Shown: positions 1 through 32,000 of the stretch, in pieces | Position numbering within the stretch: position 1 is the first letter of the stretch | Layout of the letters: each line of letters begins with the position of its first letter | Source of the DNA: Gemmata obscuriglobus | Lineage (GTDB): Bacteria; Planctomycetota; Planctomycetia; Gemmatales; Gemmataceae | Assembly (NCBI RefSeq): GCF_008065095.1 | Contig: NZ_CP042911.1 | Location: forward strand, 7,560,001-7,592,000 | DNA: 32,000 bases | Direction of reading: 5' to 3' | Notes under the pieces: generated by a model | Seen by the model: only the letters and a program-made list of their open reading frames with translations | Told to the model about the DNA's origin: nothing | The model's database searches: none | Program-made: the position numbers and the translations under genes

Positions 1-202
1 GCACCGGCGGGAGCGGGGGCAGCACCGGCACCGGGGGCGGGTTGTCCATGTGCCGCCGCAGCGCCATCTCCAGGTGGCCCACGATCGTCTCCCCGCGGTC
101 CCGGCAGAACTGCCGGAACCGGTCCGCGAGCGCCCCGTCGATCTCGTAGTTGAACTGCTTGGCCCCGGCCACGTTCTGCCGGGGCCGCGTCCGCTTCGCC
201 AT
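1..202 (-). CDS. Ribbon-helix-helix (CopG/Arc/MetJ-like) DNA-binding protein; the 5' end is complete and the 3' end runs off the window
   Basis: Hand translation from the ATG at 202-200 gives MAKRTRPRQNVAGAKQFNYEIDGALADRFRQFCRDRGETIVGHLEMALRRHMDNPPPVPVLPPLPPV. This is a basic N-tail, a short beta-strand (KQFNYEID) and two helices, as in RHH regulators. GAGG lies about 8-11 nt upstream. The ORF is missing from the ORF track because it is open to the window edge. Confidence 0.6.
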   Translation of the reverse strand, partial: MAKRTRPRQNVAGAKQFNYEIDGALADRFRQFCRDRGETIVGHLEMALRRHMDNPPPVPVLPPLPPV

Positions 203-264
203 GTCCGCACCTCGTCCGCGCCACCGCAGTGCCCCGCCCACTCTACGCGGCCCCCGCCCGGGCG

Positions 265-320
265 TCACTAGTGTCGGCCTAGAAATTCCCCAGCGATTTC
301 CCTTCGCCAGTCACTAGTGA
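265..320. promoter_or_regulatory. Two operator-like palindromes, TCACTAGTG (265-273) and TCACTAGTGA (311-320), in a divergent control region
   Basis: The palindrome core CACTAGTG occurs twice with centres about 46 bp apart. The sites flank the most AT-rich stretch of the left end (ctagaaattccccagcgatttccc), between the minus-strand RHH gene and the plus-strand operon. Confidence 0.45.
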
Positions 321-401
321 TTCGCTAGCATGCGTCCCGTTGGGGCGTGCGACGGGCGGCCATTCGGGCCGCCCGCGTGCGTTCCCGGGGAGGGTCTGGC
401 G

Positions 402-608
402 ATGTGCAAGGCCGAACTGCCGGGCGAGATCAAGGACCGGCTGGTGAACGCGGTGACCGCGTTCGACACCTGGGACGAGCTGAAGGCGGCGATGGACGGC
501 GGCTACGTGCCGACGATCCGGGGGGAGACGGAGAACGAGCGCAAGCTCATCTGCCTGATCCTGGCCGAGGGCTACCGGGCCTGGGGCAACAAGGGCCGGA
601 ACTGGTGA
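402..608 (+). CDS. Hypothetical small protein (68 aa from ATG 402; the ORF track gives an alternative start at 330)
   Basis: GGAGGG lies 9 nt upstream of ATG 402. The product MCKAELPGEIKDRLVNAVTAFDTWDELKAAMDGG... has normal composition. I recognise no family. Confidence 0.5.
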   Translation: MCKAELPGEIKDRLVNAVTAFDTWDELKAAMDGGYVPTIRGETENERKLICLILAEGYRAWGNKGRNW

Positions 609-613
609 CCCGC

Positions 614-697
614 GGCGGGGGCCTCCGAGGCCCCCGCCCTCTTAATGCAGCCCGCGGCTGGAACCGCGGCCGGTCGCAAGCCCGGGTGAATGCAGAG
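614..697 (+). repeat. Structured intergenic cassette, copy 1
   Basis: Hairpin A is GGCGGGGGCC-tccga-GGCCCCCGCC (614-638). Box1 is TTAATGCAGCC (642-652). Hairpin B is CCGCGG-ctggaa-CCGCGG. Box2 is AAGCCCGGGTGAATGCAGAG (678-697). GGGAGG and ATG 715 follow. Confidence 0.7.
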
Positions 698-714
698 CGC
701 GGGAGGGGTTCGGA

Positions 715-963
715 ATGCAAGCGGTGAAGAACGTGGCGGGGTGGGCGCTGGGGGCGGCCCTGGTGTGGTTCCTGATCACCTCGCTCAAGGCGGTGGCCCC
801 GGCGGCCGCGGTCGAGGCGGCCCCGGTCGGCGCGCGGGTCGGGCACCTGCTGCTCCACCTGGCCCTCGGGTTCGCTTACGGGCGGTGCCTGGTCGGGGTG
901 GTGGCGGCGGCCCTGAAGCCGCTGTGGGACCGGTTCCTCGACGGGCCAGCCCGGACGACGTGA
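715..963 (+). CDS. Small hydrophobic protein with two predicted transmembrane segments
   Basis: GGGAGGGG Shine-Dalgarno (SD) sequence upstream. The product contains WALGAALVWFLITSL and HLLLHLALGFAYGRCLVGVVAAAL hydrophobic stretches. Confidence 0.55.
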   Translation: MQAVKNVAGWALGAALVWFLITSLKAVAPAAAVEAAPVGARVGHLLLHLALGFAYGRCLVGVVAAALKPLWDRFLDGPARTT

Positions 964-969
964 CCGATC

Positions 970-1051
970 GCGGCCCCGAGAAACCGGGGCCGCGGCCCTT
1001 AACCCGACCGCCCCACGGTGGGGCGCTGGTGACAAGTCCAGCAACGGGGAG
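970..1051 (+). repeat. Structured intergenic cassette, copy 2 (the most diverged copy)
   Basis: Hairpin A is GCGGCCCCG-agaaac-CGGGGCCGC (970-993). The box1-like element is TTAACCCGACC. Hairpin B is CGCCCCAC-g-GTGGGGCG (1009-1025). The box2-like element is AAGTCCAGCAACGGGGAG (1034-1051). AGGGAGG and ATG 1068 follow. Confidence 0.6.
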
Positions 1052-1067
1052 TCAAGGGAGGCTGCTC

Positions 1068-1304
1068 ATGCAAGCCGACGACGAGGCGTTTTGCGCGCTG
1101 GTGCGGCGGGTCCAGGGGAACCTGGACCGCGGGCTCCTGTGCGAGGAGGAGGACCACGAGGCCCTCTCCGAGCGGCTCCGGGGGTGCGAGACGGTGGCAG
1201 ACGTGGAGGCGCTGCAGCGGACCGCGCTGCGGTGGAACTACGCGACGCGGCCGCTCGACCCGTGGGACGACTGGCAATCCACGCTCGACACGACGCGCAA
1301 CTAG
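1068..1304 (+). CDS. Hypothetical protein (78 aa)
   Basis: This is an internal ATG of track ORF 690..1304, preceded by AAGGGAGG. The upstream part of that ORF is Gly/Arg/Pro-rich out-of-frame-type sequence that overlaps gene 715..963. Confidence 0.5.
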   Translation: MQADDEAFCALVRRVQGNLDRGLLCEEEDHEALSERLRGCETVADVEALQRTALRWNYATRPLDPWDDWQSTLDTTRN

Positions 1305-1310
1305 CCCGAC

Positions 1311-1400
1311 GCGGCCCCCGAACCCGGGGGCCGCGGGCCGTAATGCAGCCGCCGCGGCACGCGCCGCGGCGCCGGTCCCAAGCCCGGAGCGAATGCAGAG
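1311..1400 (+). repeat. Structured intergenic cassette, copy 3
   Basis: Hairpin A is GCGGCCCCCG-aacc-CGGGGGCCGC (1311-1334). Box1 is TAATGCAGCC (1341-1350). Hairpin B is GCCGCGGC-acgc-GCCGCGGC (1351-1370). Box2 is AAGCCCGGAGCGAATGCAGAG (1380-1400). GGAGG and ATG 1427 follow. Confidence 0.7.
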
Positions 1401-1426
1401 GGGGGTGAACGAACGGAGGTTTTCAG

Positions 1427-2299
1427 ATGGTGACAACGGAAGCAACGCCCCGGGAGCAGACGGCGGACGTGAACGGCGTGCACGTCCGCGTCGGCCCGTG
1501 GCGGGACGGCGGCCTCGCGGCGAGCGTGTACCCGCTCGCGGGCGGCCGCGGCCCGAGCTGGGTCAGCGACGACCCGGAGGCGGTCGCGCTGGCGCGGGCG
1601 GTGATTGCGGAGCAGCGGGGCGAGGAGGTGCTCGCCGACTACCTGGACGACAACCCGCAACCGGACACGTGCGGCGAACGGGCCGCCAGCTTGCTGCGAC
1701 AGCACGTGACCCCGCCCCGCGTCCACACGCGGACGTGGCCGGGCAGCGGGACCGCGACGGTCACGGACATGGCCCACGCCGGGAAGCGCGGCAAGACCTG
1801 CCGCGTGCTCCGGTTCAACGGCTGGGGCGCCGGGGCCGCGCGCCCGGGCACGCCCGAGGACCGGTGCGGCGGGTTCTGCCAGGGCGTCTGCCACTGGCTC
1901 GACGGGATCAGCCTGCACACCGACTTCGAGGCGCTCCGGGCCGAGCTGCTCGCCCGGCTCGCGGCGTACACCGCGGGCGACCCGGAGGCGGCGCGGGTGT
2001 ACGGGATCGTGGTCCGCGACGAACAGATCCGGGGCGTCGACGCCCCGGCGGTGCCGCTGACGGCGGGGGTCCCCGGCGCGTGGTCCGCCGGCGCGGACGA
2101 GACGGGCGTGACGATCCGCGATCTCGACGACGTGAACGAGTGGATGGAGATCACCCCGAGCCGGCAGAGCGGCAGCGAGGCGTACCGCCGTGCGGCCAAG
2201 GTGTGGGCCCGGGTCCGGACGGCCAAGACCCGCCTCGAGGCCAGCGCCATCTTGCGGGCCGCGGGGTGCAAGCTCCACGGCTACTGCGGGCGCGACTGA
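1427..2299 (+). CDS. Hypothetical protein (290 aa) with a weak TIGR02996-like (Gemmata repeat-companion) motif
   Basis: GGAGG lies 7 nt upstream. The segment LADYLDDNPQPD resembles the ADWLEE-GDP signature of TIGR02996. I recognise no catalytic motif. Confidence 0.55.
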   Translation: MVTTEATPREQTADVNGVHVRVGPWRDGGLAASVYPLAGGRGPSWVSDDPEAVALARAVIAEQRGEEVLADYLDDNPQPDTCGERAASLLRQHVTPPRVHTRTWPGSGTATVTDMAHAGKRGKTCRVLRFNGWGAGAARPGTPEDRCGGFCQGVCHWLDGISLHTDFEALRAELLARLAAYTAGDPEAARVYGIVVRDEQIRGVDAPAVPLTAGVPGAWSAGADETGVTIRDLDDVNEWMEITPSRQSGSEAYRRAAKVWARVRTAKTRLEASAILRAAGCKLHGYCGRD

Positions 2300-2306
2300 G
2301 CGCCCG

Positions 2307-2395
2307 CCGCGGCCCCGGTTTCCCGGGGCCGCGGGGCCGTAATGCGGCTCCCCGGCGCGGGCCGGGGAACGGTGGCCAGCCCGTGCAACGCAGAG
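2307..2395 (+). repeat. Structured intergenic cassette, copy 4
   Basis: Hairpin A is CCGCGGCCCCGG-tttc-CCGGGGCCGCGG (2307-2334). Box1 is TAATGCGGCT (2340-2349). Hairpin B is CCCCGGC-gcgg-GCCGGGG (2350-2367). Box2 is AGCCCGTGCAACGCAGAG (2378-2395). GGAGGG and GTG 2424 follow. Confidence 0.7.
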
Positions 2396-2423
2396 CCGGG
2401 TTCCTGTCAACGGAGGGCCGTTC

Positions 2424-2756
2424 GTGAGGAAGGCGCTTCAGCTGCTGTTGGGGTTGGTGTTCGCCGGCGGCACGTGCAGCTCGGCCCACGCCGGGCTCAC
2501 CGGGCGGGCCGGGCCGGCGGGCGTGCACCTGGTGTTCGTGGGGCTCCACGCGGCGTTCGCGGTGCGCCTGCTGTGCGCGGCGCTGGCCGGGGACCGCGGG
2601 CTCCTGGGCGACGTGCCCCGGAGGGCCGCGCTCGACGCCGCCCGCGAGGACCGGCGGCTCGCGCCGGAGGACCGGCCGGCGCGGGTCACGCACCCGTCCC
2701 ACGCCCTGCGCGAGCGGGGCGCGGCGCCGCGGGTGCGGCGGCTCGCCGCCCGGTAA
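2424..2756 (+). CDS. Hypothetical protein with an N-terminal signal or membrane segment (GTG start)
   Basis: GGAGGG lies 6 nt upstream of the GTG. The N-terminus is MRKALQLLLGLVFAGGTCSS, followed by a second hydrophobic stretch. The C-terminal half is Arg/Ala-rich, so frame confidence is only moderate. Confidence 0.4.
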   Translation: MRKALQLLLGLVFAGGTCSSAHAGLTGRAGPAGVHLVFVGLHAAFAVRLLCAALAGDRGLLGDVPRRAALDAAREDRRLAPEDRPARVTHPSHALRERGAAPRVRRLAAR

Positions 2757-2804
2757 CGAGTTCCGCTTGACCGCCCCGGGAGCCCGGGGCGATTCCATAC
2801 GCTG

Positions 2805-2840
2805 AGCCCCCGGCGGGAGAGATCCCGTCGGGGGCTTTTT
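2805..2840 (+). terminator. Intrinsic terminator between the convergent plus-strand operon and the minus-strand late genes
   Basis: A 14-bp stem AGCCCCCGGCGGGA-gaga-TCCCGTCGGGGGCT is followed by a T-run whose first T is the last stem base (ctttttgcgttt on the plus strand). A second hairpin CGCCCCGG-gagc-CCGGGGCG lies at 2772-2791. The structure is 9 nt from the stop of the minus-strand gene that ends at 2845. Confidence 0.75.
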
Positions 2841-2844
2841 GCGT

Positions 2845-5343
2845 TTACGCGGCCGCGCCCGCGGACCACGTCCCCCACTTCGGCTCCTGCCCCTTCTTGA
2901 CCAGCCCGCACGACTCGGTTGCGAGCGGGAGCTTCGCCTCCAGCGGGCACCCGCACGCGGCGCACGCGTCCAGCGCCCGCTCCTCGCACAGGGCGCACTC
3001 CGCCTGCCGCGCCTCCAGTACGTCCAGCGGCACCGTTCGGCGCCCGCCCGCCACGTGCCGCGCCATCGCCGCCGTGTAGTTCATCGCCTGGCGCCACAGC
3101 GCCGGCTTCTGTTTCACGTCCTCCGGGCACCGCGACAGAACCATCAGCCCGTGGTTGTTCCGGTCGCGGCGCGTCACCACCCAGCCCGGGTGGCGGTGAC
3201 AGAACGCCCGCAGCGCGTGCAGCACGCCCGGGGCGTCGGGCCGGTCGCCGCTCTCCCCAAACGTCTCGGTGCAGTGGACCGCGATGTACTTCGCCACCCG
3301 CTCGTGGTGCCGCTCCAGCAGGGGCATGAGCGCGTCGGCGGTGTGCTCGGTGTCGATGAACAGCAGGTCCACCGGGGGCAGGTCCGCGGTCGCCGGGTCG
3401 GCCGTGCGGCCCTCGAACCGCGCCCCCAGCCAGCCCTTCATGCGCTCCCACTGCGGCTTCGCGCGTGGGCACACGCTCACGAACGTGCCGTCGGCCGGGA
3501 GGCCGGCAACGATCGCCGCGTCCGCCGGCTTCATCCACAGCGAGAGTTCCGCGGCGCTCGTGCAGCCGGCCGCCAGCGCGCGCAGCGTGCCGACGTGCTC
3601 GTGGAAGTCGGACGGCTTCGCGGCCGACGCCTCGGCCCACGCGGCGGGCGTCGGGTGCGCGTTCGCCTCGCACGCCGAGCACCCGGCCGGCTTCTGCGGT
3701 TTGAACTGCGTCACGTCCACGTTCGACACGGTGACCATCGGGCCGGGCCACCAGTGCCGCGCCTCGCCCCAGTGCGGGTGCCACAGGGACGCGCCGCGCG
3801 GCTCGTAGCACACGTCCCCGTGCGCCGTGAACCGGCCGGCATTGTGATTGACGTGAACACTCGGAGTGCCACTCATGCCCGCGGGGTCGGCGGGCTCCAG
3901 CCGCGCCCAGGCGGACCGATCGGCCTCATGGTCCGGCTCAAGCACCACCGCCGCGCCGCTCGCCGCCTCACGTTCGGCTCGCGCGAGGTTGCTCTGGATC
4001 GTGTCCCAGCGGAGGCAGAGCTGGTGCAGGGGCTCGTGTCGCTCACGCACCCGCTGCCAGCCGGTGCCGCTGAGGCCGATGTAATCGCGGTGCGACACCA
4101 CCGGGGCCGACGGGTGCGCGGCGAGGGCGTCCCCGAGCCGGTCGAAGTACCCCGGGGGGTACAGCACGTCGTGCTCGCAGAACGCGACCGCGTCGTACTC
4201 CTCGCCCGAAGCGGTGGCATGGGCCACCGCCTGCCGGATCTGGGCCAGGATCGTGTTATAGCCCCGCTTCCGCGCCCCGATGAAGCTCCGGAGCATGATC
4301 CCGGGGGTGTTCACGCTCGGGAGAATGCCCAGGTTCCCGCCGATCTCCCAGGCGCACGCGCTGACGGTCACGTCGTGCCGGATGGTCTGCTCCCGGGCGT
4401 CAATCACGGACTGAAGCGAGCGCATGAGGAGGGGGTCCGGGGCGCTGTTATCGCTGTACCACAGGGCCAGTATCCGCTGCCGCGTTGGACCCGGACGGGG
4501 GCCGTCAAGGGGCTGAACGTGCGCCGCGGTCTTGACGAGTCTGTCCCAGGTGTCCGCCCCCAGGTTCTTCCCGAAGTGCTCGCGGATCTGCTGGTCCGCC
4601 TCAATGCCGAGTTCGCGGTGACCGACCAGCAGGTTCCACACGTGGTCCTCGGTGCGGAGCGGGTACGGGGGCGGCGGGTTGTTGTGCCAGCCGGACACGT
4701 CCCGGAACTTGTGCCGCCACCGCAGCCCGGGCACGCACAGCGCCCGGCCCCCGCGGCGCCGCACCACCTCGTGAACGTACCCCTCCTCGCCCCCGAACCC
4801 GTTGAACAGCGGGTGGAACCCGGGCCACGCCGCGGTGCGCATGAGCCACAGCCCGAGGCCCATCATGGGGATCTCGAACGGCTCGCCGGCGGGGGCCGCG
4901 CCGCGCGGGTCCGTGTCCCAGGTGCCCCACAGCCCGCCGCCCGGGTTCGGCTTCCAGTGTGTGCTCAGCCCCCGGCCGTCGTCGTACACCAGCGGCCCGG
5001 ACACGATGTCCCGCGAGTCCGGATAACGTGAGGCGAAGTCGAGGGCCGCCTGCACCGCGCCCGTTTCCAGAATCACGTGGCTGTCGATGCACAGGGCCCA
5101 CGGGGTGCGAGCGAACCGGAACACGGCGTCCCGGGGCTTGGACGTACCGGTGAGGTCCGGGCGGTGCAGGTACCGGCCGCCCACGGCCCGGGTGATCGCC
5201 TCCACCCGCGGGTCCCGCGCTGGGGTGTTGTCCACCACCAGGTACTCGACCTTCGGGTGGTTCGCGTGCAAAGCCGAGAGCACGAACCACACGTGGTCCG
5301 GCTCGCCCCGGGTCGCCATGCCGATCGTCAGCGGGCTGCTCAT
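2845..5343 (-). CDS. Multidomain enzyme: GT2-like glycosyltransferase, second GT-A-like domain, class I SAM-methyltransferase-like domain and a Cys-rich C-terminus
   Basis: 832 aa. The N-terminus has VEYLVVDNTPARD...CIDSHV, a GT2-like nucleotide-sugar/DxD-type signature. The middle has ILALWYSDNSAPD...AFCEHDVLYPPGYF, also GT-A-like. The C-terminal part has SDFHEHVGTL...DLLFIDTEHTADAL...YIAVHCTE, resembling the Methyltransf_24/CmcI-like LLFIDxxH pattern. The tail is ECALCEE...CAACGCP. All calls are by eye. Confidence 0.7.
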   Translation of the reverse strand: MSSPLTIGMATRGEPDHVWFVLSALHANHPKVEYLVVDNTPARDPRVEAITRAVGGRYLHRPDLTGTSKPRDAVFRFARTPWALCIDSHVILETGAVQAALDFASRYPDSRDIVSGPLVYDDGRGLSTHWKPNPGGGLWGTWDTDPRGAAPAGEPFEIPMMGLGLWLMRTAAWPGFHPLFNGFGGEEGYVHEVVRRRGGRALCVPGLRWRHKFRDVSGWHNNPPPPYPLRTEDHVWNLLVGHRELGIEADQQIREHFGKNLGADTWDRLVKTAAHVQPLDGPRPGPTRQRILALWYSDNSAPDPLLMRSLQSVIDAREQTIRHDVTVSACAWEIGGNLGILPSVNTPGIMLRSFIGARKRGYNTILAQIRQAVAHATASGEEYDAVAFCEHDVLYPPGYFDRLGDALAAHPSAPVVSHRDYIGLSGTGWQRVRERHEPLHQLCLRWDTIQSNLARAEREAASGAAVVLEPDHEADRSAWARLEPADPAGMSGTPSVHVNHNAGRFTAHGDVCYEPRGASLWHPHWGEARHWWPGPMVTVSNVDVTQFKPQKPAGCSACEANAHPTPAAWAEASAAKPSDFHEHVGTLRALAAGCTSAAELSLWMKPADAAIVAGLPADGTFVSVCPRAKPQWERMKGWLGARFEGRTADPATADLPPVDLLFIDTEHTADALMPLLERHHERVAKYIAVHCTETFGESGDRPDAPGVLHALRAFCHRHPGWVVTRRDRNNHGLMVLSRCPEDVKQKPALWRQAMNYTAAMARHVAGGRRTVPLDVLEARQAECALCEERALDACAACGCPLEAKLPLATESCGLVKKGQEPKWGTWSAGAAA

Positions 5344-5371
5344 GTCGCTCGTCTCGTGAAGCTGGGGCCGG

Positions 5372-7063
5372 TCAAAACGGGCTGCTGGTGCTGAGCCCGG
5401 TGGTTACGGGCGGCGGCGGTGGCGGCGGTGTGGTGGTCGTGCCCGCGCCCGCGCAGGTGCCGTTGCACGACGCCAGGGACATCGGCCCCGTGACCGTGCA
5501 GCCCGCGCACTGGTTAATCGGATCGAAGGAGCACCGCGCCACGCCCCCGGGGCACTGGCAGCAGTAGTAGTCCACCGCCGGGCCGCCGCTGGTGGTGGTC
5601 GGCGCGGGTGTGGTGGTGCTGGTGGTCGTGGTCGGCGCCGCGGTCGTGCCGCCGCCGGGGCCGCAACCGTTGGTGCACGCGACCTCGGACGGGAACTGCG
5701 ACCGCAGGGTCGGGGTCTCGTAATTCTCGCACGGGTGGCCCGGTTCGTTCGTGCAGACGAACCGAACGAATCCCTGATACCGGCACTGCCAGCAGGAGAA
5801 CGGTTGCGCGGTGGTGGTGGTGGTCGTCGTGGTGGGCGGCCCGGCGGTGGTGGTCGGCGCGGCCGTGGTGGTGACGGGCAGCGGCACGCACGCCCCGGCC
5901 GCCTGGGCGCAGGTGCCGGACGGGGCGCCGGGCGGCACCTGGCACGAGCACCCGCCCGCGTTCTCGCACGGCCGCACCACCTTGTCCCAAGCGGTGCCGC
6001 TGTCCGAGCCCCAGATGCAGTCGCCGCACCCGGCCGGGGACGCGGTGGTCACCGCCGCGCACGGGTCGGCGGCGCCGTGGACGTAGCAGCGGGTGGCGGC
6101 CTCGTGACCACAAGAGTTCCCGGGGGCGGCCGGCGCGTCGCAGGAGCAGTTGGGCACGCGCGAGCCGGCGCAAGTGTCGCCGATCTTCTCCCAGCGGTCG
6201 CTCTCGCCCGCCACCCCCGACACCCACACCCAGCGGCACCCACCGTTGCAGAACGACGGCGGCACCACGCACGGGGTGTGTGCCGGCGCACAGGACGAGC
6301 ACGCCCCGGCCGGCGGCTGACAGCCGCAGTAGCCGGCGCACCCGTTGCGCGTCTGCACCCACCCGCGGACCGGGTGACAGAACCAGTCGCACCCGTCGGC
6401 GCAGTCCGCCGGGGCCGGGCACGGGCCGCCCGTCGTGGTCGCGCCGGTGCAGTTCGGCGCCTTGGCGTCTTCGGCGAGGCGGCCGCACGCGGTGGTGGCG
6501 CAGGCGTCGGCGGCGGGGCACCACGTCGGGGCCAGGCAGGCGCAGCCGGCGGCGCAGGTGGAGGCGGTGCGGGTCCAGGCCTTTGCGGCGGCGGAGTAGG
6601 TCCACTGGCACGCGCCGGCGCACGGGCCGGCGGTCGTGGTGGGCGCGGCGGTCGTTGTGGTCGTGGTCTCGCCGACCGCCCGCACCACGGGCACGATCCC
6701 GAGGTCCGCGTCGGCCTCGCCGACCACGCGCCACCCCGGCTGCCCCTTCCGCAGCTTCCAGGTGCCGGCGCCCGCACCCCAGGTCTCGCCCGCCGCGGGG
6801 GTGCCGTCGGCGGCGTCGTACAGCGCCCACACCGGGCCGTCGGGCGCGGCCGCGCCGACCGCCCCGGCGGGCGTCGCCTCGCCCGACAGCACCCACACGT
6901 ACCCGCCGTCGGCGTCCGGCTGCGCGACCGCGTACGGCCCGGTCTTGCCGCCCCCGACGGGCCGCACCAGCGCGTGCGCGGGCGCGTCCGCGCCGGCGGC
7001 GAGGGCCACCGCGAGCCAGTTCAGCCCGCGGTCCGGGCCGTCGAACGGGAGCGGGTGGAACAT
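5372..7063 (-). CDS. Cys-rich tail fibre / receptor-binding-like protein with poly-Thr linkers (563 aa)
   Basis: ATG 7063 overlaps the upstream stop (TGATG). The 775-aa track ORF extends upstream only as an out-of-frame-type overlap with 7063..8850. The protein has an N-terminal domain of about 130 aa, three TTTAAPTTTAGP-type linkers and about 48 Cys by my count. It is the last virion-type gene before the glycosyltransferase. Confidence 0.65.
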   Translation of the reverse strand: MFHPLPFDGPDRGLNWLAVALAAGADAPAHALVRPVGGGKTGPYAVAQPDADGGYVWVLSGEATPAGAVGAAAPDGPVWALYDAADGTPAAGETWGAGAGTWKLRKGQPGWRVVGEADADLGIVPVVRAVGETTTTTTAAPTTTAGPCAGACQWTYSAAAKAWTRTASTCAAGCACLAPTWCPAADACATTACGRLAEDAKAPNCTGATTTGGPCPAPADCADGCDWFCHPVRGWVQTRNGCAGYCGCQPPAGACSSCAPAHTPCVVPPSFCNGGCRWVWVSGVAGESDRWEKIGDTCAGSRVPNCSCDAPAAPGNSCGHEAATRCYVHGAADPCAAVTTASPAGCGDCIWGSDSGTAWDKVVRPCENAGGCSCQVPPGAPSGTCAQAAGACVPLPVTTTAAPTTTAGPPTTTTTTTTAQPFSCWQCRYQGFVRFVCTNEPGHPCENYETPTLRSQFPSEVACTNGCGPGGGTTAAPTTTTSTTTPAPTTTSGGPAVDYYCCQCPGGVARCSFDPINQCAGCTVTGPMSLASCNGTCAGAGTTTTPPPPPPPVTTGLSTSSPF

Positions 7064-8850
7064 CACGCGAGTCCGAACGGGGGCGGGAGCGGGCCGGGGT
7101 CCCGGAGCCGCCGGGCCGGGGGCGGGGCCTGCCGGGCGCGGCGGTCGTACAGGGACTTGCCCAGGAACCGCCGCAGGTCCTCCTGCCGGCGCCGCTCCGG
7201 GAACGCGGGGAGGTACTGGGCGTGCTCGCTGTTGCGGCTCACGCGCGTAGTGGCCGGCTGCCCACCGCCCACCGACCACGTGACCTGCTGGATCGCCCCG
7301 TCCGGGTCGAGGGGCACGATCCCGGCGTACGTGCGGTCCGCGGCGCCGGCCGGCGCGTACCGCGCGTTCGCCGCGTTCAGGTAGTAGGTGGCGGCCGGGA
7401 TCAGATCGTCCAGGTTGTCCCCGGTGCCCTTCGGGGACATGTCCTTGATCTGCCGGTTGGTGCGGACGATGCGCACCAGCTCGGGATGCCGCAGCACCTC
7501 CGGCGGGCACCCGAGTTCGACCAGGCCGGCGAGCGTGCCGCCGTACATCCACCGCTCCGGGACGCGCCCGACGACCGAGCGGATCGTGAACCCGGTGAAC
7601 AGGAACAGGTCCGGCGCGAGCTTCCGGCCCCCCGCGTATTCGTACATCTGGCGGCCGAACGTCACCAGCCCGCGGGCGCCGTCGATGGTGGGGCGCCACG
7701 GCAGCACCTGGGAGCGGTCGGTGTGGTCAAAGGCCCGCGGCAACTCGCTCCGTGTCACCCCGTCCGCCGGGGCGATGTACACCTTCCCGCACGCCTCCGC
7801 GGGCTCGGTCATCGGCTGCCCCAGCAGGTCCTTCTGCCGGTAGTAGATGACCGGCCCGAGGACGAGCTGGTCGCGGTCGCGGACCCGCCCGTACCCGCCC
7901 ACGTTGGGGCCGTCGACCGCCGAGTTGACGACGTCGGCCATCTTCACCCGGAACGTCCGCCACACGTGCCGCCGGGCCAACTCGCGGGCCTCCTCGGCGG
8001 TCAGCTGGTTCGTGGCCGACGCCTCGAACATGGTCTGGGCGTTGCACTGGCTCCACCCCCGCGGCGGGCGGTAGCTCAGGTCGTCGATGTGCCGGACCTC
8101 GCCCGACTTCTCCAGCCCCACCGGCTCGAGCGCGAGCCAGTCGTGGTAGACGGTGGGGCCGCCGGCGAGGACGATCGTGTTGGGCCGCTCGGGCAGGTCC
8201 AGCGTCGTGCTGTTGCTGACGAAGGGGAGGTTGTCGGGCAGCGGCTTCCCGGCGCCGGCGGGGGCCAGCAGCACGCGGTTGGCGACCGGCTGGTACACGA
8301 CCCGGTACCCGACCTCGGCGGCCAGCGCGGCCAGCGCGGACGCCGGCACCTCGTCGTCCCACTCGACCGGCACCGGCACCGCCGGCGGCGGGTCGATGAG
8401 CGGCGCGGTGAGCTCGTTCATGGCCGCGAGGCAGTCGGCCATCAGCAGGTGCGCGGGCCGGTACGTGCCCGGGGCGTACGGCCCGCCGGCGGCGATGTAC
8501 TCGCCCGGCGGCAGGTTCGTGAGGTCCTCCTTGCTCGCGAGCTGGTTCCAGTTCCCCGAGATCGCGCCGTACCGCCACATCCAGCGGCGGTCGGCGATGT
8601 GGAGGACGACGGTGCGGCCGCCGGCGGGCGAGGCGCCGAAGCTGACGTCGGTGACCCGGCACCGGTCCAGCTTCACGGTGCCGACGCCGTCCGTGATGAC
8701 CAGGGTGCCGAAGCTGCGGACGGTGCGCAGGTCCTGCTCGGGGATCTCCAGGGCGGCGATCCCGGGGCCGACGTCGTGGCTCACGGTGTACGTGCACGAC
8801 ACGCACCCGACGGCGCCCGGCCACCACGCCTGCCCCAGCCGCACGCCCAT
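7063..8850 (-). CDS. Distal tail / baseplate-hub-like structural protein (595 aa)
   Basis: It lies in the tail module downstream of the tape measure and is translationally coupled on both sides (TGAcATG upstream, TGATG downstream). I recognise no specific family. Confidence 0.6.
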   Translation of the reverse strand: MGVRLGQAWWPGAVGCVSCTYTVSHDVGPGIAALEIPEQDLRTVRSFGTLVITDGVGTVKLDRCRVTDVSFGASPAGGRTVVLHIADRRWMWRYGAISGNWNQLASKEDLTNLPPGEYIAAGGPYAPGTYRPAHLLMADCLAAMNELTAPLIDPPPAVPVPVEWDDEVPASALAALAAEVGYRVVYQPVANRVLLAPAGAGKPLPDNLPFVSNSTTLDLPERPNTIVLAGGPTVYHDWLALEPVGLEKSGEVRHIDDLSYRPPRGWSQCNAQTMFEASATNQLTAEEARELARRHVWRTFRVKMADVVNSAVDGPNVGGYGRVRDRDQLVLGPVIYYRQKDLLGQPMTEPAEACGKVYIAPADGVTRSELPRAFDHTDRSQVLPWRPTIDGARGLVTFGRQMYEYAGGRKLAPDLFLFTGFTIRSVVGRVPERWMYGGTLAGLVELGCPPEVLRHPELVRIVRTNRQIKDMSPKGTGDNLDDLIPAATYYLNAANARYAPAGAADRTYAGIVPLDPDGAIQQVTWSVGGGQPATTRVSRNSEHAQYLPAFPERRRQEDLRRFLGKSLYDRRARQAPPPARRLRDPGPLPPPFGLA

Positions 8851-8851
8851 G

Positions 8852-10159
8852 TCACATCCCCGCCGCCGTGTACTTCTTGTGCCGCCCGAACCCCCACCAC
8901 GCCACGTCGGCGCCGCGGTCGTCCGGCCCCGCGGGCGGCCGGCACTCGTACCACTCGACGGGGTTCGTGTACGCCACCGGCGCGTCCCCCGCGCCGCCGC
9001 GGCTCCCGGCGAACAGCCGCAGGGTCGTGATGGTCAGGGCGGCGAGCCCGCGCCGGTACGCCTCGCCGCCGTTCTCCAGCAGCGCGACGGTGCCGGTCCC
9101 GTCGAGGTACAGCACCCCGCCGCGGTTCTTCAGGGACCCGCTCACCGGCCCTTGTAGCGTGAGCGTGCCGTCGGTCTTCACGACCGTGGCGGCGCCGTTG
9201 AGGACCTCGACGGTGCCGCCGGACTGGTCGAGGTTGGTGAGGGTCAGGTTCGGGCCGCACCGGACGACGGCGTCCGAGGACACGCTGGTGCGGTAGCTCA
9301 CGTTCAGGTCCGCGACGGTGCCGGCGTCGCCGGGCAGCCGGTTCACCCCGACGTACCCCTTGAACACGTACACCGCGGCCGTGGCCGCGAGCTTCAGGTC
9401 GAGGGCGTCCCCGCTCGCCTGCTCCGGCTGCCCGGTGTCGCGCACCGTGACCGTGGTCGATGCCGGTGACAGGTCGAGGCGGACCCGGCGGCTCGCGCTC
9501 TCGACGTCCGCAACGGTCGCGCCGATCCGCAGCCGCCGCGCCCGGTACTCGGGGTAGCCGGTCTCCGGGCTGCTCGCGTTCGTGTGGTCCGGAAGCCCGA
9601 TGGAGGACGAGCTCGGGTAGCCCGGCAGGATCTTGAGGGACGCGAGCGTGACCGCGCCCTGGTCGAGGCCGTACAGGATCGACGGCCCCTTGGCGATGGT
9701 CACGTCGTCGCCGGTCGCCGGGACCGCGTTCTCCTCCCAGTTGGCCGCGACGCTCCAGAAATTGGGGCCGCTCGCGGCGGTCGCGACGGCGCCGGTGGTG
9801 GCCGCGGTGCCGCCCTGGATCGTCTGGGCGTCGGCCGCGGTGCCGCCGGCCTCGAGCGGGGCGAGCGTGACCTCGAAGTCCTTGCCGGCGGTGTCGTGGG
9901 TCAGGGTGAGCGTGGTGCCGTTCGCGCTGGCCGTAATTTCGGCGAACTCGGGGTAGTTCCCGCTGTCGAGGTTGTTCCAGGCGGTGGCGACGTTGGCCAC
10001 CGCGGTGGCGGTGGTGACGGAGCCGACGGCGAAATCGGCGCGCTTGCCGTTCGCGAAGCTCGCGCGCACGAGGTCGTCGGCCTCCCACGTGCCGCCGAAC
10101 GCGAACGTCACCACCTTCGCCACCCGGGGCGCCGCCCCGGCCCAGTTGCGCGCGGCCAT
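8852..10159 (-). CDS. Tail protein with beta-helix-like repeats (435 aa)
   Basis: GAGGAG SD upstream of ATG 10159. The protein has Thr/Gly/Val/Ala-rich repeated strands (GGTVEVLNGAATVVKTDGTLTLQG...) typical of beta-helical passenger or tailspike folds. It sits in the tail module. Confidence 0.6.
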   Translation of the reverse strand: MAARNWAGAAPRVAKVVTFAFGGTWEADDLVRASFANGKRADFAVGSVTTATAVANVATAWNNLDSGNYPEFAEITASANGTTLTLTHDTAGKDFEVTLAPLEAGGTAADAQTIQGGTAATTGAVATAASGPNFWSVAANWEENAVPATGDDVTIAKGPSILYGLDQGAVTLASLKILPGYPSSSSIGLPDHTNASSPETGYPEYRARRLRIGATVADVESASRRVRLDLSPASTTVTVRDTGQPEQASGDALDLKLAATAAVYVFKGYVGVNRLPGDAGTVADLNVSYRTSVSSDAVVRCGPNLTLTNLDQSGGTVEVLNGAATVVKTDGTLTLQGPVSGSLKNRGGVLYLDGTGTVALLENGGEAYRRGLAALTITTLRLFAGSRGGAGDAPVAYTNPVEWYECRPPAGPDDRGADVAWWGFGRHKKYTAAGM

Positions 10160-10168
10160 TGCTGCTCC

Positions 10169-10885
10169 TCACCCCGCGGGCCAGCGGTTCGGGACGCCCG
10201 CCAGCGGGGTCGCGGACACGAACCGGTACGCCCAGCTCACGGGCCAGTCGACGTACACCCCGTTGCGGAGCCGGGGCGAGCCGAGCGTCGGCTCGCCGTC
10301 CACCTCGAGCTTGCCGGGCCACAGCGGGGCCGGGGGCGTCGGGTACCCGGTCAGCCCCACCGCCTGCCCGATCTGGGTGGCGCGGAACGCCGTGTACAGC
10401 GCCAGCACCTGCTCCTGCGGGGGCGCGTTCGCGCACTCGACCACCGTGCGCCGCGGGCCGCCGCCGCTGAACGCGAGCGTTTCCGTGAACGACCGGAGCA
10501 GGTTCTCGCCGCCGCCGGCCGGGTAGTCGGCGGTGGCGACGATGGAGTAATCGACGAACGTGGTGAGCTGGGCGCCCGCGCCGCTCGGGTAGCTCGGCGG
10601 CTTGACGATCTTCACCCCGGTCGTACTGCCCGCGTTCGGGAGCTGCCACACCACCGTCGGCCCGTCCGCCAGCACCAGGTCGCGGTACCAGACCGCGTAC
10701 GCGCGCTCGAGCTGCACCATCTTCACCGCGAGCGCGGCGGCGGTGTCCGCCTGGAGCTGCCCGGAGATGGTCCAGGTGACCCGGCGGGCGTAGTACTGGC
10801 CGGCGTCGTTCTCCAGCGCCTGCTGGTCGACCGCGACCGCGCACTCGCCGTCGTCGTGCTGGTAGCTCCCGTAGCGGACGATCAC
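10169..10885 (-). CDS. Minor tail protein, possibly distal-tail (Dit)-like by position (238 aa, GTG start)
   Basis: It is the first gene after the tape measure in the late direction and is preceded by promoter-like motif S1. No family recognised. Confidence 0.55.
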   Translation of the reverse strand: MIVRYGSYQHDDGECAVAVDQQALENDAGQYYARRVTWTISGQLQADTAAALAVKMVQLERAYAVWYRDLVLADGPTVVWQLPNAGSTTGVKIVKPPSYPSGAGAQLTTFVDYSIVATADYPAGGGENLLRSFTETLAFSGGGPRRTVVECANAPPQEQVLALYTAFRATQIGQAVGLTGYPTPPAPLWPGKLEVDGEPTLGSPRLRNGVYVDWPVSWAYRFVSATPLAGVPNRWPAG

Positions 10886-10914
10886 GGCGCGAACCCCCGG
10901 TTGGCCCCGGGTTC

Positions 10915-10944
10915 AGTGTGCGGGAGGGGGTTGCCCGGATGAAA
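10915..10944 (-). promoter_or_regulatory. Late promoter-like motif S1 (TTTCAT-N18-CACACT)
   Basis: The minus strand reads TTTCAT CCGGGCAACCCCCTCCCG CACACT, 29 nt upstream of GTG 10885. Confidence 0.5.
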
Positions 10945-11057
10945 GGGGGCGGCGCGCTAAGTCCGGTCCCGGGAAGCTATTGGCGCGATCCCGCCGATCG
11001 GGTCCAATACCCCGGTGTGTGAGTGAGGGGCGGGACGGCGCGCGGGCCGCCGCCGCC

Positions 11058-11074
11058 GGTGCGTGCGCCCGCAC
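11058..11074. repeat. GC palindrome, imperfect copy (GGTGCGTGCGCCCGCAC)
   Basis: It differs by one mismatch from the palindrome at 15065-15082 and 19972-19991. It lies 11 nt upstream of the lipoprotein ATG and about 110 nt from S1. Confidence 0.4.
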
Positions 11075-11085
11075 TAGGGTGTCGC

Positions 11086-11688
11086 ATGCGCTGGCTCGTG
11101 TTTGTAGTCTCCGTCCCATTGCTAACTTGTTGTGGCCGCCCAGCGACTGATGAGGCTTCGTCAGCACCAGCCACTCCGGCGGCTGTGGTTGATGATTTTG
11201 AGTCCGCCTTTAGCGCTGCGAAGCGAGAAATAATCGCTGCCACAGCAGACGGTGATAAAGAGGCTGAGCTATTACGGTTGCTCGACCTTAAGGATCGTGA
11301 ACTCGCGCATGCCAAGATGGCAGCTGTCGAGGCTAATAAAAAAGATGGGAGTGATGACGATGTTCACTGGTTTGCCGCGAATCGTCTGGCGCGCTGGCAC
11401 ACGGCGCGTGTGATGTCGCGTGCCGCGAATAGCCAGGATTTTGTGCGTGTTGTCCGCGCCGTATGTGACCGAAATGCGCCAGAGCGGCCAAATAAGTTCC
11501 AGCTTATCCAGTTCATGATTGACTGGGGCGCGGCCGATTCGCTGCTCCATGTTGAGGCAGTCGATTTTTTTGTGACCCATCCGAGGCGCGTCGAGGAACT
11601 CTCCCCCGGCGCGAAGGACCGGCTTCTGCGTTTTGCAGGCCAAGAGGCGATGCTTTTTGTGCCACAACAAGCCCGTACGGAACCTTAG
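11086..11688 (+). CDS. Putative secreted lipoprotein (200 aa), low-GC cargo gene
   Basis: The signal peptide MRWLVFVVSVPLLTCCGRP has a lipobox-like LLTC. GC is visibly lower (about 50-55%) than the flanks. The gene is on the opposite strand to the late genes, and its stop overlaps the tape-measure stop (TTAG). Confidence 0.6.
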   Translation: MRWLVFVVSVPLLTCCGRPATDEASSAPATPAAVVDDFESAFSAAKREIIAATADGDKEAELLRLLDLKDRELAHAKMAAVEANKKDGSDDDVHWFAANRLARWHTARVMSRAANSQDFVRVVRAVCDRNAPERPNKFQLIQFMIDWGAADSLLHVEAVDFFVTHPRRVEELSPGAKDRLLRFAGQEAMLFVPQQARTEP

Positions 11689-13361
11689 TTTGCCCGCTCA
11701 ATACGCCCGCGCTCGGAGTCGAGTTGCGGGCGGCGGAGGTCGATTTGGAGCTGCTTGATCAGCGCCTCACCGATCAGCTCCTTCAGGTTCATCTGCTTGA
11801 GCTTCTCCGCCATGACCGCCGCGAACTGCTGCTCGTCGATCTGCACCCGGACGTCCACCTTGGCCTTGAGCTCCTGCTGGAGGCCGCTCAGCGTGTCCAG
11901 GTCGCGCAGGCCCGCGAGCTGGAAGAGTTCCTTCAGCTGAGGGTCGTCCTTCACGTCACGCGTCAGCTTGTCCTGCACCAACCCGGACGTGATCGGGTTC
12001 GCCGAGAGCCGCGACAGCTCGTCGGCGGTGACGTTCTCGCGCCCGCCGGACTGGAACCGCTTCGCCGCGTCGAGGAAGTCGAACTGCTCGGACTTGCTCA
12101 GCGCGCCGTACGCCTGGGCGCCGCCCTTGGCCTTGGCGTACTCCTCGTCCAAGATGGCGAGCTGCGTCTTCATCGAGTTTGTAACGGCCTTCCGCAGCTC
12201 CGCCTCCTTCTGGAGCAGGGTGAGCTGCTTCTCCTTGCTGGCAGTGATCTTCTCCTCCAGGATCTGCAGCGCCTGCCGGGCCTGCCGCTCGGCGCGCTGC
12301 TCCTGGTTCATCGCGTCGAGGTAGCTGGAGTCCGTACCCGTGGCCCCGCGTGGCCCGGTGTCCGAGAACCGGGCCACGCGGGGCCCCACGTAGCCCGCGA
12401 TCCGCTCGAAGATCGGGGTCGCGGGGGTCCTCAGCAACCACGGCATCCGGGACACGTATACGTCCGCCCGCAGGTCCTTCGCCTCCTTCTCCTCGGCGAG
12501 CGTGCGCTCGCGGGCGGAGTTCCACCGCCTCCACGTCGAATCCACCTCACGGCGCGCAAATCCGACGTCGCTGTATGCCGATGTGGCCCCGGCCGAGGCC
12601 TCTGCAACGCCACGCCGGGCCATCTGGACCGCCTCGTCCGCGGCCCGCATCCGCGGGTCCTGGTTCTCCTGCACCCCGCCGATGGCGATGCTCGCCGCGG
12701 CGGCCGTCAAGGAATCGGGATGCCGCATCGCGATCCGGTCGCGAAAGTCGAGGTGCGGGTATTTCCGGATAGCATCGAGACGGTTCCGGGCGTCCCGGCT
12801 TTCGCCGTACAGGCCCTGGAAGCGGCGCCGGTACCCGAAGTCGACCTCGCGCTGCGCGAGCTCGACCGGCAGCGCGATTGCGTCGCGGTCGAGCCGGCGG
12901 GCGGTGTCCGGGTCCACCAGGCGGTCGACCGCGTTCTTGGCGTTGGAGAGGAACGCCGCCAGCGCCTCCCCCACCACCGGGATCGCCTTCGCGAATCCCA
13001 GTACCCGCTCCCGGCTCGTGAGCAACTCGTTGTCGAGCTGCCCGAACGCGTGGGTCATGTTGGCGACGGTGGCCGCCACGGCCGCCCCCGTCGCGAGCCA
13101 GCCGGCCGCAGCGCCCGCGACGCCCATCACCCCGGCCCCGAGGGCACGCGCGCCCTGGCCGACGGCCGCGGCGCCGCTGCCGACCTGCGCGAGGATGCCG
13201 GGCTGGCGCGGCCCGATGTCGCTCATTGCCCGCTTCGCCTGCTTGGCGGCCTCGTCCACCTTCTTGGCGTCGGCGGCGAGGAGCTCCATCGCGCGGTGCG
13301 CGACGGTCGGGTCCGCCGTGAGCAGGAGCCGCAGTTCGAGCTGCTTCAGGGTGGGGAGCAC
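11685..13361 (-). CDS. Tail tape measure protein (558 aa)
   Basis: It lies immediately downstream of the frameshifted chaperone pair. It has long helical, charged segments plus Gly/Ala-rich hydrophobic segments (GAGVMGVAGAAAGWLATGAAVAATV). The GTG start lies 1 nt downstream of the preceding TGA stop (TGAcGTG). Confidence 0.8.
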   Translation of the reverse strand: MLPTLKQLELRLLLTADPTVAHRAMELLAADAKKVDEAAKQAKRAMSDIGPRQPGILAQVGSGAAAVGQGARALGAGVMGVAGAAAGWLATGAAVAATVANMTHAFGQLDNELLTSRERVLGFAKAIPVVGEALAAFLSNAKNAVDRLVDPDTARRLDRDAIALPVELAQREVDFGYRRRFQGLYGESRDARNRLDAIRKYPHLDFRDRIAMRHPDSLTAAAASIAIGGVQENQDPRMRAADEAVQMARRGVAEASAGATSAYSDVGFARREVDSTWRRWNSARERTLAEEKEAKDLRADVYVSRMPWLLRTPATPIFERIAGYVGPRVARFSDTGPRGATGTDSSYLDAMNQEQRAERQARQALQILEEKITASKEKQLTLLQKEAELRKAVTNSMKTQLAILDEEYAKAKGGAQAYGALSKSEQFDFLDAAKRFQSGGRENVTADELSRLSANPITSGLVQDKLTRDVKDDPQLKELFQLAGLRDLDTLSGLQQELKAKVDVRVQIDEQQFAAVMAEKLKQMNLKELIGEALIKQLQIDLRRPQLDSERGRIERAN

Positions 13362-13362
13362 G

Positions 13363-14105
13363 TCACAGCCCCTTCAGAAGTGAGCCGAGGGTCAGGAGCC
13401 CGTGCCGCGCCCGCTCGGCCCGCTCGGCGGCCGCTCGCGCGCCGCGGATGATGGCGGCGTTGCGGCGCACGATCGGGTCCGGCGGGAACGCCCCGACCGC
13501 GTCGCACTCCAGGAAGTGCAGGTACGCGGCGCGGTTCTTCTCGCTCAGGTCCTGGGCGCTCGCAGGCACCGGCTCGTCGCCGGGCGCCACCTTCGGGCAC
13601 CACTGGCACGGGGGCTTGACGCCCCGCGGCCGCGCCACGGGCCGGCCGCCCCGTTCGACACGGTGCCCGAACTGGCCCGGGCCGCGGTCGTGGTACAGGT
13701 GCCGCGCGCAGTCGTCACACGAACGCGCCGCGATCTCCGGGTGAAGGAGGAGCACTCGCAGCGCGAAGATCAGTTTTTTGCGTCTTTGGCCTCGTCCGCC
13801 GGCTCGTACCCGAGGATCAGGTTCGCCGCCCACGCCCGCACCGCGGGCACCAGCCGGGCGACCTTGTCCGGGTCGCGGTACTCGCGCCCGTTGATCGAGA
13901 CGAGCTGCCGCCGGATCAGGTCCGCCTCGGCCGCCTCGTGGACCGCCGCGTCCGGGGAGGCCATCTTCTGGCGGAAGACGTGGCGCTCCTTCGCGAGCGC
14001 CGGCCGGTAGCTGATGGTGAGTTCCGGGTGCAGGCCCGGGACGGCGGGGACGGTGCGGACGGCGGTGTAGCCGTCCGTAATGAGCAGCGGGTCGGTGTCG
14101 TGCAT
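13363..14105 (-). CDS. Tail assembly chaperone, -1 frameshift fusion product (gpGT-like)
   Basis: The zero frame runs 14105..13773. After a -1 slip at A_AAA_AAC it continues as KKLIFALRV... to 13363. The extension ORF (track 13363..13833) has no convincing start or SD of its own. Confidence 0.65.
13770..14105 (-). CDS. Tail assembly chaperone (gpG-like, 111 aa)
   Basis: It lies between the tail tube and the tape measure. It has an acidic C-terminus and ends ...DAKN-TGA, with the slippery heptamer forming its last codons. Confidence 0.7.
   Translation of the reverse strand: MHDTDPLLITDGYTAVRTVPAVPGLHPELTISYRPALAKERHVFRQKMASPDAAVHEAAEADLIRRQLVSINGREYRDPDKVARLVPAVRAWAANLILGYEPADEAKDAKN
13773..13779 (-). 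promoter_or_regulatory. Programmed -1 ribosomal frameshift heptamer A_AAA_AAC
   Basis: The minus strand reads GCA AAA AAC TGA. The X_XXY_YYZ register is correct for the zero frame. The -1 frame stays open for about 136 more codons. Confidence 0.65.
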
Positions 14106-14107
14106 GG

Positions 14108-14983
14108 TCAGCCCGTGGAGTCGTTGGTGACGGCGATCGGCGGCGCCCCGCCGGTGGTGCGGCGGGCCGTGCCCGCCCAGGTGAGGTCGCGCGGCCCCCG
14201 CTGCCCGAGCGGCAGCGGCTGCTTCGGGGCCGAGACGCCGGCGAGGTTGAAGGCGATGCTGCGGTTCCCGTTCGTGAACATCGCCACCACCGCCACGCCG
14301 CTAATGGCGCTGCCGTACAGGGCGGCGGTGTCCCCGTAGGGCAGGCTCAGGTTCACCCCGACCATCAGGTCGGTGGCGCTGATCGAGCTCGGCGTGACCG
14401 AGTTGTTGAACCGCACCTGCAGCGCGTTGTTGATCTCGATCGAGATGGAGCGGAACTGGTGCGCCTGGCCGCCCACCGTCAGCACGCAGTCGGACATGAC
14501 GTACGGGCCGGCGTCGTCGTCGATCGCGTCGGCCTCGGTGGGGTCGGTGTCGACCGCCTCGTCGATGCCGACCACGTCGAGCGCCAGCCCGAGCGGCCCG
14601 CCCTCCGCGGCGCTGAACACCGCGCGGTTGACCTTGAGCCCGTTGTACAGGTGCTTGGTGCCGTCCCGGTAGGTCTTGACGAACCGCGCCGGCACGGCCT
14701 CCGCGAGCGGGAAGGCGTCCGCGTTCTCGTTGCCGCCGAGGATCCACGGCAGCAGCAGGTCCAGCTCCGAGGCGACGGGCGCCATTTGGATCGTGCCGGA
14801 CACCTGCCGCTGGGTCTCGCGCACGCGGCCCGCGCTGTGCTGGCGCGTGCCGCGGATGCCGTTGGTGTCGGTGAGGGTTTGGTTCAGCCCGAGGGTCGTG
14901 CCTTCGAGAAACTCGATAGCGGTGTACGTGGCGTCGTCGGCCGACAGCCACATGCGGTCGAACGTCCCGATCTGCTCCGCCAT
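14108..14983 (-). CDS. Major tail tube protein candidate (291 aa)
   Basis: It lies directly upstream of the chaperones and is the first gene after motif S2. It has a GGGGGTGAGGTG SD region. Composition and length fit siphovirus tube proteins. The family is not confirmed. Confidence 0.6.
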   Translation of the reverse strand: MAEQIGTFDRMWLSADDATYTAIEFLEGTTLGLNQTLTDTNGIRGTRQHSAGRVRETQRQVSGTIQMAPVASELDLLLPWILGGNENADAFPLAEAVPARFVKTYRDGTKHLYNGLKVNRAVFSAAEGGPLGLALDVVGIDEAVDTDPTEADAIDDDAGPYVMSDCVLTVGGQAHQFRSISIEINNALQVRFNNSVTPSSISATDLMVGVNLSLPYGDTAALYGSAISGVAVVAMFTNGNRSIAFNLAGVSAPKQPLPLGQRGPRDLTWAGTARRTTGGAPPIAVTNDSTG

Positions 14984-15028
14984 GACAGCACCTCACCCCC
15001 AGCGGAACACGCGGCCCGGTGAGGCCTT

Positions 15029-15058
15029 AGTGTGCGGGGGCGGGTTGCCCGGATGAAA
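15029..15058 (-). promoter_or_regulatory. Late promoter-like motif S2 (TTTCAT-N18-CACACT)
   Basis: The minus strand reads TTTCAT CCGGGCAACCCGCCCCCG CACACT, 45 nt upstream of ATG 14983. Confidence 0.5.
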
Positions 15059-15064
15059 GTGGCC

Positions 15065-15082
15065 GGTGCGGGCGCCCGCACC
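15065..15082. repeat. Perfect 18-nt GC palindrome GGTGCGGGCGCCCGCACC (terminator-like stem-loop or operator)
   Basis: It starts immediately after the stop (15083-15085) of the upstream minus-strand gene. It lies 6 nt upstream of the -35-like hexamer of S2 (5 nt from the extended CTTTCAT). Confidence 0.45.
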
Positions 15083-15562
15083 TCACGCGCGCGGGAACCG
15101 GCCCACGCAGTTCACCACCAGCGCCGTGGCGAGTACCTGGAACAGCGGCGCCTTCTCGTCCACGATCGGCCCGCTGTCGCCCACCTCGCACACCGCGACC
15201 TGGGCGACGCCGGCGAGCCGCTGGCGGTTGAGCGACGTCGTCACCAATCTCCTGAACCCCGTGAGGTCCGTCGGCCCGGTCCGCTTCTCCCCGTGGCTCT
15301 TGCCCGAGCCCAGCAGCATCACTGCGACCGGGTAGCCGCGGCCGTCCTGGCGGTTGGTGCCGAACTCCGGCCGCTCCTGCTCCGGGCCGACGCAGCACAC
15401 CACCCCGCACGGGCGCGTCAGTCGCGCGGCGTCGTCGAGCTCGTCCACCGCGTGCCACGGGAGCGGCGGCGCGGCGAGTTCGGTGGCGAGCGCGTCGGTG
15501 GCGGCCTGGAGCGCCGCTCTGACGGCGTCGCGGATCAGCACGTGGTAATCGGTGATGGGCAT
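15083..15562 (-). CDS. Hypothetical virion protein, possibly head-tail joining or tail terminator by position (159 aa)
   Basis: ATG 15562 is preceded by GGAAGGA. The track ORF starts further upstream (15640) and would overlap the preceding gene. No family recognised. Confidence 0.5.
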   Translation of the reverse strand: MPITDYHVLIRDAVRAALQAATDALATELAAPPLPWHAVDELDDAARLTRPCGVVCCVGPEQERPEFGTNRQDGRGYPVAVMLLGSGKSHGEKRTGPTDLTGFRRLVTTSLNRQRLAGVAQVAVCEVGDSGPIVDEKAPLFQVLATALVVNCVGRFPRA

Positions 15563-15599
15563 CGGTCCTTCCGGTGGGGCGAGGCGATGAGAGCGGCCG

Positions 15600-15944
15600 T
15601 CACACCGGCACCGGCTCCAGAACCTGCGGCTGATACCCACGGGCCGCGAGCCACGCGATCACATGAACCTCGCGGTCGTATACGGCGGGATCGACCGTAT
15701 GCGCCGCGCTGCCCGGGATCGCGGCCGTGAGCCCGCCGAGCGCCGCCACAGTCTCCGGGCCGCACGGGGCGCAGCAGCCGTAGGCGGTGGGGGCCGCGCT
15801 TGCCGGGCCGGGGAATGGCACGAGGGGGGCCGCGAACGAATAGGCACCTGCGGCCGGTGGCGAGGTCAGGTAGGGCGATACGGCTGCTTCCGCGAGGTCG
15901 CGGGTGCCAGCGGGGACGATTGCGATAACGTAAACGGCTGGCAC
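15600..15944 (-). CDS. Hypothetical protein (114 aa, GTG start)
   Basis: An Ala/Pro-rich small ORF in the correct strand and frame context between neighbouring genes. Support is weak. Confidence 0.4.
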   Translation of the reverse strand: MPAVYVIAIVPAGTRDLAEAAVSPYLTSPPAAGAYSFAAPLVPFPGPASAAPTAYGCCAPCGPETVAALGGLTAAIPGSAAHTVDPAVYDREVHVIAWLAARGYQPQVLEPVPV

Positions 15945-15946
15945 CG

Positions 15947-16744
15947 CTACAGCCCTCCGAGATAGGCTTCGAGGGCCGATTTGGTTCCGGCACTCAGGAG
16001 CGAACCGGACAGAAGAGAGAACCCGGAAGTCCTACCCAGGTAATTATTTAAACCCGCTTCCGCACCAATATTCAATTGATTGGAAGTCGGGAAGGGAGCG
16101 CCGACCCAGTTACCAACAACAGGCGTCCCGCCGTTGAATGAAATTCTAGTCTGCGACAACGCGTTGTCGTATTCCACTACGATCGTATTGGCGCCCGTTG
16201 TGTCTCCGGTGAGATAGGCTGTAGCTAACTGCGATCCACCCGCGCCGTAAATGTGCGACCCGCTACCGGTCGAGCCCGGTGGGCTACGGACGTGGTGCCC
16301 GCGCAAATCACCTCCGACCGCATTTGAGCCGTAGAGTATCGATGTACCGCCTGATTTGATTGATCGATTGCTACGCGCCCCAACGGTAACCGCCTGACCG
16401 GATGGGGTGGGAAGATTCGCGTTGGCGACAAGGCAATCGTCCACCCCGTCGAAGCTCAGCGACCACAACAACCCGCCCTCGAAGTACAGCAGCGGGCGCG
16501 CGGCGTCAGAAGGGGCCGTAAACACCACCTCACCGAGCGGGCCGAAGGGCCACACCGCCACCCGCACCGGGTCCAGGTGCGAGACGGCCGGGATCGTGCG
16601 GGCCAGGTCCTGCCACAGCAGCCCGTTGGCGCGCATCCACGCGACCAACAGCGCGTAGCAGGCCGCGCCCAGGAACGCGAGCGGGTTGACCAGCCCGCTG
16701 CGCCGTCGGGTCGATGTCAGCGATAACCCCAGGCTCAGATTCAC
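15947..16744 (-). CDS. Membrane-anchored LamG / concanavalin-A-like lectin-fold protein (265 aa)
   Basis: The N-terminal hydrophobic helix is LVNPLAFLGAACYALLVAW. The signature LSFDGVDDCLVANANL matches the FDGxDDyl pattern of Laminin_G_3/LamG domains. The 3' two-thirds of the gene (about 15960-16450) is clearly lower in GC than the 5' third. Confidence 0.6.
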   Translation of the reverse strand: MNLSLGLSLTSTRRRSGLVNPLAFLGAACYALLVAWMRANGLLWQDLARTIPAVSHLDPVRVAVWPFGPLGEVVFTAPSDAARPLLYFEGGLLWSLSFDGVDDCLVANANLPTPSGQAVTVGARSNRSIKSGGTSILYGSNAVGGDLRGHHVRSPPGSTGSGSHIYGAGGSQLATAYLTGDTTGANTIVVEYDNALSQTRISFNGGTPVVGNWVGAPFPTSNQLNIGAEAGLNNYLGRTSGFSLLSGSLLSAGTKSALEAYLGGL

Positions 16745-16756
16745 CGCCGCCCCCGC

Positions 16757-17041
16757 TCAGTAGATCGCGGTGATGTCGCCGCCCGTGGTGCCGGTCGCCA
16801 GGACGCGCCGCACCCGGTACGGGTACGGCATCCCGGCCGCCCGGTTCTTGAGCGTCACGGGCGTGCCGGTGCCGCCGTTGCTCGCGTCGGACGCGAAGAT
16901 CACCCGCACGTCGCCCGCGGTGCCCACGTCGAAAGCGCGGCACGGGCCGTTGGGCAGGTCCGTGGTGTCGCTCGGGACCACCGCGATGCCGATGTCCCCC
17001 GGGGCGTCGAGCCCGGTGTCCTTGTGCCGGTCGGCGGGCAT
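16757..17041 (-). CDS. Hypothetical small virion-module protein (94 aa)
   Basis: Tightly packed between neighbours (8 nt and 12 nt gaps). Normal composition. No family recognised. Confidence 0.5.
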   Translation of the reverse strand: MPADRHKDTGLDAPGDIGIAVVPSDTTDLPNGPCRAFDVGTAGDVRVIFASDASNGGTGTPVTLKNRAAGMPYPYRVRRVLATGTTGGDITAIY

Positions 17042-17049
17042 GTGCTACC

Positions 17050-17658
17050 TCACGTTTGCAGCCACCTGCGGGCGGCGCTCTCGGCCAGGGCCGCGGCCGC
17101 CGCGGTCGCCCCCGGCTCGCTCACGCCCAGGAACTCGCGCCGCGGCACCACGGCCTTCCGCACGAGCAGGAAGTGCCCGACCAGCCGGCCGTTCACCCGG
17201 CGGGCGAACAGCGGCTCGCGGGCCGTGCCGCGCAGGTTCCGCGGGGAGCCCGCGCGCTTCGCCGCCGCGGTCAGGGCGATCGCCAGGAACTTGCCCCGCC
17301 GCGGCACCACGGTCCCGCCGAAGTTGTGCAGCGCGGCCCCGGGGTGGTTGGTGCCCACGACGACCTCGTCGCCGGTGAACCGCCCGGTGAAGCTGGCCAT
17401 CAGCGCCCCGGTGTCGCGGAGCGGCTGGGCGGTGCCGCCGCCCCGGAACGCCCGCCCGTACCGGAGCGGCCGCCAGGGCGTGCCGTCGGGGGCCGTGCCG
17501 GTGCTGAACCGCCGCTTCACGTCGCTCACCAGGATCTGCACCAGCTCGCGGCCGGTCGGCGCGTCGAGCGGTGCCGCCGCCGGGAGCGCGAGCGGCCCCG
17601 CGGCGGGCTGCCGCGCCGCCCGGGCCAGGTCCGCGAAGCTCAGCACCAGCCCGGCCAT
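17050..17658 (-). CDS. Virion morphogenesis / tail completion protein, Mu gpG / P2 gpS-like (202 aa)
   Basis: PWRPL...GGTAQPLRDTGALMASFTGRFTGDEVVVGTNHPGAALHNFGG matches the qpL.dtG.L..S...v.vGtn..YA..hqfG pattern of the phage virion morphogenesis family. ATG 17658 follows the upstream TAG by 2 nt. Confidence 0.7.
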   Translation of the reverse strand: MAGLVLSFADLARAARQPAAGPLALPAAAPLDAPTGRELVQILVSDVKRRFSTGTAPDGTPWRPLRYGRAFRGGGTAQPLRDTGALMASFTGRFTGDEVVVGTNHPGAALHNFGGTVVPRRGKFLAIALTAAAKRAGSPRNLRGTAREPLFARRVNGRLVGHFLLVRKAVVPRREFLGVSEPGATAAAAALAESAARRWLQT

Positions 17659-17660
17659 CG

Positions 17661-18137
17661 CTACAGCCTCGTGCCGTCCCCGAAGGAGAACCGCCCCTCC
17701 TCCGGGTCGTCCAGCCGGAACCGGTCGCCCGACGTGTCGGAGTCGCCGCACGAGATCCGCGCGGACCCGGGTGCGGGCGCCCACACGTCGTCACCCAGGA
17801 GCACGTCGGCGTCCTTGAGTTCGGCGGCGAGGTCCGCGAGCTCCTGGCGGAACACGGCGACCGCCTCCGGGTCCGAGCGGCAAGCCGCGAGGAAGGCGTG
17901 GGCGATCGCGAACCGCAGGTTCCAGTCGAACCCGTCGGTGGTCGCGTCGGCCCCGAACTGCGCGAACTCGGCGGCGGACATGCCGCGGCCGAGCATGATC
18001 CGGCGGACGTCGTTGTACCCGTTCTGGTTGGCCCGCGGCAGCAGCGCGTCCCAGTGGTCCGGGAGCGCCGCGTCCCGCATGGCGTTGGCCGCGGTGACCT
18101 GGGCGCGGAGCTGCTCGTCGCTGACGAAGGTGGGCAC
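17661..18137 (-). CDS. Head-tail connector/adaptor candidate (158 aa, GTG start)
   Basis: GAGGAG lies 7 nt upstream of GTG 18137. The gene follows the major capsid gene directly, as Mu gp36/DUF1320-type genes do. The long track ORF 17661..19034 is otherwise an out-of-frame overlap with the capsid gene. Confidence 0.5.
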   Translation of the reverse strand: MPTFVSDEQLRAQVTAANAMRDAALPDHWDALLPRANQNGYNDVRRIMLGRGMSAAEFAQFGADATTDGFDWNLRFAIAHAFLAACRSDPEAVAVFRQELADLAAELKDADVLLGDDVWAPAPGSARISCGDSDTSGDRFRLDDPEEGRFSFGDGTRL

Positions 18138-18166
18138 GGCGGCTCCTCGGGAACGGGTCGGGCGGC

Positions 18167-19135
18167 TCAGGCGCCGAGGTAGTTGCTGACCAGCAGGTCC
18201 CCGTGCCCGCGGTAGACGTTGGTCTTGGTGCCGCCCGCGGTGCCGGCCTGGATCGTCTCCGAGGTGAACACCGCGCGGAACAGGTTCTCCAGCGACGGGT
18301 TCACGATGTACGTGATGGTGTCCGCGCTGAACGTGAGCTGCTCGTTCGGCCACCACTCGTCGTCGGCCGGGTCCGCCTTGTCCAGCTTGAACCCGCGGAA
18401 CGCGAGCTCGACCGCCTTGATGATCTCCTCCACCTCGTTCACCGTGGGCAGGTCGGTGACGGTCATCTTGACCGCGCTCCACCAGAACCCGAACGCCGCG
18501 GCGCCCTCGAAGTCGTACCAGAACTTGACCTGCTTCTCCTCCTTGGACTGCGGCGAGTTGCCGTTGTCCTCGAGCCCCTTGTCCTTGCGGTCCTGCCAGA
18601 TGATCGGCTTCAGGCCGGGCGTCTTGAGCAGCGCCACCACGGTGTTCGTGGACCCGTCGTTGGCCGCGCAGTCCTTGGTCAGGGCGTTGTTCCCGGACCC
18701 GATGTTGTGGCTGGTAGCGAAGAAGTTGGACCCGTCGAAGCACGGCCCGTTGTCCCGCAGCAGCTTGAGGCTCTCGCGGCCCGGGAAGTCGGCCACGTCG
18801 GCCGCCATCATCTGCATGCGGGTGCCGTACCCGCCGGTCTGGTCGTCCTCGATGTCGCGCAGCAGGACCGCCTCCTCCGCGCTGTACTCGAGGTTCTCGA
18901 CCTTGTACTTGCTCCAGTCGGGGCGGGTGTAGTTGCGCCTCCCGAGCCACCGCTTGAGCCGCGGGGGCGGGCTCATCCACGGGTACTGCTCGATGCGGGC
19001 GGTCGAGGCCACCCGCTGGACGAACGACGTCCACGGGGTGATCTTGATGCCCGCGCGCAGGGCCTCGTACGCCTGCAGGAACTCCGACCGCATGCTGGCG
19101 GTGAAGATCGTCACCTTGTCGTTGATGTTCGGCAC
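18167..19135 (-). CDS. Major capsid protein, Mu gpT-like (322 aa)
   Basis: The N-terminal pattern ...W..VA..V.S....E.Y.W...P.L..W.G.R....Y.V.N.....V...DIEDD..G.Y...M..M is the recognisable signature of Mu-like major head subunit gpT. The gene sits downstream of the protease/scaffold. Confidence 0.8.
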   Translation of the reverse strand: MPNINDKVTIFTASMRSEFLQAYEALRAGIKITPWTSFVQRVASTARIEQYPWMSPPPRLKRWLGRRNYTRPDWSKYKVENLEYSAEEAVLLRDIEDDQTGGYGTRMQMMAADVADFPGRESLKLLRDNGPCFDGSNFFATSHNIGSGNNALTKDCAANDGSTNTVVALLKTPGLKPIIWQDRKDKGLEDNGNSPQSKEEKQVKFWYDFEGAAAFGFWWSAVKMTVTDLPTVNEVEEIIKAVELAFRGFKLDKADPADDEWWPNEQLTFSADTITYIVNPSLENLFRAVFTSETIQAGTAGGTKTNVYRGHGDLLVSNYLGA

Positions 19136-19175
19136 GGGTCGCGGGCCTCGAAGGGGGTCGGGGGGTCGTCGGTCC

Positions 19176-19928
19176 TCAGGCGATGGTGACGCCGTTCGGA
19201 CCGCCGTCCGCGTACCAGTTCCCCTGGTACGCGACGACGCGGAAGCTGTTGCCGCGGGCGGCGCCGAACGTGGCGGTCCCGGTCGCGCCCTTGGCGTTGA
19301 ACCCGACGCCGGCGCAGGTGACGACGTGGGCGGCGGCGGTGGTGGACACCAGCTCGAGCACCTTGCCGTCGTCGGCGCCGGCGGCCGGGGCCGCGAGCGT
19401 GAGGGCGGCGGCGGTGCCCTTGGTGAGGAGCACGGTCCCGGCCTTGACCGGCACCGCGCCGTCGCCCGCGAGCACCAGGAGGGCGCTGTTGCCGCCCCCG
19501 CCGGCCTGGAAGTAGTGGGCCTCGACCACCACCGCGGTGGCGCTGAGCACCGCCGCGACGCGGCCGACGAAGTTGCCGAACGCGCCGGGGGCGAACGCGA
19601 CCGTCTGGTCGTCCACCGCGTACACCCGGCGGCCCACGTCGCCCGGGGCGGCCGCGGCGATCGCCACGGTGATGAACCGGGGCTGGTTCACGTCGAGCAG
19701 CACGTCCCCGTTGGCCCCGCCGGCGAGCACCTCGGTACTGGCCGACGCGAGCACCCCGTCGAACGTCTTGACGGCGGCGTCGTCCATCTTGTCCGCCCAG
19801 CCGGCGGCGGTGAGCCCGATCATCGCGTTCGGGAAGAACACCTGGGCGGTGCTGACCGCCCCGCGCTTGGTGATGTAGTCGCCGAACGGGGTGGTCCCCA
19901 CGTTGCCGCGCTTGATCGTGTTGGGCAT
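19176..19928 (-). CDS. Head decoration / cement-like protein candidate (250 aa)
   Basis: It lies between the scaffold and the major capsid. It is a Gly/Ala/Val/Thr-rich beta-type sequence with two similar halves. GAGGGA SD. The family is not confirmed. Confidence 0.5.
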   Translation of the reverse strand: MPNTIKRGNVGTTPFGDYITKRGAVSTAQVFFPNAMIGLTAAGWADKMDDAAVKTFDGVLASASTEVLAGGANGDVLLDVNQPRFITVAIAAAAPGDVGRRVYAVDDQTVAFAPGAFGNFVGRVAAVLSATAVVVEAHYFQAGGGGNSALLVLAGDGAVPVKAGTVLLTKGTAAALTLAAPAAGADDGKVLELVSTTAAAHVVTCAGVGFNAKGATGTATFGAARGNSFRVVAYQGNWYADGGPNGVTIA

Positions 19929-19971
19929 CGGTCGTCCCTCGGGGTCGGCGGGGTCGGGGTCGGGTCGGTGC

Positions 19972-19991
19972 GGGTGCGGGCGCCCGCACCC
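19972..19991. repeat. Perfect 20-nt GC palindrome GGGTGCGGGCGCCCGCACCC (terminator-like stem-loop or operator)
   Basis: It shares its 18-nt core with 15065-15082. It lies 7 nt downstream of the protease/scaffold stop (19999-20001). Confidence 0.45.
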
Positions 19992-19998
19992 GGCGGGG

Positions 19999-21726
19999 TC
20001 AGTGGACCATCGCGGCGGCGTCGGCGCCGATCAGCTTGGCGGCGGTGAACGCCGGGTCCCGCTCGGCCATGCTCTTGGCGGTCGCCACCAGCTTCTTCGG
20101 GTCGGTGCCGTGCTTGCGCAGGGCCTCGCCCTGCGCCTCGGCGAACCGCTCGACCTTGCGCACCTCTGCGGCCGCCCGGTCCTTGGCCTCGGCCGGGCCG
20201 GCGGCGAACCGCTCGCCGAACCGGACCGTCACCGGCATCTGCGCGAGCTGGGCCTTGCGGGCCTCGTAGGCGGTGAGGTTGCGGGTCCGGCCGTTCTCGG
20301 TGAACCGGTGGACGGCCCGGGTGTCGTCGAGCCCGAGCAGGAGCGGCAGGTACGCGGCCGTCACCTGGGCCGGGGTGGCCCGGCCCTCGGAGACGAGCTG
20401 GTCGCAGAACTTCGTCGCGTCGTCGCGCTTCCGCCGCTCGTTGCTGACGCGGAGCCGGCTCAGCTCGTTGTCCAACGCGGCGTTCAGCCGCTTCGCCTTG
20501 ATCGCGAGTTCGCTGTTCACGGTGACGCCCCTGCGGGTGGCGGGTTTGGGCCTGGGTTTGCGCCGCGGCTCGCTCATCGGGACGGCCGCCGGGGCCGGCG
20601 CGGGGGCCGCGGGCGGTGCGGCCGGGTCGGCGGTGAGCTGGGCGTACAGGGCGCGGAGCTGGTCGTCGGGCATGGCGTCGAGCGCGGCCGCGTCCTGGCC
20701 CTGCGCCACCAGGTCCGCGATCATCTCCTCGCGGGTCACGGCCGCCGGGTCCGCCATCGTCTCGACCGGTTCCTCGCCCTCGCCCTCGGTGCCCTCGGTC
20801 TCGGTCCCCTCGCCGATCACTTCCTCGTACAGGGCGCCGAGCTCCTCGTCGCTCATCCCCTCGAGCTCGGCCGCGTCCTCCCCCTCGTCCACCAGGGCGG
20901 CGATCATCTCCTCGCGCGACGGCTCGGCGAACATTCCGGTGGCCGGCGCGGGGGCGGGGTTCGGCGCCGGGGTCGGCGTCGCGGCCCCGGTGGGGAGGTT
21001 CTTGACCAGGTCCGCGAGGGCCTCGTCGGTCATCGCGTCGAGGGTGGACTGGCTGATCCCGGGCATGGCCGCCTGGATCGCGGCGATCATCGACTGGCGG
21101 TCCATTCTGCTCGTCTCCGCGAAGGTGATCAGGGCGCCGCGGCGGCCCCGGACGGTGTGCTCCCGGATCCGCACCCCGGCGCGCTCGCCGAACCGCAGCG
21201 GCGCGGGCATCGGCTCGGGCTTCGGCAGCGGCCCCAGGCGCTTCACCTGGGGCACCTCGCCGCCGAGGTAGCTGAACTTGCGCAGCACCTTGCCGTGCGT
21301 GTTCCCGAAGTCGTCGAGGAACGAGTCGTAGATCTCGGCCGAGCCGTACCGGTACTCGCCGCTCTCGATCTTCCGGGCCATCGCCTCGGGCACGTTGACC
21401 ACGTTCCCCTTGAGGATCACGTGCCCCGCGTGCTGCGGGTCGGGGACGGCCCGCAGGCTGTTCGGGTCGACCCACCCGGCCGCGGGCTCGTCGGTCGGCA
21501 CGAACTCGCGCCACCCCTCGTCGTCCTCGTGCCCGGGGGCCGCCGGCGGGGTGTGCAGCTTCGCGCCGCCCGGGCCGAGCTTGCGCCCGGCCTCGGCCAT
21601 GTTCCGCACCCAGTGCGGGAACCAGCGCCGGCCGCGGTACACCCCCGACGCGAACAGGTTCACGTCGCGGAGCATGTAGTAGCGGGGCTGGGTCGCGGTG
21701 CGGGGCTGGGTGGCGGCGCCGGGCAT
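19999..21726 (-). CDS. Prohead protease/scaffold, Mu gpI-like (575 aa)
   Basis: The N-terminal AAGWVDP...GHVILKGNVVNVPEAMARKIESGEYRYGSAEIY resembles the aaGWi...v.wT..A...i..geYrY.Sp.f signature of Mu-like prophage protein I. The C-terminal half is acidic and helical, as in scaffolds. I chose ATG 21726 because the upstream part of track ORF 19999..22206 is antisense to the TIGR03067-like gene. Confidence 0.6.
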   Translation of the reverse strand: MPGAATQPRTATQPRYYMLRDVNLFASGVYRGRRWFPHWVRNMAEAGRKLGPGGAKLHTPPAAPGHEDDEGWREFVPTDEPAAGWVDPNSLRAVPDPQHAGHVILKGNVVNVPEAMARKIESGEYRYGSAEIYDSFLDDFGNTHGKVLRKFSYLGGEVPQVKRLGPLPKPEPMPAPLRFGERAGVRIREHTVRGRRGALITFAETSRMDRQSMIAAIQAAMPGISQSTLDAMTDEALADLVKNLPTGAATPTPAPNPAPAPATGMFAEPSREEMIAALVDEGEDAAELEGMSDEELGALYEEVIGEGTETEGTEGEGEEPVETMADPAAVTREEMIADLVAQGQDAAALDAMPDDQLRALYAQLTADPAAPPAAPAPAPAAVPMSEPRRKPRPKPATRRGVTVNSELAIKAKRLNAALDNELSRLRVSNERRKRDDATKFCDQLVSEGRATPAQVTAAYLPLLLGLDDTRAVHRFTENGRTRNLTAYEARKAQLAQMPVTVRFGERFAAGPAEAKDRAAAEVRKVERFAEAQGEALRKHGTDPKKLVATAKSMAERDPAFTAAKLIGADAAAMVH

Positions 21727-21732
21727 GCCCCC

Positions 21733-21762
21733 ACTGTGCGCGGGAGGGTTGCCCGGATGAAA
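21733..21762 (-). promoter_or_regulatory. Late promoter-like motif S3 (TTTCAT-N18-CACAGT)
   Basis: The minus strand reads TTTCAT CCGGGCAACCCTCCCGCG CACAGT, then 6 nt, then ATG 21726. Confidence 0.5.
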
Positions 21763-21895
21763 GAAGACCAAAAAAGAGTTGGGCCGCACCAATCGGTGCG
21801 GCAACGCGTCGGCTCTCATCACTCCTTCGTTTGCTCTAACTAAATCGCCATTGCGTCCTCGGACCCGAAGCACCACCCACCACGTGAGGGCTCTG

Positions 21896-22330
21896 ATGAA
21901 CCGGCTTTGTTTCTGCGTGCTCGCGGCGCTCTTCACCACCTGCGTTTCCTTGGGCGAAGAGCAGCCGAAGGCCGTGAAGGACGAACTCAAATTGCTGGAA
22001 GGTGAGTGGAAGGTCGTCAAAGCCGAGAGCGGCGGAAAGGCGGTCAAATCGAAGTCGGTTGTCGTGTACACCGCGGACGGGAAGTCCTCCATTTCGGACC
22101 CCAACTCGGGGCTGCCGCCGCTGAAGACAACGATCGCGCTCGACCCAACGAAGAAGCCGAAATGGATCGACGTGACGAACGCCCGGGGCCGCACCGATAA
22201 GGGCATTTATGAGTTGAACGGCGATCAGATGAAGGCCGTGTTCCGTGCCGGCGGGGACCGACCGACGGAGTTCAAAACGGAAGCCGAGGGCGAGGTGATG
22301 TACACTTACGAGCGGGTCAAACCCAAGTGA
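21896..22330 (+). CDS. Secreted TIGR03067-family (Planctomycetes-type) protein (144 aa), low-GC cargo gene
   Basis: Signal peptide MNRLCFCVLAALFTTCVSLG. LEGEWKVVKAESGGK...IALDPTKKPKWIDVT...GIYELNGDQMKAVF...RPTEFKTE...YERVK matches the TIGR03067 pattern (LqGtWkvvs.e..Gk...y.ldp.kkPk.iD....G...GIYkldgD.L.l......RPteF). The gene is on the opposite strand to the late genes. Confidence 0.75.
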   Translation: MNRLCFCVLAALFTTCVSLGEEQPKAVKDELKLLEGEWKVVKAESGGKAVKSKSVVVYTADGKSSISDPNSGLPPLKTTIALDPTKKPKWIDVTNARGRTDKGIYELNGDQMKAVFRAGGDRPTEFKTEAEGEVMYTYERVKPK

Positions 22331-22427
22331 GGGTCGTACCGAGTCAAACGGCGGTCTCGACCTCAAGGGCGACCGCACCTCGACAGCTGTCGTCGCGATG
22401 CGACTAACCGCGGCGCCGACCGTGAGA

Positions 22428-23480
22428 TCAGCCCGCCAGCGCCCGGCACAGCGCCCGCACGCCTGCCAAGCGCCCGCGCAGTTCCGCGACCACGGCCCGT
22501 TCGCTCATGTGGGCCGTGCGGCCCTTCTGCCGCGCGCCCGGGTCGAGCAGGTCGAGCGTCTCGCCCACCCAGGCCTTGAGCTTCTTCACCGCGTCCTGGG
22601 TCGAGTCCGGGGCCTCGCCCGTCACCTCGCGCGCCAGCGGGGCCAGCTTCCGCGGGAACTTCCGCGCGTAATCGTCGATCTGCTTTTCCGCGGCTTTCAG
22701 GGCCGCCCGGGCCGCGGTGGTCTCGTAGTTCCACCCCAGCGCGCGGCCGGTGGTGATCCCGGCGTCCACGCTCTTCTTCAGCGCGGGCAGATTCGGGCTG
22801 CCGTCGGCCCGGGGCGGGACCGCGGGCGCCCCCGTCGCGGTCGCGGCCGCTTTCACCTTCGCGGCCGCGGCGCCGGCGCGGTTGGCGGCCGGCCCCTTGG
22901 GCGCCGGTCCGGTGCGAGGCGGTTGGCGCACCACCGCGTGCGGGTCCGCGACCTTCTTCTTCGGGTCGAACTCCGGCGCCGCCGTCGGCGACTTCGGTTT
23001 CGCCGGCGGGGCGGGTTTCGGTTTGGGCGGGGGTGCGGGCGCCGGTACCTCCTTCGGGACCGCGGGCAGGCTCGCGACCGGGAGCGTGGGCGACGGCTTC
23101 GGCCCGGCCTTCAGTTCCGCCTCGGCGGCCTCGGCGCGCTTGCGGAGCGGCTCGAGCTCGGCGGCCGGGAGCTTCGCCCGGACCGCGGCGTCGTGCGAGT
23201 CGCGCGCGACCTTGGCCTTCATCGTCAGGATGCGCTCCTGCTCGCCAGGTTTGGGACCGCCCTTCCCGGCCGCGGGCGCCTTCGGCCCCGTCGCCGCGGG
23301 CCGCTTCTCGCCTTTCTTGCGGCCCTTCAGCTTCTGGAACACCGCCAGCGTGAGCGTGCGCTTCCCACTGGGCGAGACCATGCGGTCGCCCTTCTGCTGC
23401 CAGTCGTCGAACCCGGCGAACGCGTCCCACACGCCCGCGGCGCAGGCCCGGAGCGCGAGCAGGTCGGTCAGGTCAGGCAC
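22428..23480 (-). CDS. Basic Ala/Pro/Lys-rich virion-module protein with an N-terminal W-x2-W...SGKR module (350 aa)
   Basis: The N-terminus FAGFDDWQQKGDRMVSPSGKRTLTLAVFQKL is paralogous to two segments of the giant ORF. The middle has histone-H1-like PKPKPAPPAKPK tracts. The GTG start overlaps the upstream stop (GTGCCTGA). Confidence 0.6.
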   Translation of the reverse strand: MPDLTDLLALRACAAGVWDAFAGFDDWQQKGDRMVSPSGKRTLTLAVFQKLKGRKKGEKRPAATGPKAPAAGKGGPKPGEQERILTMKAKVARDSHDAAVRAKLPAAELEPLRKRAEAAEAELKAGPKPSPTLPVASLPAVPKEVPAPAPPPKPKPAPPAKPKSPTAAPEFDPKKKVADPHAVVRQPPRTGPAPKGPAANRAGAAAAKVKAAATATGAPAVPPRADGSPNLPALKKSVDAGITTGRALGWNYETTAARAALKAAEKQIDDYARKFPRKLAPLAREVTGEAPDSTQDAVKKLKAWVGETLDLLDPGARQKGRTAHMSERAVVAELRGRLAGVRALCRALAG

Positions 23481-24513
23481 GGCACACCCTCCGCGAAGCG
23501 CCCACCAGGTCCCGGACCGGTTCGGCCATCCGGGCGAGGGCCGCGGCCCGCTCCCGCGTGTCGTCGTCCTGGGCGGCCAGTGCGAGGGCGGCCAGGATGG
23601 TCTCGTCGTCGATCGGGATGTCCGACGGCTTGCCCTGGCGCGCGAGCAGGGCGCGGATCCGGGCCTTGATGAGCGGCACCGGGTCGAGGTCCGCCGGCGG
23701 GGCTTCGGCGAACCCGGCCGGTTTCCCCCGTTTGGTGGGTCGCTTGGCCGCCTTGAGGATCTTCTTGCCGCCCCAGGCCCCGAGCTTCCCGCCGAGCCCG
23801 CCCCCGAGGGCGGTGCCGAGCGCGAGCCCGAGCGGGCCGCCCAGGGCGGTGCCGGCGATCGCGCCCCACGCCATCCCGTTCAGCCCGGCGAGGATCCCGA
23901 CCGCCCCGGCCGTGGCCTTCTTCAGGAAGTCGGCCACCTTCGCGCCGAACCGCTGCCGGTCCCGGCCGTGCTGGGCGGTGATGTACGCGCTCTCCGCGGG
24001 CGTCGGGTCCGGCAGCTTCTGGCTGCCGGGCAACGGCGGGGCCTTCACGGGCGGCCTGATGGGGCGGGTGTAGTCGACGTCCGCGGCGTACGGCCCGAGC
24101 CTCTGGCCGCCCGCCCGGACCCGGTCGTACGCGGCCCGGTTCGCCGCGGCGGACGGGTCCCCGGACCGCGTTTTCTTCTTCCTCTTCGCGGGGGCGGCGA
24201 TGGCCCGGGGGCCGGCGGCCGCGCCGCCCGCGGCCGGCGCCGCCCAGGCGGCCGTTCCCGTGGGCCAGCCGGCGGGCGCGGGCTCGGAGGCGGAAGGCTT
24301 CGGCGCCGCGCCCTGTGGCGCCGGGGCCTTTTTCGCGGCCCCCTTCGCGGCGCGGTTGCCGACCCGCTGTTGGTGCCGCTGGTAGGCGTCGTTCGACAGC
24401 ACCCGGCCGCCGGCCGAGCGCCACTTGCCGCCGTCGATCTGCTGCCACTCCACCGCGAAGCAGTGGACGAGCAGGTGCGCGGCGCGGAGCAGCGGGTATG
24501 CGGTGCGGCTCAT
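23473..24513 (-). CDS. Basic protein with a glycine-zipper hydrophobic segment and a degenerate copy of the W-x2-W module (346 aa)
   Basis: I prefer ATG 24513 to the track TTG at 24522, which falls inside the -10-like hexamer of S4. The protein contains HCFAVEWQQIDGGKWRSAGGRVLSNDAYQRH and GAVGILAGLNGMAWGAIAGTALGGPLGLALGTALGGGLGG. Confidence 0.55.
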   Translation of the reverse strand: MSRTAYPLLRAAHLLVHCFAVEWQQIDGGKWRSAGGRVLSNDAYQRHQQRVGNRAAKGAAKKAPAPQGAAPKPSASEPAPAGWPTGTAAWAAPAAGGAAAGPRAIAAPAKRKKKTRSGDPSAAANRAAYDRVRAGGQRLGPYAADVDYTRPIRPPVKAPPLPGSQKLPDPTPAESAYITAQHGRDRQRFGAKVADFLKKATAGAVGILAGLNGMAWGAIAGTALGGPLGLALGTALGGGLGGKLGAWGGKKILKAAKRPTKRGKPAGFAEAPPADLDPVPLIKARIRALLARQGKPSDIPIDDETILAALALAAQDDDTRERAAALARMAEPVRDLVGASRRVCRA

Positions 24514-24520
24514 GGCACCC

Positions 24521-24550
24521 AAGTTAACGGGCCGGGTTGCCCGGATACCG
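24521..24550 (-). promoter_or_regulatory. Late promoter-like motif S4 (CGGTAT-N18-TAACTT; diverged hexamers, conserved spacer core)
   Basis: The minus strand reads CGGTAT CCGGGCAACCCGGCCCGT TAACTT, then 7 nt, then ATG 24513. Confidence 0.4.
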
Positions 24551-24696
24551 AGCTAGTTTGCGGCAGACATCGCACCTTGGCGCACCTTATACTGCGCTGG
24601 TCTAATCCTTTGCTTTTGACTGCCGCGTGTACTCACGGTGCCTAACCCATTGCGCGACCGCACCACCGCGCGAACCACCACTGCAAAGCAGAGGCT

Positions 24697-25872
24697 ATGT
24701 CAGAAAAAGTCAAAATACTCTTCCTAGCAGCAAATCCGTCGGACCTGACACAGTTGCAGCTGGACGAAGAAATTAGAGCAATTCAGGGCAAAATCCGATC
24801 TGCTGACTTCAGCAGTAACTTCGACCTTGTCTCACGCTGGGGGGTGCGGCCCAGCGACTTGATTCAGGCTTTTAACGAAGTACGCCCTCACATAGTCCAT
24901 TTCAGCGGGCACGGTAGCCGTACTGCTGAACTTGCCCTCAAGAGCGATGATGGGACGACTAAGCCTGTAACTGCCGCAGCACTTGTGAGTCTTTTCAGAA
25001 GCGCGGGTAGCAGTGTACAACTGGTCGTCCTCAACGCCTGCCACTCCGACGCGCAAGCACACGCCCTAAGTCGAGAAGTCGAATGCACCATTGGAATGAA
25101 CGCCGAAATTGGGGACAATGCAGCGATAGCATTCGCTTCACGCTTTTATGGCTCTCTGGCATTTGGCCTTTCCGTCGGGCAAGCTTTCGAGCAGGGCAAA
25201 ACGGAACTGATGCTAGAAGGAATTCCCGAGGAGGATACGCCTGTTCTCCTATGCCGCCCTGACGCAACTCCTCACACGATTGCTTTCGTCAACCGAGTTC
25301 CGGTTAATCCGCTGCTACCGCCTTTGGCCTGGGAGATTCTTCAGCATGCGATAGACGGCAATGGCCCAGTCCAATTGAGCGAGTACGATGGTGGCGTTGT
25401 GGCCATGGCAGCTGGGACGCCGTTTGATAGCGGTTTCGACACCCAACAAGCCGCGCTGATCCGCGACTCGATCCGTCTCCTCTTGCAATGCCGCTGGCTT
25501 GAACGATCCGATCGCGAGCTTTTGCATGTTACGGCAGAGGGCTTCGAGGCGATTCGTAAACGCGCAGGTGCCCAAAGCCCAAGCTTCCTCAAAATCAAAG
25601 AGCAGATGCCCGCGCTTTTTGCAGAGATGAAGAAAGACCTGGAGAGCAAAGAAGGCAAGTTCGTGCGAGAGTTTTTCGTCATGAGCCGCCGCCACGCCCT
25701 CGGCGGCTCAGATAAGCCTCGATTTGTCTACTACGAAGAGGATCATTCCAACCTCCGCGGCCAGATTGACATCTTGGAAAACCAAGGCTACCTGACCGAC
25801 GTGACCCCGAAAAATGTACCTATTTACCGCATGAGCGAAGAGCTTGTGAGGCTGGTACTTAAATTTGGATAA
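24697..25872 (+). CDS. Minimal CHAT (caspase-like His-Cys) protease domain fused to an uncharacterised, possibly winged-helix-like, C-terminal half (391 aa); low-GC cargo gene
   Basis: The N-terminal 190 aa follow the CHAT pattern KILFLAANP.D...L.LDEEIR.I......FDLVSRWGVRPSDL...F....PHIVHFSGHG....L.L......LVVLNACHS.AQA......V.C.IGM...IGD.AAI.FA..FY..L..G.S...AF. The predicted dyad is His72 (CAC 24910-24912) and Cys115 (TGC 25039-25041). GC is about 50% against about 70% in the flanks. AGAGG SD. Confidence 0.8.
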   Translation: MSEKVKILFLAANPSDLTQLQLDEEIRAIQGKIRSADFSSNFDLVSRWGVRPSDLIQAFNEVRPHIVHFSGHGSRTAELALKSDDGTTKPVTAAALVSLFRSAGSSVQLVVLNACHSDAQAHALSREVECTIGMNAEIGDNAAIAFASRFYGSLAFGLSVGQAFEQGKTELMLEGIPEEDTPVLLCRPDATPHTIAFVNRVPVNPLLPPLAWEILQHAIDGNGPVQLSEYDGGVVAMAAGTPFDSGFDTQQAALIRDSIRLLLQCRWLERSDRELLHVTAEGFEAIRKRAGAQSPSFLKIKEQMPALFAEMKKDLESKEGKFVREFFVMSRRHALGGSDKPRFVYYEEDHSNLRGQIDILENQGYLTDVTPKNVPIYRMSEELVRLVLKFG

Positions 25873-25877
25873 GTCGC

Positions 25878-26894
25878 TTACCAGCTCCTTTCCACGCGGA
25901 CCACGCCCATCAGGTGCTTGCTAACCGGGGCGAAGCTGCACCGGCAGTTCCACACCCGCGAGCCGCGCACCTCGGCGAACGGGACACTCGACGGGAAGTA
26001 CTTGCCGATCTTGGGGCGGTGGTCGTCGCCGGTCCGGTCGTCGAGGACCCCCAAGTACTCCCAGGCCGGGAACCGCTCCCGCATGTCCGGGTCCGCGATC
26101 TCGTCCTGGGCGCCCTGGTTGTACGCGTCGAGCACGTTGGTCCGCACCACCATGTCCGCGTACTGCGGGTTCGCCACCGACACGCCGGCGTCGTCGAGGA
26201 CCTGCTCGACGTCCGGCACCGCGCTGGCGCCCGTTTGCAGCTGCTTCAGGATCGCCGCCTTGACCTTCTCCAGCACCGTCTGATCGCTGGCCACCGCGAG
26301 CGTGAACGCGTGCCGGTCGAGCTTGGCGCCGTACCGCGCCGTCCCCCCGCCCAGCGTCGGCACGAGGCGGCGGAAGTACTCGAGCGCGGTCGTGGGCTCC
26401 AGCACCGGGACCGCGTCGGTGAAGTCGTGGAACGGGTCGTCGGTGCCGGCGTCCGCGAACGCCACCCGCTCGGCCATCTCGGCCCGCCGGCGGATCCGCG
26501 CGCGGCCCATCAGGTCGGCGCTGGCCACGCACCGCGCCAGGGCCTCGGCGATCTGCCCCAGCTCGGCGTCGTCGAACAGCACCGGCGCCCCGAGCGGGTC
26601 CCCGGAGGTGAGCAGCCGCCGCACCGCCGACTCGCTGGCCGTGGCGAACACCTCGGCCCCGTCGGCCCGGGCGCGGGCCAGGAGCTGCGCGGCGCGGGCG
26701 CCGTCCGGTCCGGCCGGGGCGAACGCGTCCCCCTCCGCGAACCGCGCGAGCGGCGCGGGCTCAGTCAAAAAGCCCCGGACCTCGCTTCGCCACGACCGGA
26801 GCTGCTCCGGGGTCGTTGCCGGATAGCACGTTTCGCACTGCGGCGAGGGTCTTGGCCCGGAGCTGGGAGCGCCCGGCGTTGGTGGCGTCGGCAT
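25878..26894 (-). CDS. Head morphogenesis protein, Mu F / SPP1 gp7 family (338 aa from ATG 26894; start uncertain)
   Basis: The C-terminal VVRTNVLDAYNQG...FPAWEYLGVLDDRTGDDHRPKIGKYFP...VWNCRCSFAPV is the characteristic MuF/gp7 signature. ATG 26894 would overlap the giant ORF by 134 nt. An alternative TTG at 26768 would overlap by 8 nt. Confidence 0.75.
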   Translation of the reverse strand: MPTPPTPGAPSSGPRPSPQCETCYPATTPEQLRSWRSEVRGFLTEPAPLARFAEGDAFAPAGPDGARAAQLLARARADGAEVFATASESAVRRLLTSGDPLGAPVLFDDAELGQIAEALARCVASADLMGRARIRRRAEMAERVAFADAGTDDPFHDFTDAVPVLEPTTALEYFRRLVPTLGGGTARYGAKLDRHAFTLAVASDQTVLEKVKAAILKQLQTGASAVPDVEQVLDDAGVSVANPQYADMVVRTNVLDAYNQGAQDEIADPDMRERFPAWEYLGVLDDRTGDDHRPKIGKYFPSSVPFAEVRGSRVWNCRCSFAPVSKHLMGVVRVERSW

Positions 26895-29800
26895 AGTGCA
26901 CCGCGTACTCGTTCAGGAGGTCGGAGAGCGGCCCCTTGAGCCGGGCGCCGCGGTCGAAGTCGTCGAGGGCCGCGTCCGCCTTGTCGGCGATCGTGCGGTT
27001 CTGCTCGGTGGCGAGCCGGTTGCCGGCCACCGACTCGAGGGCCTGGGCGCGGCGCACGCTGGCCCCGAGGCGGAAGTCCTTGGCCTCCTTCGCCAGCTCG
27101 GCCCGCACGTACGCCTTGAGCTCGGCCCGGTGGAAGTAGACGCTCTCGTCCTGCTCGATCGGGCCGAACAGCGACTCCTGCGTGCGGCTCACCTTCGGGG
27201 CGTCGCGCATCTCCTGGGCCATCGCCTCGACCACCCGCGGGCCGGCCGCCCGCCCGGTCCGCTCCTCCTGCTTGACCAGCGCCGACAGGAGCCGCTGCTG
27301 GTCCAGGTGGTCGTCCAGGTGCCGGGCCACCGCGGCCGCCCGGTCCGGGTCGAGGGACCCGTGGGCCACCTGGCGGAACAGATCCGGGGCGAGCTTCACC
27401 AGGTCGGCGGCGTCGCGCGCCACCTGCCCCTTGAGCGAGATCCCGGCGGCCGCGAGGTCCGCGGCCGAGCGCCCCGTGTCGCGCAGGAACTTGGCCGCGT
27501 CCACCGCGGTGCCCCGGCCCTCGGCGATGTTGATCAGCGCCCCCTTGGCCCGGGCCTCCGCGGCGGTCCGGGCGGTCACGTACCGGACGCTCACGTCGCG
27601 GGCGCCGGTGCGGTTCGCGAGGTCGAGCCGGTGGTGCCCGTTCACCACGTACGTCTTCCCGTCGGCCGGGTCCTTCCAGACCGCCAGCACGCCCGCCAGC
27701 TCCGGGTCGAACGTGGTCACGTGCGCGAGCTCGGCGCCGACGCCCCGGGCGTTGGTGTTCAGCTTGAACTGGAACCGGCCCGGGTCCACCGCCACCCGGC
27801 CGGGCGCGACCTGGTACACCCGCCCGGGCTGCGGGCTCGCCGGCGGCGCGAACGGCGACCGGCCCGGTGCCCCCGCCGCGACGGCCCCCGGAGCCGGGGT
27901 GCCGCCGCGGCGCGCGCTGAGCTTCTGGAACGCGTCCAGGGTCAGGGACCGCTTCCCGCTCGGCGACACCATCCGGTCGCCCTGCCGGGTCCACTCGTGC
28001 CACGCGAACGCGTGCACCCGCTCGGAGTGGGGCACCACCTCGTCGTTCCCGGTGGCCCGCATCCCGGCGTCGGCGGCCTTGCGCCCGATCTTGCGGCCCA
28101 GGTACACGGTGCCCGCGACCGCCGCGGGGGCGGCGAGGAACCCGGCCAGCGGCGGGATCAGCCCGGCCCCGGCGGCCAGCACCGGCGCGGCCATCACGGC
28201 GGCCCCGCCCACCAGCGCCGCGCCCCACCACAGGAACGGCCGGGCCGCCCGCCCGAGGCGCGAGTTCGCCAGCCATTTGGCCGCGCCCCAGCCGGCCCGG
28301 ACCGCCTTCGGGGTGAGGCGCAGGGTTTCGCGGGCGAGCGCCAGCAGCCCCTGGCCCGTGCCGACGGCGGTGGACACGGCGGCGTCGGCCGCGTGCCCGG
28401 CCAGGGTGCGGGGCACGGCCAGCGCGGCCCGGCCCGCCGCGGTCACCGCCCCGGCGGCCCCGGAGATCAGGTTCGAGGCGGTCTGCCGGTCGTGGGCGCC
28501 GGCGCGAACGACGTCGCCCACCACCTCGCCGGCCAGCCGCCGGACGGTCCGGGGGGCCTTGACCGCCGCCCGCACCAGCCCGCCGGCGAACCGCCCCAGC
28601 GCCCCGACCACCAGCTTCGCCCCGCCGGCGGGCAGCTTGGCCAAATACCCGCCGAGCTTGAGCGCGAGGTCGCCGGCCGCGTCCACGTCCCGGCCGAGCG
28701 TGTCCTCCAGGAGGTTGCCCACTTCTTTGCGCTGGCCCTTGGGCATGCCCCGGGCGGCGTCGAGCCACGTGGAGCGGATGACCGGCCGCACCACCTCCGG
28801 GAGCGGCCCGAGCTTCTTCAACTCGGCCGCGGCGTGCGTCACCGCCTGCTTCCCGGCGTCGGCCACCTTCGCGGCCGCGGCGGGGTCGCTCCCCGCCCGG
28901 GCGGCGGCCGGGGCGAGTTCGGCGGCCTGCGCGGTGACGGCCTTGCGGATCCGGGTCCGGTTGATCTTCACGAGCCGCGGCGTGCGGGGGTCGGGCGGGC
29001 CGTCCTGGGCGTCCCGGCGGGCCTGCTGCGCGACCACCTCGCGCGCCCGCTCCGGGCTCACGCCCCGCTCGACCGTGCGCTTCACCCCGCCGCGCGGGCC
29101 GACGGTCTCGAACGTCAGGGTCCGCGGGGCCGTGGCCCGGCGGCCCACGCCGGCCTGGCGCTCGAGCGCGGCCCGGGCCCTGTCCCCATAAAGAACCTGC
29201 CCCTGATGCTCCGCGGTACCGACGGCCTTCACGCCCCCGGACCGGGTCCGCGCCGGCTGCCACCCGAACACGTCCCACGCCAGCCCGAGGCCTTCCGCCC
29301 GGTCGGCGAACGATTCGGCCTGCGCGGGCGCGTCCTCGTCGAGCGCCGCGGCGGTCGCCTCGTCCAGGTACTCGAGCAGGTCCGCCAGCAGCGCCGCGAG
29401 CTGCTCGTCGGTCAGGTCGATCGGGTGCCCGAGGGCGCGCTCCGCCTGCTCGCGGAACGCGACCACGAACCCGAGCGGGTCGTCGCCCGCGGCCTCGGCG
29501 AAGAACTTCCGCTGCGACGCCTGCCCCGGGCCGCGGTAGAAGTCCCGCCCGCCGGCCCGGTTGTTCGCGTTGCGGGCGGCGCCCACGGCCGCGCTCGGCC
29601 CCGCCACCATCCCCGCCCGGGCGGCCTTCAACTTGGCCCGGGCCTCCGCGCGGGCCACCGCCTTCGGCCCGCGGGTCTTGAGCAGGAGCGCGCGCTTCGC
29701 ACGGCTCAGGAGCCCGCCGCTGTTGGTGCCGAGCTCCTGGGCGCGGCGGGCCTCCATCGCCGCGTCCGCTTTGCGCACCGCGGTGCCGGCCCCGCGCGTC

Positions 29801-31989
29801 CCGCGGAGGTTGTTCCAGCGGCCGTAGAACGGCGCCTGGACGGCCTTGCGGATGAGCCCGGACACGGCCCCGGACAGGTACGTTTTCGCCCCGGCCCCGA
29901 GCAGCGCGGTCGCGGTCAGGCCCTTGCCCGCGGCGGTGCCGATGGCCAGCCCCGCGACGCCCGGCGCCCCGGCCAGCCCGGCCAGGGCCAGCGCCCCGCC
30001 GACGGCCGCGGTGCCGAGGGTGAACGACAGGGCCAGGGTGCCGGCCTCCATCACCAGCGCCTTGCCCAGCCCGTGGATCTTGTAGTTGCGGTAGAAGTCC
30101 GGGGCCGCGGCCTTGAGCACCCGCTTGACCGCCTTCCGGGTGGCCGCGCCCTTCTGCCCGCGGATCATGGCCTGGATGGCGATCGAGCGGGCCTCGTCCT
30201 TGAGGGCCTTGCCGAACCGCTCGAGGGGCGCGCCGACGGAGTCGAGCAGCGGCACCCGGCGGATCGCCTGCCCCAGCTTCTCGGCGGCCCACCCCGCGCC
30301 CTGGACCGTGGACGAGCCGCCGGCCAGCCCGAGCGCGGCCGCGTCCCCGGCCCGCCGGGCGGCGGCCTTCGCGCCCCGCCCCGCCGCGGCCGCGGCCCGC
30401 CGGGCGGCGAGCGTGCCCCGCGCGGTCTTCGGCGCGGGGGCAGCAGGGGCGGGAGCAGCGGGCGCGGCCGGTGCGGTCGGGGGGTTCGGCGGTTTCGGCG
30501 CGGCCGGGGGCTTCGGCGCGGCGGGCGCCGGGGGCGGTGCGGGCGCCCGCACCGGGGCCGCCGGGCCGGCGGCGCGGGCCTTGGGCAGGGCGCCGCCCGC
30601 GCGGGTCCGGGAGCTGAGCCGCTGGAACGACTCGAGTGTGAGCGACCGCTTCCCGCTGGCGCTCACCATGCGCGGGCCGGCGGGCGTGTTGGTCTGCTTC
30701 CAGTCGTCCCACCCGAACACGTGCACCCGCTGTTCCGCGAACGGCACCGCCGCGCCACCGCCGGCGGACGGGTCGCCGGGCGGGAGCAGCGCGGGGTCGC
30801 CCATTGATGGATCGGGCGGGAATTCGCCACCCATCCCCATGCCGCCCATGCCCATGCCGCCCATCGGGTCGGCGCTTGGGCCGGGCAGCTGGAGGGCGTC
30901 GTCGGGGTCGTTCGGGTCCGCGAGCTGGAGGCTGAACGCCTTCGCGTAGTGCTTCTTGGACAGCGCGTTCGGGCCGGTGAACCCGATCGCCTGCGCCCCC
31001 TGCACCACCTGGAGCAGCTCGAGCAGCTCCTGGTTGCTGGCGGCCCCGAACGTGAGCTTGGGGTACGCCCCGCCGGCCGGGTACGGGTAGTTGAAGTCGA
31101 CGAACTTGGGGGCCAGCTGCTTGTTGACCGCGTCCGTCACCAGCGCCATCAGGAGCCACGGCACCAGGTCGGCGATCGACTTCTGGACCTTCGAGTCCCC
31201 GCGCAGCTCGGGGGCGGCGCTCACCAGGCTCTGGAGCGTGGCGAACGTGATCCCGCTGACCACCTCGTCCCGCTTGCTCTCGGCGAAGCTCTTGTAGTCC
31301 GGCTCCGAGGCGGCCGACAGGTTGATCGCCTCGATCCGCACCCCCTCGGGCACGGCGATCCAGGTGGCGCTCTTGGCCTTCCGCAGCGCGTCCTCCAGGG
31401 CCGGCTTGTCGTCGTCGCTCTGGTACGTGCCCATGAGCATGCCGGCCATGCGCTTCTCGTGGTGGATCACGCGGAGCTTGTCCACCGTGTCCAGCATCCA
31501 CCACGCGCCGTACGCCGGGCGGTACGCGGCGAGCCCGAGCGGCTCGTCGAACACCGTCATGTACCGGCTGAACACGAAGTCCTCAATGGGGTACGCGGGC
31601 TGCTCCGGCGCGCGCCGGGCCTGCACCCACTTGACGTTGCCGAAGGGGTCCCCGCCCAGCCGCACGTCGCCGCACGTGTCGTCGGTGTCCTTGGCCGACA
31701 GCTTGGTGCAGACGATGTGCTTCGCGAGCTTCCCCTGCCGGCCGGGGTTCCAGACGGGCTCGGCGAGCGAGTGCCCCTCGCTCCCGAGCGGGGCGCAGAC
31801 GGCCCGCACGACCGAGATGATGCCGCCCGCCAGGTAGTCCTCGATCATCGCCTTGAACGCGTCCGCCTGCTCCTCGCTCTCCGGGTTCCCCGGCTCCGAC
31901 GCCTGCACCTGCCAGTCCTCGGCCGCGACCGTCAGGATCGCCGGCTCCCAGGCCGTCGCGACCCACGGGCTGCGGCGCATGAGCCGCAT
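26761..31989 (-). CDS. Giant fusion ORF (at least 1742 aa): portal-like N-terminus, two [W-x2-W...SGKR module / low-complexity / hydrophobic] segments, ParB-like domain, helical C-terminus
   Basis: A single open frame. Residues 1 to about 370 look like a phage portal (probably the Mu gp29/DUF935 type, by context). A GGMGMGGMGMGG linker follows. Module copies are at aa 421-460 and 1323-1360. Gly/Ala hydrophobic stretches are at aa 641-715 and 1251-1297. The ParB-like NGHHRLDLA segment is at about aa 1391-1500. The frame stays open to the window edge, so the true start may lie upstream. The other long ORFs over this span are Arg/Gly/Pro-rich out-of-frame artefacts. Confidence 0.7.
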   Translation of the reverse strand: MRLMRRSPWVATAWEPAILTVAAEDWQVQASEPGNPESEEQADAFKAMIEDYLAGGIISVVRAVCAPLGSEGHSLAEPVWNPGRQGKLAKHIVCTKLSAKDTDDTCGDVRLGGDPFGNVKWVQARRAPEQPAYPIEDFVFSRYMTVFDEPLGLAAYRPAYGAWWMLDTVDKLRVIHHEKRMAGMLMGTYQSDDDKPALEDALRKAKSATWIAVPEGVRIEAINLSAASEPDYKSFAESKRDEVVSGITFATLQSLVSAAPELRGDSKVQKSIADLVPWLLMALVTDAVNKQLAPKFVDFNYPYPAGGAYPKLTFGAASNQELLELLQVVQGAQAIGFTGPNALSKKHYAKAFSLQLADPNDPDDALQLPGPSADPMGGMGMGGMGMGGEFPPDPSMGDPALLPPGDPSAGGGAAVPFAEQRVHVFGWDDWKQTNTPAGPRMVSASGKRSLTLESFQRLSSRTRAGGALPKARAAGPAAPVRAPAPPPAPAAPKPPAAPKPPNPPTAPAAPAAPAPAAPAPKTARGTLAARRAAAAAGRGAKAAARRAGDAAALGLAGGSSTVQGAGWAAEKLGQAIRRVPLLDSVGAPLERFGKALKDEARSIAIQAMIRGQKGAATRKAVKRVLKAAAPDFYRNYKIHGLGKALVMEAGTLALSFTLGTAAVGGALALAGLAGAPGVAGLAIGTAAGKGLTATALLGAGAKTYLSGAVSGLIRKAVQAPFYGRWNNLRGTRGAGTAVRKADAAMEARRAQELGTNSGGLLSRAKRALLLKTRGPKAVARAEARAKLKAARAGMVAGPSAAVGAARNANNRAGGRDFYRGPGQASQRKFFAEAAGDDPLGFVVAFREQAERALGHPIDLTDEQLAALLADLLEYLDEATAAALDEDAPAQAESFADRAEGLGLAWDVFGWQPARTRSGGVKAVGTAEHQGQVLYGDRARAALERQAGVGRRATAPRTLTFETVGPRGGVKRTVERGVSPERAREVVAQQARRDAQDGPPDPRTPRLVKINRTRIRKAVTAQAAELAPAAARAGSDPAAAAKVADAGKQAVTHAAAELKKLGPLPEVVRPVIRSTWLDAARGMPKGQRKEVGNLLEDTLGRDVDAAGDLALKLGGYLAKLPAGGAKLVVGALGRFAGGLVRAAVKAPRTVRRLAGEVVGDVVRAGAHDRQTASNLISGAAGAVTAAGRAALAVPRTLAGHAADAAVSTAVGTGQGLLALARETLRLTPKAVRAGWGAAKWLANSRLGRAARPFLWWGAALVGGAAVMAAPVLAAGAGLIPPLAGFLAAPAAVAGTVYLGRKIGRKAADAGMRATGNDEVVPHSERVHAFAWHEWTRQGDRMVSPSGKRSLTLDAFQKLSARRGGTPAPGAVAAGAPGRSPFAPPASPQPGRVYQVAPGRVAVDPGRFQFKLNTNARGVGAELAHVTTFDPELAGVLAVWKDPADGKTYVVNGHHRLDLANRTGARDVSVRYVTARTAAEARAKGALINIAEGRGTAVDAAKFLRDTGRSAADLAAAGISLKGQVARDAADLVKLAPDLFRQVAHGSLDPDRAAAVARHLDDHLDQQRLLSALVKQEERTGRAAGPRVVEAMAQEMRDAPKVSRTQESLFGPIEQDESVYFHRAELKAYVRAELAKEAKDFRLGASVRRAQALESVAGNRLATEQNRTIADKADAALDDFDRGARLKGPLSDLLNEYAVHYADATNAGRSQLRAKTLAAVRNVLSGNDPGAAPVVAKRGPGLFD
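27490..27819 (-). other. ParB/Srx-fold (ParB-like nuclease / NTP-binding) domain inside the giant ORF
   Basis: YQVAPGRVAVDPGRFQFKLN...LAGVLAVWKDPADGKTYVVNGHHRLDLANRTGARDVSVRYV has the strand - G-H/R-x-R - helix arrangement typical of ParB N-terminal-like domains. Confidence 0.6.
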
Positions 31990-32000
31990 GGCGGCGCGGA

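Follow-up and report, generated by a model that had tools for sequence, protein, structure and literature searches.

Each of the four gaps between five co-directional genes of a Gemmata obscuriglobus prophage contains the same structured cassette, a stable GC hairpin (hairpin A) followed by an element which, judged by its sequence and modelled structure, is a copy of the known type-P1 twister self-cleaving ribozyme (Rfam RF03160). The ribozyme class has already been described, and the four copies are new members of it. It is likely that this combination of a U-tract-free hairpin and a twister splits the operon RNA into monocistronic mRNAs, by cleavage in vivo whose probable purpose is the processing and stabilisation of the mRNA. 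The twister sequence and structure, the covariation, the architecture of the cassette and its prophage context were all observed, either in the window (the whole stretch of DNA analysed, 32,000 nucleotides) or in comparison with twisters collected from elsewhere.

The cassettes occupy positions 609-714, 964-1067, 1305-1426 and 2300-2423 of the plus strand (4/4 intergenic gaps), always in the order stop codon, hairpin A, twister, SD and start codon, in a unit whose ORFs have a GC3 of 0.95-0.98 (Table 1). Hairpin A is a GC stem of 10-12 bp directly 3' of the stop codon in all four gaps, as the earlier note had described, and the predicted cleavage sites lie 2-5 nt after its end in every copy. 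The next bases (GCCCU, GGCCCU, GGGCCG and GGGCCG) confirm that no U-tract follows; copy 1 of the hairpin, for example, lacks one and is not called as a terminator. Downstream lies a first conserved box (TAATGCAGCC in copies 1 and 3, TAATGCGGCT in copy 4 and TAACCCGACC in copy 2), then a variable hairpin B, the motif CNGG-T..C.AGY-CCNG and a second box (AATGCAGAG in copies 1 and 3, AACGCAGAG in copy 4 and AACGGGGAG in copy 2), after which come the SD and the start codon.

The presence of these two boxes, claimed in the earlier note, stands, but they are not single-stranded: they contain the two strands of the P2 helix of the twister, which pair with each other, and in addition the conserved GAG and the UAA of the cleavage site. 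Hairpin B corresponds to the optional stem P3, and AAGCCCGG is one half of a third hairpin, the stem-loop P4, whose loop makes both of the twister pseudoknots. Counts of short motifs show by themselves no significant excess; the whole cassette is beyond chance, as a covariance model free of window sequence gives it E-values between 4e-20 and 4e-9, which bears out the repetition of one cassette in each of the four gaps.

Table 1. Coordinates of the five-gene unit and of the elements of its four hairpin-twister cassettes (positions in the window; cleavage sites and pairings of the twisters are predicted).
Feature	Position	Strand	Details
Leader hairpin	354..374	+	GGGCGGCC-auucg-GGCCGCCC; plain hairpin upstream of gene 1
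Gene 1	402..608	+	68 aa; GC3 0.97
Hairpin A copy 1	614..638	+	GGCGGGGGCCU-CCG-AGGCCCCCGCC; ends 5 nt before predicted cleavage site
Twister-P1 copy 1	637..706	+	predicted cleavage U643^A644
Copy 1 P2	646-649 with 691-694	+	UGCA/UGCA
Copy 1 L2	650-652	+	GCC
Copy 1 P3	653-657 with 664-668	+	
Copy 1 P4	670-673 with 682-685	+	
Copy 1 L4	674-681	+	UCGCAAGC
Copy 1 T1	675-677 with 697-699	+	
Copy 1 T2	650-651 with 680-681	+	
Copy 1 P1 3' strand	702-707	+	GGAGGG; overlaps gene 2 SD
Gene 2	715..963	+	82 aa, hydrophobic; GC3 0.95
Hairpin A copy 2	969..994	+	CGCGGCCCCG-AGAAAC-CGGGGCCGCG; ends ~5 nt before predicted cleavage site
Twister-P1 copy 2	994..1060	+	predicted cleavage U1000^A1001
Copy 2 P1	996-999 with 1055-1058	+	CCCU/AGGG; overlaps SD AAGGGAGG
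Copy 2 P2	1003-1006 with 1045-1048	+	CCCG/CGGG; compensatory relative to other copies
Copy 2 L2	1007-1009	+	ACC
Copy 2 P3	1010-1015 with 1019-1024	+	
Copy 2 P4	1026-1029 with 1038-1041	+	CUGG/CCAG
Copy 2 L4	1030-1037	+	UGACAAGU
Copy 2 T1	1031-1033 with 1051-1053	+	GAC/GUC
Copy 2 T2	1007-1008 with 1036-1037	+	AC/GU; compensatory
Gene 3	1068..1304	+	78 aa; GC3 0.95
Hairpin A copy 3	1310..1335	+	CGCGGCCCCC-GAAC-CGGGGGCCGCG-type stem, 10-11 bp
Twister-P1 copy 3	1335..1409	+	predicted cleavage U1341^A1342
Copy 3 P1		+	weak, ~3 bp
Copy 3 P2	1344-1347 with 1394-1397	+	
Copy 3 L2	1348-1350	+	GCC
Copy 3 P3	1351-1358 with 1363-1370	+	GCCGCGGC
Copy 3 P4	1372-1375 with 1384-1387	+	
Copy 3 L4	1376-1383	+	UCCCAAGC
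Copy 3 T1	1377-1379 with 1400-1402	+	CCC/GGG
Copy 3 downstream SD	1415-1419	+	start codon 1427
Gene 4	1427..2299	+	290 aa; conserved phage-associated family of unknown function
Hairpin A copy 4	2307..2334	+	CCGCGGCCCCGG-UUUC-CCGGGGCCGCGG, 12 bp
Twister-P1 copy 4	2334..2404	+	predicted cleavage U2340^A2341; most divergent copy
Copy 4 P2	2343-2346 with 2389-2392	+	UGCG/CGCA
Copy 4 L2	2347-2349	+	GCU
Copy 4 P3	2350-2356 with 2361-2367	+	
Copy 4 P4	2369-2372 with 2381-2384	+	ACGG/CCGU
Copy 4 L4	2373-2380	+	UGGCCAGC; C where A is usual
Copy 4 T1	2374-2376 with 2395-2397	+	GGC/GCC
Copy 4 downstream SD	2412-2417	+	GTG start 2424
Gene 5	2424..2756	+	110 aa, N-terminal signal- or TM-like segment; last cistron; GC3 0.98
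Intrinsic terminator	2804..2837	+	15-bp stem then U-tract; sole canonical one of the unit

The comparison with the Rfam model RF03160 gave 63.5 bits (E 2e-13) for copy 1, 48.9 bits (E 3e-9) for copy 3 and 36.4 bits (E 1.3e-5) for copy 4, while copy 2 was not reported at E<=10. None of the four copies reaches the gathering cut-off of 67.2 bits, and the default Rfam scan is therefore empty. This cut-off serves annotation and is no structural criterion. A second covariance model, R2, was built from 26 IMG/VR phage twisters and included no sequence of the window; it recovered copy 1 at 64.2 bits (E 3.6e-20), copy 3 at 52.9 (E 3.3e-16), copy 2 at 48.1 (E 1.7e-14) and copy 4 at 32.7 (E 4.4e-9). Exactly these four copies are found by R2 in the 32 kb, where the next best match has 10.5 bits (E 0.28), and no further copies occur in the 8.5 kb to the left of the window. 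Twister is the sole Rfam family that matches the cassettes, with no second ribozyme class detected in the window.

The twister is defined by the essential stems P1, P2 and P4, a stem P3 that is optional in 78%, the pseudoknots T1 and T2, and a U-A cleavage dinucleotide that adjoins P1 (PMC5408937). T1 consists of three Watson-Crick pairs between the loop L4 and the 3' strand of the internal loop L1, and T2 is formed by the conserved GC of L2 and two bulged nucleotides of L4. Each of the four copies can be aligned over its whole length with RF03160 or R2, and in each P2 and P4 are completely paired and P3 has 5-8 bp; P1 measures 4-6 bp in the first two copies and ~3 bp in copies 3 and 4. Compensatory changes preserve every helix and both pseudoknots across the copies: P2 is UGCA/UGCA in copies 1 and 3, UGCG/CGCA in copy 4 and CCCG/CGGG in copy 2; T1 is CGC/GCG, GAC/GUC, CCC/GGG and GGC/GCC in copies 1-4; and T2 is GC/GC in copies 1, 3 and 4 and AC/GU in copy 2. 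The apparent degeneracy of copy 2 is thus fully compensated in P2 and T2, and all of its modelled pairs are canonical in the R2 alignment. The covariation of hairpin B, whose sequences are essentially those given in the earlier note, supports the selection on RNA structure that had been proposed there.

The motifs UAA, AA, GAG and U..C.AG are found in all four copies, with a C in place of A in the L4 of copy 4, a position occupied by A in 98 and by C in 6 of 104 other bacterial twister matches. Given this change at a near-invariant nucleotide and a score of 33-36 bits, copy 4 may be slow or dead as a ribozyme. The nested MFE fold of copy 2 reproduces hairpin A, P1, P2, P3 and P4, and those of the very GC-rich copies 1, 3 and 4 favour alternative pairings, in a calculation that ignores pseudoknots.

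The same pairings are maintained in the wider sample, where the 104 independent bacterial matches are paired at 99.7% in T1, 99% in T2, 99% in P2, 97% in P4 and 90% in P3. The T1 pairs co-vary across this set, in which 0/500 shuffles come up to the real data in covariation score or in the percentage of paired cells; shifting the 3' partners by 1-3 columns makes these measures collapse. The switch of T2 from GC to AU recurs in 5/34 and 11/99 other instances. The twister of the metagenome contig L003 (7-79), which is in the orthologous position to copy 3, differs from it by compensatory changes in P2, P3, T1 and T2. The same architecture is present in phage contigs of 37-64% GC, with variable stem sequences in which the pairing is kept, and the matches listed include bacterial contigs labelled Clostridia, Bacteroidales, Cyanobacteria, Saccharibacteria and many other lineages.

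Hairpin A is likewise a common partner of the twister in the collected sample. In 85% of 142 distinct instances, the 45-nt segment that precedes the cleavage site folds at <= -10 kcal/mol, against 34% of the control segments taken 200 nt further upstream (Wilcoxon p 8e-17), and the end of the hairpin is usually 2-6 nt short of the cleavage site. A co-directional stop codon upstream (median 25 nt) and an SD and start codon downstream (median 27 nt) are found together in 102/134 instances.

The operon is part of a Mu-like prophage, given that portal, F, gpT, protease and tail tube genes are present in the window, and this agrees with the neighbourhood of phage genes in which bacterial twisters have been reported and for which the processing of polycistrons has been proposed (PMC6765202). 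Gene 1 has no Pfam, PHROG or PADLOC match, and the product of gene 2 is probably a membrane protein. The product of gene 4 has 41 homologues, some of which adjoin portal, terminase or DpdA genes; the homologues in other phages have no twisters nearby, and the ribozymes are therefore not required by the genes themselves. The terminator downstream of gene 5 is the only call in a scan of the unit, in which the four A hairpins were not called, and no sigma-70-like promoter was found in the four gaps. The leader of gene 1 (330-400), considered in the earlier note to hold a weaker version of the cassette, contains a plain hairpin which gives no covariance-model match on the plus strand; only a noise match of 7.4 bits (E 3.4) overlaps it on the opposite strand.

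In the mechanism proposed here, a promoter in ~203-401 would give rise to one RNA that covers all five genes and ends at the single terminator. At each junction, the twister would fold as it is transcribed into P1, P2, the optional P3, P4 and the pseudoknots T1 and T2, and would cut its own backbone at the predicted U^A bond, so that the upstream cistron would end in hairpin A, some further nucleotides and a 2',3'-cyclic phosphate, and copy 1 of the hairpin would become the 3'-terminal stem-loop of the gene 1 mRNA. The downstream cistron would begin with a 5'-OH buried in the compact fold of the twister, with its start codon 13-25 nt later, and one operon RNA would yield five monocistronic mRNAs with defined and protected ends. 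In copies 1 and 2, whose SD is overlapped by the 3' strand of P1, cleavage could also unmask the RBS, as the short 5' strand would then be lost.

The number of ribozymes fits this arrangement, with one at each of the four internal junctions and none before gene 1, where transcription initiation supplies the 5' end, or after gene 5, where the last cistron receives its 3' end from the terminator. In E. coli, a stem-loop in front of the ribozyme was required for the expression of the upstream cistrons in the engineered system pRAP (PMC9872166), and with a type-P1 twister that has the SD within P1, expression was 5-fold higher when the ribozyme was active (PMC5052635). In the literature, what bacterial twisters do physiologically is still called elusive, and the chances are about even that the hairpin and twister constitute a conserved composite module and that the splitting of operons is the physiological role of the type-P1 twisters of bacteria and phages.

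Two other readings of the cassette deny it the identity of a ribozyme, and both are very improbable. Processive antitermination of the nut (boxA and boxB) or put type, in which a box and a stem-loop allow the RNA polymerase to pass hairpin A, was the analogy suggested in the earlier note, and it has a superficial appeal given the conserved box beside a hairpin and the terminator-like stem nearby in a prophage. It fails because the two boxes pair and co-vary as the P2 helix, which is unexpected for single-stranded boxes bound by proteins, and the entire element matches the twister model (E down to 4e-20); moreover, it lies downstream of hairpin A, which has no U-tract, rather than upstream of a terminator to be suppressed. 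Of the options offered in that note, an RNA-processing or stabiliser site was the right direction. The second is the spread into the gaps of palindromic DNA of the REP/BIME or MITE type with no specific RNA function, a reading for which the near identity of hairpin A in copies 2-4 (CGCGGCCCC.../...GGGGCCGCG) may be cited; this near identity makes it probable that the cassettes arose by duplication. Nevertheless, only four copies exist in the ~41 kb examined, in a single operon and a single orientation, which agrees with the view that the cassette is no REP-like repeat. The architecture also recurs in the phage contigs and bacterial lineages mentioned above, with stems that differ and stay paired, and copy 2 carries coordinated double changes in P2 and T2.

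The other readings accept the twister and differ in what it does. It is unlikely that the copies are decayed, non-catalytic derivatives which act as stabilisers of the 5'-UTR or 3'-UTR or as translation-coupling spacers, or that only some of them cleave; this would be consistent with the scores below the Rfam cut-off in all four, with the L4 change and weak P1 of copy 4 and with the competing GC-rich folds that are predicted. Against it, copies 1-3 match the consensus of the collected set at all of the conserved core positions checked (the A that follows the scissile bond, the AA ahead of the 3' strand of P2, GAG, and U..CAAG in L4) and have both pseudoknots intact, the compensatory changes between the copies and relative to L003 point to continuing selection on the full tertiary fold, beyond the hairpins, and the C variant of L4 recurs in 6/104 other matches. 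There is a somewhat greater, though still small, chance that the twisters are active for another purpose, with hairpin A as a folding insulator that keeps the coding sequence from mispairing with the ribozyme, or with cleavage that lowers the expression of the distal genes or creates 5'-OH and cyclic-phosphate ends for the interaction of phage and host. The function of bacterial twisters is, after all, called elusive, cleavage within a 5'-UTR left the mRNA level unchanged in E. coli (PMC5052635), and a tight hairpin 2-6 nt upstream is plausible as an insulator; the experiments with pRAP, however, are direct evidence that the upstream cistron regains its expression through a stem-loop just before the twister (PMC9872166), and the number and placement of the ribozymes fit the definition of mRNA ends, given that the promoter and the terminator supply the outer ones.

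If the splitting of the operon RNA is correct, the ribozyme makes the 3' end of one mRNA right after a protective stem-loop, and the 5'-OH end of the next mRNA is capped by the twister fold directly before the RBS, which would give the synthetic pRAP design a natural equivalent in the Gemmata operon, one that lends itself readily to testing. The annotation also gains four twisters in a cultivable planctomycete that were missed at the Rfam default threshold, and very GC-rich copies are therefore under-called. Beyond the annotation, the result has a real if modest value, as the ribozymes sit exactly at the internal junctions of one transcription unit; this placement, the adjacent hairpin and the resemblance to pRAP make the hypothesis of mRNA self-processing directly testable in a small natural operon.

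Among the systems with which the cassette can be compared, the early genes of phage T7 are separated by structured RNase III sites, at which the polycistronic mRNA is cut and a protective 3' stem-loop is kept. In T7 the cut is made by a protein, an enzyme of the host, and the RNA structure is another one, whereas the Gemmata RNA would cut itself and leave 5'-OH and 2',3'-cyclic phosphate ends. The nut (boxA/boxB) sites of lambda and the put sites of HK022 are similar in being short structured RNA elements of prophage transcripts, but the Gemmata cassette has the twister fold, a different position relative to the hairpin and no boxA-like single-stranded box.

Arrays of type II hammerheads and twisters in phages and prophages likewise place several ribozymes on one strand, at gene junctions and within a few kb, and twister and hammerhead RNAs within a few kb of each other have been noted in the literature. 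Examples in phage and prophage contigs are L064 (3 twisters and 4 hammerheads), L120 (4 twisters) and L055, L084 and L145 (3 each); the recurrence of such same-strand arrays of 3-4 twisters, many of them with type II hammerheads in between, means that it was overstated to regard a copy before every gene as unusual. The Gemmata array differs from the others in being twister-only, in occupying all of the internal junctions of a five-gene unit and in its location in a planctomycete prophage.

The type-P1 twister itself (RF03160, clan CL00120; Roth et al. 2014, via PMC5408937) has the same order of P1, P2, optional P3 and P4, the conserved N^AA, RCY in L2, U..CAAGY in L4, AA and GAG, both T1 and T2, a U-A cleavage dinucleotide beside P1 and a neighbourhood of phage genes. 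The Gemmata copies differ from it in scores below the gathering cut-off, in a very GC-rich background (~73-77%), in the P2 (CCCG/CGGG) and T2 (AC/GU) of copy 2, in the C for A in the L4 of copy 4, in the short P1 of copies 3 and 4 and in a catalysis that is here predicted. Finally, a parallel in layout is pRAP (PMC9872166), engineered for ribozyme-assisted polycistronic co-expression, which has the identical unit of ORF, stem-loop, twister, RBS and ORF and a last cistron that ends at a transcription terminator. pRAP is a synthetic system with T7 RNA polymerase in E. coli and identical ribozyme copies, whereas every stem shows divergence among the natural copies.

The cassettes in the four internal gaps of the five-gene operon belong, as judged from their sequence, to the twister-P1 class of ribozymes by every structural criterion tested, the Rfam cut-off being the sole failure, and their activity is predicted. 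All four gaps share the order of elements claimed in the earlier note, namely a GC hairpin A of 10-12 bp located 3' of the stop codon, box 1, the variable hairpin B (identified here as the P3 stem of the twister), a AAGCCCGG segment, box 2, the Shine-Dalgarno sequence (SD) and the start codon, and the lack of a U-tract in hairpin A was confirmed in the A hairpins of the window. The boxes, which had been taken for linear elements, instead form the two strands of P2, given that box 1 pairs and co-varies with box 2 (UGCA/UGCA, UGCG/CGCA and, in copy 2, CCCG/CGGG). A third hairpin, CNGG-UNNCAAGY-CCNG, has the AAGCCCGG segment as its 3' half, and bases of its loop pair both with those directly 3' of box 2 and with the RC dinucleotide that follows box 1. 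As neither box, counted on its own, exceeded the shuffles, the significance must rest on the whole element.

The same cassette, with a different hairpin B, is found upstream in L003, a metagenomic relative of gene 4 (64% identity). A search of IMG/VR with the pattern CAAGYCCNGN{0,4}SAAYGCAGAG returned 84 stretches, approximately half of which contain the full cassette, on phage contigs of 37-64% GC, and the side-by-side reading of these phage copies revealed the pairing of the boxes, the third hairpin and the pairings of its loop. The Rfam scan of the window at the gathering threshold (67.2 bits) produced no match, which was misleading, given that all the scores in the window are below this value; with an E-value threshold, the element was recognized as the type-P1 twister ribozyme RF03160, and the phage loci tested scored 41.8-58 bits. 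A first covariance model, R1, from which P3 was excised and in which sequences of the window were included, was circular and aligned copies 1 and 3 wrongly, and was substituted by R2, a model built from 26 phage twisters with no sequence from the window and run with the filters off. In the window, R2 has exactly four matches, and the runner-up reaches 10.5 bits (E 0.28); over the 8.5 kb adjoining the window on its left, R2 found no further copy. Among the matches listed in a profile search of genome contigs, the "Gemmataceae" match L150 lies within a coding region and was rejected as due to chance. The twister-P1 class itself is known, and the Gemmata copies are probably new members of it.

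Twister matches, operon genes and prophage genes of the window
Feature	Position	Strand	Remark
Copy 1, Rfam RF03160	639-703		63.5 bits, E 2e-13
Copy 1, R2	637-706		64.2 bits, E 4e-20
Copy 2, R2	994-1060		48.1 bits
Copy 3, Rfam RF03160	1337-1406		48.9 bits, E 3e-9
Copy 3, R2	1335-1409		52.9 bits
Copy 4, Rfam RF03160	2336-2401		36.4 bits, E 1e-5
Copy 4, R2	2334-2404		32.7 bits, E 4e-9
Five co-directional ORFs	402-608, 715-963, 1068-1304, 1427-2299, 2424-2756	+	span 402-2756
Tail tube	14108-14983		prophage gene
gpT major head	18167-19135		prophage gene
Head protease	19999-22206		prophage gene
Mu F-like	25878-26894		prophage gene
Mu portal	within 26761-31989	-	prophage gene; domain confined to first ~350 residues of 1742-aa ORF

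The published definition of the twister comprises the essential stems P1, P2 and P4, an optional P3 (present in 78%) and the pseudoknots T1 and T2, with a U-A scissile site adjoining P1 (PMC5408937), and the structure of the element collected here matches this definition. In 104 twister hits from bacterial genomes, among the matches listed, the full structure with both pseudoknots was 90.5% paired (P2 99.2%, P3 90.3%, P4 97.0%, T1 99.7% and T2 99.0%); the covariation score and the percentage of paired cells of these hits were reached by none of 500 shuffles, both measures collapse once the 3' partners are slid, and a set of 34 sequences gives a picture that agrees with that of the 104. Every helix is satisfied in all four copies of the window. 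In the seemingly degenerate copy 2, compensatory changes are present in both P2 (CCCG/CGGG) and T2 (AC/GU), and the nested minimum free energy fold of this copy consists of exactly hairpin A and P1, P2, P3 and P4; the nested folds of copies 1, 3 and 4, in which pseudoknots are ignored, favour alternative pairings and are uninformative. Copy 4 has a C in place of the near-invariant A of loop L4, a variant shared by six of the 104 hits among the matches listed, and is thus the least certain to be active. Cleavage is predicted at 643^644, 1000^1001, 1341^1342 and 2340^2341.

Given the match with twister-P1, the reading of the cassette as a nut or put antitermination site is rejected, and the leader at 330-400, proposed as a weaker copy, is no copy and lies outside the four R2 matches. 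A REP-like repeat is also very improbable, with only four copies, all in one orientation, across the window and the 8.5 kb on its left. Sigma-54 and sigma-70 promoters, considered by eye, would require a different spacing, and the promoter scan found no promoter-like site in the four gaps. An integron attC site, also considered by eye, was rejected, as it would have inverse core sites, of which there are none, and the boxes repeat directly and not in inverted form; a tRNA-like T-arm and a GNRA-capped extension of hairpin C were dropped on inspection by eye.

Hairpin A is outside the twister model, yet often accompanies the ribozyme in the instances collected. The 45 nt located 5' of the cleavage site fold at -10 kcal/mol or lower in 85% of 142 distinct instances, versus 34% of the controls, i.e., segments 200 nt further upstream (medians -13.4 vs -7.6; Wilcoxon p 8e-17), and the hairpin typically ends 2-6 nt 5' of the scissile bond. 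In a crude ORF test with no formal control, 102 of 134 instances had a co-directional stop codon on their 5' side (median distance 25 nt) and an SD and start codon on their 3' side (median distance 27 nt). The five operon genes have a single terminator-like site, at 2804-2837, 3' of gene 5. Given this one terminator, the gaps free of promoter-like sites and the mere 2-5 nt that separate hairpin A from the ribozyme, the most plausible reading is that of one transcription unit, in which each of the four internal junctions has a ribozyme and the promoter and terminator ends have none. An extra GC hairpin (2771-2791, +; CGCCCCGGG-agc-CCGGGGCG), which resembles hairpin A and has no twister 3' of it, lies 3' of the gene 5 stop codon and 5' of the canonical terminator.

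The GC content of the window is approximately 73%, and GC3 is 0.95-0.98 in the five operon ORFs, to whose proteins no function was assigned by sequence searches of Pfam, PHROGs, PADLOC and the PDB. The protein of gene 4 (290 aa) has 41 homologues, some of which adjoin portal, terminase or DpdA genes. Its family (alignment A2) is phage-associated and unannotated, with an invariant NAGKRGKxC and a C-terminal AGCxLHGYCxxD, and most of the homologues have about 190 aa, matching the C-terminal two thirds. The orthologous twister is kept only in the close relative L003, with compensatory changes in P2, P3, T1 and T2; the homologues found elsewhere (L004-L006, L211-L215) have no twister, so that the ribozymes are not tied to the gene 4 family.

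Beyond the operon, the window consists of a Mu-like prophage. Outside its portal domain, the 1742-aa ORF is unassigned; it may represent a fusion, or the ORF may have been called too long in this GC-rich DNA. A CHAT-domain protein (24697-25872, +), encoded on the strand opposite to the flanking Mu-like head and portal genes, sits in a low-GC island (25001-26000, GC 0.56) and is reminiscent of an inserted gene of the moron or defence type. The protein of a long ORF (5372-7699, -) is rich in Thr, Pro and Cys, has poly-Thr linkers and matches no family; the ORF adjoins an 832-aa GT2 glycosyltransferase (2845-5343, -). A weak tmRNA-like match, partial in extent (contig L001, 2474-2536, -; 17.4 bits, E 8e-4), lies approximately 6 kb outside the left end of the window and may represent a fragment of ssrA that was duplicated and marks a prophage attachment site or boundary.

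Same-strand arrays are common, with four twisters in L120, three in each of L055, L084 and L145, and three together with four type II hammerheads in L064. The array in L120 (549-4315, +), a contig of a metagenome-assembled genome labelled Bacteroides, has its four matches on one strand, about 1-1.5 kb apart, and resembles that of the window in a very different lineage. Several type II hammerheads are also found on the same strand in the twister-bearing IMG/VR phage contigs L064, L017, L070, L026 and L050, and RAGATH-28 RNAs are present on L026 and L050.

Self-cleavage of the operon RNA at the junctions is most likely the way in which the cassettes work; both cleavage in vivo and a stabilising purpose are inferred. 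Co-transcriptional cleavage would free the upstream cistron with a 3' stem-loop, and the downstream cistron would begin with a 5'-OH within the twister fold, directly 5' of the ribosome binding site (RBS). In copy 1 (GGAGGG, 702-707) and copy 2 (AGGG, 1055-1058), the SD and the 3' strand of P1 overlap; a type-P1 twister engineered to have the SD in P1 gave 5-fold higher expression if the ribozyme was active (PMC5052635). The 3' cleavage fragment of a twister retains the pseudoknots, with its 5' end buried (PMC8782182). Reviews mention the processing of polycistrons as a suggested role of bacterial twisters and hammerheads, the function of which they still describe as elusive (PMC6765202; PMC5408937), and the Gemmata operon provides a clean natural test case for this operon-splitting hypothesis. 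Finally, in the synthetic pRAP cassette, engineered for ribozyme-assisted polycistronic co-expression, the expression of the upstream cistrons in E. coli depended on the stem-loop, and pRAP and the Gemmata cassettes share the order ORF, stem-loop, twister, RBS and ORF (PMC9872166).

What the first reader, a model, noticed from the sequence alone, without database searches (positions are those of the whole stretch)
5372..7063. Tail-fibre-position protein built from a fourfold Cys-rich repeat and mucin-like poly-Thr/Pro linkers
After an N-terminal domain of about 130 aa, the protein has three near-identical linkers (TTTTTTAAPTTTAGP, TTTAAPTTTAGPPTTTTTTTT, TTAAPTTTTSTTTPAPTTT) and a C-terminal TTTTPPPPPPP. 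Residues 148-392 (5888-6622) contain four units of one pattern, C-x-G-x-C-x-W ... W-x(4-6)-C ... C-x-C-x-(A/P)P. The units are CAGACQWTYSAAAKAWTRTASTCAAGCAC, CADGCDWFCHPVRGWVQTRNGCAGYCGC, CNGGCRWVWVSG..DRWEKIGDTCAG...CSC and CGDCIWGSDSGTAWDKVVRPCENAGGCSC. Two further small Cys-rich domains follow. I count about 48 Cys in 563 aa. I cannot assign the repeat to a known family. A cytoplasmically assembled virion protein this rich in Cys implies metal clusters or post-lysis disulfide locking. It is likely the receptor-binding module.
Basis: seen in the sequence. Interest (0 to 1): 0.65.

Follow-up and report, generated by a model that had tools for sequence, protein, structure and literature searches.

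The report
Mucin-like, disulfide-knotted phage tail fibre
A Gemmata prophage encodes, as the last tail gene, a fibre protein made of small cysteine-knotted beads joined by poly-threonine strings; it is always followed by a sugar-adding enzyme resembling the animal enzymes that start mucin glycosylation, so the fibre is probably a glycosylated, disulfide-locked host-recognition fibre of a kind not yet described.

Summary
Window 5372..7063 (-) encodes a 563-aa protein with exactly 48 Cys, 73 Thr, four poly-Thr/Pro linkers and four C-x-G-x-C-x-W...W...C...C-x-C-x-x-P units. None of 20,000 shuffles gave four units.

It is the last gene of a Mu-like-head, siphovirus-type tail module in Gemmata obscuriglobus, and its start overlaps the stop of the upstream 595-aa tail gene.

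- **No known family.** Pfam, PHROGs, NCBIfam, PDB sequences, GenBank phages and Foldseek (PDB, BFVD) give no match, even for a unit model with pLDDT 95.
- **A real family.** At least 211 protein clusters share the whole four-unit core, in Planctomycetes and metagenomes.
- **Disulfides favoured.** Cys number per core is even in 52 of 62 cores, optional Cys come and go in pairs, and His almost never replaces Cys. This argues against metal sites.
In all 11 independent loci examined, the next gene is a soluble GT2-family glycosyltransferase. Its D-x-H, GGE and distal-His motifs align with mucin-type polypeptide GalNAc-transferases.

Best reading: a bead-on-a-string distal tail fibre whose Thr linkers are O-glycosylated in the cytoplasm and whose Cys modules are disulfide-locked. 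Virion membership, glycosylation and receptor binding are inferred, not shown.

The parts
5372..7063 (-). Gene for the 563-aa Thr/Cys-rich fibre protein. Its start overlaps the stop of the upstream gene, and its stop codon is at 5372-5374.
6668..7063 (-). N-terminal domain (aa 1-132), Cys-free, the putative anchor to the tail tip. It carries the shared motif P-x-x-GE-x-WG-x-x-AG-x-W. It is only about 35-40% identical to the paralogue P0001, whereas the rest of the protein is about 98% identical.
6623..6667 (-). Poly-Thr/Pro linker 1 (aa 133-147, TTTTTTAAPTTTAGP). This is the mosaic breakpoint between the anchor and the distal part, and a putative O-glycosylation tract.
6443..6622 (-). Cys unit 1 (aa 148-207, 9 Cys). 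The AF2 model has pLDDT 94.9 and shows three strands. Cys spacing is C-x3-C-x17-C-x3-C-x-C-x5-C.
6269..6421 (-). Cys unit 2 (aa 215-265, 10 Cys, CADGCDWFCHPVRGWVQTRNGCAGYCGC...). It includes the optional pair C229/C255.
6059..6250 (-). Cys unit 3 (aa 272-335, 8 Cys, CNGGCRWVWVSG...WEKIGDTCAG...CSC...).
5888..6028 (-). Cys unit 4 (aa 346-392, 7 Cys, CGDCIWGSDSGTAWDKVVRPCENAGGCSC...). C385 covaries with C188 of unit 1.
5807..5878 (-). Poly-Thr/Pro linker 2 (aa 396-419).
5663..5803 (-). C-terminal Cys module B1 (aa 421-467, 6 Cys, C-x-x-C...C...C...C-x3-C). It does not match the unit HMM.
5573..5662 (-). Poly-Thr/Pro linker 3 (aa 468-497).
5453..5572 (-). C-terminal Cys module B2 (aa 498-537, 8 Cys, YYCCQC...GPM...C-x3-C). 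This module type recurs in 12 of 152 family proteins. By eye it is about 90% identical in the paralogue P0002, whose core is 64% identical.
5375..5452 (-). C-terminal tail (aa 538-563) with TTTTPPPPPPP.
2845..5343 (-). Partner gene, 28 nt downstream: an 832-aa soluble multidomain glycosyltransferase. Domains are GT2 (aa 1-270), a conserved middle domain, a Methyltransf_24/CmcI-like domain and a C-terminal Cys cluster. A homologue follows the fibre gene in all 11 independent loci examined.
4534..5343 (-). GT-A catalytic domain of the partner enzyme. The invariant residues D87-S88-H89, G184-G185-E186 and H211 align with the DxH motif, the Gal/GalNAc-T motif and the distal His of polypeptide GalNAc-transferases 10 and 7.
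7063..8850 (-). Upstream 595-aa tail-tip protein, translationally coupled to the fibre gene. It is homologous to the ~400-aa N-terminal domain that is fused directly to the Thr/Cys module in at least 15 other family clusters.
8852..10885 (-). Two further tail-tip genes (435 aa and 238 aa), syntenic with locus L001. Their function is unknown.
11685..14983 (-). Tape-measure-like gene (11685-13361), two small ORFs in the tail-chaperone position, and the tail tube (14108-14983, Pfam Phage_tube_2). These define the tail module.

Best explanation
The gene encodes the distal fibre of a temperate siphovirus-type phage of Gemmata obscuriglobus with a Mu-like head.

**Proposed mechanism**
1. The fibre is made from the late tail operon, translationally coupled to the 595-aa tail-tip protein. 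It docks onto that protein through its Cys-free N-terminal domain of about 130 aa.
2. The soluble glycosyltransferase/methyltransferase encoded 28 nt downstream O-glycosylates the poly-Thr/Pro linkers in the cytoplasm before assembly. Glycosylation would turn the linkers into stiff, protease-resistant, mucin-like spacers.
3. The Cys modules are small beta-hairpin domains held by disulfides. There are four type-A units forming a conserved 245-aa core, plus two C-terminal type-B modules. The disulfides form once the protein leaves the reducing cytoplasm, or through an unknown oxidase.
4. The resulting glycosylated bead-on-a-string fibre projects from the tail tip, and its distal modules contact the host surface.

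**Shown:** the sequence anatomy, gene order and start/stop overlap, family size, pairwise Cys behaviour, the strictly conserved enzyme partner with its catalytic motifs, and the mosaic and fusion patterns.

**Inferred:** presence in the virion, actual glycosylation and the sugar used, actual disulfides and their connectivity, and receptor binding.
For: **Tail context**
- Portal_Mu, Mu F, a protease-like protein and gpT head genes, then Phage_tube_2 and a weak tape-measure-like hit, lie upstream on the same strand.
- The start/stop overlap is tgATG.
- Homologues lie in IMG/VR contigs and next to a baseplate wedge, a major head protein or a tail assembly protein.

**Attachment**
- A profile of the N-terminal domain of fused relatives (P0079, P0012 and others) hits only the window's 595-aa protein among 431 ORFs. 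E = 5e-9, in three colinear stretches.

**Modular exchange**
- The paralogue P0001, in the same genome, is about 98% identical from aa 134 onwards but only about 35-40% identical in the anchor.
- C-terminal module sets differ between Gemmata species.

**Family**
- 211 clusters at E <= 1e-3 and 128 at E <= 1e-10, most matching the whole core in one stretch.

**Disulfides**
- Cys per core ranges from 28 to 40 and is even in 52 of 62 cores (p = 6e-8).
- Optional Cys covary: 229/255 (phi 0.85), 188/385 and 215/335.
- Conserved Cys are replaced by G, T, A or S, and by His only once.
- The C3-C4 loop varies from 2 to 9 residues and tolerates poly-Thr insertions.
- The unit-1 model is confident (pLDDT 94.9) and all-beta.
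- There is a precedent: phage Jabs has about 1,700 virion disulfides.

**Glycosylation**
- A GT2 gene lies directly downstream in the window and in L001, L002, L003, L005, L007, L008, L010 and L011. In L004 it is separated only by a methyltransferase gene. Genome locus L012 shows the same arrangement.
- Neither protein has a signal peptide or a membrane segment.
- The fibre is the only protein in the window with many poly-Thr runs.
- The enzyme profile aligns with polypeptide GalNAc-transferases T10 and T7 over the DxH, GGE and distal-His motifs.
- Genomic relatives of the enzyme in many phyla have a poly-Thr ORF within 2.5 kb upstream on the same strand in 31 of 66 loci. The controls gave 0 of 66 on the opposite strand and 1 of 61 downstream.
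Against: - No proteomic, glycan or redox data exist. Virion membership rests on synteny and fusion alone.
- The three upstream 'tail-tip' genes match no known tail family.
- The similarity to polypeptide GalNAc-transferases is weak statistically (E about 0.005). Pfam calls the domain plain GT2, and the best PDB hit for the N-terminal half is the teichoic-acid enzyme TarP.
- Cys parity per linker-delimited segment is only weakly even, 359 against 312. Parity of whole proteins is random, 78 against 74. Some of these proteins may be contig-end fragments, which was not checked.
- The covariation counts are small and the sequences are not phylogenetically independent.
- The N-terminus is the variable part and the core is conserved, which is less typical of fibres than a conserved anchor.
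- No phage-encoded thiol oxidase was found in the window.
Confidence: 0.55

Rival explanations
1. The Cys modules are metal-binding (zinc-ribbon-like or other Cys4 sites), not disulfide-bonded. This would fit folding in a reducing cytoplasm.
For: - The protein has no signal peptide, so it folds in the cytoplasm.
- Unit topology is a Cys pair, a beta-hairpin, then another Cys pair, which resembles a zinc ribbon.
- The type-B modules begin with C-x-x-C.
- The partner enzyme also ends in a C-x2-C...C-x2-C-G-C cluster.
Against: - Cys number per core changes in steps of two, with 52 of 62 cores even.
- Optional Cys covary as pairs, not as quartets.
- His replaces a conserved Cys once in about 86 substitutions, and cores contain only 1% His.
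- The C1-C2 spacing is x3 and the C3-C4 loop is 2-9 residues, with long poly-Thr inserts tolerated. Zinc knuckles have fixed spacing.
- The only sequence resemblance in the PDB, though weak, is to a disulfide knottin.
Confidence: 0.13
2. The gene pair is a moron or accessory cassette at the end of the late operon, not a fibre. It would make a glycoprotein that decorates the particle or acts in the lysogen, for example as a glycan shield, in surface mimicry or in superinfection exclusion, without binding a receptor.
For: - It is the last gene pair of the structural operon, a usual site for accessory genes.
- Relatives of the enzyme outside phages sit next to Tat-exported poly-Thr proteins, which are cellular surface or secreted proteins.
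- The upstream tail genes are unannotated.
Against: - The gene is translationally coupled to the upstream tail gene.
- The Thr/Cys module is fused to the homologue of that tail protein in at least 15 clusters.
- None of the 5 fibre-family ORFs has a Tat signal, and only 1 of 142 family proteins has a hydrophobic N-terminus.
- The anchor/distal mosaic between two prophages of one host is the classic pattern for receptor-binding proteins.
- The pair is kept behind tails of different types.
Confidence: 0.15
3. The downstream glycosyltransferase does not act on the fibre. It would modify another target, such as host envelope glycan, another virion protein or DNA, and its adjacency to the fibre gene would only reflect operon position.
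For: - The best PDB match for the N-terminal half is TarP or TarS, teichoic-acid glycosyltransferases.
- Prophage-borne GT2 enzymes that alter host surface glycans are common (established knowledge of gtr-type conversion).
Against: - Adjacency holds in 11 of 11 independent loci, spanning 49-73% GC and different upstream genes.
- The enzyme has no membrane segment.
- Relatives in unrelated phyla are also preceded by poly-Thr ORFs: 31 of 66, against 0 of 66 and 1 of 61 in the controls. The shared feature is therefore the poly-Thr tract.
- The catalytic motifs match peptide-O-glycosylating enzymes.
Confidence: 0.15

Closest known systems
Mycobacteriophage virion glycosylation (Freeman et al. 2023, Cell Host Microbe, cited as ref. 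80 in PMC12582341; details from my own knowledge)
   Same: A tailed phage carries its own soluble glycosyltransferases, which O-glycosylate structural proteins in the cytoplasm before assembly.
   Different: In mycobacteriophages the targets are C-terminal extensions of capsid and tail-tube subunits. Here the presumed target is a set of mucin-like poly-Thr linkers in a Cys-rich distal fibre. The enzyme is a GT2/GalNAc-transferase-like, methyltransferase-like multidomain protein, and the host is a planctomycete. Glycosylation is not demonstrated here.
Animal mucin-type O-glycosylation: PTS domains plus polypeptide GalNAc-transferases (GT27; PDB 2d7i, 6iwq)
   Same: Pro/Thr-rich tracts flanked by Cys-rich domains. 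The enzyme shares the D-x-H motif, the PFExPxMxGGLFA...GGE motif and the distal His in colinear order.
   Different: The statistical match is weak (E about 0.005). There is no ricin-type lectin domain and no membrane anchor or Golgi context. There are extra middle, methyltransferase-like and Cys-cluster domains. The sugar donor is unknown.
Chlorovirus PBCV-1 A064R (PMC7826918)
   Same: A virus-encoded three-domain protein with two glycosyltransferase domains and a methyltransferase domain, which builds and methylates the glycan of a virion protein.
   Different: That is a eukaryotic virus making an N-linked capsid glycan. No sequence relationship was detected here. The methyltransferase-like domain here scores below the Pfam threshold (E 0.007-0.2).
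Serine-rich repeat adhesins of Gram-positive bacteria (SRRPs, GtfA/B; my own knowledge)
   Same: Adhesive fibres with long Ser/Thr repeats that are O-glycosylated in the cytoplasm by dedicated, co-encoded enzymes and that flank binding modules.
   Different: SRRPs have signal peptides, accessory Sec export and GT4-type GtfA/B, and are cell-wall anchored. None of these features is present here.
Knottins (inhibitor cystine knots), e.g. squash trypsin inhibitor EETI-II (PDB 1h9i_I)
   Same: The second half of unit 1 has the same Cys spacing, C-x3-C-x-C-x5-C (TCAAGCACLAPTWC against DCLAGCVCGPNGFC). The six-Cys frame is compatible, and two covarying pairs fit the I-IV and II-V connectivity.
   Different: The profile match is not significant (E = 0.12). 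The loop between Cys II and III is 15-17 residues, a Trp-bearing hairpin, against the 8 or fewer that I recall as usual for knottins. There are extra Cys beyond six. Foldseek finds no knottin.
Fungal cellulase CBM1 modules on O-glycosylated Ser/Thr/Pro linkers (my own knowledge)
   Same: Tiny disulfide-stabilised, aromatic-rich beta modules of about 35 aa joined by O-glycosylated Thr/Pro linkers.
   Different: The Cys pattern is different and there is no Pfam match. CBM1 proteins are secreted eukaryotic enzymes.
Disulfide network of mycobacteriophage Jabs (bioRxiv 10.64898/2026.07.24.740622)
   Same: A tailed-phage virion locked by many disulfides, including in its adhesion device.
   Different: In Jabs the disulfides cross-link ordinary structural proteins. 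Here the Cys are concentrated in one protein built of dedicated mini-domains, while the other structural proteins are Cys-poor.

Membership tests
Phage tail fibre / receptor-binding protein | Encoded in the tail morphogenesis module, distal to the tape-measure and tail-tip genes | tested here: met
   The order is tube (Phage_tube_2), a weak tape-measure-like hit, three genes, then this gene. Its start overlaps the stop of the upstream gene.
Phage tail fibre / receptor-binding protein | Anchor domain plus an exchangeable distal part (mosaicism between phages of one host) | tested here: met
   P0001 is about 98% identical from aa 134 onwards but only about 35-40% identical in aa 1-133. Fusions to the homologue of the upstream tail protein exist.
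Phage tail fibre / receptor-binding protein | Sequence or fold homology to a described fibre or spike family | tested here: not met
   No hit in Pfam, PHROGs, NCBIfam, PDB or 50,697 GenBank phages. Foldseek gave nothing below E = 2.
Phage tail fibre / receptor-binding protein | Present in the virion and needed for adsorption | not testable with these tools
   This needs virion proteomics and adsorption assays.
Knottin (inhibitor cystine knot) | Six-Cys frame with knottin loop lengths | tested here: inconclusive
   Over 578 units the spacing is C-x3-C-x(15-17)-C-x(2-9)-C-x-C-x(5-10)-C. The spacing from Cys III to VI in unit 1 equals that of EETI-II, but loop 2 is far longer than the 8 or fewer residues I recall as usual for knottins.
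Knottin (inhibitor cystine knot) | I-IV, II-V, III-VI disulfide connectivity with a threaded ring | not testable with these tools
   No model coordinates are returned. The covarying pairs 221/246 (I-IV) and 276/308 (II-V) are compatible but rest on 5 and 3 sequences.
Knottin (inhibitor cystine knot) | Significant sequence or structure similarity to known knottins | tested here: not met
   Best profile E = 0.12. No knottin appears among the Foldseek hits.
Zinc ribbon / Cys4 metal site | Fixed-spacing C-x2-C knuckles, Cys/His interchange, ligands lost as a set | tested here: not met
   The x3 spacing, variable loops, changes of Cys number in steps of two and a single His replacement all argue against it. 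Only the type-B modules have C-x-x-C.
Mucin-like (PTS) domain | Long Pro/Thr/Ser-rich low-complexity tracts between Cys-rich domains | tested here: met
   The protein has four tracts and 10 Thr runs. The family median is 17% Thr and 13 Thr runs.
Mucin-like (PTS) domain | Dense O-glycosylation of the tracts | not testable with these tools
   This is inferred only from the conserved enzyme partner.
Polypeptide GalNAc-transferase (GT27), for the partner gene | GT-A domain with the D-x-H motif, the Gal/GalNAc-T (GGE) motif and a distal His | tested here: met
   The invariant residues D87-x-H89, G184-G185-E186 and H211 align colinearly with T10 and T7.
Polypeptide GalNAc-transferase (GT27), for the partner gene | Family-level sequence match | tested here: inconclusive
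   Profile E = 0.0055 to T10 and T7 and 0.7-0.9 to T2. Pfam assigns Glycos_transf_2 only.
Polypeptide GalNAc-transferase (GT27), for the partner gene | C-terminal ricin-type lectin domain and type II membrane anchor | tested here: not met
   There is no such domain and no membrane segment. Instead there are a middle domain, a Methyltransf_24-like domain and a Cys cluster.
Carbohydrate-binding modules (CBM1, CBM14, CBM18 and others) | Match to a described CBM family | tested here: not met
   No Pfam family at E <= 0.01. The best fold hit to a CBM has E = 5 and TM 0.24.

The most novel reading that the evidence does not exclude
Planctomycete phages carry a self-contained mucin-type O-glycosylation system: an enzyme resembling polypeptide GalNAc-transferases plus its own mucin-like substrate. 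The substrate would be a tail fibre made of a previously undescribed disulfide-knotted mini-domain. The same enzyme family, with 369 relatives across bacterial phyla that are often preceded by poly-Thr proteins carrying Tat signals, would mark a widespread and unrecognised cytoplasmic poly-Thr O-glycosylation pathway in prokaryotes.
Probability: 0.35. Interest if true: 0.82.

Novelty: new variant of a known kind. Interest (0 to 1): 0.68.

Why it matters
Almost nothing is known about how phages recognise Planctomycetes. As I recall, their envelopes are unusual and described as rich in Cys and Pro.

If the reading is right:
- It gives a defined candidate host-recognition protein for Gemmata prophages.
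- It defines a new small fold: about 60 aa, a confident model, no PDB counterpart, about 580-660 copies in the 152 family proteins examined. Such a fold could serve as a stable scaffold.
- It would be the first case of a phage fibre built like a mucin, with its own glycosylating enzyme.

The enzyme carries the catalytic motifs of the animal mucin-initiating transferases. That bears on where this chemistry came from and offers a soluble bacterial enzyme for glycoengineering Thr-rich peptides.

All of this can be tested directly with an inducible lysogen and with E. coli co-expression.

Tried and rejected
- **Family and structure libraries.** The fibre has no hit in Pfam, PHROGs, NCBIfam or PDB sequences, apart from one spurious response-regulator hit at E = 0.014.
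- **GenBank phages.** tblastn of the fibre and of the enzyme against 50,697 records found nothing.
- **Four-unit core model.** AF2 with 9 sequences gave pLDDT 68, and Foldseek found nothing.
- **Unit-1 model.** The confident model (pLDDT 94.9) had no Foldseek hit below E = 2 in either PDB or BFVD.
- **Word-indexed search.** A search with the 64-position unit profile returned nothing usable.
- **Genome scan.** The scan with the core alignment failed for lack of a conserved pattern, so the enzyme alignment was used instead.
- **BLASTP against fused relatives.** Comparing the 595-aa protein with them was not significant. A profile was needed to show the homology.
- **Upstream tail-tip genes.** PHROGs at E <= 1 gave nothing.
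- **Segment parity.** Cys parity per linker-delimited segment was only marginal. I do not use it as main evidence.
- **C148/C170 co-loss.** I judge this an alignment artefact caused by poly-Thr insertions inside unit 1.
- **Signal peptide.** The hydrophobic stretch LNWLAVALAAGA near the N-terminus was considered as a signal peptide. I rejected it: maximum hydropathy is 1.65, the preceding region is acidic, and homologues lack it.
- **Recent duplication.** DNA repeats within the gene are only 60-89% identical and short. The units are therefore old, not recent duplications.


Full report
**1.

Window 5372..7063 on the minus strand translates to a 563-aa protein. It has exactly 48 Cys, 73 Thr, 63 Pro and 17 Trp. 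The start ATG shares one base with the stop of the upstream 595-aa gene (tgATG). The next gene begins 28 nt after the stop.

A regular expression for the unit finds exactly four copies, at aa 148-176, 221-248, 272-308 and 346-374. In 20,000 shuffles four copies never occurred. A unit HMM trained on the wider family recovers the same four.

Among 25 likely genes of the window, this is the only one with many poly-Thr runs (10, against 0-1) and a high Cys content (8.5%). The other structural proteins have 0-1.5% Cys.

**2. Genomic context**

The window is a prophage of Gemmata obscuriglobus. The identical 595-aa protein lies on ABGO01000052.1 (GCA_000171775.1) and on a 9.03-Mb contig. In ABGO01000052.1 the target gene was called with a later start, giving 451 aa.

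All of the following lie on the minus strand:
- Mu-type portal, Mu F, a 735-aa protein whose C-terminal part matches a head-maturation-protease PHROG, and gpT major head protein
- tail tube (Phage_tube_2) and two small ORFs in the chaperone position
- a 558-aa tape-measure-like protein (weak PHROG hit, one hydrophobic segment)
- genes of 238, 435 and 595 aa with no known family
- the target gene
- an 832-aa GT2-family protein

No sheath gene was found between the head genes and the tube. The layout is that of a siphovirus, and the target is the last structural gene.

**3. A sizeable but undescribed family**

The whole protein finds only ten relatives by word-indexed search, all in Gemmata or metagenomes. 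The poly-Thr words probably saturated that search.

A profile of the Thr-free core (aa 146-394, alignment A2) was searched exhaustively against 1.84 billion representative proteins. It finds 211 clusters at E <= 1e-3 and 128 at E <= 1e-10. Most match all 252 profile positions in a single stretch. The four units are therefore one ancient, conserved block rather than a recent tandem repeat. DNA-level repeats in the gene are weak.

- Family proteins are a median 706 aa long, with 8% Cys, 17% Thr and 13 Thr runs.
- They hold about 580-660 recognisable units.
- Named sources are Gemmata species, Thermostilla marina and a Planctomycetaceae MAG. One MAG is labelled Beijerinckiaceae.

The unit formula over 578 copies is C-x3-C, then x-(W/Y/F), then a hairpin with a second W, then C-x(2-9)-C-x-C-x-x-P-x(2-7)-C. 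Frequencies are:
- 78% have x3 between the first two Cys, and Gly is central in 75% of those
- the first aromatic is W in 61%
- the second aromatic is W in 75%
- Pro follows in 85%

The two C-terminal Cys domains of the window protein do not fit this unit. They belong to a second recurrent module, (Y/W)-x-C-x-x-C...C...C...(G/S)-P-(F/Y/M)...C-x(2-4)-C, found in 12 of 152 proteins.

**4. No known fold or family**

- Pfam, PHROGs, NCBIfam and PDB sequence searches are empty.
- A 44-sequence alignment of unit 1 gives a very confident AF2 model: pLDDT 94.9, pTM 0.76, three strands.
- Foldseek nevertheless finds nothing below E = 2 in PDB or BFVD. Foldseek is weak on domains this small.

The only sequence echo is to the squash knottin EETI-II, at E = 0.12. 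The stretch C-x3-C-x-C-x5-C is shared (TCAAGCACLAPTWC against DCLAGCVCGPNGFC). This is a lead, not a match.

**5. Disulfides rather than metal**

- In 62 full-length cores the Cys count runs from 28 to 40. It is even in 52 of them (binomial p = 6e-8), so Cys are gained and lost two at a time.
- Optional Cys covary: 229 with 255 (17 both, 41 neither, 4 mixed), 188 with 385, and 215 with 335. The rarer losses 276/308 and 221/246 fit knottin-like II-V and I-IV pairs.
- Lost Cys are replaced by G, T, A or S, and by His only once in about 86 cases.
- The C3-C4 loop varies from 2 to 9 residues and accepts long poly-Thr insertions, for example in P0079 and P0138.

Caveats:
- Parity per linker-delimited segment is only marginally even.
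- Whole-protein parity is random. Some of these proteins may be contig-end fragments, which was not checked.
- The sequences are related to one another.
- I could not inspect model coordinates.

Family proteins lack signal peptides (1 of 142 has a hydrophobic N-terminus). Oxidation would therefore have to happen after release or through an unknown factor. A tailed phage with about 1,700 virion disulfides has recently been described.

**6. The conserved enzyme partner**

In every locus I could examine, the next gene on the same strand is a 515-986-aa GT2 protein. In L004 a separate methyltransferase gene sits between the two. The loci are the window, L001, L002, L003, L004, L005, L007, L008, L010 and L011. 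They span 49-73% GC, IMG/VR contigs and the Thermostilla chromosome. Genome locus L012 shows the same arrangement. The upstream genes differ from locus to locus.

The enzymes share four regions: an N-terminal GT-A domain, a conserved middle domain, a Methyltransf_24/CmcI-like domain (below threshold, E 0.007-0.2) and a C-terminal Cys cluster. They have no membrane segment.

A profile of eight of these enzymes hits TarP (E = 6e-5) with its N-terminal half. It also hits polypeptide GalNAc-transferases T10 and T7 (E = 0.0055). The GalNAc-transferase alignment is colinear over ciDSHvl/FLDSHCE, PFeipmmGlGlfa/PFESPVMAGGLFA, GfGGEe/IWGGEQ and RWrHkfR/RVGHIYR. From my own knowledge, these correspond to the DxH metal motif, the Gal/GalNAc-T motif and the distal metal-binding His of that family. 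D87, H89, G184-G185-E186 and H211 are invariant in the phage enzymes.

Scanning one genome per species found 369 relatives of the GT domain across many phyla. Among the 66 returned loci with enough upstream sequence, a Thr-run ORF lies within 2.5 kb upstream on the same strand in 31. The controls gave 0 of 66 on the opposite strand and 1 of 61 downstream. Only five of those ORFs belong to the fibre family. At least 13 of the other 26 carry twin-arginine signals.

What travels with this enzyme is therefore the poly-Thr tract, with or without Cys modules. This is the main reason to think the linkers are its substrate.

**7. Evidence for a fibre role**

- A profile of the ~400-aa N-terminal domain of at least 15 family clusters (P0079, P0012 and others) hits one ORF among 431: the window's 595-aa upstream protein. 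E = 5e-9, in three colinear stretches. In those phages the tail protein and the Thr/Cys module form a single polypeptide.
- L001 keeps the order 238-like, 435-like, 595-like, fibre, enzyme.
- Homologues sit downstream of a baseplate wedge (L010), a major head protein (L011) and a tail assembly protein (L003).
- P0001, from the same genome, is about 98% identical from the first linker onwards but only about 35-40% identical in the N-terminal 133 aa.
- A third copy, P0002, has an unrelated N-terminus and a core 64% identical to the window's. By eye, its last module is about 90% identical.
- Other Gemmata species carry different C-terminal modules.

Distal parts shared within one host while anchors differ is the usual signature of receptor-binding proteins. 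It remains indirect evidence.

**8. Comparison with known systems**

The system works like a combination of known things:
- phage-encoded virion glycosylation in mycobacteriophages
- a multidomain viral glycosyltransferase-methyltransferase (chlorovirus A064R)
- mucin PTS domains with their initiating transferases
- cytoplasmically glycosylated Ser-rich adhesins
- disulfide-locked virions (phage Jabs)

It is a member of none of these by sequence. The Cys unit has no described family. I rate it a new variant of a known kind: a phage tail fibre with a new domain and a new, probably glycosylated, architecture.

**9. Verdict**

- Confidence in the combined mechanism is about 0.55. By part: tail-module gene about 0.9, virion fibre about 0.7, disulfides about 0.7, linker glycosylation about 0.6, receptor binding about 0.5.

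Noticed in passing
window 26761-31989 (-): A 1,742-aa ORF with strong coding signal (GC3 0.97) matches Portal_Mu only in its first 352 aa. The remaining ~1,390 aa have no Pfam match, and the ORF overlaps the Mu F gene by 134 nt. It is either a giant portal fusion or something else is encoded there.
   Followed up: partly
window 24697-25872 (+): A CHAT-domain (caspase-like protease) gene lies on the opposite strand, between a 349-aa gene of unknown function and the Mu F gene. It partly overlaps the lowest-GC stretch of the window (56% at 25001-26000). It looks like an inserted accessory or defence gene.
   Followed up: no
window 10886-11684, including the + strand ORF 11023-11688: There is a GC dip to about 60% and an 800-nt gap in the minus-strand operon between the tape-measure-like gene and the 238-aa gene. 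A 221-aa ORF of unknown function lies on the opposite strand.
   Followed up: partly
loci L023, L024, L025, L030, L032, L034, L040, L042, L048, L053, L078, L085, L090 (upstream of the GT match): In Chloroflexota, Proteobacteria, Acidobacteriota and other phyla, relatives of the glycosyltransferase are preceded by poly-Thr proteins carrying twin-arginine (Tat) signals. This suggests cytoplasmic O-glycosylation of Thr tracts before Tat export, as a cellular counterpart of the phage gene pair.
   Followed up: partly
L048 1454-4819 (+): A Thermomicrobiales ORF of about 1,120 aa has a Tat signal, poly-Thr linkers and 15.8% Cys. The Cys sit in CC-rich modules of a different type from the Gemmata unit.
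   Followed up: no
proteins P0079 and P0138 (unit 1): Long poly-Thr tracts are inserted inside unit 1, between the third Cys and the C-x-C. This loop therefore tolerates tens of residues, and the unit may consist of two sub-modules.
   Followed up: partly
L091 5125-6480 (ABGO01000052.1): The public record calls the target gene as 451 aa, starting 112 codons downstream of the ATG that overlaps the upstream stop. The N-terminal anchor domain is therefore missing from the deposited protein.
   Followed up: yes
P0001, P0002 and the window protein: The G. obscuriglobus genome carries at least three paralogous fibre genes (the window's, GobsT_37810 and GobsT_12330). This implies several related prophages or tail modules in one genome.
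   Followed up: partly
L015 2528-4975 (+): A full fibre-plus-enzyme pair lies on a 23.7-kb contig binned as Beijerinckiaceae. The core profile hits it at E = 1e-18. This is either a mis-binned phage contig or a host outside Planctomycetes.
   Followed up: no

Follow-up and report, generated by a model that had tools for sequence, protein, structure and literature searches.

Encapsulins load cargo by means of short C-terminal peptides, which bind the shell interior of a non-viral compartment. In phage T4, the CTS steers internal proteins into the head (PMC5694885) and is carried by IPI-III and Alt (Mullaney & Black, via PMC5694885 and PMC9024508), and the prohead proteases of T4, phiKZ and SPN3US cleave after Glu (PMC5694885). 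For DarB of phage P1, the N-terminal 30 aa are enough for capsid targeting (PMC9024508), and DarB-like, ParB-like, SNF2, ART, MuF and LPD classes were predicted to be packaged and injected by Iyer et al. 2017 (PMC5512222), a work with no mention of Gemmata or planctomycetes. In phage Mu, the C-terminal 124 aa of the portal are missing in the virion structure, and its authors regard cleavage by protease I as probable (PMC11915804).

Copies of the module among the head genes of a Gemmata prophage

We analysed a window of 32,000 nucleotides from Gemmata obscuriglobus in which a Mu-like prophage (GC 73%) has its head genes; three of these, all on the minus strand, carry four copies of a module of about 45-55 aa (type 1). 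The features considered here are the following:

19999..21678, minus strand: prohead protease-scaffold protein, 559 aa from MLRDVNLF (phrog_976 'head maturation protease', E = 1e-20)
22428..23480, minus strand: cargo gene C, 350 aa (translation)
23304..23438, minus strand: type-1 copy C, N-terminus of gene C (family HMM, 60.0 bits)
23473..24522, minus strand: cargo gene D, about 346 aa from ATG 24513 (translation)
24349..24483, minus strand: type-1 copy D, N-terminus of gene D (family HMM, 65.4 bits)
25878..26894, minus strand: MuF / SPP1 gp7-like minor head protein (PF04233, E = 1e-8; TIGR01641)
26761..31989, minus strand: giant ORF, portal polyprotein of 1742 aa (GC3 0.97 over the entire ORF)
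26833..27879, minus strand: ParB/Srx-like C-terminal payload of the giant ORF, aa 1371-1719 (phrog_21, E = 1e-93)
27898..28029, minus strand: type-1 copy B, giant ORF (family HMM, 57.8 bits)
29131..29298, minus strand: type-2 head, giant ORF aa 899-945 (type-2 HMM, 77.4 bits)
30592..30762, minus strand: type-1 copy A, giant ORF, HMM envelope (family HMM, 66.4 bits)
30934..31983, minus strand: Portal_Mu domain, giant ORF aa 3-352 (Pfam PF06074, E = 6e-29)

The initial annotation had placed the copies at 30610-30729, 27910-28023, 23322-23432 and 24364-24474, and translation of these positions returns its four peptides, with one or two flanking residues off in two of them. The three ORFs that carry the module have a GC3 of 0.93-0.97 (0.57-0.62 in the overlapping frames), and RMVS[PA]SGKR, searched as a degenerate DNA pattern, had three matches in the window (expectation from 100 shuffles, 0.00). 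BLASTP among copies A, B and C gave E values of 1e-8 to 1e-11 with the likeness limited to the module, and the family HMM recovered all four copies at 58-66 bits but no further type-1 copy in the six frames of the window. Copy D had been called degenerate, a description that does not hold, as its 65 bits are on par with the other copies and its form, GGKW(K/R)S(P/A)GGRVLS..YQR, is the most frequent variant in the family. The claim that the DNA had diverged mostly at synonymous positions was borne out for copies B and C, which share 18 of 21 residues (8 of them encoded by different codons) and differ at 13 nucleotides, 10 of these at third positions, but not for copies A and B, where third positions account for only 9 of 17.

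The giant ORF shares 97% identity with G. obscuriglobus GobsT_37570, has about 30 homologues of 1000-2100 aa and runs from Portal_Mu through a Gly-rich linker, module A, segment 1, the type-2 head, segment 2 and module B to the ParB-like domain. The type-2 head is a fifth, related head that was absent from the first list; its core reads AWDVFGWQPARTRSGGVKAVGTAEHQGQVLYGDRARAALERQ and F-A-D precedes it (29302-29310). The envelope of copy A takes in a P-F-A-E motif 5' of the core (30733-30741), and copy B, which heads the ParB-like payload, has H-S-E in front (28021-28029). This payload matches model positions 1001-1346 of phrog_21 and contains the motif VVNGHHRL but has no Pfam match; the related protein P0001 is named 'ParB/Sulfiredoxin domain-containing' by a UniRef source. 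Judging from the sequence and from an 8-nt overlap in a related contig, the MuF gene probably starts at the TTG at 26768, which gives an 8 nt overlap with the stop of the giant ORF.

Downstream, genes D and C share 8 nt, at the stop of the former and the start of the latter. Gene D encodes the N-terminal module, an Ala/Pro/Lys linker, a glycine-zipper hydrophobic stretch and an acidic C-terminal helix; its product matches tape-measure and P22 gp7-like models weakly and its homologue GobsT_37600/63730 is annotated 'hypothetical protein'. Gene C encodes the module, a Lys/Pro/Ala-rich linker and a C-terminal part, and its N-terminal ~210 aa, the portion compared, are the same as in the cluster representative P0072, likewise of 350 aa and named GobsT_63720.

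To characterize the module itself we modelled copy B with a family alignment of 29 sequences, and AF2 returned three short beta strands and a helix in the order beta-beta-beta-alpha with a pLDDT of 82.6; the type-2 head was modelled in the same order. In type 1 the residues F, W, S, G, R and L are invariant or nearly so. Comparison of both types with hhalign detected overlap only in the F-[AS]-E...F-x-W part (17 columns), and type-2 heads lack the invariant Ser of type 1. The type-1 module is thus predicted to be a conserved folded mini-domain. The first reading could not assign it to a known domain, and neither Pfam, NCBIfam, PHROG, PDB nor BFVD gave a match, whether to a domain of unrelated function or to any other; it is a small, previously undescribed domain. 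Weak matches to Pfam DUF3653 ('Phage protein') came from 5 of the 29 sequences (best E = 0.022) and span F-x-W...G..VSP.G, but all fall under the gathering score (15 vs 22.4 bits) and do not establish membership.

One alternative is that the module plays no part in docking and is a compact spacer spread by repeated duplication of cassettes, or else a small element capable of autoproteolysis. Cassettes that shift between fused and free forms, as the module with ParB does, together with one Ser and one Arg that are nearly invariant, are compatible with it. This explanation is highly improbable, since the module is strongly conserved over about 76 clusters at <=50% identity while its surroundings diverge, copies in the window encode identical residues with different codons, the invariant Ser is missing from type-2 heads and N-terminal copies have no target for self-cleavage.

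Distribution, neighbourhood and payloads

An exhaustive HMMER search of 1.84 billion representative proteins found only 76 carriers at E <= 1e-3, and the sampled contexts were all phage head modules. In 7 of 7 related contexts examined (L002-L004, L007, L008, the contig with P0003, for which only the gene table was used, and the window itself) the same head module was present in phages of ~70% GC; the named carriers (n=2) are Gemmata and the remaining sampled loci have ~70% GC. The cassettes are used within one clade of Mu-like siphophages and prophages.

There are two settings for the module: in giant portal polyproteins it stands right behind the Portal_Mu domain and again farther downstream, and in about 40 standalone proteins, whose genes lie between portal/MuF and the protease-scaffold, it forms the extreme N-terminus. 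Among 136 scored heads (type 1 and type 2), 44 begin within the first 80 residues of their protein and the other 92 are internal to polyproteins. The first polyprotein copy directly follows the portal domain and its Gly-rich linker, and all 30 proteins from P0001 to P0030 have a type-1 or type-2(-like) head behind the portal domain. In L002, L003, L004 and L007 heads are restricted to the portal polyprotein and the genes between portal/MuF and the protease-scaffold.

The payloads that follow the module are diverse. The ParB-like domain is fused in the window but is found with the module as standalone proteins in P0057, P0081 and P0084, and another payload combines AAA_34, Helicase_C_4 and a methylase region, the last matching phage proteins that carry the annotation 'DarB-like antirestriction'; others are SNF2/ResIII, LPD1, LPD5, ADP-ribosyltransferase, MuF and glycine zipper membrane proteins. 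By homology to annotated classes, these would be typical injected effectors.

A common architecture had been proposed behind every copy, a basic linker followed by a Gly/Ala hydrophobic stretch. Copies A and D show it, with an Ala/Pro/Lys linker and then a Gly/Ala hydrophobic glycine-zipper stretch, and copy C does in part, but copy B is followed by a short Pro/Ala linker and the ParB-like domain. Across the family, the 60 aa behind the module are mildly basic, rich in Pro (12.9% vs 7.0%) and poor in hydrophobic residues (16.7% vs 25.5%), and the first 25 aa have a mean net charge of +1.6 against +0.6 in background windows. This composition is akin to that of the basic internal proteins of T4, and it raises the possibility that module and linker bind packaged DNA or the portal/tail channel, threading the cargo out at infection instead of loading it during assembly. 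Several payloads are of ejection type (glycine-zipper or P22 gp7-like), and cleavage at the upstream F-x-E described below would leave the module on the mature cargo. We nevertheless consider an ejection leader unlikely: it leaves the entry of standalone cargo into the procapsid unexplained, a nucleic-acid-binding fold was not detected in the module and the portal-proximal copy of all 30 portal homologues has no obvious ejection role.

Alternatively, the module could localise each effector after injection by binding a component of the host, for example a conserved protein, the envelope or the nucleoid. The restriction of the family to one host-related phage group of ~70% GC with Gemmata-like relatives would suit such a function, as would a module kept on mature cargo after upstream cleavage. 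This is improbable, as the universal copy behind the portal and the copies preceding MuF stand in structural-assembly contexts and Foldseek found no similar binding domain beyond non-significant WW-like matches.

A candidate cleavage motif and a proposed docking model

The protease-scaffold of the window contains five F-[AG]-E motifs at columns that its relatives conserve. Counted as F[ASG][ED], the motif occurs 5 times against 0.63 expected (0 of 2000 shuffles reach 5), and five homologues repeat the pattern; the counts in six protease-scaffold homologues are 5, 6, 4, 6, 6 and 4 against about 0.65-0.75 expected (P <= 0.0045), an enrichment of about 8-fold at conserved columns. Of the 92 internal heads, 64 (70%) have the same motif 3-12 residues upstream, against only 10 of the 44 N-terminal heads and 7.8% of background windows. 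From this pattern we propose F-[ASG]-[ED] as a candidate prohead-protease site. Phage Mu gp29 and gpI contain no F-x-E pattern, so that the cleavage specificity rests solely on the enrichment statistics.

These results could mean that the module is only an exosite presenting F-[ASG]-[ED] to the protease, with no targeting role. The motif is indeed shared by the internal heads and the protease-scaffold, and its surroundings up to F-x-W are all that can be aligned between type 1 and type 2. Such a role by itself is unlikely: the 44 N-terminal heads, about 40 of them in standalone proteins, have nothing upstream to cut, and the F-x-E sites of the scaffold have no neighbouring module, so the protease would not need an exosite.

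We favour, with a probability of about 0.5, a model in which the module heads a cargo cassette that docks proteins into the procapsid, and marking proteins for loading into the virus head and injection with the DNA is its most likely function. The cassette comprises the mini-domain, a Pro/Ala-rich, mildly basic flexible linker and a payload, and is either a gene of its own, in the interval from portal/MuF to the protease-scaffold, or strung on the portal C-terminus, which points into the procapsid interior. The mini-domain would dock to one of the procapsid core components during assembly, most plausibly the protease-scaffold, with the portal or MuF as alternatives, and free cargo would thereby be co-assembled into the head; the portal-proximal copy may couple portal to scaffold likewise. 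The prohead protease would then cut F-[ASG]-[ED] upstream of internal modules and at the conserved scaffold places, separating the portal from its extension of roughly 1300 aa and leaving each cargo fragment inside the head with its module attached. At infection the fragments would exit with the DNA, the enzymes (ParB-like, DarB-like, SNF2, ART) as candidates for anti-restriction or anti-defence and the glycine-zipper proteins for a membrane-active role.

The first reading had suggested, for proteins bound for the head interior, a tag that targets them to capsid or portal, or a protease-recognition unit. Its frame agrees with the comparative evidence, given the restriction to Mu-like head modules, the N-terminal or portal-adjacent position, the payload classes and the candidate protease motif, but the candidate site lies upstream, so the module would be retained. 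Further points weigh against the docking model. Known capsid-targeting signals are short peptides, unlike this predicted folded domain, and a targeting tag looks redundant on portal-fused cassettes, yet those copies are conserved, which obliges the model to assign them a further function, for example scaffold coupling or retention.

Comparison with described systems

Encapsulins are similar by description, with one portable tag, diverse cargo and an HK97-fold shell, but their tags are short C-terminal peptides in a non-viral compartment. Like the module, the T4 CTS is an N-terminal element common to otherwise unrelated proteins that are internal to the head and injected, and it is tied to a prohead protease with cleavage after Glu. 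It is set apart by description as a propeptide of 10-20 aa cut off on its C-terminal side; the module is longer (45-55 aa), is a predicted folded domain, recurs within the portal polyprotein and, with its candidate cleavage motif on the N-terminal side, would be kept on the cargo.

The P1 Dar system shares DarB-like methylase-helicases and ParB-like (DdrB-type) genes beside portal and protease (PMC9024508), and packaging directed by an N-terminal signal. In P1 this signal is contained in 30 residues and the Dar proteins are not known to share it, whereas one module family heads all the cargo here, and the P1 portal has no fused cargo. Phage Mu shares the Portal_Mu family (gp29), the gene order and the probable removal by gpI of the portal C-terminus in head assembly (PMC11915804), but the gp29 tail has 124 aa and no module. 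The polyvalent proteins are giant multi-domain phage proteins in which portal or MuF is combined with DdrB-type ParB, SNF2/methylase, ART and LPD domains (PMC5512222). The module matches neither LPD nor any other Pfam model, and unlike in those proteins, a recurring adaptor domain both punctuates the polyprotein and heads free-standing cargo genes.

The prophage head operon and its four module copies

The minus strand of the window, whose overall GC content is 73%, carries a Mu-like head-and-tail module with the following features in head-gene order.

Head-module features of the window
26761-31989, minus strand: giant ORF, first in the order; its first 352 aa are a Portal_Mu domain
29131-29298, minus strand: type-2 head within the giant ORF (aa 899-945)
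25878-26894, minus strand: MuF / SPP1 gp7-like gene, second, after the giant ORF
23473-24522 and 22428-23480, minus strand: two genes of about 350 aa (cargo genes D and C), between the MuF gene and the protease-scaffold gene
19999-21678, minus strand: protease-scaffold gene, after the cargo genes
19176-19928, minus strand: 250-aa structural gene between the protease-scaffold gene and the gpT-type gene
18167-19135, minus strand: gpT-type major head gene, followed by a neck protein and a siphovirus-type tail tube

All these head genes are annotated as 'hypothetical' in Gemmata obscuriglobus. The giant ORF is 97% identical to GobsT_37570 of the same species, and the cluster representative P0072 (GobsT_63720) has the same length as the 22428-23480 product and is identical to it over the N-terminal ~210 aa shown, so that these matches indicate two related prophages in Gemmata obscuriglobus. 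Searches with tblastn found nothing resembling the window head module among the INPHARED cultured phages, where the 350-aa cargo protein had no match and the matches of the giant ORF were confined to its ParB-like end. A search by portal domain retrieved no related loci from viral_contigs, and an Rfam scan of window positions 21600-26000 found nothing.

Several features of the locus lie outside the module genes. Start and stop codons overlap by 8 nt at 23473-23480 (GTG at 23480, stop at 23473-23475) and at 26761-26768 (probably TTG at 26768, TGA at 26761-26763), an identical portal/MuF overlap is present in a related contig, and these junctions point to translational coupling within the head operon. 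Between the MuF and cargo genes, on the opposite strand, lies a gene for a CHAT (caspase-like protease) domain protein (24697-25872, plus strand) with markedly low GC (about 56% in 25001-26000; GC3 0.57 vs >0.93 in the phage genes), which has the look of an inserted moron; this position is taken in related phages by HNH or small reversed genes. A 750-bp gap of lower GC (62%) at 21679-22427 separates cargo gene C from the protease-scaffold gene and contains an ORF (21779-22330, plus strand; GC3 0.78) whose product opens with MNRLCFCVLAALFTTCVSLG..., resembling a signal peptide; it may be a moron that encodes a secreted protein or a lipoprotein. Translation of the protease-scaffold gene probably begins at MLRDVNLF (21678), and the ~176 codons that precede it in the mechanical ORF 19999-22206 are probably non-coding.

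Translation bore out the four module peptides described in the initial annotation, namely copies A and B in the giant ORF and copies C and D in the two cargo genes, and the reading frames of the module genes are backed by GC3 values of 0.93-0.97. Pairwise BLASTP comparisons of copies A, B and C gave E values of 1e-8 to 1e-11 with similarity limited to the module, and a degenerate DNA pattern of the motif matched 3 times in the window vs 0 expected. We rejected giant-ORF segment 1 as a paralogue of the gene-D protein, the BLASTP similarity again lying in the module only. The synonymous divergence that had been reported for the copies held for the pair B and C, in which different codons encode 8 of the 18 identical residues and third positions account for 10 of 13 nucleotide differences; the repeat is thus maintained as protein sequence and did not arise by recent duplication of the DNA. 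That the module is an inert or self-cleaving linker seems to us highly improbable. Copy D turned out not to be degenerate, as first described, but a mainstream form of the family (65 bits).

A small domain family with a predicted fold

The wider family consensus is F-x-W-x-D-W-x-Q-x2-G-G-K-W-K-S-P-G-G-R-V-L-S-D-x2-Y-Q-R-L, of which the RMVSPSGKRxLTL form seen in copies A-C is a subfamily also present in other phages. Homologues of the giant ORF comprise about 30 portal polyproteins of 1000-2100 aa, and an HMM built from the four window copies found the module in most of them. An exhaustive search of 1.84 billion representative proteins with the 29-sequence type-1 alignment (A2) returned only 76 proteins at E <= 1e-3, and a word-index search with the four-copy alignment (A1) found nothing. 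Exact back-translated scans for M-V-S-[PA]-S-G-K-R-[ST]-L-T-L gave 0 matches in viral_contigs and 0 in metagenome_contigs. The Gemmata-specific variant is too narrow a probe; the single match in genome_contigs, in a Bacteroidetes MAG, was dismissed as chance, given its upstream stop codon and the absence of the flanking motif.

The AF2 model of the module is compact (pLDDT 82.6), with three short strands and a C-terminal helix. Pfam, NCBIfam and PHROGs contain no model covering the module, and Foldseek comparisons of the type-1 and type-2 models with PDB and BFVD gave nothing at E < 0.1. A WW domain was considered and rejected: WW domains head the Foldseek matches of the type-2 model, though only at E >= 1.5 and TM ~0.35, and they are missing from the top matches of the type-1 model. 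The sole lead is Pfam DUF3653, a family of unknown function to which 5 of 29 module sequences have weak sub-threshold matches (best E = 0.022). Copy B, the first member, scored 15.2 bits (E = 0.024), short of the gathering threshold of 22.4; a sequence relationship between this family and the module is possible.

One protein recovered in the A2 search, P0105 (E = 1e-4, via six weak repeats), has the pattern W-x-D-W...G...S-G-K..R-L in common with the RMVSPSGKR subfamily, its repeat sequence being YGWQDWKRNGEMSGTSGKAKRLEGIEI. Its repeats look, by sequence, like ChW repeats. Pfam ChW matched no module sequence and a ChW assignment of the module was dropped, and the likeness of P0105 to the module may reflect convergence or very remote homology. 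The module appears to be a domain family that has so far escaped description.

Portals that have no type-1 module behind the portal domain have a type-2 head there instead, with the consensus F-[AS]-E...W-E-x-F-A-W-x2-A-R-[ST]-R-x-G-G-[VI]-K-A-V-G-T-G-E-x2-G-x2-L-Y-G-x2-A-x2-A-L, and in the related contig L007 a type-2 head also stands at the N-terminus of a free cargo gene. Type 2 was traced within the ~110 proteins collected; a word-index search with the type-2 alignment (A4) found nothing. We did not retain the two types as clear homologues, as hhalign aligned only the F-[AS]-E...F-x-W head with a probability of 36%. The AF2 models have a strand-strand-strand-helix order in common, and given this like order of predicted secondary structure a homology of the two types is possible.

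Position, payloads and junction motif of the heads

Modules occur in two settings. Inside polyproteins the first copy always lies directly behind the portal domain and a Gly-rich linker, and in standalone proteins of 78-2347 aa the module is at the extreme N-terminus. N-terminal heads make up 44 of the 136 scored, and the module falls within the first ~70 residues in two of the four window copies and in about 40 standalone family members. Across L002, L003, L004 and L007, four related contigs, no module was found outside the portal polyprotein and the genes that separate portal/MuF from the protease-scaffold; the two cargo genes of the window occupy this same intervening slot.

Behind the module comes a Pro/Ala-rich, mildly basic linker, followed by payloads of several kinds. 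An ejection or DNA-association leader is another role that the module could have, which we consider unlikely. A ParB-like payload is fused in the window giant ORF and free-standing in three collected proteins (P0057, P0081 and P0084), and in two proteins of 2347 and 2306 aa (P0052 and P0054) the module, at aa 11-61, precedes a methylase region and AAA_34/Helicase_C_4. The methylase part of these 2300-aa proteins matches phage proteins annotated as 'DarB-like antirestriction', and P0054 is encoded between portal and protease-scaffold in L002. Other payloads include SNF2/ResIII, LPD1 and LPD5, ADP-ribosyltransferase, MuF and glycine-zipper proteins. Such payload classes are those of 'polyvalent proteins', which are predicted to be packaged and injected (Iyer et al., PMC5512222). 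That the module is a host-directed adaptor acting after injection we regard as very unlikely.

The ParB-like domain (26833-27879, minus strand) has homologues of 31-49% identity in Prochlorococcus podophages P-SCSP1, Ruegeria phage 45A6, an uncultured Mediterranean phage and Dunaliella viridis virus SI2, all annotated as 'hypothetical'. Pfam, PDB-sequence and NCBIfam searches with this domain and other segments gave no significant match, and the C-terminal ParB-like domain is a widespread phage domain outside Pfam ParBc. A protein of the Acb2/Tad1-hairpin family (anti-CBASS/anti-Thoeris sponge fold) is encoded immediately upstream of the portal in L002 (782-1135) and in the contig encoding P0003, with N6/N4 and D12 methyltransferases alongside; the related phages appear to carry many anti-defence genes.

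Of 92 internal heads, 64 are preceded within ~20 residues by the motif F-[ASG]-[ED]; among the 44 N-terminal heads the number is 10, and background windows contain it in 7.8% of cases. It is the sole enriched candidate motif near the module, it sits upstream, and the alignments reveal no conserved motif behind the module helix. Six protease-scaffold homologues contain it 5, 6, 4, 6, 6 and 4 times, where shuffling predicts ~0.65-0.75 (P <= 0.0045), at conserved alignment columns. The prohead proteases of T4, phiKZ and SPN3US all cleave after Glu, and scaffolds are typically cleaved at several sites (PMC5694885); in Mu, the C-terminal 124 aa of the portal are absent from the virion structure, which its authors take to support possible cleavage by protease I (PMC11915804). 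As an external check we inspected gp29, gp30 and gpI of phage Mu, in which the F-x-E motif is absent, so that it is the enrichment that leads us to infer F-[ASG]-E as the candidate prohead-protease site of this phage clade. A protease exosite with no targeting role seems quite unlikely to be what the module is.

The protease-scaffold itself contains, at aa ~255-345, two tandem acidic repeats of ~45 aa, …REEMIAALV…EL..MSDEELGALYEE… and …TREEMIADLVAQGQDAAALDAMPDDQLRALYAQ…, which are kept in all four aligned relatives. Each follows closely on an acidic motif, which is F-A-E for the first repeat and M-A-D-P for the second.

A proposed cargo-docking model and its nearest known systems

The initial annotation had read the module as a capsid- or portal-targeting tag or as a protease-recognition unit, and comparative genomics appears to lend this reading partial support. 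From the directly observed domain, its distribution, position, neighbourhood and payloads, and the motif statistics, we infer docking, cleavage, packaging and injection in a cargo-cassette model to which we give a probability of about one half. A cassette would consist of an optional F-x-E junction, the mini-domain, the Pro/Ala-rich, mildly basic linker and a payload, and would be expressed free or strung on the portal C-terminus. The mini-domain would dock cargo onto the assembling core, with the protease-scaffold as first-guess partner, and the portal-proximal copy may dock the portal likewise; the Trp-dependent portal-scaffold contacts in P22 and HSV-1 (PMC9320234) would be an analogy only. 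The protease would then cut scaffold and polyprotein at F-x-E, and the freed cargo would remain in the head and exit with the DNA. What chiefly weakens this docking model is the good conservation of the copies on portal-fused cassettes, where a loading tag would seem superfluous.

More tentatively, and with doubt prevailing, the system could be a modular one in which a single small docking domain, displayed 12-fold by the portal and present on every cargo protein, nucleates a scaffold/cargo core, after which a Glu-specific protease would cut the F-x-E junctions, dismantle the scaffold and release, from a 190-kDa portal polyprotein, the bare portal together with injected anti-defence effectors in stoichiometric sets. 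Such a system, if real, would parallel the cargo-loading peptides of encapsulins on the phage side; placing a new effector behind the domain, in cis or in trans, would be enough to add it, and the domain would be a portable tag for engineered protein delivery.

To our knowledge, the way in which tailed phages choose the proteins that they package and inject is understood in a few model phages only, such as T4 with its CTS and P1 with DarB. The signals of both are short, idiosyncratic peptides. Here one recognisable domain, predicted to be folded, would mark all the cargo of a phage clade, in free genes and in the portal polyprotein, and an HMM would make the injected-protein repertoire (ParB-like, DarB-like, ART and membrane-active proteins) readable from sequence. 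The model also yields a concrete prediction for Mu-family prohead protease specificity, F-[ASG]-E, hints at the origin and the resolution of portal-effector fusions ('polyvalent proteins'), and provides a candidate portable tag with which proteins could be loaded into capsids, while several 'hypothetical proteins' of Gemmata obscuriglobus, a model planctomycete, gain an annotation.

In function the module comes nearest to two known elements, the CTS of T4 and the N-terminal signal that P1 DarB carries (PMC9024508). Like the CTS, which is an N-terminal site on proteins encoded with the head genes, the module is found on products of genes between portal/MuF and protease-scaffold; unlike the CTS, an unstructured propeptide of 10-20 aa, it is 45-55 aa long with a predicted fold (pLDDT 82.6). 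The CTS is removed by a cut just C-terminal to the tag, whereas the candidate site of the module lies upstream, so that the module would be retained. The P1 signal occupies the N-terminus of a DarB-like methylase-helicase encoded beside portal and protease, and the module of P0052 and P0054 is so placed; P1 is absent among the tblastn matches of P0054 at E <= 1e-5. The carriers also qualify as polyvalent proteins (Iyer et al. 2017), large multi-effector proteins linked to packaging genes, as the giant ORF joins Portal_Mu to a ParB-like domain and relatives add MuF, AAA_34/Helicase_C_4, LPD1/5 and ART, which does not thereby classify the module: it is none of the domains described for them, and the Pfam models, LPD families among them, leave the module region uncovered. 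We read the module as a predicted element of the capsid-targeting or cargo-loading kind.

Follow-up and report, generated by a model that had tools for sequence, protein, structure and literature searches.

The window, a 32,000-nucleotide stretch of Gemmata obscuriglobus DNA, carries on its minus strand an operon of Mu-like phage head genes, in which a portal-cargo polyprotein ORF (26761..32000) precedes a MuF-like gene and several smaller genes. The ORF is uninterrupted over 26761-31989 (1742 aa if counted from the first ATG inside the window, at 31989), lacks an upstream stop and is open at the window edge. Comparison with the 1831-aa ortholog WP_010046290.1, which is 97% identical in protein and intact in three Gemmata obscuriglobus assemblies, shows that about 86 residues of the portal N-terminus are absent from the window, and the full-length protein is predicted to have about 1831 aa. 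As the region has 78% GC and bears overlapping shadow ORFs of 1579 aa (minus strand) and 1303 aa (plus strand), ORF length is uninformative here, which gives weight to third-position GC. GC3 is 0.92-1.00 in one phase over the entire ORF span, and second-position GC is the lowest, as fits minus-strand coding. Relative to the ortholog the ORF is 96% identical in nucleotides, with about 10% of synonymous sites differing; the protein comparison shows one in-frame indel of 2 aa and is free of frameshifts. The overall dN/dS is 0.165, with 0.09-0.11 in the low-complexity units and 0.09-0.2 along the whole extension. Given the intact, 97% identical ortholog and a dN/dS of 0.17, this is a genuine gene kept by purifying selection, and artefact and pseudogene can both be dismissed. 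An earlier note on this DNA had described one frame joining all parts and had raised the concern of assembly frameshifts; the single-phase GC3 and the purifying selection bear out the former, and the intact, frameshift-free ortholog removes the latter.

The N-terminal part, aa 1 to about 375 (30865..32000, minus strand), is a Mu-type portal domain truncated by the window edge. Pfam PF06074 (Portal_Mu) matches aa 3-352 at E 6e-29, with 101.8 bits vs. a cut-off of 23.9. The portal call of the earlier note is thereby confirmed, but its “aa 1” is not the true start. The closest portals, P0075, P0077 and P0082, share 59-65% identity with the domain; they are ordinary portals of about 505 aa, lack an extension and have MuF immediately after them. 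It is followed by a Gly/Met/Pro-rich, acidic linker (aa 376-416, 30742..30864, minus strand, assigned from composition) with a GGMGMGGMGMGG stretch, so that the GGMGMGG hinge proposed earlier is present; relatives show an equivalent Gly-rich linker ahead of the C-terminal tail. The extension beyond the portal comprises about 1,320 residues, contains basic and partly membrane-like segments as well as a ParB-fold domain, and has a pI of 11.5-12 from composition. Among the 150 portal cluster representatives nearest to it, the median length is 917 aa, at variance with the assumption that portals normally measure 400-800 aa.

Three units, each headed by a W-module of about 40 aa, make up the extension. 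W-module copy 1 (aa 423-465, FGWDDWK...MVSASGKRSLTLESFQRL, 30595..30723, minus strand as for all features of the ORF) was detected as a BLAST repeat (E 3e-10) and with a module HMM (E 3.7e-21). The rest of unit 1 (29503..30594) consists by composition of an Ala/Pro-rich tract (aa 466-560) and a very basic region (pI about 11.7), within which lies a glycine-zipper-like Gly/Ala hydrophobic segment (aa 651-685, 29935-30039; Kyte-Doolittle 19-residue peak 1.76); dN/dS of aa 561-830 is 0.11. Next come a second F-A-E (aa 830-832) and an acidic helical tail (aa 833-900; together 29290..29502), the same arrangement as at the C-terminus of the separate gene g3 described below. Copy 2 of the W-module (aa 901-945, LAWDVFGWQPARTRSGGVKAVG..., 29155..29289), with SFAD just before it, is degenerate; the ORF of L011, a relative, is 61% identical to it at the equivalent position. 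It heads unit 2 (28030..29154; dN/dS 0.09), which by composition comprises a basic helical region (aa 946-1235) and a second Gly/Ala hydrophobic segment (aa 1252-1295, 28105-28236; peak 1.89 on the same scale). Units 1 and 2 are both strongly basic and, judged from sequence, their Gly/Ala-rich segments look like membrane-spanning segments. Copy 3 (aa 1321-1369, HAFAWHEWTRQGDRMVSPSGKRSLTLDAFQKL, 27883..28029; module HMM E 4e-24) heads the ParB-like unit. The W-x2-W...SGKR module is a true repeat, as aa 415-461 and aa 1319-1360 share 60% identity (E 3e-10), and the Ala/Pro-rich tract and hydrophobic stretches of the earlier description were likewise recovered; the number of repeats had been put at two, but there are three units, copy 2 being degenerate and copy 3 heading the ParB-like domain itself.

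The C-terminal domain (aa 1371-1719, 26833..27879) combines a ParB/Srx fold with an HTH-like helical region and a beta-hairpin/helical part, and includes an invariant NGHHR motif (27628-27642). Positions 1001-1346 of the phrog_21 profile match it at E 1e-93, and the 240-aa helical tail that had been regarded as separate is conserved jointly with the ParB-like part as one unit of about 350 aa. The AF2 model of this 350-aa domain is confident, with a pLDDT of 91.7. All 30 best Foldseek matches in the PDB are ParB, Noc, KorB, Spo0J or PadC structures (best E 2.5e-5), with TM values of 0.32-0.54, and in BFVD the highest-ranking matches bear the protein name “Large polyvalent protein associated domain”. 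Pfam finds neither ParBc nor ddrB-ParB in the ORF, and the ParB assignment therefore rests on the fold rather than on a sequence profile. The predicted structure and its Foldseek matches thus support the fold suggested around NGHHR, and the C-terminal unit is a ParB-fold protein, assigned at fold level only.

The MuF-like minor head protein gene (25878..26894, minus strand; Pfam Phage_Mu_F) probably starts near 26750-26800 rather than at the ATG at 26894. Both here and in relatives, W-modules also stand at the head of separate cargo genes that lie downstream of the portal. In the window these are g3 (23473..24522, minus strand; module E 1e-9), with a degenerate W-module, a Pro/Ala tract, a glycine-zipper segment, F-A-E and an acidic tail, and g4 (22428..23480, minus strand; module E 7e-23), with a strong W-module at its N-terminus and tracts rich in Pro, Ala and Lys. 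The N-terminus of g4 is 69% identical to aa 415-461 of the ORF (E 2e-8); a Gly/Ala hydrophobic stretch was not apparent when its translation was inspected by eye. Of the two genes to which the repeat architecture had been ascribed, only g3 mirrors unit 1 fully; g4 shares the W-module and the Pro/Ala/Lys-rich tract. Further downstream, g5 (19999..21678, minus strand), which occupies the position of Mu I/Z, contains five F-[AG]-E motifs; His50, Ser113 and Glu115 are invariant in its family alignment, and PHROG 976 matches its C-terminal half (E 1e-20). Conversely, Pfam Mu-like_Pro does not match g5, a Foldseek search returned no match, and hhalign against Mu I gave a motif-level match only (E 0.09). 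The “gpI-like protease” assigned earlier to a 735-aa neighbour is thus weakly supported, and g5 is tentatively taken as a prohead protease/scaffold. The head operon also harbours an inserted CHAT gene of foreign origin.

A candidate prohead-protease site, F417-A-E419 (30733..30741, minus strand), lies at the portal/cargo boundary and aligns with LAF[AGS]E in the C-terminal tails of short relatives. F-[AGS]-E occurs 11 times in the head-module proteins vs. 1.85 expected (none of 2000 shuffles reached 11), compared with 2 vs. 1.15 expected in the tail genes. Within about 110 aa past the portal domain it is found in 70 of 132 representatives (9.5 expected), whatever follows the portal and for extensions of 10 to 1,611 residues, and in relatives it is conserved at matching positions of the portals, the MuF proteins and the protease/scaffold proteins. 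The third boundary of the ORF reads H-S-E rather than F-x-E, where the homolog P0001 from a Gemmata sp. MAG has F-G-E. As the motif is absent from gp29, gp30 and I of Mu, the proposed site is not calibrated on a known case. Moreover, free-standing proteins have F-A-E inside their W-module, so that the motif may belong to a binding module instead of marking a cut site. Portal trimming itself, invoked in the earlier note, has a precedent: in Mu virions examined by cryo-EM, the portal gp29 lacks its last 124 residues, which the authors credit to protease I (PMC11915804). By analogy, the cut is here predicted at F-x-E.

The same architecture recurs at 61-70% identity in P0087 (1993 aa) and L011/P0093 (1562 aa); the fusion is thus present at that identity in other MAGs. 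Of the 75 distinct ORFs in which 330 or more residues precede the ParB-like domain, 21 start with a Mu portal, and at least nine portal cluster representatives carry the domain. At other loci it is one part of large ORFs (1000-4000 aa) that also include LPD22, LPD14, Zeta toxin, SLT, RelA_SpoT or GGDEF, and long Mu-type portals elsewhere bear MuF, ART, InPase, 2H or Topo IB. The ParB-like domain is also found inside giant proteins of podophages; in P-SCSP1 that protein is encoded downstream of tail tubular gp12, which we take, from the T7 gene order, to be the position of internal-core proteins. A split equivalent exists in L007, where a 504-aa portal is followed after 8 nt by a 499-aa ParB-like gene starting ...TFAEW..., in L012 MuF too is joined in the fusion, and many near relatives with the same portal lack the ParB-like domain entirely. 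The split equivalents as free genes, the closest portals without extension and the fused MuF of L012 indicate that the cargo units are independent proteins. Both the fusion and its split version, sought at the suggestion of the earlier note, thus exist in related phages. A portal-ParB fusion had not been recognised as described, yet many genomes and viral contigs contain one, and phrog_21 is itself labelled “portal protein”. Fusion of effectors to portal or MuF is a published concept (PMC5512222, PMC9503650), and the ORF belongs to this class of phage head proteins with cargo fused to them (polyvalent, or portal- or MuF-fused effectors), which is common and already described. Delivery of such cargo with the genome, previously set against a polyprotein, matches that concept and is compatible with cleavage rather than an alternative to it.

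On balance we lean, by a little, towards a cargo polyprotein that is anchored to the portal of a Mu-like prophage, loaded twelve-fold into the procapsid and probably cut at F-[AGS]-E, its products leaving with the DNA. In the established portal architecture the C-terminus is oriented inward, to the capsid lumen and not to the terminase. The C-terminal crown, a domain described for the Mu portal (PMC11915804), would here face the capsid interior, and together with the covalent link this would place exactly twelve cargo copies (about 1.6 MDa) in each procapsid. The computed mass, 12 × 136 kDa = 1.64 MDa or about 2,000 nm3, amounts to 2-3.4% of the volume at a capsid inner radius of 24-27 nm, and does not fill much of the capsid as had been supposed. 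A prohead protease, the putative product of g5 a few genes further on, would cut the F-x-E sites, much as protease I is credited with trimming the C-terminus of Mu gp29, and release a portal of normal size together with three or four internal proteins. Trimming of gp29 and the boundary F-[AGS]-E make proteolysis the best-supported reading of the ORF, albeit with a tentative protease in g5. On infection, the freed proteins would exit with the DNA; the basic, glycine-zipper proteins could aid envelope passage and/or coat DNA, and the ParB-like protein might bind to the DNA as it enters, acting as an NTP-regulated clamp or nickase that either protects this DNA or manipulates that of the host.

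Should the extension stay uncut, the twelve attached tails would form an internal, DNA-facing body that is not injected, functionally akin to the T7 core or the P22 portal barrel, and that organises the DNA spool or holds the first-packaged DNA end via the ParB-like DNA-binding domain. The covalent link kept across several lineages and the high pI, suited to contact with packaged DNA, speak for such a body, and 1.64 MDa is comparable in mass to known internal cores. Still, we consider it unlikely: the same units occur as free genes right after ordinary-length portals, so that tethering appears unnecessary for their function, the boundary motif is kept over the full range of extension lengths, as fits a processing site, and the glycine-zipper segments are better suited to proteins that exit the capsid. 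Removal of the portal C-terminus in Mu virions (PMC11915804) points the same way. Less likely again is a role of the ParB-like unit in the producing cell, as a DNA-binding or nicking accessory at the portal vertex that helps the terminase to start or end headful packaging. The fold resembles a whole ParB N-domain plus HTH DNA-binding region, the gene sits within the packaging/head module, and phage ParB-like nuclease genes often adjoin terminase genes; the portal C-terminus, however, is directed opposite the terminase, the domain also occurs in giant multi-effector proteins and in the podophage internal-protein region, and it is missing from many close relatives with the same portal.

Two further explanations deny the fusion a function or an existence. 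Loss of stop codons between once-separate genes, leaving a non-functional fusion in a defective or domesticated element, could draw on the split versions in relatives and on the CHAT gene within the head operon, and the prophage may indeed be defective. Decay of the ORF is nevertheless very improbable in view of the low dN/dS along the extension, the lone in-frame indel at that synonymous divergence, the uniform GC3, and the recurrence of the fusion in other MAGs, in portal cluster representatives and at the start of ParB-like ORFs. An assembly or sequencing artefact joining separate genes has in its favour just the general risk of GC-rich, low-complexity DNA, and its probability is negligible: apart from the nucleotide identity across the ORF and the lack of a frameshift at protein level, the ortholog has one and the same 1831-aa sequence in three independent NCBI genome records (AWM38145.1, QEG28968.1 and VTS07511.1), in an older draft (contig ABGO01000214.1) and in many Logan assemblies of separate runs, where about 20 contigs carry it intact. 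The cassette of W-module and F-x-E, finally, may be new to the literature.

The region that encodes the portal ORF has a G+C content of 70–79%, so that long open frames occur by chance on several frames. Two shadow ORFs, one of 1579 aa on the minus strand (26765-31504) and one of 1303 aa on the plus strand (26896-30807), overlap the real gene in other frames, and ORF length alone is thus no proof of coding at such G+C. The coding frame was picked by codon-position G+C in 300-nt windows. One phase shows 0.92–1.00 G+C throughout 26800-31900, while the lowest G+C is found at the next higher coordinate (0.38–0.69 in most windows of the same stretch). Only at 30251-30700, the part encoding the Gly/Pro/Ala-rich linker and tract, does this low-G+C position reach about 0.8. 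The pattern is that of a single continuous minus-strand gene, in exactly the frame that the earlier note had proposed. No stop codon lies between the ATG at 31989 and the window edge, and a stop-to-stop scan scores the ORF (1742 aa, 26761-31989, minus strand) as open. The residue taken as the protein start in that note, aa 1, is thus only the first in-window ATG, from which residues are counted here.

The sole Pfam family in this ORF is Portal_Mu (PF06074/DUF935), which scores 101.8 bits (cut-off 23.9), and the match joins aa 3-352 to positions 6-334 of the 336-position profile. MuF, the putative prohead protease/scaffold gene g5 and the major head protein follow downstream in the window. P0087, a full-length homolog, and the close portals have a terminase upstream; for the window portal, this position falls outside the window. 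By profile and synteny, the ORF is a Mu-type portal, in agreement with the earlier call.

A search for g5 homologs led to the G. obscuriglobus contig ABGO01000214.1 and about 20 Logan contigs, with the gene order 1831-aa portal ORF, MuF, g3-like and g4-like cargo genes, protease/scaffold and major-head genes. The 1831-aa ortholog is WP_010046290.1 (AWM38145.1, QEG28968.1, VTS07511.1), a "hypothetical protein" at NCBI and a "ParB/Sulfiredoxin domain-containing protein" in UniRef. A near-identical protein is already in public databases under a ParB/Sulfiredoxin label. The window ORF shares 97% protein and 96% DNA identity with it, with one in-frame 2-aa indel, and dN/dS is 0.165 overall and 0.09–0.11 in the low-complexity units 1 and 2 of the extension. 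With lower identity, this architecture is also present in P0087 (1993 aa) and a Planctomycetia MAG (L011/P0093, 1562 aa). The nearest portals, at 59–65% identity, are about 505 aa long, carry no extension and have MuF directly next to them, which could hint at an artefact in the window. The ortholog, the dN/dS values and the recurring architecture rule this out, and together with the frame analysis and the independent assemblies they exclude both an assembly error and pseudogenisation of the fused ORF for practical purposes. The fused ORF reported in the earlier note is thus real, while several of its details were mis-described. In two extension-less close relatives, an unannotated protein of 1040–1085 aa is encoded upstream of the terminase (L004 117-3239, L005 2616-5873).

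The extension is built around a W-module of about 40 aa with the consensus F-x-W-x2-W ... G-x-R-x-[VL]-[ST] ... [FY]-Q-[RK]-L. Its copies at aa 415-461 and aa 1319-1360 are 60% identical (E 3e-10), and the N-terminus of the free-standing cargo gene g4 (22428-23480, minus strand) matches both (E 2e-8 to 5e-7). A degenerate copy is present at about aa 901-945, and one more stands at the head of g3 (23473-24522, minus strand), the other free-standing cargo gene. Owing to the degenerate copy, the extension comprises three units rather than the two repeats described previously. Unit 1 (aa 420-900) opens with a W-module and an Ala/Pro tract; next come a basic region that includes a Gly/Ala hydrophobic segment, F-A-E, and finally an acidic helical tail. 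The gene g3 repeats this architecture, including F-A-E followed by the acidic tail. In unit 2 (aa 901 to about 1320), the degenerate W-module is combined with a helical region of basic character and another hydrophobic segment, and unit 3 (aa 1321-1742) joins a W-module to the ParB-like domain. Units 1 and 2 are strongly basic (pI 11.5–12). For aa 420-1365, neither Pfam, even at E up to 10, nor PHROGs returned a match, and this part is described by composition and hydropathy only.

The C-terminal domain (aa 1371-1719) matches positions 1001-1346 of phrog_21, a 1362-column profile annotated "portal protein", at E 1e-93; a published phage protein family under a portal label thus already includes this domain. 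An AF2 model built from 50 homologs reached a pLDDT of 91.7 and a pTM of 0.82, and all 30 of the 30 best Foldseek matches in the PDB were ParB, Noc, KorB, Spo0J or PadC. The best of these (E 2.5e-5, probability 1.0, about 210 aligned columns) spans the ParB N-domain and the neighbouring helical DNA-binding region. In BFVD, phage ParB/Spo0J proteins appear from rank 11, and the top matches bear the names of LPD-containing proteins. N87-G88-H89-x-R91 is invariant among the 50 homologs, with R91 probably equivalent, from its position in the fold, to the arginine of ParB box II; a G-A-x2-N-x3-G motif is likewise invariant in the family. The invariant motifs NGHxR and NIAEGRG would sit where ParB boxes II and III are expected. 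Sequence profiles gave a different picture: ParBc (PF02195) had no Pfam match on the whole ORF (E up to 1) or on the isolated domain (E up to 10), phmmer and profile searches of the PDB returned noise and no ParB, and a weak match to PHROG 1033 ("ParB-like partition protein", 6e-6) was seen in a homolog. The assignment to the ParB/Srx fold is thus supported by structure prediction, and the ParB call of the earlier note stands at the level of the fold and not at that of Pfam and PDB sequence profiles. For the Pfam family ddrB-ParB, which we take to be PF18763, neither the whole ORF nor the domain by itself (E up to 10) gave a match. When the 50-sequence family was compared with P1 DdrB by hhalign, the probability was 0.1% (E 0.46), with a single-sequence template of limited sensitivity; we therefore make no claim that the domain belongs to the DdrB-like family.

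Homologs of this domain were found in 68 genome loci of many phyla and in 405 viral contigs, embedded in ORFs of 1000–4000 aa in most loci. In 75 distinct ORFs the domain is preceded by at least 330 residues; of these ORFs, 21 carry an N-terminal Portal_Mu and one a lambda-type portal; other partners are MuF, LPD22, LPD14, Zeta toxin, SLT, VanY, RelA_SpoT, GGDEF and GNAT. Besides P0087 and L011/P0093, the fusion sought in relatives was recovered as a cyanobacterial portal-ParB protein (L019, 855 aa), a Pirellulaceae portal-ParB-Zeta-like protein (L047, 1230 aa) and a Fimbriiglobus portal-ParB-MuF triple fusion (L012, 1590 aa). With 21 of 75 ORFs beginning in Portal_Mu, and with the domain included in phrog_21, the earlier idea of an architecture without precedent finds no support. 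A limited literature search turned up nothing specific on a Mu-like prophage in Gemmata or on proteins that fuse portal and ParB.

Behind the triple fusion, the Fimbriiglobus MAG has another ORF (L012 7935-15407, plus strand), which is 2491 aa long and contains three more W-modules, apparently a further cargo polyprotein. An extra DGRHR-motif segment between the W-module and the main ParB-like domain of the triple fusion (aa 530-650, about 5080-5440) may be a second, small ParB/Srx-like domain.

The portal side was surveyed by an exhaustive HMMER search with aa 1-1200 against 1.84 billion cluster representatives, which gave 636 matches. The best 150 of these have a median length of 917 aa; 109 are at least 650 aa long, 64 at least 1000 aa and 22 at least 1500 aa, and the ParB-like domain occurs in 9. 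This median and the 64 representatives of at least 1000 aa among the best 150 suggest that extended portals are the rule and not the exception among environmental Mu-type portals. In more distant clusters, 36 long portals carry MuF (10), ADP-ribosyltransferase (4), C39 peptidases, topoisomerase IB, InPase and 2H. When the 855-aa cyanobacterial fusion was searched by tblastn against 50,697 phage records, none of the 404 matches reached a query coverage of 80%; the portal-ParB fusion is accordingly seen only in prophages, MAGs and viral contigs, and in none of the cultured phage records covered by this search. In view of the long environmental Mu-type portals, cultured model phages give a biased picture of portal-gene content.

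In two podophages, the ParB-like domain lies within very long proteins annotated as hypothetical: a 2563-aa protein of the T7-like Prochlorococcus phage P-SCSP1g (L002 4633-12324) and a protein of about 3900 aa in Ruegeria phage 45A6 (L001, 3805 onwards). The P-SCSP1g gene lies downstream of the tail tubular gene gp12, presumably, from T7 gene order, the place of internal core/ejection proteins.

Evidence for how the extension may be processed comes from split relatives and from a recurrent motif. In L007, a 504-aa Mu-type portal is followed after a gap of 8 nt by a 499-aa ParB-like gene whose product starts with MLVFDEHTLTFAEW, and the next gene again begins with a related W-type module. This split-gene equivalent, sought at the suggestion of the earlier note, indicates that the units are independent proteins. 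In the window ORF, F-A-E stands ahead of W-module 1 (VPFAE-QRVHVFGWDDW), and VPFAE aligns with LAF[AGS]E located some 22–25 residues from the C-terminus of the portals of short relatives. The head-module proteins contain F-[AGS]-E 11 times, where 1.85 would be expected and none of 2000 shuffles comes to 11. The tail proteins contain it twice (1.15 expected), and it is kept at equivalent positions in the MuF and protease/scaffold proteins of relatives. Of 132 representatives, 70 have it within about 110 residues after the portal domain (9.5 expected), irrespective of the length of what comes after, be it 10 or 1,611 residues. The motif was rejected as a universal site of the Mu family; its absence in Mu gp29, gp30 and I makes it specific to this clade. 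In the Mu virion structure, the last 124 residues of the portal gp29 are missing, a loss that the authors credit to protease I (PMC11915804).

We propose that the portal would carry its extension into the procapsid in twelve copies per particle. The extension would then be cut off at F417-A-E419; F830-A-E832 and the vicinity of H-S-E (about aa 1322) are probable further cut sites, and the products would be released together with the DNA. The basic glycine-zipper units resemble DNA-contacting, membrane-inserting proteins and may act as such, and the ParB-fold unit would bind the entering DNA. The argument that twelve extensions would fill much of the capsid does not hold up, as 12 x 136 kDa amounts to 1.64 MDa or about 2,000 nm3, an estimated 2–3.4% of the capsid volume. 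Based on the split units, the boundary motif and the gp29 precedent, the interpretation as a cargo polyprotein, raised earlier, is the best-supported reading.

The weakest link of this mechanism is the assignment of g5 (19999-21678, minus strand) as the protease, which is putative. The gene takes the position of Mu I/Z, and His50, Ser113 and Glu115 are invariant in its family alignment. Only the C-terminal half matches PHROG 976, "head maturation protease" (E 1e-20), and the hhalign match to Mu I is at motif level (E 0.09, aligning AAGW...GE(Y/F)xYxSA). Pfam gave no match on g5, Mu-like_Pro included, and Foldseek with the full AF2 model (pLDDT 82.6, pTM 0.40) found no PDB match at E <1, perhaps owing to the several domains of a model that was searched whole. 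The g5 protein itself contains five F-[AG]-E motifs, several of them conserved in 50 homologs (such as FAExxxMDR and VVRFGER), and this conservation would fit self-processing of the putative protease. A helical acidic repeat (REEMIAALV...) is also present in it as a tandem pair. An ATG-initiated call of 735 aa would extend g5 over 21679-22206 (minus strand), where GC3 is only 0.73–0.83; given this drop and a family consensus beginning MLRDVNLFASG (21678), that start is probably too early.

Several known systems share part of this organisation. Iyer et al. (2017, 2022; PMC5512222, PMC9503650) report portal domains fused to PBECR, 2H, InPase (BcepF1.124), Nudix and ART. Among their polyvalent proteins and portal- or MuF-fused effectors, for which packaging into the head and injection are predicted, domains of the ParB/Srx superfamily form a hub. 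Like polyvalent proteins, the window ORF combines several unrelated modules in one polypeptide among the head/late genes of a portal-terminase phage, and its ParB-like domain has homologs that are found together with LPD22, LPD14, Zeta toxin, SLT, RelA_SpoT, GGDEF and VanY. Unlike them, it has no LPD domains or hallmark effectors (MPTase, methylase, SNF2, ART), Pfam sees the portal only, two of its three cargo units are basic low-complexity glycine-zipper proteins, and its ParB-like domain is not of the DdrB type. By architecture and context, the ORF can be assigned to the portal-/MuF-anchored polyvalent/effector class, with delivery predicted. The portal is of the same family (PF06074) as Mu gp29 (H), with the same order of portal, MuF, protease/scaffold and major head protein, and the C-terminal loss of 124 residues in gp29 (PMC11915804) is a precedent for removing whatever follows the crown. 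Unlike the window ORF with its 1,323-aa tail, however, gp29 is a protein of 512 aa whose tail has no recognisable cargo and no F-[AGS]-E. The internal head proteins DarA, DarB, DdrA and DdrB of P1 undergo proteolytic processing and packaging, and infection releases them; DdrB has a ParB-superfamily domain. In contrast to the window ORF, they are encoded by separate genes without portal fusion; their role is in antirestriction. MuF-fused polymorphic toxins of temperate phages, reportedly described by Jamet et al. in 2017, also join a head anchor to variable C-terminal cargo, presumably delivered with the DNA. The window ORF likewise has a head-associated anchor and C-terminal cargo, but here the anchor is the portal. 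MuF is encoded separately (25878-26894, minus strand), and fused only in L012, which sets the ORF apart from MuF-fused toxins. A toxin/immunity pair is not apparent at the window locus. The chromosomal or plasmid-borne CTP-dependent DNA clamps ParB, Noc and KorB are the best structural matches of the ParB-like domain, which differs from them in having no ParBc profile match, an extra beta-hairpin/helical C-terminal domain and a presumed context of virion cargo instead of partition. In those window genes that were scanned, a ParA partner was not seen.

Two features may be described here for the first time: the W-module, as a tag at the N-terminus of cargo genes both fused and free, and F-x-E, as a motif at the boundaries; a limited literature search found neither as a unit delimiter. 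If the mechanism holds, the locus is a clean and compact example of how temperate phages could supply the capsid with accessory proteins in defined amounts, with the cargo encoded at the end of the portal gene and removed by cutting during maturation. The motif and the W-module would then be testable handles for the sequence-based prediction of injected phage proteins or for engineering cargo delivery, and a virion-borne ParB-fold protein would widen the known roles of the ParB/CTPase superfamily. For annotation, such ORFs need more than a plain "portal protein" or "hypothetical protein".

A bolder joint reading, which we regard as rather unlikely, takes the W-module and the F-[AGS]-E ahead of it as an undescribed, portable "load-and-release" cassette with a ParB-fold clamp as one of its cargoes. 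Inside Mu-type procapsids, the cassette would dock its cargo to the portal, to the scaffold or to MuF, and it would also mark the release point for the prohead protease. Any protein that follows the cassette, whether in fusion or on its own, would in this way be turned into a virion protein that is injected. Mu injects a DNA-end-binding protein; the ParB-fold NTP-gated clamp might be its portal-delivered functional counterpart, entering with the genome and protecting or organising it.

The window and the G. obscuriglobus contig share 93–96% DNA identity in four blocks. No nucleotide match exists for the stretch with g6 and the major head gene (window 18179-20189, contig L159 11428-13406), and the two have different capsid proteins. 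This is a mosaic head module, and the window is a second, related prophage and not the same locus as the contig. Within the head operon, a CHAT-domain (caspase-like) gene of 391 aa lies on the opposite strand (24697-25872, plus strand), with a G+C content of about 56% against about 75% around it and matches to Pfam CHAT (8e-11) and PADLOC SAVED_CHAT (6e-11). At the orthologous G. obscuriglobus locus this gene is absent and a 62-aa gene stands in its place; the CHAT gene looks like an acquired moron or defence gene.
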